Of a stretch of DNA of 64,000 bases, positions 1 through 64,000 are shown piece by piece (the first letter of the stretch is position 1; the number at the start of each line of letters is the position of its first letter). The DNA is from Schmidtea nova. Its lineage: Eukaryota. The notes under the pieces were generated by a model that was not told where the DNA came from, made no database searches, and saw only the letters and a list, made by a program, of their open reading frames with translations. The stretch lies in NCBI GenBank assembly GCA_044892505.1, contig CM097883.1, positions 232,686,001 to 232,750,000 on the forward strand, given 5' to 3'. The translations under genes were made by a program, and so were the position numbers.

Positions 1-174
1 TTTAAACGAAACATTTTTTCTTTTTCTGATTATAATAAAACAAATAAAAAATGGAAAAGTGATAATTTGTTATTGAAAAAAATTTAAATCTTAAAATAAT
101 TTTAAAATATATTTTGTCTATAATATAACAAAAAGACTATTTTTAATAAGTCATTTAAAATCGTAACAATTCAG

Positions 175-213
175 AAAGCTACAATGAGTCCAGTATCTTC
201 AGGAAAGACTGAG
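175..213 (+). CDS. PRKAB: AMPK beta subunit, first visible exon; join(175..213,277..470,6544..6637,11087..11221,25355..25462,25503..25595,26418..26495)
   Basis: ttcag acceptor at 174, reads KATMSPVSSGKTE, gtaaga donor at 214, phase 0 into the next exon. The start could be ATG 184 or an upstream exon outside the window. Confidence 0.65.
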
Positions 214-276
214 GTAAGAAATCCCATTGTTTTTAAAATTTATGTTGAAAATTATTAAAAATTAAAAATACTTCAG

Positions 277-470
277 AATGAATCTTTCCAAGAACCAATG
301 GATGATGAAAAATTAAGTGAAATGTTCAATCGTCTCACGACAAACGCAAGTCAAGAATTCCACGAATCCGGAAAAATTCCGATTTTATTTCAGTGGCCCT
401 ATGGCGGGAAACATGTTTATGTCAGTGGATCATTCAATGACTGGAAAGAAAAAGTTAAATTAAAACAAAT
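277..470 (+). CDS. PRKAB: AMPK beta exon, N-terminal half of the CBM48 glycogen-binding module
   Basis: cttcag acceptor; IPILFQWPYGGKHVYVSGSFNDWKEKVKLKQ matches PTVFRWTGGGKEVYLSGSFNNWSKLPLTR of AMPK beta; phase-2 donor gtttga at 471. Confidence 0.9.
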
Positions 471-676
471 GTTTGAATTATTATTTCATTAATAATTAAT
501 GTTAATGTTAATTAATTCAACTTAATAATATATTATTAATAAATATTAGTCATTGCAGTACTATATTTCTTAATCCATATTCTATTGTTGGAATACTCTG
601 AGTAATTCGTTTGTTTACCTTTACTCCATTCTTGTTGATGCAACACTTTTACTTGTTCAAAAGAGCCTTTATATAG

Positions 677-954
677 TATTAGGATTTTCATCCTTTGAAA
701 CTTGGCAATCAATTTGTGAGTCGCTAAATGAGTCCATAAAATTTATTTCAACACAATTATTAAAAACTGGTTTTAATTTGTTATGATATTCAAACAATTT
801 ACCATTTTCATTTTTTATTTTCAATTTTTCAATTTTAAATATTTTTTCAATTTTAACTTTTAAATTTAAAATCTTTTCTAAATTTTTAATTTCACATTTT
901 CAATATTTTGTAACCAATAACTTTAAAAATTTTAGAATCTTCCAGCTTCCCTCA
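677..954 (-). repeat. 3' LTR of Gypsy copy 1
   Basis: Direct repeat of 5045-5324; reads TGAGGGAAG...CTAATA on the minus strand. Confidence 0.9.
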
Positions 955-3900
955 TATTCCCCTTCTTTAGAACTTTTTAAAGTTTTTCCACGTTTCTTAC
1001 TATTTTTTTAACATTCTCGTTTATTAAGATATATCGTCTGTCAAGCACTTTCTCGATCACTTTGTAAAGTCCCTCATATATGTTCTGGTTTTTGTTGCGT
1101 GTTTCTAATTTTACTAACACGTCTTCTCCAACATTGAATTTCCTCGTTTGTTCTTTTACCTGTTTTCCTTCAGACTTTAACCATTTTTTCTACTAATCCT
1201 TTTTCCAAAAACTATCTCAGCCGTGCCTTGTCCTGCCGTTTTTTGTTTGGTTGCATTTAATGTGAATTCGACTTCTTGGAGTATCTTTACCCAATCAATC
1301 TTCTTTCTGTCCTATAAAGTAGCATTCATCAGTTCTCGGATTGTCCTGAATTGTCTTTCAACCTGTCTATTTGTTCGATGATGGTATGGACTCTAATAGC
1401 ATAACTTAATATTTAGCTTCTTTATGAATTCTCTCATCATCCCTGGTTCAAACGCCTTCCCGCAAACAACTCTTATCTCCTTTGGGCAGCCAAATTTTAA
1501 AATCCATTTTTCGAAAATTGTTTTCTTTATTGTTTTCTCGTCTTGTCTTGTTATGACTGTCAAGACTTGATATTTACTATACTGATCTATTATTCCTAAT
1601 ATATACTTCCTCGTCCTTTGGTTTCTTGCATTGGTCCACATATATCCGCGAATATAATTTGGAACATTTTATTTGTTCTAGTTTCTTTACTGGTTCTTTC
1701 GTTATTATTGTTATAGCCTTAGTTTTTTGACAAATCTCACAATTTCTAACAATTTACTGAATCTGACTAAACAATGTTTTTCCAAAATATCTATCTTTTA
1801 TATAATCGGCTATCTTCTCGACTCCAGCATGACACAATAGTCCGTGTATTTCCTTTATTGTCTCTTGTACGTGGTGCGGTCAAAAAGTTGCTGGCCTACC
1901 CTACTTAACAAATTGATTTTTTAATGGAAATAGGTTTTCAGGTATCATCGTTTTCTTTTGTACTTCTTCTTCCAAGTTTCTTGGTTGGCTGATGCTTCTC
2001 GCTTCTTCTCTGATCGAGTCTAATAATCTAGTTTTTATCTTCCCTTTCTTAGCTTCTTCATGGGTCATTTGACACTAAGTACATGTGTCACATTTAGTTC
2101 TCCACACAATGTCTACATTTTGGTGATTAACAACCTTTCTGTATTCTACGACCATATCTAAACTGCTTAAATAATTGATCCAGGTTTGGAATTGTGAATA
2201 AACTGGCTTCTTGGTTGTAGATGTAGTGCTTAAATGAATTCAAAAATAGTATATAGGCAATAGTTCCTTTCTTGTAATATAATATCCTTTCTCGTGGCTC
2301 ATCATCGAGTGTGATCCATACGCAATAACTCGTTCCTTTCTCTCTTTCTCTCTTTGTGAAAGTACCGCCCCGATGGCATCAAAACTGGCATCTGTATCTA
2401 AGATGAAATCCTTTCTCAGATCCGGAAAACATAGGATCGGTGCCATAGTAAGAGCTCCCTTCAGTCCCTTGAACATGCTATTCGTTCCATCCGTCCATAT
2501 CAATTTTTTGTTACTCGGGACTCAATTGTTCTAACATCTGGCCTTCTTTGCATACTCGCTGATGAATCTTCTGTAATAATGGCAAATGCCTAAAAATCTT
2601 TGGAGTTTCGTTACGCAACTTGGCTTCCCAAAATTTTGTATGACCTCAATCTTAGAAGGATCTGTCTGTACTCCTACTCTTCCTGATTATGTGTCCTAGG
2701 AATCTGATTTCTTTCTGTAATATTTGACACTTTTCTGGGTTAATCTTTAGTCCTGCTTCTTCGATCACCTTTAACACTTCCCGAATATTGCATAATGTTT
2801 TTCTTACTGCTCGAATAAATCAAGATGTCGTCCAAATACGCCATTGCCCCTATTATATTGCCGATTAACTTTGTCATCATTTCCTGGAACGTACCTGGTG
2901 CTGCTGCAATTCCGAACGACATTCTATTGAAACAGTATTATCCATTATTTGTTGAGAAGGCTGATGTCTCCTGTGATTCTTTGTCTAGTTCAACTTGGTA
3001 ATATGCATTACCTAGGTCGATTGAGCTGAAAAAGACGGCTCTTTCTAAGAAATCCAACATCTTGTATATGTTCGGCATTGGAAATGCCTGTCTCTCTGTT
3101 ACCGCGTTCAGCGGCTTGAAATCCAAGCATAACCTTATATCCTTTTTTTTCTTTTTTCCATACGCATAATAACGGCGTATCCCACGGGGAGTTGCATTTT
3201 CGTATAATCCGTTTTCATACAAATTCTGTATTGCTTCTTCAATCATTGTTTCTAGATTTAATGGTTGACGATATGGTTTAATATTAATCGGTTCACCTCT
3301 TGTAACTATCTTATGTTTAACCAAATGCGAGCGACCAACATCCCATTTATCCGCCATGAACACGTTTCCACTCTTCGTTATTATTTCCTTTAGTTTGCTA
3401 TCTTCATCAATCTTTAGATGTTCCAGAGCTCGTGTCAACCGTTCTTCATCTTTTATTTGTCTGCCGAATTTTGCTTTAATGTTGCAAATATAGTTCTTGT
3501 CTTTTTCATCAGCTTCGATATATTTCCTTTTCGACAACTTATATCCAAATGCTTCTTGTAATTCCAATACTCCAATTAAATCTGGTGTCACTTTCCCCGC
3601 CACAATGAATATAACTTCCTTAAAAATATCTCCATTAGTTACTTGCACCTTTGTTCTTCCTATTGTCTCTATCGTACTCTCGTTTGCGCATCATATTTTA
3701 TCGACACTTCTCATTAATTGTTGTCCTCGTAACTTGTTAAAACAGTTCACACTCATTACGTTGATTCGTGCCCCGGTATCTAATAAACAGTCAAGATTTT
3801 CCCGATTCATCATTACATTTACACTACGTCTTCCGTGTAGCTTGTTATACGCAATATCTACAGTCTGTCCTATTTCAATCGTTCAAATTCTTTCAACATC

Positions 3901-5044
3901 CTCTTCAAAACTTTATCTCCTTAAGAACCTGTATAATTTCTCACTTACTCTTCCTATAACCCCCCCTTTTCTGCCCTTTGAGGATACACCATCAACTCTT
4001 CTGTAAGTATATGGCTCCAACCAATTCCTTCACTGGTGGAGCATAGTTCTTTGAATACGGCTTTCTAGATTTATCTTTATTTGTCTCTAAACACTATTAC
4101 CTTTCCTCTTCTTCCTTGATTCCATTTATCCGATTGCATCTGTTTCCTGTCGGTCTTTGTTTTTCTATCGTTTTACTGTAACTCAACTTTGTATAACATT
4201 CTTCGGATCTATGACCATTTCTGTTGCATCTTTTACACCATATTTTTTGACAAAACCTTCTTATATGACCTTCTTTCCCACAACCAAAACATCTTGGCGC
4301 TTTTTTATTTGGACAATTTCTACTTATATGTTCGTTTCTGTGACACGTCCAGCACTCTACTTTTCCTTTTATAGGACAGTCTATTTTCGTATGGCTCATT
4401 TTGTGGCATAATCAGCATTCTGGTCCTTCTCTTCCACTGCTTTCTTCTCTTTGTTCTTTCTGCTTGTACTGCCCCTCTCTGTGGCTCCTGATGAGCCGCT
4501 TTGGCGTACCTTTTCATGAAGTTTATCAGATCTGTTTGTTTCCACTTTATCCATAAGAATTAGTGTTTCCTTTATTTCTTCTGTGCTTTTTATCTTTCGT
4601 AGTATTACTTCTTTCTCAACTTCTTTATTCTCCGCACATACTATCAACATCTTTGTTGCTACATTCTCTTTGGTGAATTCTTTATTCTCAAATAACCTGT
4701 TCATATTGGCCTCCACCTTTTTAAAGTACGTTTCGATCTCTTCGCCTGTTCGCTTATAATTAAATTAATTTTCCAAATCTTTTATTCTATCTCTTTCATA
4801 ATCAAATGCCATTCATAACCTGTCTGGAAATCCTTCTGCTTTTTTAAGTGTCTTTGCATATGTTTCCAATAGATTCTCATCAATCAGACCTGCTGTTAAT
4901 CTTTCTTGTTCTCTATTATGCGTGATGCCTTAGCATCGAAATAGATTTCGCATCCTTTGATAAACTTCTCCAAGTCATCTTCTTGGCAAAACACCTTTGG
5001 TAGTAATCTTTCGGTGATTGCGTCCGTGTTTACCACTGCCAACA

Positions 5045-5324
5045 TATTAGAATTTTCATTCTTTGAAACTTGGCAATTAATTTGTGAGTCGCTAAATGAG
5101 TCCATAAAATTTAATTCAACACAATTATTAAAAACTGGTTTTAATTTGTTATGATATTCAAATAAATTTACCCTCATTATTTTTTATTTTAAAATTTTCA
5201 ATTTGAAATATTTTTTAAATATTAATTTTCAAATTTAAAATCTTTTCTAAATTTTTAATTTCACATTTTCAATATTTTGTAACCAATAACTTTAAAAGTT
5301 TTTAGAATCTTCCAGCTTCCCTGG
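5045..5324 (-). repeat. 5' LTR of Gypsy copy 1
   Basis: Direct repeat of 677-954, followed 3 nt later by the PBS. Confidence 0.9.
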
Positions 5325-6153
5325 TATATAGTATTCTTTCTTATTATGATAGTGGAGAAAATTGAATATTCTAATGAATTCTTTAAAAATATTTGCAAAA
5401 GAAGTAGTATACTGTATCCATTCATATTGATCTAGGCACATTCTTCGCTGTCATATACAGTCTATAACAAAATGATGACTGTTTATAAAGCTTTGCTTTT
5501 TTCGAACTTACATCGCACATGAATTAACACCAGTTTTCACCCTGTGTCGTAGATTTTTTGAAGTTACGTTTTTGGGTTACCAATTTTTATAAACTTTTTA
5601 ATTTATTTGTAATTATAATTCACTTTGCGTCGGGATATTTTGGAACAAACTCTNNNNNNNNNNNNNNNNNNNNNNNNNNNNNNNNNNNNNNNNNNNNNNN
5701 NNNNNNNNNNNNNNNNNNNNNNNNNNNNNNNNNNNNNNNNNNNNNNNNNNNNNNNNNNNNNNNNNNNNNNNNNNNNNNNNNNNNNNNNNNNNNNNNNNNN
5801 NNNNNNNNNNNNNNNNNNNNNNNNNNNNNNNNNNNNNNNNNNNNNNNNNNNNNNNNNNNNNNNNNNNNNNNNNNNNNNNNNNNNNNNNNNNNNNNNNNNN
5901 NNNNNNNNNNNNNNNNNNNNNNNNNNNNNNNNNNNNNNNNNNNNNNNNNNNNNNNNNNNNNNNNNNNNNNNNNNNNNNNNNNNNNNNNNNNNNNNNNNNN
6001 NNNNNNNNNNNNNNNNNNNNNNNNNNNNNNNNNNNNNNNNNNNNNNNNNNNNNNNNNNNNNNNNNNNNNNNNNNNNNNNNNNNNNNNNNNNNNNNNNNNN
6101 NNNNNNNNNNNNNNNNNNNNNNNNNNNNNNNNNNNNNNNNNNNNNNNNNNNNN

Positions 6154-6202
<49 letters not shown>
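6154..6202. repeat. (TC)n microsatellite at a gap edge
   Basis: Seen directly. Confidence 0.95.
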
Positions 6203-6205
<3 letters not shown>

Positions 6206-6543
6206 CAATAAAAAAATTGAATTATTTAAAAGTTGAGAGAGATACCAAAGGATACCCTGGAATAAAAATTCAGACAATAACAGTGAATTAAATAATGAAA
6301 AAATTACATTTTATTTTGTCTCTAAAATATTATTGAGGGTGTAGTTTCTTTATATAAATTTTACGTCTTAATTGAGTATTCTATTCAATTATAAAAATTG
6401 GAAGATAAATAATTTGTTTAATTCAATTTAATTGTTAAGATCAACTGAATATTTCACTCGCGGTCGAATGAATAAATTTGTTAGCAAGCTAACCGCTAAG
6501 TATTTAATTATAATAATTTATATTTATTTTCTTTATATTTTAG

Positions 6544-6637
6544 ACCGAACACATTTTATGCCATAATTTCCTTACCAGTGGGGGTCTATACTTACAAATT
6601 TATAGTCGACGACAAATGGAGTTATGACAATCAAAAA
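6544..6637 (+). CDS. PRKAB: AMPK beta exon, CBM48 core
   Basis: ttttag / A CCG...; PNTFYAIISLPVGVYTYKFIVDDKWSYDNQK vs human HNNFVAILDLPEGEHQYKFFVDGQWTHDPSE; gtaaat donor; phases consistent. Confidence 0.93.
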
Positions 6638-6848
6638 GTAAATCTTTGAAAATATAATTAATATATAATTTATGTTTTATTACGTTTATCAATTCTGCCA
6701 TTCACCAACATTTATTTTGCCGTTGAGAGATTCTAGAGAGTATTATTATTATTACGCGTACTCGTATTTATTGTATCCGTTAATATGAAAGATTTCAAAA
6801 GGTTTATTATTTATCTACAATATTTAAAAAACTAAGATCTTTTAGATC

Positions 6849-7245
6849 AAGGCTGTTTAACATGCGTCCCGGCAAACCATATTTTGCGGCCCGCTCATGG
6901 TATAATAAATACAAATCATTCCAATGTTAATGTTGTGTTTCACCATTTTTCTTATCTTAATGCAATTAAAATTAATTCAATAGTTATTTACGCAACTAGT
7001 GAGAAAATTTGAGAGTCAAACAAAAAAAGCACCAATTTCAAAATTCACACGAAGTTCGAGTTCACTTAAACTTACCACATCATATTGTGTACCAAGATTA
7101 TAATATTATATACATTACATATACAATGTATTTTTCATTTTCATAATAAAACTAAACTTTTAAATGTAGTTGAATTTTATGAGTTCCGCCTGCCTTCAAA
7201 GACTTTACCATGTGGCCCAGATGTTACAAAAGTTTAAACACCCTA
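6849..7245. mobile_element. Degraded hAT-type MITE
   Basis: Imperfect ends caaggctgtttaac / gtttaaacacccta with subterminal gcggcccg / tggcccag motifs; no clean TSD. Confidence 0.4.
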
Positions 7246-10200
7246 GTTTTACATGAACCATATATTGAGCAAGAAAACATCAAATACTATGATTTACAAC
7301 AATTTCATTAATTTATATTACAGATTCATATTTAATTATATGTACTTATTTTTAAATTATTGACACTTCATTACCGAACACTTATTATTAAATGTTCCGT
7401 GGTTGTCTATAATCAGCCTTACAAGTGATTGTTTTAATGCTTTGGTAAGATATAAAGAAAGAATAGTATTTGGTCAGCGATCCCGTTAAGCAATACTTTT
7501 AGCTGTAATGTGAATACTCGTGGAGAGCATTCAACCTTTTTCAAAATTCACATTACTCAACTCACGATGTCACACAAGACTAACCCATTTTTATTTCATA
7601 TACAAATAACATTTCAAGTGCAATAAATTATTTATAACTTTTTTATACTCGTATAGAACATTGAAAAAGTTAACCCGCCCAATATTTTATTTGTGTTACC
7701 GGAGAGCCCCCGTTATTCAACATCATTGGAATATAAAATATGTTGAATCATACGAAATGTTGAATAATAGAAAACTCCAAAATAAATGTTTTTTAATGTA
7801 AAATATTTTAAGTAAAAACAAGTTTTGTTAATTTGTTTTAATGTAGCAGAAATATAGGCCATAAGAAAACCATAACAAGTGAATTTAAAATAATCTTGCG
7901 ATAAACACGAAATAAAACAAAGTAAATAAATAAAAACATATTAGTAAATAAATTAAATGATTTTAAGAAAATAAATTAAAACAATTTATAACACAAATTA
8001 TACAAAAGCAATAATTATCACAATAAAAATAAATAATATATCATACTCATAAAACTTTATGCCACGAAAGGGTAAAGATATTTTCAGGATAATATTTGTT
8101 GAACTTATTAATTAATATTGTTAGGATTTGACTTTACTCTGACTCCACAGGTTCCAATAATCAAAATTCAAAACCCAACAAATAATAACTTTTATTTCTT
8201 TATGACAAAATCGAACAACGCATCGATAACAAAGCTTTCAAAATTGATTAAGTTAACTGTTAGTTGCAATTACATTTATTTATTCTTATTTGGTTTATTC
8301 TTAAGACACAATATTGTTTTTCATTAATAGCAAGATTTAATTCCAAAAATTATATTCATTAAAATATTTTTCAAACAATATTAATTAATAATATTATATG
8401 AATATTTTTTTGAAGCATCGATAATTTTTATGAACTATGGTTCAAACATTCTGTAATTCAACATACTGATTAAATTTTATTTTTTTCAATTTTATTAAAG
8501 GTTAAAATTTTTGAAATTAAAATTTTTAAACTTTCATTTTTGAATTACAAAAAAAAATAAATTTAATTTTTAAATCAATATTTACTAAACTTATTTTATC
8601 AAATTTTTAAATATTTATATTAACACCTCACATTTACCAAAGGTAAATATTTCAATAAACCTTTTAGCTGTTAATTCCTTGAAAAATGACAAATACTTTC
8701 TTTATTAAAATTTTCAGATTTATTCCAGACCACTGACTTCTAGGCAATAAACAATAATAGTTCACAATTAATCATCTCCACCGAGCCTTAATCTGACAGG
8801 CCGGCATTGCGCCTGCCAAACTCAACTACTATTATTATCATAGCGAGATGATTTATGATATCAATTAATTAATTAATTAGTTTGTATTTTCTGAATATTG
8901 CTGTCAAAGAATCCCATCAATTTTTATTATTTAAATTTTTCTTTGAAATTTTTCTTCTCATACTTTTTTTCCTGCAAACATTGGTCTTCAATTTTAACTA
9001 ATCTCAAATTTGATTTTTTATTTTCTGAATTTCAAAATAAATTACATATTTTAAATGCTTTCCATTTTTATCTTTTTCTACATATTTATGCAATCTCAAC
9101 ATATTTCACAGATTGCTGTTTTGCATATAAGTGGAAAAAAATAGAAAATATTGTTAAGGTTCGTCTAAAGTGATGCAACATAAGATGAGAGTGTGCGAAG
9201 GGTCGGGGGAAAATCAATAAAAAGGTTGAAAATGTGAAATTTACAATTGATAAATAAGTACAAAAATTAATTAAAAATTGATATATTGTGGGTAAATCTT
9301 GTGTGCATAGACGGTACGATTACGATTATGGTAATAAAATATCAATTGGGGTCCCCAGAAAAAGATATTCAATAAATAGAATTTAATTATAATTTAATGA
9401 ATAATCTATTAGTTATGTAGAAAACCCGAGTACATGGGAAACCCGAACTAATTTAAAACTCGAACAAAAGGAAAACCCGACTTAAAATCAAACTATCGGA
9501 TTTGCATGCCAAAATGTTTAAATTATAAAAAACAGTAATCATCTCAATTCTGTGAAAATTCAATTATAAAAAGATAATTACAATATGTCCCCATTCTGGA
9601 AATCTAATTGATATGTTGACGATATAAAATCACTATAAAAGGAATAAAAAACCGACAGTAGATTGCCATTGTGGTCGAAGTAAAATTATTCGTTGGGAGT
9701 ATTATAGATTTGGTAAGTAGGAAGAGTGTGGTTGTCAGAAACTCAACATTAGGAAATCAAAAAAAGACAATCTACCCTTGGTAGACTTACCCCTATCGCT
9801 TGAATAAATAAGAGTGCTGAGTGTTTTGCAGAAAATAGAAATTGTATTGGTTTACCGTTTGAAAATTGTGTAATTCAATAAAATTTAATGTGTTGGGTTT
9901 CGTTGATTTCTAATTGTGGGAGCACGAGGAGTCAGATAATAAACTCACAAATAACCCAACAATATACTTCAAAGTTGTGAGGAAGGCCAGAAGCGACAGT
10001 GGCATTACGTACGAAAGAAACTATTGCTAAGCATAAAAAATTCAATTTATTTGAATCGATTTTATTGATTTTTGTGACCGTTGAAAACCGAATTCATGGA
10101 AAAATAATATATTTTAGCAATAATGGATATATTTATAGTGAATCTGTTTGTAATATTCGATTTATATGCAGTTATGCTGAAAAAATATAATTTCAATCGT

Positions 10201-11086
10201 TGGATCTTTTTATTTAGGATTGAACACATGGGTTCAGATATTGACATTTTGTTATTCAATTAAATTTGCCTTTTGATTTAAAAAATTTATTAAAAACTGA
10301 ATTTATTAAAATATTTTCTTACAGCTTGATTATATCTATTTTCAAAGCTAGTCTATTAAACTGGTCAGTTTACTGAACACTTTTTAGCGAACAGCTCCAT
10401 AATTAAATAATTTTTTATATAACATTATGGGCGTCTTTAATGTATCCTCAATTTGAAATAATTGTATTTGAAAATTTAAAATTAATATTAATTTTATGCT
10501 AATAAATAAATTTATTATTAATTTTATTATAAAAAAAATATTTTTATTTTTTTATTATAAAAATTTTTTTTAATGTTTTATAATAAATTAATTGGAAAAT
10601 TTTGTATAAAGATTTATTTTAAAAGTTGAATTTTGATACAATTTGAAGATGATTATTATTTATTAAATTGTTTAAATAATTCGTATTTTCTATTATTGAT
10701 TATCCTAAAGCTGACCTGAATAAGACTCTTTTTTCGGTCGAAATATATCGCGTTTATGTTAAATATAATTAGTTGGCGTTTCTCTATTATCAAATAATTG
10801 CCATGTTTTTTTTGATTATTAATAAATTAATTATTAGATATATGTAATTCGCTTCAGACCCATCACTCTCCGGTCAATTCTTAACCCTTTACTTGAACCC
10901 TATCCATTAAGACACCCTTTACCTCTCACACTTTTTAGCATTACGGTTACTACAGTATTACCAGCGTACCGCTGAGAAAAATACCATATACCTCACAAGC
11001 TACAGCAAATTTATAATAAAAATGAAATGTAAAATTTTATTTCAAGTTTTAATAAAAAGTTTTGAAATAATTTGTTTTGAATTCAG

Positions 11087-11221
11087 CCAACCGTCATAAA
11101 TGCATTAGGTACGCCTGAAAATATTATAGAAGTGAAAAAATCGGATTTTAATGTACTTGATGCTCTCCTAAATGATGAAATTGTTGGCTTCAATCCAAAA
11201 AAGAATGATGACATCTATTCG
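11087..11221 (+). CDS. PRKAB: AMPK beta exon, end of CBM48 and linker
   Basis: PTVINALGTPENIIEVKKSDFNVLDALLNDEIVGFNPKKNDDIYS vs PIVTSQLGTVNNIIQVKKTDFEVFDAL; attcag acceptor, gtaaga donor, 135 nt, phase 0. Confidence 0.93.
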
Positions 11222-12629
11222 GTAAGATATATTCGAGTATTTTAAATTAAAACAATCAAAATAAAAATTAATAATATAATAATTTAAAAGTAAAAAAATA
11301 CAAGTAATTAATTTAAAAAATTTTGAATATTTCTAATAAAAGTGTTTTGAACTTTGAATTAAGGGTGAAAATATCTTACCATAATTGCTTAACAATGGAT
11401 CTTNNNNNNNNNNNNNNNNNNNNNNNNNNNNNNNNNNNNNNNNNNNNNNNNNNNNNNNNNNNNNNNNNNNNNNNNNNNNNNNNNNNNNNNNNNNNNNNNN
11501 NNNNNNNNNNNNNNNNNNNNNNNNNNNNNNNNNNNNNNNNNNCAAATTGAGTAATCGTTGTTTTAATGTTGATAATAAAAAAATGGAAAGCAAACAAACT
11601 CAAATACGAAGATGAAAAATTCATTAAATAATAGTCAGCAAGCAATCTCGAATGCAAAGAGGACAGATTTAATAAATATGAAGAAGGAAGAAATTCAAAA
11701 CTCAACGCACCGACATTTTTGTTTAAATAAAATTTTATTATTTATAGTAATTTATTTCAGTGTTACTCAACTTAACAGTGAATCTTTCTCAACACAGCAA
11801 CACTAATGGTGAGGTATTGGTGCTGAATTTAATATTCAAAATGCTATCATCACAAGTAATTTGAAACTTTAAAATTAATTGAGTGTTGTATTTTACATAC
11901 GAAATTTACATGCGAAAACCAAGTGAGAATTGAATGGGGGAGTATCAATGCCTTTATATTAAATACGAAAAAAATAAAATTTTATTATTTATAGTAATTT
12001 ATTTCAGTTTTACTAAAAATGGTGTCAGAACTGACAGCTCTCCAGCATCAGATAGTGAATATTACTCGGTCAATATCGAACATTTCATCGATTCATTCAA
12101 AAGCATCGTCAAAGAAACTACCGGAACTGGTTCAACTATGATATTAGAAGCCTCCACTTTCCAACAAGTTACAGCGAAGCATGTTATAATGTCACGTATT
12201 TTTTATTATATTATTTTATATAAAATTTGATTCGTATTTATTATAAAATTTATTAATTTTATTAATGTATTAATTTTATTTTACTATATATTTATCTATA
12301 AAAATTTTATATACACTCCATCTACCTCGCCCTTATTCCCTGTTTTAATTGCAAACCGCACCCACATTCAAAAACAATAGCCAATTCACAGCAATTATTT
12401 TTCCCCAGAGCTGCCTCCATTACACCAACCTATATCCTTATACGCTTCAACAACATAATAAGCCAAATCTCTATTACCACTGACCTTTACACTGACATTG
12501 CTGCCTCTCTCCACATCGATAAAACGTCTTTTTTATATGCTATGCAACGGTTTCCGAATTTCCTCGATCACGGAGATTCAGCGCAATACCATCGTAGACA
12601 TCCATTGTCGCATCTTAGGAGGTGTGCGT

Positions 12630-13500
12630 CCTGCAGCAGAACCATCTTCCTCGCCCGGATTCCGCCCCATTCTGTTTATTCTAGACCAAAACGGTACACC
12701 TTCGTCGTGGTTTTGCATTTTCGAAGCCCGCGCGTCTTCCTTCCCGAAATCACGCGCAGATCATCTTTTTGACAGTTTACCTGCTGAATTGATATCGGAA
12801 CTGGCACCCAAAATCGCTGAATCCCTAGACTCAGAGAATCAATACGAGAACTTAAAAGCACTCATAATTTCCAAATACACTTTCTTACAGGCACAAGCCC
12901 TGCAAAAACTATTAGCATCACAACGTTACGCAGGCCAGCAACCGAGCATATTTTTGGCAGAGATCATTCGCTCCAACGACACCGCCATACCTGATCTTTC
13001 CAAAAACATACAGCTCTTAAAATACCAATGTACTTCTGCACTTCCATACCACCTACGAACCTCTCTCGCATTGGTAGACTCGGAAGACCCATACCATCTT
13101 GCTAAAATAGCCGATCACATTCACGCACTTCAACCCATAAACCTCGCGCCGATATTTACACACCACCACCACCATCTCCCATCGTGAACGCAACACATAC
13201 ACCTGATAATCCCTACGCTCGCAACGTCGAAACATATTCCAACCACACATCGCCGTCACATAATGTAAAACATCCCAACCACCAACCAACGACAAGCACA
13301 CAAAACATACAACCCAATAATGGCCACAACTAATTTGCTTTTTCCACAACAGATTTAGACAACATGCACATAAATCCTGCATCGGTTGCACGTCCGAATT
13401 CCGTACACACCACAATCCAATAATCCCAGTGTGTATTTACCAACACCTCTACAAGAATGAAGCCAGACCGTGCCTCGGCGGATGCACCTGGCGCACACGT
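12630..13500 (+). pseudogene. CsRn1-clade Gypsy gag relic, unit 1
   Basis: PSSWFCIFEARA...LPAELISEL...QYENLKALII...ALQKLL...GQQPSIFLAEI...LPYHLRTSLA...LAKIADHI matches the recalled DUF7041/CsRn1 gag pattern. Downstream, frameshifted CIYQHLYKNEARPCLGGCTW has C-X2-(H>Q)-X9-C-X3-C knuckle spacing. Confidence 0.8.
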
Positions 13501-14880
13501 GACGTACATCCTTCAAAAAACTAACCCAATCACCAGACATTCCTGGACGNNNNNNNNNNNNNNNNNNNNNNNNNNNNNNNNNNNNNNNNNNNNNNNNNNN
13601 NNNNNNNNNNNNNNNNNNNNNNNNNNNNNNNNNNNNNNNNNNNNNNNNNNNNNNNNNNNNNNNNNNNNNNNNNNNNNNNNNNNNNNNNNNNNNNNNNATA
13701 CATTATATAAGTATATATATTATTAAATTAAATATAGTTTATTTACAAATTGAGTAATCGTTGTTTTAATGTTGATAATAAAGAAATGGAAAGCAAACAA
13801 ATTCAAATGCAAAGATCTCAGTTTCATTAAATAAAAAGCACCAAGCAAACTCAAATGCGAAAATGAAAAATTCATTAAATAAAAGGCAGCAAGAAATCTC
13901 AAATGCAAAGATGACAGATTTATTAAATATGAAGAAGGAAGAAATTCAAAACTCAACGCACCGAAATTTTTGTTTAAATAAAATTTTATTATTTATAGTA
14001 ATTTATTTCAGTGTTACTCAACTTAACAGTGAATCTTTCTCAACACAGCAACACTAATGGTGAGGTATTGGTGCTGAATTTAATATTCAAAATGCTATCA
14101 TCACAAGTAATTTGAAACTTTAAAATTAATTGAGTGTTGTATTTTACATACGAAATTTACATGCGAAAACCAAGTGAGAATTGAATGGGGGAGTATCAAT
14201 GCCTTTATATTAAATACGAAAAAAATAAAATTTTATTATTTATAGTAATTTATTTCAGTTTTACTAAAAATGGTGTCAAAACTGACAGCTCTCCAGCATC
14301 AGAGAGTGAATATTACTCGGTCAATATCGAACATTTCATCGATTCATTCAAAAGCATCGTCAAAGAAACTACCGGAACTGGTTCAACTATGATATTAGAA
14401 GCCTCCACTTTCCAACAAGTTACAGCGAAGCATGTTATAATGTCACGTATTTTTTATTATATTATTTTATATAAAATTTGATTCGTATTTATTATAAAAT
14501 TTATTAATTTTATTAATGTATTAATTTTATTTTACTATATATTTATCTATAAAAATTTTATATACACTCCATCTACCTCGCCCTTATTCCCTGTTTTAAT
14601 TGCAAACCGCACCCACATTCAAAAACAATAGCCAATTCACAGCAATTATTTTTCCCCAGAGCTGCCTCCATTACACCAACCTATATCCTTATACGCTTCA
14701 ACAACATAATAAGCCAAATCTCTATTACCACTGACCTTTACACTGACATTGCTGCCTCTCTCCACATCGATAAAACGTCTTTTTTATATGCTATGCAACG
14801 GTTTCCGAATTTCCTCGATCACGGAGATTCAGCGCAATACCATCGTAGACATCCATTGTCGCATCTTAGAAGGTGTGCGT

Positions 14881-15750
14881 CCTGCAGCAGAACCATCTTC
14901 CTCGCCCGGATTCCGCCCCATTCTGTTTATTCTAGACCAAAACGGTACACCTTCGTCGTGGTTTTGCATTTTCGAAGCCCGCGCGTCTTCCTTCCCGAAA
15001 TCACGCGCAGATCATCTTTTTGACAGTTTACCTGCTGAATTGATATCGGAACTGGCACCCAAAATCGCTGAATCCCTAGACTCAGAGAATCAATACGAGA
15101 ACTTAAAAGCACTCATAATTTCCAAATACACTTTCTTACAGGCACAAGCCCTGCAAAAACTATTAGCATCACAACGTTACGCAGGCCAGCAACCGAGCAT
15201 ATTTTTGGCAGAGATCATTCGCTCCAACGACACCGCCATACCTGATCTTTCCAAAAACATACAGCTCTTAAAATACCAATGTACTTCTGCACTTCCATAC
15301 CACCTACGAACCTCTCTCGCATTGGTAGACTCGGAAGACCCATACCATCTTGCTAAAATAGCCGATCACATTCACGCACTTCAACCCATAAACCTCGCGC
15401 CGATATTTACACACCACCACCACCATCTCCCATCGTGAACGCAACACATACACCTGATAATCCCTACGCTCGCAACGTCGAAACATATTCCAACCACACA
15501 TCGCCGTCACATAATGTAAAACATCCCAACCACCAACCAACGACAAGCACACAAAACATACAACCCAATAATGGCCACAACTAATTTGCTTTTTCCACAA
15601 CAGATTTAGACAACATGCACATAAATCCTGCATCGGTTGCACGTCCGAATTCCGTACACACCACAATCCAATAATCCCAGTGTGTATTTACCAACACCTC
15701 TACAAGAATGAAGCCAGACCGTGCCTCGGCGGATGCACCTGGCGCACACG
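14881..15750 (+). pseudogene. CsRn1-clade gag relic, unit 2
   Basis: Near-identical copy of unit 1. Confidence 0.8.
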
Positions 15751-15814
15751 TGACGTACATCCTTCAAAAAACTAACCCAATCACCAGACATTCCTGGACG
15801 CCCGATGACTTACC

Positions 15815-15855
<41 letters not shown>

Positions 15856-17053
15856 TTTTAAATTATTGTTATACATTATATAAGTATATATATTATTAAA
15901 TTAAATATAGTTTATTTACAAATTGAGTAATCGTTGTTTTAATGTTGATAATAAAGAAATGGAAAGCAAACAAATTCAAATGCAAAGATCTCAGTTTCAT
16001 TAAATAAAAAGCACCAAGCAAACTCAAATGCGAAAATGAAAAATTCATTAAATAAAAGGCAGCAAGAAATCTCAAATGCAAAGATGACAGATTTATTAAA
16101 TATGAAGAAGGAAGAAATTCAAAACTCAACGCACCGAAATTTTTGTTTAAATAAAATTTTATTATTTATAGTAATTTATTTCAGTGTTACTCAACTTAAC
16201 AGTGAATCTTTCTCAACACAGCAACACTAATGGTGAGGTATTGGTGCTGAATTTAATATTCAAAATGCTATCATCACAAGTAATTTGAAACTTTAAAATT
16301 AATTGAGTGTTGTATTTTACATACGAAATTTACATGCGAAAACCAAGTGAGAATTGAATGGGGGAGTATCAATGCCTTTATATTAAATACGAAAAAAATA
16401 AAATTTTATTATTTATAGTAATTTATTTCAGTTTTACTAAAAATGGTGTCAGAACTGACAGCTCTCCAGCATCAGAGAGTGAATATTACTCGGTCAATAT
16501 CGAACATTTCATCGATTCATTCAAAAGCATCGTCAAAGAAACTACCGGAACTGGTTCAACTATGATATTAGAAGCCTCCACTTTCCAACAAGTTACAGCG
16601 AAGCATGTTATAATGTCACGTATTTTTTATTATATTATTTTATATAAAATTTGATTCGTATTTATTATAAAATTTATTAATTTTATTAATGTATTAATTT
16701 TATTTTACTATATATTTATCTATAAAAATTTTATATACACTCCATCTACCTCGCCCTTATTCCCTGTTTTAATTGCAAACCGCACCCACATTCAAAAACA
16801 ATAGCCAATTCACAGCAATTATTTTTCCCCAGAGCTGCCTCCATTACACCAACCTATATCCTTATACGCTTCAACAACATAATAAGCCAAATCTCTATTA
16901 CCACTGACCTTTACACTGACATTGCTGCCTCTCTCCACATCGATAAAACGTCTTTTTTATATGCTATGCAACGGTTTCCGAATTTCCTCGATCACGGAGA
17001 TTCAGCGCAATACCATCGTAGACATCCATTGTCGCATCTTAGGAGGTGTGCGT

Positions 17054-17920
17054 CCTGCAGCAGAACCATCTTCCTCGCCCGGATTCCGCCCCATTCTGTT
17101 TATTCTAGACCAAAACGGTACACCTTCGTCGTGGTTTTGCATTTTCGAAGCCCGCGCGTCTTCCTTCCCGAAATCACGCGCAGATCATCTTTTTGACAGT
17201 TTACCTGCTGAATTGATATCGGAACTGGCACCCAAAATCGCTGAATCCCTAGACTCAGAGAATCAATACGAGAACTTAAAAGCACTCATAATTTCCAAAT
17301 ACACTTTCTTACAGGCACAAGCCCTGCAAAAACTATTAGCATCACAACGTTACGCAGGCCAGCAACCGAGCATATTTTTGGCAGAGATCATTCGCTCCAA
17401 CGACACCGCCATACCTGATCTTTCCAAAAACATACAGCTCTTAAAATACCAATGTACTTCTGCACTTCCATACCACCTACGAACCTCTCTCGCATTGGTA
17501 GACTCGGAAGACCCATACCATCTTGCTAAAATAGCCGATCACATTCACGCACTTCAACCCATAAACCTCGCGCCGATATTTACACACCACCACCACCATC
17601 TCCCATCGTGAACGCAACACATACACCTGATAATCCCTACGCTCGCAACGTCGAAACATTCCAACCACACATCGCCGTCACATAATGTAAAACATCCCAA
17701 CCACCAACCAACGACAAGCACACAAAACATACAACCCAATAATGGCCACAACTAATTTGCTTTTTCCACAACAGATTTAGACAACATGCACATAAATCCT
17801 GCATCGGTTGCACGTCCGAATTCCGTACACACCACAATCCAATAATCCCAGTGTGTATTTACCAACACCTCTACAAGAATGAAGCCAGACCGTGCCTCGG
17901 CGGATGCACCTGGCGCACAC
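17054..17920 (+). pseudogene. CsRn1-clade gag relic, unit 3
   Basis: Near-identical copy with an extra 2-bp deletion near 17657. Confidence 0.8.
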
Positions 17921-17985
17921 GTGACGTACATCCTTCAAAAAACTAACCCAATCACCAGACATTCCTGGACGCCCGATGACTTACC

Positions 17986-18074
<89 letters not shown>

Positions 18075-18526
18075 TTTTAAATTATTGTTATACATTATAT
18101 AAGTATATATATTATTAAATTAAATATAGTTTATTTACAAATTGAGTAATCGTTGTTTTAATGTTGATAATAAAGAAATGGAAAGCAAACAAATTCAAAT
18201 GCAAAGATCTCAGTTTCATTAAATAAAAAGCACCAAGCAAACTCAAATGCGAAAATGAAAAATTCATTAAATAAAAGGCAGCAAGAAATCTCAAATGCAA
18301 AGATGACAGATTTATTAAATATGAAGAAGGAAGAAATTCAAAACTCAACGCACCGAAATTTTTGTTTAAATAAAATTTTATTATTTATAGTAATTTATTT
18401 CAGTGTTACTCAACTTAACAGTGAATCTTTCTCAACACAGCAACACTAATGGTGAGGTATTGGTGCTGAATTTAATATTCAAAATGCTATCATCACAAGT
18501 AATTTGAAACTTTAAAATTAATTGAG

Positions 18527-19040
18527 TGTTGTATTTTACATACGAAATATACATGCGAAAACCAAGTGAGAATTGAATGAGGGAGAATCAATGCCTTTAT
18601 ATTAAATACGAAAAATCATGATCGAAGATAAAATCACTATTAAAATAAAGAGAAAAATTTATTAGAAATTATAATAAAACTCCCATCGAAATTTCATTAA
18701 AATTAACAGAGATAGGATTAAAAATAGAATTAGAATGGATTTGGTTGTTTGAATCAACCAACACGCGCAAAATGACTCTATGTTGAATACACACAGTTTT
18801 ATTAGAATTAATAACAAATATTTAGAAAATAAATTAAATAAATTGTAGAGTTAATCTTTTCGAAAAATAAATAAATAATTCATTTATTAAGATAATCATT
18901 CAAATTCAAGTATAAATTTCTAAATTTAATTCACATAATGAACAAAATCCGTAGATGTGACATGAAAATAGTATAAATAGAACGTTGAAAATCATAATTT
19001 AACATACTGTTTTGCGAGGAGACGCTTGGTAACACCATTA
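18527..19040 (+). mobile_element. Truncated LTR relic (family L, copy 0)
   Basis: Shares the GAGAATTGAATGGGG block, AT-rich blocks and TATAAATA (18972) with the copies at 19641, 26750 and 27902. Confidence 0.65.
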
Positions 19041-19640
19041 CTGGCCATCATCAGTGTTTATACATTCTTGTGTAATGATTATTATTACATCGGAACTAGT
19101 ATCTTTTGAAATATGTGTAACTATTAATATGGAAGTTTTCTATGTAATATTTAATCAAACTTTTGAAGTAGATATTTTGTTTGTGTTTTTGTTCATTTTA
19201 ATGCTCTGTCTTAATTGATTTCCCTATTAAATGATTTGAATAGAGTGAGTCTAAAGTTTAAACGGTCTTTCGGGACTTCAAAGTTTACTGTCCTAGGGAT
19301 GTGGCTTCAGTTCGCTGTGAGTAACCGACAGGATGGCGGCCAAGTGAAAAAAGAAAGTGCCTACTAAGTATTTCTTTCCTTTATCTACATTCTTCCTCAG
19401 CTTAATCATCTTTTCATAATTTAATTAAATTAAACATTCACACAATATGATAAATACTAATTTTCTCGATTTTGTGTAAGTTTTTATTTTATGTAATTCT
19501 CAGCGCTTCGATAATAGATTTACTTTAAACCGATTTTTGGTTTCTTTATCCTTTTCTTACAATTTTCTGGATATTTGATAGCATTTAGCAACTCTAGTCT
19601 GTATGGATGAGGGATGGGCTTAATATAATATTCATGCATG

Positions 19641-20941
19641 TGTTGGGCTGGCTAAATCGAAAATAAAATTTTTTTTGAATTCATCAAAAATTAAAAAGGA
19701 ACAAGTTTAGAAAACGCGCGATAAAACATTACGCAGTAAACTAACGCAAAAGAAAATAAAACAGTAAAGTACAATAGTAATCATACCAACCGCATTCGAT
19801 AAGTCGGTCAAGATAGAGCTTAAACGACAGAAAAGAGGCATCTCAAAAGGGAGCCCGCAATTCGAGTGCAGGTCGCATTTACACACGAAGGACCGCGCGA
19901 GAATTGAATGGGGAAGATCATTACTGGTTTAAAAATAAAGCAAAGCATGATAAAAGAATAAAATCGACATCAATTTAAAGAAAATAATTTATTAAAAATT
20001 ATAGGAAAAATCCCCATTGAAATATCGTAAAAATAACAGAGGTAGGACTCAAAATAGAATTCAATTAAAGTTGATTGTTTTAATCAATCAATAAATGTAC
20101 ACACACATCATTTATCTGAATTAAAATCAAATATCTTAGAAATAAATAAATTAAATTATAAAATTAAATTTACAAAAAAATTAAATAAATAATCGGTTAT
20201 TGAAACAAATAAATTGAGTTTCAATCATAATATAATCAATTGAATGAAAACATGCGTGGGTGTCAGTCTAGTTTAGTATAAATAAACGGAAAAAATCAGT
20301 TGAATTAACTCAGTTAGTTTCTGCAAGTTAACACCAAAATTTTGATTTCGTGTTTCGCCAGCCAGTCGCGTAGTTGAGTAGGTTTGGTTTGTGTATGGTA
20401 ATCTGTAACCATGTTATGTGAATGGTAGTCAATAAATATTTCGAATCATACATTTATGATTAATTGTGGGTAAACCCTCATAACAGCCGGGGTAAATTCG
20501 ATAAGGGCATGTCCTGATGGTCTCGCGACCTGATGGGCAATAAATGGCCTCTTGTCCTGACTCTCCTTGGATAGTTAGGCGATGCGGCATACTTGAACCA
20601 AATTTGGGCGAGAGGAAATGGGAGTGCCAGGAGCATTCATCGTTTTGGTGAATTAATTGGAAAGGAATAAAGGTATAATTTTGATAGCGAAAAGTAATAG
20701 ATCGAAAATAAAGCAGATGCGTAAGTCCTTCTACGGCAGCAAGAACTCGAAAGAGAGGATTTATTGAGGATTAGTTTCGGCAACGGAGCTCACCTGATCA
20801 CTAGATTCTCGCCACCGTGTATAGTACCAACATAGTTATTTGGGGAGTAACTATGGGTACAGGTATGTGATTGAGTAATATTTTTGTTGCGGTGTGGGTT
20901 GTATTAACCCATAGAAGTTCGTAATAATTTTTGTAACAACA
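19641..20941 (+). mobile_element. Solo LTR (family L, copy 1), TGTTG...CAACA, BEL/Pao- or Gypsy-like
   Basis: TGTTG and CAACA termini, TATAAATA at 20277, AATAAA near 20431; blockwise homology to the other copies; no TSD seen. Confidence 0.7.
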
Positions 20942-21827
20942 CCGATACCATCCAACACATGGCACGGCTCTGGCGAACTTTGCTCTGGAATGCGTACCAA
21001 TTATAATAGAAATACATGGGTAACGTTTACTAGCTGAATTTCAACTTGTTACTCCAAAAATATGATAATCATAATCACCTTTTCTCTCACTCGTTATTCT
21101 AGTTTATGTGGCATCTCACAATTTGGGTTCAATCTTTGATTCAGTTCATGAAACTATTCAAAAGAATGCCTCTGCAAACTTCTTTTAAAGTGTACTTGTG
21201 AATGTTTATAAATGATTTTAAATATCTTCCCAGTTACTACCCAGAGTTGACCTCGCATTCCACTCGGTAGAGATTGTTAAGTTTTGGGTTACCCAGTAGA
21301 TCTTTCGCCGGCATCAGCCACTTACTATACTTCCTTTCCACGGGCCAAAAAGAGTCTCTCAAGCCGATAAATTGTCTTTCGAATCATTTCTGCTAGGGTC
21401 ATGTGTCATTAATTTACTTCTTGCATGAAGTTCTTTGAATATGTCAGAAATTAAATCTGAGATCGGAATCTGCAAAAATTAAAAAGTTAAAACATTTAAA
21501 ACATTTAATAAATACTTGTACAGAAGGAATCATTTGGGAACAAACCGACTACATCAAAGAAACAAAATGGTCACCAATCGGTGTGTAACCAACTGTTATC
21601 CGAATAAAATAACAAATAACTAACCTTTGAAATGCTTTTAAAATTGGTTCAAAATTTTGGTTACAAAAAACTTAACTTCAAAGTGTATTTGTGTCAGTAT
21701 ATATATAATAAATTTTTGTGACCTTGAATTGTTGTATTTTAAAAACTGAAATGTCATTTATTTCTTCTTATAATTTTTATTATTTTTTTCTTTTAAAATT
21801 TAATTCTTAATAATTTAATAATGTAAC

Positions 21828-22048
21828 TACCGGAGTTTACCGAAAATAAGACCAGGGCTAATATTTAAAAAAATGGGGTTTTTCAAAAAAAATAAAAAAT
21901 CCAAAAATAAAACTTCGGTCTACAGTGAAATACCACTACTCTGATTGTTTTTCATCTACTCAATGATTCAGTATAATAAACTATGTTAATTTGTTTAAGT
22001 GAAAAAATAGCGATCTTTCGCGGGGTCTTATTTAGGTAAACTCCGGTA
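21828..22048. mobile_element. pogo/Tigger-type MITE
   Basis: TIR CCGGAGTTTACC(GA/T)AAATAAGACC at both ends, flanked by TA. Confidence 0.85.
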
Positions 22049-22199
22049 ATCTTACATTTATTTCTTAAAATAATCACTTTTATTTAATTATTTTCAATTT
22101 AAATTTTCATTATAAATATTATTATGTGATATTTTCAAAATTAACTTTTTATATATTTTTAAAATAAATATTTTGTTTGTCCTAATCTCGACTTGCCCT

Positions 22200-25178
22200 T
22201 AGTCTTCTAGGGTTTTTGAGTTATTTCATATGTATTTTAGTGTTTAATTATTGCAAATTTTTGTTTTATTTAAATTTCAAATATGTTTTCATTTCAATTA
22301 TGTACTAATTGTCATATAGTTTAGGGGATTTATTAGTTTTTTTGTTTCAGATTTTGAATTGACTTTGTATGCGTGTTCAGTTGTTGGGTTATCGTGTCAG
22401 TAAAACAAATTTGACCCCTTGCTTTCCAGACGAAATGATTGAAATCGCTAGGGTTTTGGCAAAACTCTCCTTTAATAAGACATTAAATTGAGCTAAGAAA
22501 CTTCTGAAATTTTTGAGGTTGATGATTGTCCTAACGGATTTCACCTATTCAAATTTTCAAAGTTCAATAAAGGCCTCTTAATTGTACAATATTAAGCTAT
22601 TGTTCGATTAAATTAGTCTCAGATTTCGTCATTGTTTAGCAAACAGTAACTATATTTTCTGTCTTCACTTGTATTGAATATTTAATTATTTAATTGATTT
22701 AAAGCTATTAAGAGACATTATCAAAGTTCGCTTTCTAGTTTCTTTGCTAAGACACCAAAAGTTGTTACAGAGAAAAACGATTCTGAACATAACGTCGAGT
22801 TACCAGTGGCTGACAAAGAGGAAGAAAATGAACAGAACGAGGAACACAGCGCTTGTCAAAACCCAGATGATGATATAGAGTCTTATTGGCGATCTCAATT
22901 AAATGACAACGAAAAAATAGATGCTTTGTGCAAGCTTAAAAATCCTCCACCTCACTTCAGTTTCCCAACAGTAATGAAAGGTTCAACGAAGCGGAAATTT
23001 AGTTATCACTGGCTGGGCGAGTTTGATTGGCTGGTTTACTCGGTTGCAGGAGGTGGACTTTACTTCAAATTTTGCTTTTTGTTTGCGATCGGAGATCAAG
23101 TTGGATCACTGCTTGTCAAAACACCTTTCAAGAATTACCAAAAGTGCCGGGAAACTTTCACTGACCATGCAAAAGCGCCGTACCATTTACGATCAGTTGA
23201 AACAGCAAAAACTCTTCATGTTATCAACAAAAATCCTGAAATAACCATTGAAAGACTGTTGACGAGGCAGAAAGAACTTGAACGAAAGCAGAATTTTGTT
23301 CTTTTGAAAGAAATTTTTGACATCATCAATTATCTCACTCGACAGTCGTTACCGTTCCGAGGACACAGAGATTCTGGTGGGATCTTCAACGACCAAAAAC
23401 GGCATCAACGACGGAAACTTCAGAAATCTGATTAGACTTCTTGCTTCGAGGGACGAGGTTTTCCGGAATGCATTAGAAAGTTCGCCGAAAAATGCTATCT
23501 TCTTAAGTAGTACAATGCAGAACGAAATAATCGTCATGATGAATGAGATTGCGTTGACAAAGCTTCTTCAGAAAGTGAAAAAGTCCGTATTCTTCTCTAT
23601 TCTTGCCGACGAGTCATCGGATGTTTCCGGAATAGAACAAATGTCGATTGGACTCCGTTTCATCGACATTGATGACGGAAATATTGTTGAAGCGTTTTTA
23701 ATGCTCACAGATTTGGGCGATGTCACTGCCAAAGGACTTACTGACTCATTGTTAAGCGGAGCAAAAACGATGAAGCTACGAATGGAAAAGTGTCGAGGAA
23801 TTGGCTTAGGTGGAGCAAGAGTGATGAGTGGAGACAAATCAGGCGTTTCGGCAATAGTTCGCCATCAATTTCCTTTAGTTACTTACGTACATTGCTTCAG
23901 TCATCGATTGAACTTGGTCATTGGAGAAAGCTGCGAAGTAAAGCAGATAACTCTGTGTCTTGTCACAATTAAAAATATCTACAACTTCTTAAACTTACCG
24001 AAAAAACAAGTTAAATTTGGCAAATCTATCGAGAAAACAACACCGGAAACTTCTAGGAGAAAGCTAAAGAACACTTGCGAAACGCGCTGGGTTGAACGTC
24101 ACGAAGCAGTCAACACTTTCTTCGAACTTCTTGAGCCAACAATTGACGTTTTGAGTGTAATTGCAGAATGGAAAGCTCAAAGTCTCCTCAACACAGTGTC
24201 GACTTTCGACTTCATTATCTCTCTTGTCACATTAAAATTCGTGTTCACTTTTACCCTTCCGTTAAGTCGGCTTCTGCAATCGCCTTTAATAGATTATAAC
24301 ACTGCTATTTCATCGGCCAATGATCTCATCGAAAAGTTTGAGACGGTTAGGCAGAACAGTAAAGAAAACTTTGAAACCTTATTCAAAGAAGCATCTGACG
24401 TTGCATCTTGCTTTGAAATTGAAATTTCATTGCCGAAAAATAGAGGAAGGCCGAGATTGGATGGAATGAACTTTAACTTTAGAATTTTATTTAAGTTTCC
24501 TGTTCACCCCGCTGTTGAATTCAATTAGTCGAGAACTCTAAGAAAAATTTCGAGAAAACGCAGTGCTAGCAAATTCCAAAAATCTTATGTTCAACCCTGA
24601 GTGGCTGTTAAGCGGCGAAGTTCAGAATAGTCTTCAGCAACTTTACCATTTCTACACAGAAGATTTGAACGGATCACTGCAGTTATTTTTCGGTGAAGTT
24701 GAGATGGGGCATAAAAGACTGGGAAATGCAAATGTAAAACCTCAAACTGCGATGGACCACCTAAAAACATGCCCTCAAGATATGTTTCCTAACGTGTTCC
24801 AATTACTGAAAATCTGTATTGTAATTCCTGTAACAATTGTTGACGTCGAACGCTCTTTCAGCAAAATGAAACAACTTAAAACGGACGACAGAAACACGAC
24901 AGGAGAGGAAAGACTCAATGGACTAATGTTTCTGAGCATTCATCGTGATACCGAAGTTTTGTTTGAAGAATTTATATACGAGTTCCGCAAAGGAAAACGT
25001 CGACTTGATGTGTGAATTCCTTAGATCAAGAATAAATGTTATTGCTGAGTTTAGAGATACTTAAGAAATTTATTTGAAATTGCTAGGGTTTAGAAGGCAA
25101 ATATTTATTAGGAATTCCTAGGGTTTTTCGGATGAAAAAACATTTTGCACCCCCCCTCCAAAATTTCTGGCTACGCCA

Positions 25179-25181
<3 letters not shown>
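22200..25181 (+). mobile_element. hAT transposon (ZMYM1/PRKRIR-like DUF4371 + hATC transposase), frameshifted
   Basis: ORFs 22806-23435, 23317-24528 (FSILADESSD, YVHCFSHRLNL, CETRWVERH) and 24563-25015 (VERSFSKMKQLK). Right TIR ...TTTCTGGCTACGCCACTG ends at 25181. Subterminal CTAGGGTTT repeats occur on both sides. Left TIR not found, so the left boundary is approximate. Confidence 0.9.

Positions 25182-25243
<62 letters not shown>
25182..25243. repeat. (TA)n microsatellite; others at ~15820-15850, 17990-18068, 48024-48076, 48748-48810, 52511-52593 and 62311-62334
   Basis: Seen directly. Confidence 0.95.
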
Positions 25244-25247
<4 letters not shown>

Positions 25248-25354
25248 TCAACTTTTTTTTATTTTCAGAGTTAGTTGCAATATAATTTTTATTTTATCAT
25301 TATTTTCAACTTTTGTAATATTCATGAAATTTAGTTATAGATTTCTAAATTTAG

Positions 25355-25462
25355 AGTTTCATTCCTTTGAATAAATATACAAATGCTATTCCTGACTACG
25401 ACAATGATCTAGATTTTAGAAGTTTTGTTGCTCCACCCATTCCCCCGTACTTAGACCAGAAG
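25355..25462 (+). CDS. PRKAB: AMPK beta exon, start of the alpha/gamma-binding (ASC) region
   Basis: SFIPLNKYTNAIPDYDNDLDFRSFVAPPIPPYLDQK (cf. RAPPILPPHLLQ); AG/GT ends, 108 nt. Confidence 0.85.
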
Positions 25463-25502
25463 GTACAAATTTTGTAGAAAACTCTCATTCATAAGCCCTT
25501 AG

Positions 25503-25595
25503 GTTATTATTCAAAATGATTTTGAATGTGATGACCCAACGCTTTTGCCAACGAAACATGTCCTATTCAACCATATACTCACCCATACTTTAAAG
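25503..25595 (+). CDS. PRKAB: AMPK beta exon, ASC domain
   Basis: VIIQNDFECDDPTLLPTKHVLFNHILTHTLK (cf. VILNKDTGISCDPALLPEPNHVMLNHLYALSIK); follows a 40-nt GT-AG intron. Confidence 0.92.
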
Positions 25596-26417
25596 GTAAA
25601 ATCAATTTTGTTTTCTTAATTATTATGTTATAGTAGCCACAAGTATATACAGGTAGGTCTCTTATAATCGTAAAATTGTGTAGATAAGTTCCACTTTTTG
25701 CATAATCTCTAGTACTCTTTTTTGTGGACATTTTTCATAGATAACCATTACGTATTTTAATTTTGTAAAAGGACGTACTGAAGATTGTACATGAGTAAAG
25801 ATTATCTAGACAATTTTATGTGTTAAGGAATTTCAGCTGCTAAACAATTTTGCACATCTCAATAGTCATTTTACTGCACACTCTAACATCTATCCGGATC
25901 AAGAAAGAAATAGTTTTAAATTCGAGGAAAGTTTCGTTAGATAATTCAAGATCTTGATGACCTTTAACAGTAACATTAAATGAGAAGGTTGGTTCATTAA
26001 TGTCAAATAAACGTCAACCTCAACAGTCTACTGAACAACTTGATTCAGATCTACTTATCAGTTATAAAAGTATCCATAGCATATTATAGAAGAAGGGGTT
26101 TAAACTTAACCTGTTTGAAGCATCATTGCTCAGTAGAATGAAGAAGTTCTAGGAATTATTATCAAAGCAGCAATTTCTGCGGAAAGCTTCACTGGTTCAT
26201 TTCTAGTTAATCTTGTTATAGAATTCTTTTTGATCCTCTGATTGATGCTTGTTGTAAATGCAAATGTGCTAACTTTTAATAGAAACATACATTTTTTTCA
26301 ATAATTTATTTACATCTAGAACAAATGAAGCTTTTTTTCTGAAACTTAGCGAGATATGAACTGGGGTACCCGTTTTCACTTAAACATTTATTTGGTTTCT
26401 AATAACAATAATTTCAG

Positions 26418-26495
26418 GATAACATAATCAGACTTGGATTTGTGACGCGATTCCGGGATAAAATTGTAACAACAATATTTTGCAAGCCGATTTAA
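26418..26495 (+). CDS. PRKAB: AMPK beta last exon
   Basis: DNIIRLGFVTRFRDKIVTTIFCKPI* (cf. DGVMVLSATHRYKKKYVTTLLYKPI*); tttcag acceptor. Confidence 0.92.
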   Translation, partial: DNIIRLGFVTRFRDKIVTTIFCKPI

Positions 26496-26749
26496 TTTAA
26501 ATGATATTCTTTTTCCACATTATTTTGCAGTTTGAATAAATTTATTTATTATTTTAAAATATTTGTGGTATTTTCTTGGTTTTACTGTGTGAAACCAATT
26601 ATATTATTTTATTAATTTTTGTAAAAAACCTACCCGATGAATCAAAATTTGCCTTTTTTGTGAAAAAGCACATTATGGTGAAATTAAAACCATCGGAATT
26701 TGATATAAACGATTCTAAATTCGTTTAATGAATGAAAATATATATACAT

Positions 26750-27901
26750 TTAAGTACAAATAGTAGTCATACGAACAGCATTTCATAAGTCGGTCGAGAT
26801 AGGGTTGAAACGATAGAAAAGAGGCATCTCAAAAGTGAGCGTACAATTTGAGTGCGGCTCGTATTTACATCCGAAGGACCGCGCGAGAATTGAATGGGGA
26901 AGATCATTGCGTATATTAGGAATACAGAAAGCATGATCAAAATGAAATGGGTATCAGAATAAAGAAAATAATTTAATAAAAATTATAGAAAACATCCTCA
27001 TTGAAATATAGTAAAAATAACCGAGACAAGAATAAAAAATAGAATAAATTAAATTTAAATGTTTCAATCAATCAATTAATGTACAAGAAAAACAATATAT
27101 ATATATACATCATTTAACAGAATTAAAACAAATATTTTAAAAAATAAATAAATCGAATTATAAAATTAAATTTACAAAAAATAAGCAAATACTCAATTAT
27201 TAAAAACAATAAGTAAGTTTAATCGTTAAAATCATTATTTAAATAGTAATATATGTGAGCGTCAGTAGATATAGTATAAATAGAATCTGAAAAAGCACAA
27301 AAATCTTGCTTGACACTAAATTTGTAGTGAATAAAATTTAGTATTTCGCCAGCCAGTCGAGGGAATTAAAGTCTGATTTTGTGTTTTATTTGATGTTAAT
27401 GGTTGGAGTAACCGTTTTGTAGTTTTACAATAAATTTATTTAGGTGAATTGTTTTGATTTTGAATTGTGGTTAAACCCTCATTTTTCTACCAGGGTGATC
27501 TAGCTAAATTGCGCCTCAGTGGTTGTTGATCATGGGTGAAAGCTTCTCGGTCGTGACTCTTTCGAGGGTTGGGTCGATGTGGCTACTTTGAACCAAATTC
27601 TGCCTGGAGAAAAAGGGAATTATACATAGACATTCATTATTTTGGTGAAACATTTTAAAAATTGATATATAATTTTTAAATATGAATAAAGGCAGATATG
27701 TGATTGCATAGGGTAGTAGAGAATTAAATGTAATTATGTGAGAGGACCGTAAAGTAAGCAGATGCGTAAGTCCTTCTATCGGCTCCAAGAACCCGAAAGA
27801 GAGAATATAGTGAAAAGTAGTTTTGGCAACGGAGCTCTGCTGCACACTAGATTCTCGCCATCGTGTACAATACCAACATAGCTACTGTTGGGAAGTATGG
27901 G
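26750..27901 (+). mobile_element. 5'-truncated LTR (family L, copy A)
   Basis: Homologous to 19765-20870; TATAAATA at 27275. Confidence 0.7.
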
Positions 27902-29362
27902 TGTTGTTAAAAAATTTATAATTGACTCTAAGGATGGATACAACCCATACCGCAACATAAATGTTATCTACTACAGCTATTTACCCATAGTTACTGCTCG
28001 GTAAGCTATGTTGGTAAAGTACATGGTGGCGAGAATCCAGTGAGCAGGTGAGCTTTGTTGCAGCAACTAATACTCACTGTATTCTCTCTTTCGGGTTCTT
28101 GCTGTTGATAGAAGGTCTTATGCGTCTAGCTACTCTCTATTTCCAAAGGTCCTTTAAATTTATCAATTCTTGATCTACTATATCCTCACACTATCTTATC
28201 CACAAATCCACATCTATTTACCTAAAAAATATCCTAACAACACTCCTAAAGTTGTATTTCTTCCCCCGCCGTCCTATATAGTTTAATGATACAATGGTCC
28301 CGAGGGACCAATTATTCGGCCCAAACAATTCCTAACCATCGGAGTTTCGTGACTGGTTAGCCAACCGAGCCTCTAATAAAATAAGTTTAATCGGGACAAA
28401 TCAATTTGAACAAGGCAAAACAAAAAAATTTATGGTTAACAATAAAATATTTATTATTGATTATAAATTACATAAAATGTAGTTACAATTTAAGCATAAT
28501 AGTTACAACAAGCTTTATAAGAATACATAGAATAAGAACATACTTGTTACTGATGTATGTGTACCACACAATTGAATAGAAAAATTACTGACCGGTGCTG
28601 GCTGACAGAATTAAAAATTGTGGATTAACGTGTTACTGTGTCCAAAAGTACTCAAGCGTGTCAAAAATTATTCAAGCGCGTGTTCAAATTATGATTTTTC
28701 AGCGTCTATTTATACTTTTTTTGTGTGACTTCTACGCATTGTTCATTAAAACAAGAATGTTTAAAATTTAATTCAAATATTTATTTTTATATTTATTTTT
28801 ATTTTTATATTTATTTATTTTTCTAAATTATTTATTTATTTTCCTTGATTTTAATTTTATAATTTATTTTATTTATTTCTAAATATTTAATTATAATTCA
28901 ATTAAAATAATGTGTGTATCCATATTTTAAGCGCGTTAATTGATTGATTAAAACAATCAGATTTAATTTCCATTCTATTTTCATTCTTATCTCCGTTATT
29001 TTTACGATTTTTACTAAGGATTTTTAATAAATTATTATCTTTATTTTGATATTCCTTTTATTCTTTGATCATGCTTTTAATTATCAAAGATTTTCCCCAT
29101 TCAATTCTCGTGCGGTCTTTCGTATGTAAATTTGACCTGCGCTCAAATTGTGTGCTCTCCTTTGAGATGCATCTTTTTTTCATCATTTCTCTCTAAATCG
29201 ACAGACCTATGAAAAGTGGTTCGCATGACTAATATTTATGCTCCAATATCCTATATTTTTCATGCTATTTTCCTATTTAATTTTCTTATGTATTATCGTG
29301 TGATTTTAATTTTATTTGACGTAATAAAACAATATACGAATCTTAATTCCACCAGCTCAACA
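27902..29362 (-). mobile_element. Solo LTR (family L, copy B), inverted
   Basis: Minus strand starts TGTTGAGCTGG (29362) and ends ...TAACAACA (27902); TATA at 28707-28714. Confidence 0.75.
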
Positions 29363-29453
29363 TTACTTAGGGAATAACTATGGGTACACGAGTATAGTAG
29401 ATTAATAGGTCGTATTAACCCCTAGAAATCGTTAATAAATTTTTATAACAACA
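29363..29453 (+). mobile_element. 3' end fragment of LTR family L
   Basis: gggaataactatgggtac...ATAACAACA matches 20845-20941. Confidence 0.65.
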
Positions 29454-29974
29454 CCTATAAACAATATTTAAATATCAAAAACCTCTACCATCTAAATTAT
29501 TTTTTTGATTTTAACAATTTAATTTTTTATTATTTCAATTTTTTTTAAAACTATTTTAACAAAATATTTAATTTTTAGATGAAAACACTTAACATTCATG
29601 AAGTGTAACAAATTAAGTTATATTTATGTCTATTGCTTTAATTTATTCACACTTTCTTTAGTCATATAAATCTTTAATAAAGACCTTGCGGCCTGAAATT
29701 TCTCGTTTTAAACATAAAAATTCGCTATAAAACCATTCAAATTTTGCGCAATGTCTTGATAAATCGAAAGAATAGCAAAGTATAATTTGTAGTTTTGAAT
29801 AATTATATCATTGCAAGATTTGTACAATAATACTACTTAGTGTAAGTTTATTTCATCATTGATCTACCTCTGTAAATATTTCGCTATCATATTGTGTCAA
29901 ATTTGAAGAACAACAAAAACGAAATTAATATTGAAAAATATTAATTTAAATATAGAGTTCTGGATTCGTAGAAT

Positions 29975-30070
29975 CTAAAAATCAGCATCCCATCCAGAAT
30001 TTTCATCGGGAGCATTATCTATTTCGTCTGGATAAGCATCAAAATTTGAACCATCAAATGCATCTTTGAC
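29975..30070 (-). CDS. PRKG1: PKG last exon
   Basis: VKDAFDGSNFDAYPDEIDNAPDENSGWDADF*; the SGWDxDF terminus is characteristic of PKG. Confidence 0.93.
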   Translation of the reverse strand, partial: VKDAFDGSNFDAYPDEIDNAPDENSGWDADF

Positions 30071-30184
30071 CTAAAATGAAACAATAAATTTTACCATAAT
30101 TATGTTTTAAAAAGAAATCCCTAAAACTAAACGAAAAACATTTTAATATTATTAATTAGTTCAAATTAACATTAAATTATTCAT

Positions 30185-30918
30185 CAGGGTTACCAACTCG
30201 ACAATTTTCACCCGAAGACTTCTGGTTTTATGTGGTAACTTCGGGTCTTCGGGTTGAACACTTATTTCTTCGGGGTTGTCAAAATATTTAAACTTACTTT
30301 TAGCTCAGTCTTGAAATTTTTGTGAAGTACTAAATTTAGAAGTTGACGAAGATAAAATATATGATGAGATTATTTCTATTAATCAGATTCTTCCAAAGAT
30401 TAGAATTACTGAAAATGGAAAAAAATGAAGTTTTACAATTATGGGTGAAAATATTCCAGTCGACTAGTGGATATATGAAATTAAAAAAATAATGTCGAAA
30501 GTTTTAAGCATTCCGGTTAGTAATGCATTTATTGAAAGAATTTTTTCAATAATGAATTCCGTTTGAAGAGATGAAAGAAATAAAATGAGAATAGCGCTTA
30601 TTAAAGCTGAACTTTCTGTAAGAATAAATTTCGACATGAAATGTGAAGATTTTCTTACATATTTAAAAGCACCAGAACAAAAAAAATTACTTGAATGTTC
30701 ATTAAAAACATCAAAATATAATTTTAAGAATTAATTATATTTTCTGAAGTTCCTAATTTTTTTATGTTTTCTTATTGAATAAATTTTGTTGTATTATGTT
30801 TTATTGTTATTGAATAAATATATTTTGTTTTATATTCATATGTATTTATTATATATTAAATCTTCAGATGTAAAAATAATTTCTTCGGGTCTGACTCGTT
30901 CCAGAGTTGGTAACCCTG
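30185..30918 (+). mobile_element. Internally deleted hAT element with perfect TSD
   Basis: 15-bp perfect TIR CAGGGTTACCAACTC; 8-bp TSD TTATTCAT; hATC remnant SIPVSNAFIERIFSIMN...RDERNKM. Confidence 0.95.
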
Positions 30919-31649
30919 TTATTCATCAAATGAAATAACACTTGTAAAAGGCAGTGTCGAATAATAAGTGTGAAATAGAAAACATTAGTCTATTCGAAAA
31001 CTAAATGTAAATAAAAACATAAATGAAGAGTAAAAATAGAGATGACAAAAGATCATTTATGTTAATGATTAATACGAAATATAAAATATGAATAATCAAA
31101 TTAAAACAAACACTATTAAATTTGAAATTAACATTTATATTTAAGGTCATTCTAAAAGATGAAAAAACTAGGATTATAATTTTTATTATTATTTTGGAGT
31201 GATTTAAAAATTTTTTAAATGACAAATGCTAATAGCACTGCTTTTAATTTAAAGTAGCTAGTTAAAATGCTAATATTGTTAACTAACCCAAATACAATTT
31301 GTTATTTACAAATTAAATTTACCAGTTTATTATTATTGCTGATTATTATTATTTAACCTTAAAGAAACTAATTTTGTGGACATATTTAATAACTAAATTA
31401 CAAAACTGCATATAATATAATTCATTAGTTCGAAAGCGCGAATTTCACAAATTAAATTTGACTTGCTAGTTTATAGGCTGAAAATATTACCAAAAAAAAT
31501 TTTTTTTGAGATATTAACAAGTAATCGAAAAAATAAAGTTTGCATATATTACAAAAAAGATAAATATCAAATAAATTGTAATGTCATTTAACGCGCTATG
31601 TTAGAATATTTCAAATTACCCACTGATAATTGTTAGTAGTAATCTAGGA

Positions 31650-31968
31650 CAGAGGTCCCAAAAGTGTGGATCGCGAACCGACTGAAGGCGGATCACCAAA
31701 AATTTTAATATTTAGCTGTTCATATTAATTGTATGAATATTAATTTGCTTTTAATTAATATACAAAAATAGATGTCGAAAATGTTATTGCAGAAAATAGA
31801 AAGCAAATTCATTCATCTGCTGCATCTTCTTCATTATGCTTAAAAATGTTTTTTATAAATATATAAATTAAAGTTTGTACATTTTCCTTGTCTTTTTGTT
31901 ACAATTCGGTCATGAAAACTTTACGGTTTTAATAGTGGGTCTCGGCTGGTAAACTTTGAGAACCACTG
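31650..31968. mobile_element. hAT (Charlie-type) MITE
   Basis: Imperfect TIRs CAGAGGTCCCAAAAGT / CAGTGGTTCTCAAAGT; degenerate CTAG-centred flanks. Confidence 0.7.
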
Positions 31969-32374
31969 GACTAGAAGTTAAATATATATAGAAGTTAAAT
32001 ATTAATTTTGTTGCAAGGACGAACGAAAGTGGATTCATTTTCATATCCGTTGTATCACTACAATGCCAATTTGTTTATTTTTAGTTGATCAGTTAGACTT
32101 TTAGTAAATACGTTTTACGTAGAAATAGATAAAATGATTTTATTTATTGTTTCATAACAAAATTAGTTCAGTATAGCACTGCGTTAAGAGCGATAAATTT
32201 GTTTGTTTTTTCAAAGAACAGTGGTTTAGTTAGAGTTTTTAAAAGTTGAATTTTTTTGTAAAAGTCCCGAAATAATTTTCGAGAGAGCAGATATGGTTTT
32301 CAAATACAAGAGAAGGCACTCTTCAACAATAAAGTTAAGAAGATTTATTTTTATTTTTAGCAGTAACGTTTTGA

Positions 32375-35300
32375 TATGTGAGAAAAGGTAGAGTCCTGAA
32401 CGTGTCACAGAAACGGAAATATTAGCAGGAAATGCCTAAATAAAAAAAGCACAAATATGTTTATTATGAGGAAAAGAATATCATAAGAAAGTCATGTAAG
32501 GAAATACGGTGTAAAAATGCAACAGAATCGACCATAGATCTGAAGAATATTAGAGAAACAAGAACCGACAGGAAACAGATAGTAGGATAAACTGAATAGT
32601 GGAAGAAGAGGAAAGGGAATCGTTTGCATAGAAAGATAAAGGTAATTTTAGTAAACCATACCCAAACAACAGGGTTCCACCAGTAGAGGAGTTGGTAGGA
32701 GCCATATGCTAACGGAGGAGTTTATTTAATATCCTCAAGATGCCGAAAAGTGAGAGAATGTGGGAAAGATAAGCAAGAAAGTATACAAGTTTATAAGAAT
32801 AAAAAGGTTTGAAAAGGAGATAATTGGAACGATTTAAACGAGTCAGTCTATAGAAATTGATTATAATGAGATACAATGAAGGACTAGCGTAACAGTAATG
32901 ATGAATGATGAAAATTTCTAATGTATATTAGACACCGGACATGAATCAATGTAATGAGTGTGAACTGTTTTAACAACCTACGAGAACAACAATTGAAAAG
33001 AAGGAGGAGTGACGAAAATTACGATACGCAAACGAAAGTACGACGGAGACAATAGGAAGAAGAAAGGTACAAGTCACTACTGGAAATATTTCTCAAGAAG
33101 TGATACTCATCGTGGCGGATAAAGAGATACCAGATTTGATTGTAGGAATTAAATTCCAAGAGACATTCGGATATAGCCTATCAAAAAGAAAAATATATCT
33201 AAGCTAGCGAAAAGACAAGAATTATATTTGTAGCATTGAAACGAATTTCGGAAGACAGATAAAGGATGGAGAACGATTGAAACAAGCTTTGGAAAATCTA
33301 GAGATCAAGAAAGAAGACAAATTAAAGATAATAATAACGAACAGTGGAAATGCATTTGGATAAATAGGATAAACGTGTGAAGCACCTATCTGGTAAACCA
33401 TAAGATAGTGACAAGAGGTGAACCGATTAATTCAAAACCATGTCGGCAGCCATTAAATTTGGAAACAAAGATCGAAGAAGCAATACAGACTTTGTACGAA
33501 AATGAGAGTATACAAAATGCAATTCCCGTGAAACACGCCGTTAATGAAACTGGAACACGGTTGAACGTGGTAACAAAAATCAGGTATTCCAAATTCCAAA
33601 CATAGACGAGATATTGAATTTGTTAGGAAGGGTCATGTTTTTCAGGTCAATCAACCTATGTAATGCGTATTACTAATTAAAGTTAGATGAAGAATAGCAG
33701 GGGAAAATAGCCTTATCAACAAAATACAGTCATAATGCCTTTCGGAAACTTAGCAGCACCAAATACTCTATAGGAAATGATAACAAAGGTAATTGTCAAC
33801 ATAAAGGGGTGATGATGTATTTTGACGACATCTTGATTTATTCGAGAAGTAAAGAAATACATTATCCAATATTCGTGGAAGTGTTAAAAGTAATCAGGGA
33901 AGCAAGACTGAAGATTAACCAAGAAAAGTGTCAACTAATACTTAAAGAAATCAGATTCTTAGAACACATATTCAGCAAAGAATGAGTACGGACAGATACT
34001 TCTGAAATTGCGGATATACAACACTTTGGGAAGCCATGTTGCTTAAAGAAACTCCGAAGATATTTAAGCATTCACAATTATTATAGAAGATCCATTTGCG
34101 AATATGCAAAGAAGTCCAAGATGTAACAAAATTTGGAATATGAGGAGGGAACAACGAATAGCGTATTCAAAGAATTGAAGGTAGTATTTACGATGGCACC
34201 GATCCTATATATTCCGGATCTCAGAAGGGAGTTAATCTTAGATACAGATGTCAGTTTTAATACCATTGGAGCGTTACCTTCGCAAAAAGATTAAGATTAA
34301 AAGAAGAAAGTAATTGCGTATGGATCACACTCGATGACGAGCCACGGAAAAGTTTGTTGTATTACAATGAAGGAATTACTGGTGGTATTCTACTTTGACA
34401 TGCATTTTAAGAACTATCTCTACGGAAGAAGATTCGCACCGAGGACAGACCACAAGACGATCACACTTATGATTATCCTAAGAGGTCAATTATATCACAA
34501 TTCCAAATTGGACATGGTTATGGTTGTAGAATATAAGGATGTTATTCACAAAAATGCAGACATGGTGTCGAGAACTAAATGTGAAACATATGTTCAGTGT
34601 CAAACGACTCACAAATATGCTAAAAAAGAGAAGATAAAAACAAATTAATTAAACTCAATCAGAGAAGGAAAAGAATCAGCCAACAAGGAAACTTGGAAGA
34701 CTAAAACTTTGATACCAGAAAACTAAATTAAAGAATCGATACGGGAAACACATGGAATATTGTGTCATACTGAAGTCGAGAAGATAGCTGAATATATGAA
34801 AGATAAATATTTTGAAAAACATCTGTGGAGTCAGATTCAGGAAATTTTTCGAAGTTGTGAGATTTTTCAGAAAAACAAGGCTGCAATATTAACAAGGAAG
34901 GAATCAATAAAGAAACTAGAAACGACCGAAATGTTTGAAATTATATTCGTGGACGTACGAGGACTAATGCAAAAAACCAAAGGACGTAAGAAGTGCATAT
35001 AGACTAGGATTGTAAGTATCAGATTTTAACAGCCGTAAAAAGAAAATACGAGAAAATAATAAAGAAAACGATTTTCAAAAAATTAATTTTGATATTTTGT
35101 TGCCCAAAGGAGATAAGAATTGATTGCAGGGAGGCTTTCGAATAAGAAATGACTAGAGAATGCACAAAGACATTAAGTTATGTTTTGAGAGTCAATACCA
35201 ATGCCAAAACAAATGGACAGATAGAAAGTCAATTCAGGATAGTTTGAGAACTGATAAATGCTACTTTACAAGACAGAAGAAAGACGGGTTGTGCAGGAGT

Positions 35301-37862
35301 ACTTCCAAAAGTCGAAATCACAATAAATGCAACAAAATAAAATCCGATAGAAAAAATCCCTATAGAGATTTTTGGTAAAGAAGTTGCACTGAAAGATGGT
35401 ATGGGTCCAAAGAAAAACATATAAAAGAAGAACCTGAAGAACAAACAAGAATAAAATTTAATGTGGAAGTAGACGTGTTAGTAAAAGTAGAAACACTCAA
35501 CAAATGTCAGAACAAATATGAGGGATCATACAAAGTGATCAAGAAAATTGCGTGCCAGACTATATATCTTAAGAAACGAGAATGGTAAAAATATCTAAAG
35601 AAGCGTGGAAAAATTTTTAAATTTTTTAGAAGGGGGATGAGGGATGATGGAAGTTGATAAAAATTTTTAAAGTTATTATATACAAAATATTTTAAATCGA
35701 AACTTAAAATTGAAAATTGAAAATTTACAAAAGATTTTAAATTTTAAATGAAAAAGATTGTAAATGTGTTTATATACCATAAAAAATGTAAACCAGTTTA
35801 GTTTTTCATTATTATTATTTGTTGCGCGTCCAGCGCGCGACCATGCCACGCTCGCGACCGAATATAACGGCATAGTTAAATCAAGTTTCTACTATAAGGT
35901 CATGACCAGTCATTTTAAATATTAGCTGTTGGGGACTACTAGTACAAGTCGTCAACATTTTTTAAAAAAATTTTTTGAGGGCTAAAATTGGATGAAAAAA
36001 TGTTGACGTCTAGCGCCATGACTCACTAATCGTTAAAATTATGACTAGATGAGCAAAAAAATGCATTTAACTAATGCATTTAACTAATGCATTAATTAAA
36101 GTAACATTTAACAAAAGATTAATAACTTCAATTTTTTTATTAAGTTTCTTTACCAAATTCATTGCAACTATATTTTCTTCAGAGTCCAATTTAACTTTCA
36201 GTCTATTATTCGACAATATCTCGATAACTTCGCAAGGCTTAGAATAAAATGAATCTAATTTCTGTCTCCTATTTTTTTATAAGCTTCAAAATCCTTTTTT
36301 AAGACTACTATATCACCGCAATCAAAATCGTTTAAAGAATTATGAACACATTTTTTATCCATTCTATTTAAATACTTTATTTTTACTTGAGATTCATTTA
36401 TTTCATCTGATTCTTCATCTAGTTCTTTAAAATCTTCATTATATTTTACAACATCACTGTCGTCATTTGTCTCGCGTGTAACGGTATTAAACCCATCACG
36501 CCCAACGAAAAGCTTAAAGGGCGATTTATTCATTGAGGAATGTACAGCTTTATTATATTCAAGTGTCACTTTCTTTAGATAAGAAATCCATCGTTTGTCA
36601 TCAACAGTCTCACTTTCCATCAAATTCTTTTGTAGATATCTTGTGAGAGTTTGATTAAATCTTTCGATTTGTCCCTGGCTTTGCGGATGGCGGAGTCTAC
36701 CATGAATCAACGCGATATTATTGTTTTTGCAATAATCTACTAAAATCGAATTTTTAAATTCCTTTCCATTATCGCATTGAATAATTTGGGGAACACCAAG
36801 CAAATAAAACAATGATTCAAGCTTAAATTGAACCTCATGTGCGGATTTACATTTTAGAGGAAATGTAAAAGCAAATTTAGAGTAAATATCTATGCAATTG
36901 AGTATCCAGCATAGTCCATCGTTATGTTCTTTAAATGCTCGCATATCTACAAGATCAATTATCAGTCGTTCAAAGGGTTTAAAAGCGAGAATATGTTTAA
37001 ATTTTTCCTTTGTTTTTAATGGCAAGACTTGTGCACAGCTATTGCACTTTTTACAAACATCCCTAACAATTGATCTTGGAATCGAGAAGTAACTATGTTT
37101 ACATAACTCATAAAGACGGTTTTGTCCAAATCATACTCTTCTTTTGAAGCTATCGGAGATGTCATATATGGGGCCAAAACAAATTTTAAAAATAATAATA
37201 TTTAAACATGTTTGAATTATTTTTTAGATTAATTAATGACTAGTAATCGAGTGGTGATCCGATTCACTTAATTTAGAGTTCGACTCTCTTCTGAACCAAT
37301 TTTTTTTATTTTTAAATATTCACTTAGCTTAAAATAATCTAAATTTTTTATGTATAAAGATCTTTTTAAATAAATATTTCTAATCAAATAAGGTTAATCC
37401 TCTATTTTGAATCTATCCTTAATTTTACGTTTGAAATGAAGAATAAAATCGAAATAGAGATAAATTTTATTAATCTGAATATCTTAGCAGTGTTTTATCT
37501 TAACATTTTTGTCCTAATTAAAAGTTGAAAATTAGTAGTTTTTATATACATCATCTGATTTTTGAAGATAATAGCACAATCTTTTCACGATATGATTTGA
37601 TCAATAATAGAAGAATAATTGAATCTTCTTTTTTATAATAAACAATTTAAGATGAAAAACTTTAAACTTAGATATTACTTGATAAATAAATTCACATAAA
37701 ATTAGATTAATAAATTTGAATAATTTCAAAAAAAATTCGGTCGCGAGCGTGGCATGGTCGCGCGCTGGGCGCGCGACATTATTTTTAATTAATAAATTTT
37801 ATGGATTTATTTTGTGCTTTATAATAAAGATTTTCAAGTTTCAATGGATGATGATTTTAATA
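32375..37862 (+). mobile_element. Gypsy copy 2 (same family as 677-5324), 5'-truncated, heavily decayed; 3' LTR split by a Ginger insertion
   Basis: Colinear homology to copy 1 from the gag knuckle through PR, RT, RH and IN; PPT AGAAGGGGGA then LTR TGAGGG at 35638; the LTR resumes after 37783 and ends TTAATA at ~37862. Confidence 0.9.
35820..37778 (-). mobile_element. Ginger2/TDD-like integrase DNA transposon
   Basis: 43-bp TIRs (41/43 identical) with TGT...ACA ends; 5-bp TTATT flanks; rve integrase ORF 36255-37025 (IIDLVDM, QCDNGKEF, PQSQGQIERFNQTL); in-frame H2C2 remnant upstream (GQNRLYE...CKKCNSC) preceded by a TGA; no RT and no LTRs. Confidence 0.88.
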
Positions 37863-38161
37863 GTTGTGATTTATGAAACTGTAAATAATAAGAGTTTTAT
37901 TGTATTTAGTATATAACCCATTCATAAAGTAATTATATATTTAATTCAGAAGCTGATTGACAACCGAAGTTGGTTCGAAAGATTTTAAAATAGAAGGTTC
38001 AATTTGGAAAATATTTTTCTTACAATATAAATATTGAAAGTAACTACCATACAGTTTACTTTTATTTTATCTATTATTTGCTCATCAGAAATAGTTTTAC
38101 AAATTTCTCTTTCTTAAAATTAAAGATTTTAAATCTAAGTATAATAGGGTGCTTCAAAATA

Positions 38162-40402
38162 CATTTAAAGAAAAAAAGTATCCAACCCCTTAGTTTTTTA
38201 AAAATTATTTTGAAGTAATGCTGTCTAATTATTTAAATTATAATATATTTATATGGAGTACGAAACTTATTTTTGTATGAGATAATTTTATGAACAAAAT
38301 TATAATTTTTATCAAGTATCTGACTACTTTATGAAACATAAATTTATTTTAACGTTTTACAAAATAAAATAATTCAATTCAATATTAAGTCCACAAGCCT
38401 TTAGAATAGTGTTGTCCAAACTGTGTGCCGTGAAATTTTTTTTAAAAAAGTCAAAAAACCCTGTTTTTCCAAACAACTTAATAAAATGAAATTGAATTGT
38501 GGATATTTTAACAGTTATTTCAAATTTAAATGATAATCAGTCAATTAAGTGTGAAATTTATTTGTTTACAATCCTATTTATATTTCTTACTAGAAATATT
38601 GACTAAAATACGTAAGCAGCTTAATTATGTTTATTTATATTCTGTCTGAATTGTCTGAATTTTAGGTTTTTGTTAAAGACGAATATCCAAATTTGAGTAA
38701 GAAGGCAATTGAAATATTATTACCATTTGGTTCTTCTTATCTCTGTTAACTGGGATTTTCAACTCTTACCACAATTAAATCAAAGAAGCGGGAACGTATA
38801 GTTAACATTGATAAGAATTAAGAGTTTGTTTGTCAAAAATTCCACCACAATTGGAACTTATTTGTTCGGAACATCAAAAATTTTTTGTTCGGAACATCGA
38901 AATCTCATTAACTATGTGTTATGAATTTTTCATTCACTAATTTTTCTAAATTTAAAATATTTTACATTAAATTTATTTCAAGTAAATAAGTTTTTCATTT
39001 CTTATTAAAAGATTAGTAAAAGTGCAATAAAAAATTGCAAATAAAGCAAAAAAAAATTTAGGTGTGCCGCGAAAATTTTTAATTCAGCCAAGTGTGCCGT
39101 GGCTCAAAAAAGTTTGGACAACACTGCTTTAGAACGTCTGATATCATCAATTCTATTTGATATTGATTTATCTAGTTTATTATAATAATCAGAAGTCATA
39201 TACTTCCAACATTTCCCATAATATCTGGTAGATCTTTAAAGTTTTGAATACATTCTTAATAAATTTTATTTTTAAGATGAAATCATAAGTTTTTAATTCA
39301 GGCCTGGACTTTGAGTTGACCATGTAAACACTTCTATTTATTAATTTTGAACCATTCTTTGAATTTTTATCAGCATGCTTTGGGACATTATCCTGTTGAA
39401 ATATGAACTTCTTCCAATTAAGCGTCTTGCAGATCATACCATATGATCTGAAAGGATCATAACATACTTAATAAATGCAAAAGTATCATTAATAATGTGA
39501 AAATCACCTGTTCTATTGCTATTGAAACAGCCCCAGACCACAACGGACTGATAATATACTATATACTACTGATATATACTACTGATAATATACTTTTATT
39601 ATAATAATATAATATTTGATAAACTGTTTTACATTTTTAGATTTAAATGTGTCTCCAGGCATTTTCTAAGCCCATTGCCTTCCGTCACTACCGTCCAAAG
39701 CATATTTTTGTTTCACCTTTTTCCGATCATTTACATCCAATTTTGTCTTTTTTGATATAATGTCTTTTTAAAGTGTTTTTAACCAATGATCTACTATATA
39801 AACCGTGTTAATTTAGTATTTTTTGAAATGTTCTTGGTGATATATCCGCTATATTCATTTTTGTTAACTGTTTTGAAATATTAATGGCATTTGGATCTTG
39901 AAAATTCTCACATAACGCAAAATGTTGGTGGCAATTTGTTTAGTTGTCTTTCTAGGTTGATCTATTTGTGGTAAACTTTAAAGTGTCTTGAACTGTTAAT
40001 CTTGTTAATGCACAGTTGTTTTTGAACGTTTGAAAGAACTTAAATAGTTTTTTTAGTAGTTTTATTTATAATTATTTTATAACGGGTCTTTTTTTAAAAA
40101 AGATAATTATTATTTACTTGGATATTTTAATTTCTTGATTATATTTTTTCTTTAACAATATTTATAAAGAATTAGCAAAAATATTATTATAATTAATATC
40201 TAAAATTTCACAAAGTGGTCGGATACTTTTTTCTTGATAAAATTATAATTTTGTTTATAAAGTTATCACGTGCATAAGTAATATTATATAAGACAATAAC
40301 TTTTTGTGCTCTATATAAATATATTATAATTGAAATAATTAAACAGCATTACTTCTAAATAATTTTAAAAACTAAGTTGTCCGGTACTTTTGTCTTTAAC
40401 TG
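38162..40402 (-). mobile_element. Tc1 element with long IR/DR-type inverted repeats, decayed
   Basis: ~180-200-bp inverted repeats (38162-38340 vs ~40200-40402), each with an internal direct repeat; transposase remnants (FIFQQDNVPKH, VWGCF) at 39189-40000. Confidence 0.8.
38407..39126 (+). mobile_element. Internally deleted hAT (Buster/Charlie-like) nested in the Tc1
   Basis: TIR (C/T)AGTGTTGTCCAAACT; perfect 8-bp TSD CTTTAGAA; C-terminal remnant EYPNLSKKAIEILLPFGSSYLC*LGFS. Confidence 0.93.
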
Positions 40403-41361
40403 TGTATATTTAATAAATTTAGGTTACCCGACAAACGTAATGAAATAAGCTCCCGAAAACAAATTTAATATTTTCAAAATTAAATAGCAACAGGAAAGAC
40501 ATTGTTCGCATGATTAAATATTCCGAGCAGCGGTGTCATTACCAATATATTTTATAAATTTTCTCATTGCCCCTAGACCCTCCGATGATTCTTTCGTACC
40601 CTCAATTGAGTCAATTAATTAATTTTTTTAATTAATTTTTTTTTATTAATTTAATTCTTTATGATTTGTATTCATTTAACATTTTGATTTTATTAATAAA
40701 TAAAAAAGAAATATATAATTTTCAAAAGAAATCAAGTAAAAGAATAAAAACACAAAAAGTCTATGACAATCGAAATAATTATAGGGAAGAACAGCTTCGA
40801 AAAATTAAATATATTAAATTTACTAGACAATAAGAGAAGATAAAGTTGAACAAGAAAAATTATAATATTATATAATATTATAATATACTTATAATATAAT
40901 TATAATATAATTATATAATTATAATATAATTATAATATAATATAATGATAATTAAATTATATCTCGAGCATGAAAATGAATCGCATTGTAACATATATGA
41001 CCTTATACGTGAATTGATGAATTTCTAAACTTTGCTGACAACGAAAAATGGCGATAAATAGAATAAATTAAGTTTTGTTACACGACATATTCCATATTCA
41101 ATAAGTTACTGGACAAAATTGTGATAAATAAATGAAAACTATTTTTAAAATAATAATTGAAAAAAGGCAATGGCGAAATTTACTAGAAAATAACGAAAAA
41201 AAATTATTAATTTACATCGTCGAAAACCAAGTGAAGATAAATGAAATTAGAAAGAAAAATACAGATCAAAGATGAACAAAAAAATAAATGATTTTACGTA
41301 AAACTATTTAATACATTATTAGTCACATTTTGAAATTAATAAGCAAATTGACTTAATAATT

Positions 41362-41366
<5 letters not shown>

Positions 41367-41431
<65 letters not shown>

Positions 41432-41570
41432 CATAATTATCTTTTTTCACCTTTGATCTTTTTTTATTATTATCAATAATTCTCATAATGACTATAGATC
41501 AAAAAAATTTTTTTATAAACAATAACACAATATTTCGGCACAGCCTTTATCAAGTGTGTATTATTGATAA

Positions 41571-41624
<54 letters not shown>

Positions 41625-41838
41625 CATCATCATCATTATCATTTTCATTTTCATTATCATAATCATAATTATCTTCTTGTTTCACCTTTGATCTTTTTTT
41701 AATATTAATATCAATAATTCCCATAATGTTAAGACTATAGATCAAAATTTCTTTAAACAAGTACACAATATTTCAGCACAGCCTTTATCATGTGTGTAAA
41801 TATTGTGCCGAAATATTGTGTACTTGTTTAAAGAAATT
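41367..41838. repeat. Tandem (ATT)n + foldback arm duplication ending in a 35-bp hairpin
   Basis: (ATT)n tracts at ~41367-41430 and ~41570-41623, each followed by the same arm; stem 41746-41780 / 41804-41838 with one mismatch. Confidence 0.8.
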
Positions 41839-41873
41839 ATTATTATTAATATTTTAATTTAAAAAAAAATTAC

Positions 41874-41940
41874 TTTAGGACTAAACGGGGATTTAATTTT
41901 CAATTTTCTTAACTTCTCCCAGTCATACCCTTGGAAATAC
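41874..41940 (-). CDS. PRKG1: PKG exon, start of the AGC tail
   Basis: YFQGYDWEKLRKLKIKSPFSPK; follows a 47-nt intron. Confidence 0.9.
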
Positions 41941-41987
41941 CTGAAATCGGTGTCAAAACAATTTTCAACAATTATTTTCAAACGTAC

Positions 41988-42179
41988 TTATGAGATTTGA
42001 TGTCCTGAAATCCATTCTTTCCATTTCCTAATCGTTCCGGTGGACTTTTACAACAAAGTTGTGTGATGAAACTGATCGCTTTTGGAGAAAGTTTTTTATT
42101 ATGCGTCATATCTATGGATTCTAAACCTTTCAATATCATCGAATAAATTTTCATCGGGTCAGATGCGGAAAATGGAGGC
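41988..42179 (-). CDS. PRKG1: PKG exon, C-lobe
   Basis: PPFSASDPMKIYSMILKGLESIDMTHNKKLSPKAISFITQLCCKSPPERLGNGKNGFQDIKSHK. Confidence 0.93.
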
Positions 42180-43405
42180 CTAGAATGGAAACAAATACAA
42201 ATACAAATTCAATTATTNNNNNNNNNNNNNNNNNNNNNNNNNNNNNNNNNNNNNNNNNNNNNNNNNNNNNNNNNNNNNNNNNNNNNNNNNNNNNNNNNNN
42301 NNNNNNNNNNNNNNNNNNNNNNNNNNNNNNNNNNNNNNNNNNNNNNNNNNNNNNNNNNNNNNNNNNNNNNNNNNNNNNNNNNNNNNNNNNNNNNNNNNNN
42401 NNNNNNNNNNNNNNNNNNNNNNNNNNNNNNNNNNNNNNNNNNNNNNNNNNNNNNNNNNNNNNNNNNNNNNNNNNNNNNNNNNNNNNNNNNNNNNNNNNNN
42501 NNNNNNNNNNNNNNNNNNNNNNNNNNNNNNNNNNNNNNNNNNNNNNNNNNNNNNNNNNNNNNTTGTTCAGTGGAAATTAAATTACATTATGCGCAGAGAA
42601 CATTGAAAATAGCAAGGTGTTTCAAATATTACAATTTTCTTAAATAAAAATTCTTATATCTTATTTACGTTTTATTATGTTTAAATTGTAATTTTGAAAG
42701 AATTGTTTTATAATTTTTATACGATAGAAAGAAATCGAAATAAAACAGTTTAAAAAGCAGCTTTGTCAATTTTTGAGCTACTAGCTGTATATAACGCCTG
42801 TCAAATGACTGTCGCATTTTTTAAAAAATTTTTCTAAAATTTTATGAGTGGAAAAGGACCAACAGATATTATATAATACTATGCCAAATTATGTCGTGAT
42901 TTACATATCAACAGCAGTGGTCAATTTTGAATTTTTATAATTTTTAAACTTTATTATTATTAACTAAGTTCTTGTTTATTTAAATCAATTTAGTGTTTTG
43001 TCTATGAGAGTGGGATTTATAATGATTTGAATTGGTTAGAATTAATTTTGATTTATTTTGAAAATGAAGTTCAAGATGAAAGTTTCTACAATGATCGGTT
43101 TATTAATTGATGTATAGACAAATTTGTCAATGATCTAGTTTCAATTATTTGTTGGAAATGAAATATATTCTCTCATTTATCTGAAACATACCAGTCGGCA
43201 TTCATGGGTTTCATCCACATCTCATAAATTCTTATTGATGTTTGGATTCATTACGTTGACACAGTTATTTATGAAATATAAAATTAAATCAGTGGCCTAT
43301 AAAGCTTTGAGGTCTTTCATTGATGATAAGTTATATAAAATGCTGGAAGAGTAAAATCTTAGATATACAGTGATTTTGTTTTTACCAATAAAGAAAATCT
43401 GACTA

Positions 43406-43905
43406 ATGCAATGTCCTCTCTATAAATTACGAATTCATAATTTAGAAGTCGTTCCCGAGAAACAAACATTGCTATTGACTGAAGTTTCTATCAATTCAAA
43501 TGCCAACAGAGAAAAGATTGCTCCATTCACGTTTGAAACTTTAAATGCTCTAACTATCTATGACTCTATTCAAGCTATGTTATCTTTTGATGCTTCTAGA
43601 AGAACAACTGGTATTTTTTAAATTCAGGAGATGTAACCAATTCAGTTCCCATTTTCGAAGTATACGCTTTACCTCATGCTATTGGTAGAATTGAATTAGC
43701 AGAAAGAGACCTAATTGATTATTCAATGAAAATTATAACGGAGTGGAACACAGTTTAAAAACTACTGCTGAGACAGAAATTACCAGAGATATATAAGAAA
43801 AACTATAATATATCGCTGTTGATTTTGAACTTGAAATGCAAACAGCTGTCTCTACATCGTCTTTAGAGAAAGATGTGCATGATAAAACAGTAGAGATAGG
43901 GATTG
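43406..43905 (+). pseudogene. Actin pseudogene fragment (central part, about residues 90-250)
   Basis: NLEVVPEKQTLLLTEVSINSNANREKIAPFTFETLNA...[16 protein letters not shown]...SGD...[26 protein letters not shown]...DFELEMQTAVSTSSLEK; stops and frameshifts; no introns. Confidence 0.93.
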
Positions 43906-44759
43906 GTTACACACCAAACTGAAGCTGGTAAAAATCTGTGCTGAAATATCATGTACCTAACAACCACAAAAGAAATTTGATCTACAATCTTACAAATATT
44001 AATTTGAAAAATATTGAATTATAAAAAAACAATAGAATTATGAAAAAAAATTTGATATGGATCAAATAAATTCAAAATATACTTGTAACAATTCATAATG
44101 CATTAACCCTAATTACGAATGTAGTTTGAAAAGTACAAATTTCTGTGAGATGACGCCTCATTTTATTTATTTTTTTTGTTTATGAGAACGCGACTATGAT
44201 AATGTTTTCCTTATTTTAAAGCGTAGTTGTCTTTCAATAGCAACCTGGGTAATTGAAAAAAATAACTTTTGTGCGTTCTGAAACACAATTATTAGAAGAA
44301 TCATTATTTGAATACATTGTTAAATGCATGGGTGTATTATGTCATTTAATACAAAATACACCTGATGTGCCAGGCTTGTCATTCGACCTAATGATATTAA
44401 TTAAATAACAACATCTCTAAATTGAATCTGCTATAACTAGACTATTCGAATGTTACACTCATGTGACATTATTTGAGGCTTGATTGAAAATATAGAAATA
44501 CAGAATTAGTCTATAGGATTTTCAATTCTAGTTAATGTTTTTTTATTTCAATTTAATTTTTATAATTAATTTTCGTAGTTTTTCATTTCAAAATGGTATA
44601 TTTTCATTTCAAATTGAATTTATTTCACTTTGATTTAATTTTAATACAACACGTGTTGAAAATATACTATAGGCGATAAAAAATTAGCGATAAAAAATAT
44701 ACCATATGGTTTCTAAAAGCTTATATTAAGCATAAAACTATTTTTAATCCACAATTTCA

Positions 44760-45540
44760 AGTCCCTGTATTGATAAACGAATATATCTTTTCATATTCTT
44801 GTAATAGCCCTCTCAATCAGTTTGGCTCAAGGTTCTCAATCCATCATTCATTGCTACCATCAGTTCTTCTTCATTCATTGGGTTAGATCGTCTTACAAAA
44901 TCTTTTCATTTCGAGAATAAATTCTCGATTGGGTTCAGGAAAAGTGAATAAGGCGGGAGGAATTCAACTCGAATGTTCCGCGTAGAGGTCAATTCCATTA
45001 TTCGTGCGCTCTTATGAAACGCCACATTGTCCATCACCAGTACACAATTCATAACATTGCGATCGACGATAGTCAGCGAATTCATCGACATATCCAACAA
45101 AAGAAGCGGTGTTGTATGGTGCGTGGCTCAACTTCCAAAACACCAAGCCATTCTTGGTCATAACACTACACACAGATAAATTTTTAGAACGAATATTCAG
45201 AACGATTAAATTTGCTGGACTTCCAACGATTGAGTGTCCCTTCTTGCATCTAATAGATACATAGAATCCAACTTCGTCTAAGAAAAAAATATCTTCTCCG
45301 GCATAAGACTCTTCAATTTCCAAATATCTTGCAGCGTAGACCCTTCGCAATTCAATCGATCTAGCGCCATTACGTCTTGTTGGTATCGGAGTTAGTTTTT
45401 TAAGTGTATAATGAATATTTTCAGGCAATAGAATATGGTTGATATTGCAATTTTTATGTCATAATTTTCCTGCAGTTTTCCTTGGATATGCCTTAGTGAT
45501 AAAATATCGTGTGCTCAATTGTTATTTGTATGACTGTGGA
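44760..45540 (-). mobile_element. IS630-Tc1-mariner DD34E transposase relic
   Basis: FFLDEVGF (45012-45428), VMDNVAFH and FLPPYSLFLNPIENLFSK (44906-45100); frameshifted; TIRs not resolved. Confidence 0.88.
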
Positions 45541-45699
45541 CATGTCTAGTTGCATGTAGCAGTTGTTCCGTAATTTTGACTACATATCACTAAGAGGTAT
45601 ATGTCCATTTACCTGACAATGTACTAGGTTTACAACTAGGTTTAACAACAAATGAAATATAAAATAACGAAACTAATAATTAAAAATAAAGTTTCTCAC

Positions 45700-45863
45700 A
45701 TTCCATTGAGTAATTCATAAGTTAATATCCCCAATGACCATAGGTCGGCTGATGAATCATGACTTTTATTGAGAATAATTTCAGGTGCAACATATTCAGG
45801 AGTTCCACAGAATGTCCAAGTCTTTTTCCCGTTTTCCAGTCTCTTTGCAAACCCAAAATCACA
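45700..45863 (-). CDS. PRKG1: PKG exon, DFG and activation loop
   Basis: [54 protein letters not shown]; gtgaga donor. Confidence 0.95.
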
Positions 45864-47555
45864 CTTAATTATTTATTTAAATCGTTAATATAATTACAAT
45901 AAATTATGAAATTATTTATAAAAATTAAAGATTTTTCTGGAGATAAAATCAAACTTAACATATTCAATAAAAACAATGTGACCAACTCTCATATTGCAGA
46001 ATAGGTCTGGTTAAGGAGTGGAAGATTCAAATAATTAGAAATTAAAAATACGAAACAATATCGACCAAAAGGTTTCTACGAATTAGGTAAAATTGANNNN
46101 NNNNNNNNNNNNNNNNNNNNNNNNNNNNNNNNNNNNNNNNNNNNNNNNNNNNNNNNNNNNNNNNNNNNNNNNNNNNNNNNNNNNNNNNNNNNNNNNNNNN
46201 NNNNNNNNNNNNNNNNNNNNNNNNNNNNNNNNNNNNNNNNNNNNNNNNNNNNNNNNNNNNNNNNNNNNNNNNNNNNNNNNNNNNNNNNNNNNNNNNNNNN
46301 NNNNNNNNNNNNNNNNNNNNNNNNNNNNNNNNNNNNNNNNNNNNNNNNNNNNNNNNNNNNNNNNNNNNNNNNNNNNNNNNNNNNNNNNNNNNNNNNNNNN
46401 NNNNNNNNNNNNNNNNNNNNNNNNNNNNNNNNNNNNNNNNNNNNNNNNNNNNNNNNNNNNNNNNNNNNNNNNNNNNNNNNNNNNNNNNNNNNNNNNNNNN
46501 NNNNNNNNNNNNNNNNNNNNNNNNNNNNNNNNNNNNNNNNNNNNNNNNNNNNNNNNNNNNNNNNNNNNNNNNNNNNNNNNNNNNNNNNNNNNNNNNNNNN
46601 NNNNNNNNNNNNNNNNNNNNNNNNNNNNNNNNNNNNNNNNNNNNNNNNNNNNNNNNNNNNNNNNNNNNNNNNNNNNNNNNNNNNNNNNNNNNNNNNNNNN
46701 NNNNNNNNNNNNNNNNNNNNNNNNNNNNNNNNNNNNNNNNNNNNNTTGGGACCCTTCGTATGGGGCTCTTTGATAATTTTTTAAACAAAAATGTTACTTC
46801 GTTAATGTTTTTAAATATATTTAAATTAAATAATTAAACTTTATTTTATTACAATAAATAAAGAAAAAAAAATTATTTATCTCAGATTTCACTAATGGCT
46901 ATTTTTAAACTTTTTTTTAAATTTTGGAAAAAGCGAACAAATTTTTTATCGATTTTTACAATCATTTTAAAATACAACTTTTTAAACAAAAAAGAAATTT
47001 TTTTAAACCACATGGTCAACGACAGTATTAGTCTATGTGGTGAACACAACATTTGGGTATGATGATCTGTTTTATATTAGGCGTTTTTTTAGTGTTATTA
47101 ATATGGAGTTGGATCCCCCCCCATCCATGCATATTAAGGGCAACAATTTCAACATCATTTGCAGGCTTATAAACAGAAACATTGGACTCAAAATTAATCA
47201 AACATTTATATAATTCTTTTAGTTCATCTTCAGAATTTTCTTGCTTATCTAATTCGTTTTCTATTTATTTTTGAAATTATTTTTAAAATTTGAATTTTAA
47301 AAATAATTAAGCTTACTCTAGTAAGAAACTATAGTAAGCTTACAAATAATTAAAAAATTGATCGAAAATAATAATAATAAACAAACTACTGAAATTATTA
47401 ACAGAATACGGAAAATTACCTACAACAATCTGATAAAACTAATAAATAAATTAACGGCAATACGATTAACAACCAGAAAAGAAGATAAAAAAGAAATAGA
47501 TTGCATCCATCGAAATAACAAAAACGACAAATTAAAAATATAAAATTACTATAAA

Positions 47556-47781
47556 GAAAGATATCATAAATTCAATTTCCCAACGCGAATTAGTCGAATA
47601 ACGTGGAAAGTCTAATATACCATCCAACGGAAGACGAACTCAAATATAGAAACAATTAACTGATTAAGAAAGATATCTTAAATTCAATTTCCCAACGCGA
47701 ATTAGTCGAATAACGTGGAAAGTCTAATATACCATCCAACGGAAGACGAACTCAAATATAGAAACAATTAACTGATTAAGA
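47556..47781 (+). repeat. 112-bp tandem duplication (2 copies)
   Basis: caacgcgaattagtcgaataacgtgg... recurs at 47581 and 47693. Confidence 0.9.
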
Positions 47782-48013
47782 GTACTCCAAGAATCCAAAG
47801 TCCCAAATCGAGAAAGAATCAACTGATTACGTGAGTGAAGTTTTTGTACCAAATATAGTTCGTTATTGAAATACGTTTGTTCGTTAATTTTTTTTTAATT
47901 TTGGATTAGTTGTAACTTTGTGCACTACACAACACACACCCCGAGTGTCCCAACATTAAATTGGAGACTCTCTCGGGTCCTACAGCTTCTCCTACACAAC
48001 CCTCATTCATTCA

Positions 48014-48080
<67 letters not shown>

Positions 48081-48745
48081 AGCATAGATAAATTAGCATA
48101 TATAAGTTTATATATAAATAGAGCATAACAGTCTATATTTAATCTTAAATAAGAAAATGACACAATAACGCAAATGTATTATGACTCAATAAATCAAATT
48201 AATATCTAATGAATTTATTGTTGATTGAATATTTATCGAAAATGGATTCGACAATTAATATTCGATTTGCCAGTTAAAATTAATATTTTAAAATAAAATG
48301 TATCAAAATTTCTATAAAAAAATTTCCAATTTTAAATTACTAATTGTTTATAAAAAGAAATGTGTATTTTGCATGTTCTTTATTAATTAAAAAATTAATT
48401 AATAAATGAATTTAATTTACATTCATTCGTGGAAAAATTTAGAAATCCAGATTGTTATACTTCAAGAAGGTCTATGATAATTTGATTTTACTGTTAGAAA
48501 TGTAAAATATGTTAAAATAATCATTTAATTGTTAAGAAAACACATATATAATATACAAAATATTTCTAAAAATATTAAGTAATATAAATAATATTTTTTG
48601 TACTAATTCAACTATAATTGTGCAAACTCAATAGTTAGAAATAGATTTGTTGGGTATTTATTTCAATATTAGTCGGTGATGTTGTTTGAATCGTTGGTGT
48701 TCTTATGAGATTGATTCATGAATCCCAACACAGTAAGATTTATTA

Positions 48746-48811
<66 letters not shown>

Positions 48812-49440
48812 CAATCTTTACAACACGTATTCAATAGAATTCTATAATAACAATTTTCTTTGCACAATTTCAACAATCTTTATCTGCCCTACTTTTTAAA
48901 ATTAACAGCGTATGGATAAGTCTCCCATAAGAAGATCTACGAAGAATAATTTTGATTCTGACTGACACTGACACTTTTGTACTACAATTAATCACTTATT
49001 ATTTTTTTCTTCGACCACTGACGTGAATATTAGATTTGATTTTTTTTATACTGTTTTTTTAATTGAATGAATCTTCTCTTTGATTGTATTATTCGTCAAC
49101 GCCTCTAGCTAATTTTGTCCTAAACATAATTATGTTATTTTGATTCGGGTTTCCCTTAACGCTGTGTTTTTTGATCTTTTTTTTTTAATTTTCGAAATTT
49201 TAATTCATATTTGTACTTTAATTATCATTTTTAAATGTTTATGTTTTTATTGATTTGCACATAGTTTTTGAGAGTTTTCTTTTATTTGTGCTTGTTCAGG
49301 TAAACCGCGACAGATTTTAAAATTAAATTTTAGCCATTAAATTATTATCATTTAGTAACATTTTGTGACATTTTATAATATAGTTCATTCACCCTTTGCA
49401 ACTGTTTGCGGACATTTGTGTAATAATATGTAAAAATATA

Positions 49441-49983
49441 CGTCTAATGTTAACCAGATTAGATCATAAGAATTTTTGCAAGGTCACTCTCCCTGTAAGT
49501 AGTAGGATGTGTCCCCTTCTGATGAAGTATCACCAGGGTTACATAATAATTGACCATGGATATATATATTATGTAATAAGATATATAATAATACACAATA
49601 ACTGACCTTATTATATAACATTTGATCATCGAATACGCAACAGTTGACCCCCAATTACGCTATATTTGTCCCTATTACACCATACTTGACCCCGATTACC
49701 ACATATTTAACCCTAATTACCTCTTATTTGACCTTTGACCCATGTTTCATCATACTTGATCTTTGACCCCAGTTGACCTCTACACCTTGACACCTAGTTG
49801 CTAAGTGGTGTCACGCGTACTCACTTACACACATGATAACTCATTTACATAATCACTAAACGCTTACTAACCCATTCACACATGTACTTCCCACTCCATT
49901 TGTATAACTGTGCCAATGAACCACTGAATCACTGTACCACCTTGCAAAAATTCTTATGATCTGATCGGGTTAACACTAAACGA
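49441..49983. mobile_element. Non-autonomous element with ~44-bp inverted repeats and TGACC/TGACCCC-rich interior
   Basis: cgtctaatgttaaccagattagatcataagaatttttgcaaggt is inverted at ~49940-49983; about 10 TTGACC-like motifs inside. Confidence 0.7.
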
Positions 49984-50495
49984 TTCGTATTTATTTCTTG
50001 TTAGTACATATGAATACAATATAAATGATCATGTTGCACAATATTAAATGAGCATCTAGAGATAGTAATTGAAATTAAACGAATGCGCATGCTATTTCTA
50101 ACTGCAGTAGGCCATCGTTAATCAGTAATTGAAAATCTTCAAAGAAAAATTACGATCATCGAAGCAAAAGAATTAAATAAATATTACAATATTTTATGAT
50201 CAATCATATGATGTTAAAGTAAAATAAACGCGTTTAAAGAGCTCTGGAAATGCTTAACAAAATAAGAAATTAATAATATAAAATTTTTGCAGTTATGAAT
50301 AAAAAATATTTTTCTTAGTGAAACTTGCGATAAGGTTATATCCATTTTGTCGATGAAAGTAGATGTTACTTAAATGGATAAAATGAAAATGAAATATGTA
50401 GAGAAATTTATTGGATCAAAAACAAACGTGGCGTTGAGCTATAAATGATCTCATAAATGTTGTTAACAAATTTTAGACAAATACATAAAATTTAC

Positions 50496-50640
50496 CAATT
50501 TCAAATTTCCAGTTTCTCCCGAAATCAGAAGATTTTCGGGCTTCAAATCTCGGTAAATTATATTTCTTCCATGAAGATATTCAAATGCTTCAACGACGCA
50601 ACTCAAACAAAACCTCGTTGTCATATCGTCAAAGAATGCT
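50496..50640 (-). CDS. PRKG1: PKG exon, catalytic loop
   Basis: AFFDDMTTRFCLSCVVEAFEYLHGRNIIYRDLKPENLLISGETGNLKL (inside ORF 50463..50693). Confidence 0.95.
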
Positions 50641-51721
50641 CTAAAGATAATTAACAGTGAAATTTTCGAAAAATTATAAAGGATTTTCAACATATTTATT
50701 GATTTTGTAATTTTTAAAATTTAAAATTCTGAATTTATAGAACACATTTTATCATCATTTCTCATTTCAACTACAGAGCAATATTTAACACAAATTTTCG
50801 CCGCTGCCTTTTTCAAGTATTACTTAGTCAAATAAATTTAGACAAATTTGAAATGTAAGATCAAAATTCGAAAAGATAAATGATTTTACTTATAGAAATT
50901 TATTTTAATAAACACGCGCCGTTTTTAAATTTTTACCGTTAATTATCAGATAAAATGTTATGCCAAGAGATATTTAACAGAAACTGTTGTTTTATTTATC
51001 ATGAAAATAAGTCATATATGATGTAAAATCTAACCTAAGTTCTCATAAAAAACACAAAGTTTTTTAATTTTTATGATAATCATGGGCAGTTTAAACTATA
51101 AAATTGTGTAAAAATTAAATAAGCTGTGTTCGCTAACACATTTCATGCACTCACTACTTTAAATAAATTAGTAAATAACAAAATAAGCCCTTGTTCCAAA
51201 ACAATTTTATTAAGAGAGAAAATTTTCTCACTTAATAAAATTGTTTTGGAGCAAAGGCTTATTTTGTTATTTATTAATTTATTTAATACTTCATGCTGCT
51301 ACCAAGGAATCACCATTTTAAACACTTACTGCTTTGTGTTGTAATCAGGTTTGTCAAATATCACCAATGAGCAATAATTTTAAAAAACGATTAATATTCA
51401 AGAATTGGTTTAAGAATTATAAATTTTTTTCTAAGTTGTGAAAAAGCTAATAAACTAAATGGTAAATTTAATATAAAATTTTTTTAATTTCTTGGTAAAT
51501 TTTTAAAAAAAAGTATTAGAAATCTTATGAATGAATTATTAAAGATCATGAAATTATAACAGTATGAAAATTTAGTTTGATGCTAAATTTGTATGAGATT
51601 TCTTTTTGAATTCGTTTAAAAATATCCCAATGACATTTTTAAAAGTCATAACAAGAAAATAAAAATATAATTTTTTGAACATATTCTTAATTAGTTGACA
51701 TGGGGTCAGTTACTTCAAGTA

Positions 51722-51914
51722 CGGGTAACCCTCGTTTAACGCGGTACTTATTTTAAAATTATTTTAAATGTTAGATAATTTTTTTCAAAATATAATTAAA
51801 TTTTTAACTTCTTTTCTTATTATAATTTTTTTATTATATGTAGATTTTTAGTTTTATTTAACCCGGTTTAAGATAACACGGAACTAGTAAACCGAGTTAA
51901 ACGAGGGTTGCCTG
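51722..51914. mobile_element. pogo/Tigger-type MITE
   Basis: TIR C(G/A)GG(T/C)AACCCTCGTTTAAC, flanked by TA on both sides. Confidence 0.85.

Positions 51915-64000: not shown

Follow-up and report, generated by a model that had tools for sequence, protein, structure and literature searches.

A tandem array in Schmidtea nova that probably multiplied in place from a decayed pol-less Ty3/gypsy element

The tandem array downstream of an AMPK beta exon in Schmidtea nova is best explained as a pol-less Ty3/gypsy element, already decayed, that stands three times in nearly the same form, each time with 200 bp of the flank on its 3′ side. A single illegitimate joint, followed by homologous exchange at the locus, likely produced the copies (a reading to which we give a probability of about 85%); on this reading the array is not a mobile composite. 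No function is needed to explain it. The array would then be an ordinary structural rearrangement of one locus that began from a dead LTR element, and its value lies in the SNPs that record its steps: a solo-LTR crossover, an illegitimate joint and a recent unequal exchange.

Results

Within the window (the whole 64,000-nucleotide stretch of DNA that was analysed), the region 11406..18615 has the form X-Y-X-Y-X-Y-X, with three internal units and four X blocks just where the initial annotation had placed them, and with unit periods of 2251, 2173 and 2219 bp (Table 1). That annotation described each unit as a fusion of four unrelated pieces, among them an exon-like module X of ~500 bp, and this description does not hold. 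X is the element's own LTR, TA tract included, followed by its TSD and ~200 bp of host flank, and Y is the interior of a dispersed pol-less Ty3/gypsy LTR family; a single LTR element accounts for Y, for the (TA)n tract and for the greater part of X. Of 2459 candidates 40 were scored, and among these Y occurs at 37 other loci at 85–93% identity, and the LTR start, LTR end, PBS and PPT were identified there. The earlier view is borne out in two respects: the element is a non-autonomous LTR element with gag, and the units lack pol.

Two joints characterize the units. J1 joins the host flank to the LTR stub (11972/11973, 14223 and 16396), whereas J2 is a ~740-bp deletion that removed the 3′ interior, the PPT and the LTR start, so that the PPT is absent from all three units; the J2 sequence has three matches genome-wide, all inside the array. 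X1 has the character of a solo LTR, being a single complete LTR, recombinant between 5′ and 3′ LTRs, with a TSD copy on each side. The 98-codon ORF that spans J1 takes in the flank ATG, the LTR hydrophobic stretch, the PBS and the cargo remnant, and is probably a product of chance.

Table 1. Coordinates of the array and its surroundings (positions in the window)
Feature	Position	Strand	Details
AMPK beta exon (glycogen-binding module)	6545..6640	+	Pfam PF16561, E=3e-8, above cut-off
AMPK beta exon directly upstream of array	11087..11221	+	AG/GT bounded; phmmer to PDB AMPK beta chains, E=1e-4
Five bases upstream of X1 LTR	11401..11405	+	Identical (5/5) to the five bases that follow each of the four LTRs
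X1 LTR, complete, recombinant, solo-LTR-like	11406..11770	+	LTR start motif at 11406
TSD copy and 197 bp host flank, array type	11771..11972	+	Same in X1–X3
98-codon chimeric ORF spanning J1	11934..12230	+	Copies at 14185 and 16358; no Pfam match
Unit 1 (stub-PBS-internal-J2-truncated LTR-TSD-flank)	11973..14223	+	2251 bp
LTR stub, final 45 bp of original 5′ LTR	11973..12017	+	2/45 differences from 3′ LTR end
PBS, 11 nt complementary to tRNA-Leu(CAA) 3′ end plus CCA	12020..12030	+	Repeats at 14271 and 16444
Captured host Ig-domain exon remnant, PBS-gag slot	12099..12174	+	80% over 76 nt, E=1e-15, to host multi-Ig locus L117
Decayed gag	12360..13540	+	Frameshifts near 12400, 12530, 13130 and 13325
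Unit 2	14224..16396	+	2173 bp; J2 at 15819/15820; LTR 15820–16194
Unit 3	16397..18615	+	2219 bp; J2 at 17990/17991; LTR 17991–18413; TSD 18414–18418
Family-L relic, 5′-truncated part of longer high-copy repeat	18545..19004	+	2685 candidates, 73–80% identity
Probable next AMPK beta exon	25355..25463	+	AG/GT bounded, in phase

The differences between copies record how the array was built. X1 is the most diverged X block, as had been noticed initially, with 10 substitutions and one 48-bp repeat fewer. Its LTR differs from that of X2 at 10 of 172 positions up to 11714 and at none of the next 56; by its sequence, it takes its 5′ part from the original 5′ LTR and its last ~56 bp from the 3′ LTR. In other old copies of the family, LTR pairs are 3.2–7.0% apart (three measured). 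The units differ by 1–3 substitutions per 1575 bp and a 2-bp deletion, none of them found in more than one unit. Unequal exchange predicts one flank type in X1–X3 and the other in X4, and this is the distribution found: X1–X3 have a common type, and X4 carries the terminal type, which in unit 3 departs from the others at 18549, 18580 and 18586. The X1/X4 flank differences are clustered: all 3 fall within the last 67 bp and none within the first ~190 bp. This counts against our preferred explanation and calls for conversion or chance.

These observations are consistent with the following series of events. A ~3-kb non-autonomous copy inserted, leaving the 5-bp TSD still present, and decayed through the four frameshifts and the deletion of ~740 bp of 3′ interior, PPT and LTR start that the units carry. 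A crossover between the 5′ and 3′ LTRs would have produced the solo-type X1, and a joint at short homology would have brought position +200 of the flank next to the final 45 bp of a 5′ LTR. The array holds the product of each event; as to their order, either a duplication may have come first and an LTR–LTR deletion second, or a template switch may have passed from a solo-LTR allele into a full-length one. Finally, ~190 bp of X1/X2 identity probably let unequal exchange or circle re-entry take one unit to three, recently.

Decay preceded amplification, as had been proposed: the stop at 13185 and the His>Gln change in the second knuckle, where 25 of 29 relatives have His, are common to all three units. 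In both CHCC-type knuckles (13336 and 13432) one ligand is altered, and the longest open stretch of the decayed gag is 12462–13187. The N-terminal gag frame of ~185 codons reported initially is open in all units, but it sits mid-gag between two frameshifts, and 13185 is an out-of-frame stop. A profile search of this gag gave DUF7041 at E=1e-4, a match that falls short of the cut-off. Private changes in gag comprise 5 synonymous and 11 nonsynonymous (dN/dS 0.69, p=0.56); as far as its sequence tells, the gag is without sign of selection, and the idea of a functional truncated Gag finds no footing here. Some weight on the other side comes from a 198-codon stretch that no more than 3 of 35 relatives keep open, but it was picked after the fact, and a frame of equal or greater length is open in 13 of 19 old-type matches.

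Selection might nonetheless have kept the amplification, whether because the array encodes a chimeric membrane peptide of 98 aa or a truncated Gag, or because it supplies small RNAs from within the AMPK beta transcript. In favour, the ATG of the flank is brought by J1 into the reading frame of the LTR hydrophobic stretch and the cargo, the array is sense to the host gene and the frames are open in all three units. We consider this very unlikely: the units are too similar to be independent witnesses, an in-frame joint is a one-in-three chance, and the gag, with its four frameshifts, shows no selection.

A shade less probable again is a macrosatellite born through unequal exchange at (TA)n tracts, one of the two origins first suggested. 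Part of that suggestion survives, in that local unequal exchange is one option for our last step, TA tract length varies among the units and exchange at these tracts could have turned two units into three. The tracts cannot account for the first step of amplification, however, because X1-type LTR alleles directly follow the TA tract and never occur in X2–X4, which places the first exchange downstream of 11714. Moreover, the TA tract belongs to the LTR in other copies, and J1 lies away from any TA tract.

About equally improbable is that a single unit was tripled in error during assembly. Similarity between the units is 99.8%, sequencing through TA tracts is difficult and no short-read contig spans the whole array; but the genome record has no N across it, contrary to the gaps first reported at unit junctions, and each unit has private changes. 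Both flank types also occur in short-read contigs. In short-read run X1, a 243-nt contig matches the array-type flank without a difference (11771..11972), crossing J1 by just 25 letters, which is under the tool's 31-letter rule, and in short-read run X3 a 201-nt contig (18533–18733) carries the terminal-type flank into unique DNA. Contig depth in run X1 is 28.6 on the array-type flank and 9–10 on single-copy neighbours, a ratio of ~3 that agrees with three units, although contig depth does not equal true copy number. Short-read runs X2–X4 left the array-type flank uncovered; adapters are visible in them and their library type is unrecorded, so these holes carry no weight.

Finally, we give almost no credence to the other origin first suggested, a mobile non-autonomous composite with X as its pseudo-LTR, for although X stands at both array ends, a PBS and gag remnant are present and the partner family forms shared-LTR tandems in the same genome (period 5804 bp, L056/L057), X contains a true LTR, a TSD and single-copy host flank, the sole TSD comes from the original insertion, J1 and J2 are confined to this locus (J1 among 40 scored of 422 candidates) and the unit, its PPT and LTR start deleted, is unable to retrotranspose.

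The proposed location inside an AMPK beta intron is supported by same-strand exons upstream, and downstream by splice phase and a putative likeness only. The exon at 25355..25463, which we take to resemble AMPK beta, would probably close an intron of ~14 kb; a Pfam search did not confirm it, a PDB search with it returned only chance Kelch designs, an AMPKBI search matched two other genomic loci and none within the window, and a homologue search using the upstream exon (11087..11221) found none. As for family L, its first ~90 bp are indeed present in the unit, but as part of the host flank, the array-type flank taking them in. The stretch 18527–19040, initially called an intact LTR, is a 5′-truncated repeat piece whose LTR nature was not borne out. 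Other family-L copies share at least 250 bp further upstream and Rfam gave no match in 11000–30000, and on these grounds both an intact LTR and a ribozyme element were rejected.

More unusual than the array is the parent family, which is large and young (7432 first-look gag candidates) and has the two direct LTRs, PBS, PPT and TSD of an LTR retrotransposon. Among 52 loci examined, all 16 copies with both ends located have a 5-bp TSD, with none fitting 4 or 6 bp, and in 15 of these 16 the LTRs terminate TG..AA. The autonomous partner has the features of Ty3/gypsy: its pol order is PR-RT-RH-IN (Pfam RVT_1, RT_RNaseH, Integrase_H2C2 and rve, with a DTG protease motif read upstream of these domains). 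In it, gag and pol overlap in the −1 frame and a GPY motif is present. TR-GAG-like elements have gag only, with no pol remnant; undeleted pol-less copies here differ in retaining the first protease half fused to the last pol codons. One old deletion joint and its spacer persist across subfamilies whose gag is 25% different, and gag has been exchanged together with the LTR. A single, old lineage without pol goes on recombining with autonomous elements. Splicing was rejected as the origin of the pol-less copies: the joint carries shared letters of its own and does not fit GT..AG, and the spacer groups these copies together.

The tRNA gene whose 3′ end the PBS matches has a CAA anticodon and a long variable arm; it was read directly at locus L076, where ARAGORN left the tRNA unnamed or misnamed. 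A first tRNA pattern gave no match, and ARAGORN recognised no tRNA in any of five dispersed matches to a looser one, whereas it did so at the tandem tRNA locus.

In this family ORF1 opens in the LTR and passes through a signal-like stretch, then captured host cargo in the form of Ig exons and another hydrophobic stretch, before it reaches Gag, with 200–500 extra codons kept open, in frame, ahead of Gag. Unrelated hydrophobic stretches occupy the same two places, with swappable host cargo between them. The host-versus-cargo pN/pS is 0.51 (p=0.05), a measure that does not separate the two lineages, and a cargo search among longer proteins and the ESM Atlas found nothing.

Discussion

It is worth considering, with the odds somewhat against it, that the parent ORF1 would be a type I membrane protein fused to Gag, with an LTR-encoded signal peptide, an exchangeable host-captured ectodomain (often Ig), an anchor and cytoplasmic Gag; particles on membranes might then display host domains for targeting or disguise, with the pol-less lineage as a long-lived defective partner. 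If ORF1 is translated as predicted, an envelope-less retrotransposon could place host surface domains on particles, for which we found no description in the literature searched. Both hydrophobic stretches may instead be by-products of T-rich, stop-free DNA, their sources being a U-rich element behind a poly(A) signal and intron read-through, as in P0124; many young copies, likewise, are without the Trp-bearing strand of Ig domains. Among known systems, MDG1-group sORF2 is, in the available text (bioRxiv 10.1101/2025.03.14.642691), also a membrane-protein coding stretch 5′ of gag in an envelope-less gypsy element, but a separate 70-aa myristoylated, fusogen-like ORF. The stretch here has 200–370 codons, shares the reading frame of Gag, begins like a signal peptide and is composed of host exons, and so lacks the separate small myristoylated ORF and short ectodomain of a sORF2/FAST-like protein. 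The planarian giant gypsy Burro/GYPSM1 likewise has a gypsy polyprotein with host-like extra domains, but, from the sections available (PMC6431247), with an N-terminal Gag, CCHC knuckles and a 25-kb interior, whereas this family is 3–7 kb and places its cargo before Gag.

The CsRn1-type gag of the initial annotation is borne out by the CHCC knuckle CX2HX9CX3C, which occurs twice in family copies; the PBS and TSD are not those of that clade. CsRn1-like Ty3/gypsy elements (PwRn1, AgCR) are described in the accessible part of PMC2582038 with this knuckle, a tRNA-Trp PBS and, in PwRn1, a 4-bp TSD; in common with them, the partner has the −1 gag/pol overlap, the PR-RT-RH-IN order and the GPY motif. 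Here, in contrast, the PBS is that of tRNA-Leu instead of tRNA-Trp, the TSD is 5 bp, there are two knuckles, the LTRs end in AA and ORF1 starts from the LTR with cargo. None of the 120 matches listed in a homologue search was named CsRn1.

The array shares an LTR–internal–LTR periodicity with the three-LTR structures of Cassandra and BARE1, for which the portion available of PMC7215508 holds that unequal crossing-over can alter copy number once a short shared-LTR array exists. Each unit here, however, carries a TSD, 200 bp of host flank and a separate LTR stub, which argues for an illegitimate joint rather than LTR–LTR recombination of two elements or in-particle template switching; with a TSD, 197 bp of flank and the stub between LTR and PBS, this is not a shared-LTR tandem, the canonical form of which was found elsewhere in the genome (L056/L057).

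The pol-less copies resemble soybean SNRE/SARE, as far as these are presented in extracts of PMC3701649, in having the LTRs and gag of current autonomous subfamilies, but here one old deletion joint and spacer persist across the subfamilies, and gag is swapped along with the LTR. The same extracts list families whose LTRs are not TG..CA, namely TARE1 (TA..CA) and Tos17 (TG..GA), which, like this one, amplified with non-canonical termini; here these are TG..AA, in a gypsy-type animal family.

Array structure and setting

Self-alignment bears out the tandem X-Y-X-Y-X-Y-X layout of the initial annotation, with three internal blocks (Y) and four X blocks (X1–X4) at unit periods of 2251, 2173 and 2219 bp. 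The assembly gaps that had been placed at the unit junctions are not gaps but N stretches at borders; genome records L001–L003 are free of any N, and L002 equals the window at every unmasked site. The host genome is an animal genome of 1.25 Gb that includes three very large contigs. Two exons of AMPK beta precede the array, and a third segment, which we take to resemble AMPK beta, is probably the next exon; Pfam and PDB searches gave no confirmation of that likeness, and an AMPKBI search matched at other loci only.

Features of the window
Feature	Position	Orientation	Remarks
Decayed gypsy element, another family (CCHC gag, RT, integrase)	677-5322	opposite to 32381-35799	LTRs 93% identical
AMPK beta exon, upstream of array	6545-6640	same strand as array	Pfam E=3e-8
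AMPK beta exon, upstream of array	11087-11221	same strand as array	PDB E=1e-4
Array, blocks X and Y	11543-18615		self-alignment
Family-L pieces	19749-20957 and 26731-29263	two inverted relative to each other	
Transposase remnants	22698-25012 and 56552-57940		presumably hAT-like, from translations
Next AMPK beta exon (probable)	25355-25463		AG/GT bounded, in phase
Decayed gypsy element, same family as 677-5322	32381-35799	opposite to 677-5322	73-75% alike
Tandem repeat	59918-60689		110-bp unit, seven copies, 99% identity

The window sequence is present as contigs in four public sequencing runs (run X1 to run X4, distinct from the blocks). Run X1 has a 243-nt contig that agrees with the array-type flank at every position and extends 25 letters past J1, the joint between host flank and LTR stub, short of the search tool's 31-letter rule; its depth is 28.6 versus 9.0 and 10 for single-copy neighbours, a contig depth that does not equal copy number. 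A 201-nt contig of run X3 takes the terminal flank type into unique DNA, and no contig of runs X2–X4 covers the array-type flank, so the contigs support the array without being decisive.

The units derive from one LTR element

Y matches 37 other loci at 85–93% identity (40 scored of 2459 candidates), all of which were fetched. In these loci the LTR starts with TGTAGT, after which come a (TA)n tract and 48-bp repeats, and ends in TTACTA(A/C)A, followed by two bases and the PBS, with a PPT ahead of the 3′ LTR; they are normal LTR elements. Among 52 loci examined, a 5-bp TSD flanks all 16 copies with both ends located (15 perfectly), and a TSD of 4 or 6 bp fits none of the 16. The LTR terminus is AA, not CA, in 15 of these 16, young autonomous copies included, and CA is seen in older copies. 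Eleven nucleotides of the PBS are complementary to a tRNA gene in stretch L076 with a CAA anticodon, an intron and a long variable arm; ARAGORN left this gene unnamed or misnamed, and all three features were read directly. In L076 (G000:C2:300.51-300.60 Mb and beyond), tRNA Gly-Leu-Gln units are repeated in a long tandem array with a period of ~900 bp, and the tRNA pattern has 803 matches genome-wide.

Y thus forms one element together with the TA tract and the ‘exon-like’ 48-bp repeats, and the unit is not the fusion of four unrelated pieces that had been proposed. X consists of the element's LTR and the TSD, followed by 197 bp of host DNA, the last 90 bp of which belong to repeat family L. 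Described earlier as an intact LTR, family L is here a 5′-truncated relic of a longer repeat, and its status as an LTR is unsupported.

X1 opens at 11406 with a genuine LTR start, and the five bases ahead of it equal those behind each of the four LTR ends; X1 is therefore a complete LTR with a TSD copy on either side. Up to 11714, 10 of 172 sites separate it from X2–X4, and none of 56 do so beyond; the 45-bp LTR stub ahead of each PBS differs at 2 sites from the LTR ends of X1–X4 and carries the 5′-LTR ending of the family. Since the differences stop after 11714 and the stub ends in this way, X1 is a 5′/3′ recombinant LTR, with the stub representing the terminal part of the original 5′ LTR. 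LTR pairs of three other old copies are 3.2–7.0% apart.

J1 ties the flank to the stub within an A run; the flank is covered by the window's copies alone, and the other 36 begin at the LTR part (40 scored of 422 candidates). J2, a deletion joint, removes ~733–750 bp including the PPT and LTR start, and its 24-nt pattern occurs three times genome-wide, always in the array. The flanks are identical in X1–X3 and have three differing sites in X4; within the internal parts there are 1–3 substitutions per 1575 bp and one 2-bp deletion, every change being confined to a single unit. With 4 changes across the three units compared with 12 in 217, the amplification may be about one-fortieth as old as the insertion.

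The unit gag is decayed, with frameshifts near 12400, 12530, 13130 and 13325 (relative to 6/6 relatives), a stop in the upstream frame and, as first noted, a stop at 13185 common to all three units. The N-terminal frame once thought to be kept open is a 241-codon segment lying between two frame breaks (DUF7041 E=1e-4, below cut-off); this segment was chosen after the fact and stays open in 3 of 35 relatives, and an open frame at least as long occurs in 13 of 19 old-type matches. Private gag changes comprise 5 synonymous and 11 others (ratio 0.69, p=0.56). The 98-codon chimeric ORF created by J1 has no match in a Pfam search and is taken as chance.

Origin of the array

Insertion, decay, J2, the recombinant X1 and J1 are steps that the array itself displays. 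Unequal exchange at the (TA)n tracts, the birth suggested initially, cannot have been the first step, because the alleles of X1 type that follow the TA tract are absent from X2–X4. A stub-to-flank tandem duplication followed by an LTR-LTR deletion removing the first interior, or a single template switch from a solo-LTR to a full-length allele, would alike produce X1-Y-X. Exchange inside the ~190 bp common to X1 and the last X would then yield units with an X2-type LTR and an X1-type flank, and would keep the terminal flank distinct, matching what is seen. Copying of an LTR element by reverse transcription needs a PPT and an LTR start; the unit has neither and therefore cannot be copied in this way. 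We read the array as genuine and commonplace, a dead element that was amplified locally.

The parent family

A genome search with gag gave 7432 candidates (150 scored), and 15 stretches were fetched. Several are autonomous, with gag, an overlapping pol carrying RT, RNase H and integrase, and the same PPT, PBS and AA end; their LTR pairs reach 99.8% identity. Four young pol-less copies (L048, L052, L053, L059) share one pol deletion joint with the window's old family (L011, L012, L033), and a spacer of 685–688 bp (674 in one old copy) versus 604–625. This joint and spacer occur in copies whose LTRs and gag belong to different autonomous subfamilies. The young spacers are 97–98% identical among themselves, 84–89% to the old family and 73–76% to autonomous copies, and the young gags are 93–99% like autonomous ones. 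Because the spacer groups the pol-less copies while gag follows the autonomous ones, sequence comparison indicates that the former are a lasting defective lineage recombining with helpers. Canonical shared-LTR tandems also occur, one autonomous (L056/L057, G000:C1:356.82-356.84 Mb, period 5804 bp) and one pol-less (L126, G000:C1:142.27 Mb, period ~3483 bp).

ORF1 begins within the LTR and runs through the PBS into gag, encoding in one frame a signal-like stretch, variable host cargo, a second hydrophobic stretch and Gag (read in L048-L054, L059, L077-L116 and L120-L131). In 8/8 young elements no stop interrupts the 285–521 codons ahead of the gag motif, a result reached by 0/500 shuffles of each. 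Among 40 further copies, a sample biased by selection for long, differing ORFs, 39 have the PBS; its distance to gag is a multiple of three in 36 of these, across nine length classes and three cargo types, and the frame is open through it in 30. Frames of at least 586 codons occur in 93 of 128 young matches taken with no length selection.

One cargo derives from the host multi-Ig locus L117/L118, itself lacking a PBS, with ~90% identity in blocks. The gaps measure 42, 48 and 3 nt; the 42-nt one opens at an intron donor and stops 3 nt before the acceptor. The window's units retain 76 nt of this cargo. An Ig piece precedes gag in 12/12 dispersed Ig matches sampled from 150 scored (PBS in 11), and many of them contain an entire Ig domain and, judged by eye, begin with a signal-peptide-like stretch. 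The tandem loci that are the source of this cargo (L117-L119, G000:C2:411.50-411.53 Mb, and C2:412.68 Mb) consist of near-identical Ig exon-intron units with a period of 372–375 bp. An RPL6-like exon piece lies inside the LTR of a young subfamily (L049:1089-1226; Pfam PF01159, E=2e-6, above cut-off).

The hydrophobic stretches at the LTR end and ahead of Gag are unrelated in sequence, and a membrane-anchored Gag is a tentative, somewhat doubtful reading. A membrane function is made less likely by T-rich stop-free DNA reading as hydrophobic on its own, by the frequent loss of part of the Ig core in young copies and by a cargo pN/pS of 0.51 (p=0.05). Literature searches, covering mostly open-access papers, for a gypsy Gag with a signal peptide, an N-terminal extension or Ig cargo returned no paper or only the works cited below. 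This LTR-opened, cargo-bearing ORF1 merits separate study.

The parent family works like CsRn1-type gypsy, sharing the CHCC knuckle and −1 overlap, but lacks the tRNA-Trp PBS and 4-bp TSD described in PMC2582038; on this comparison of features we do not file it as a member. Precedents exist for tandem LTR arrays and unequal exchange among them (PMC7215508), for non-TG..CA ends and LTR swapping (PMC3701649), for membrane ORFs upstream of gag (bioRxiv 10.1101/2025.03.14.642691) and for cargo-rich planarian gypsy elements (PMC6431247).
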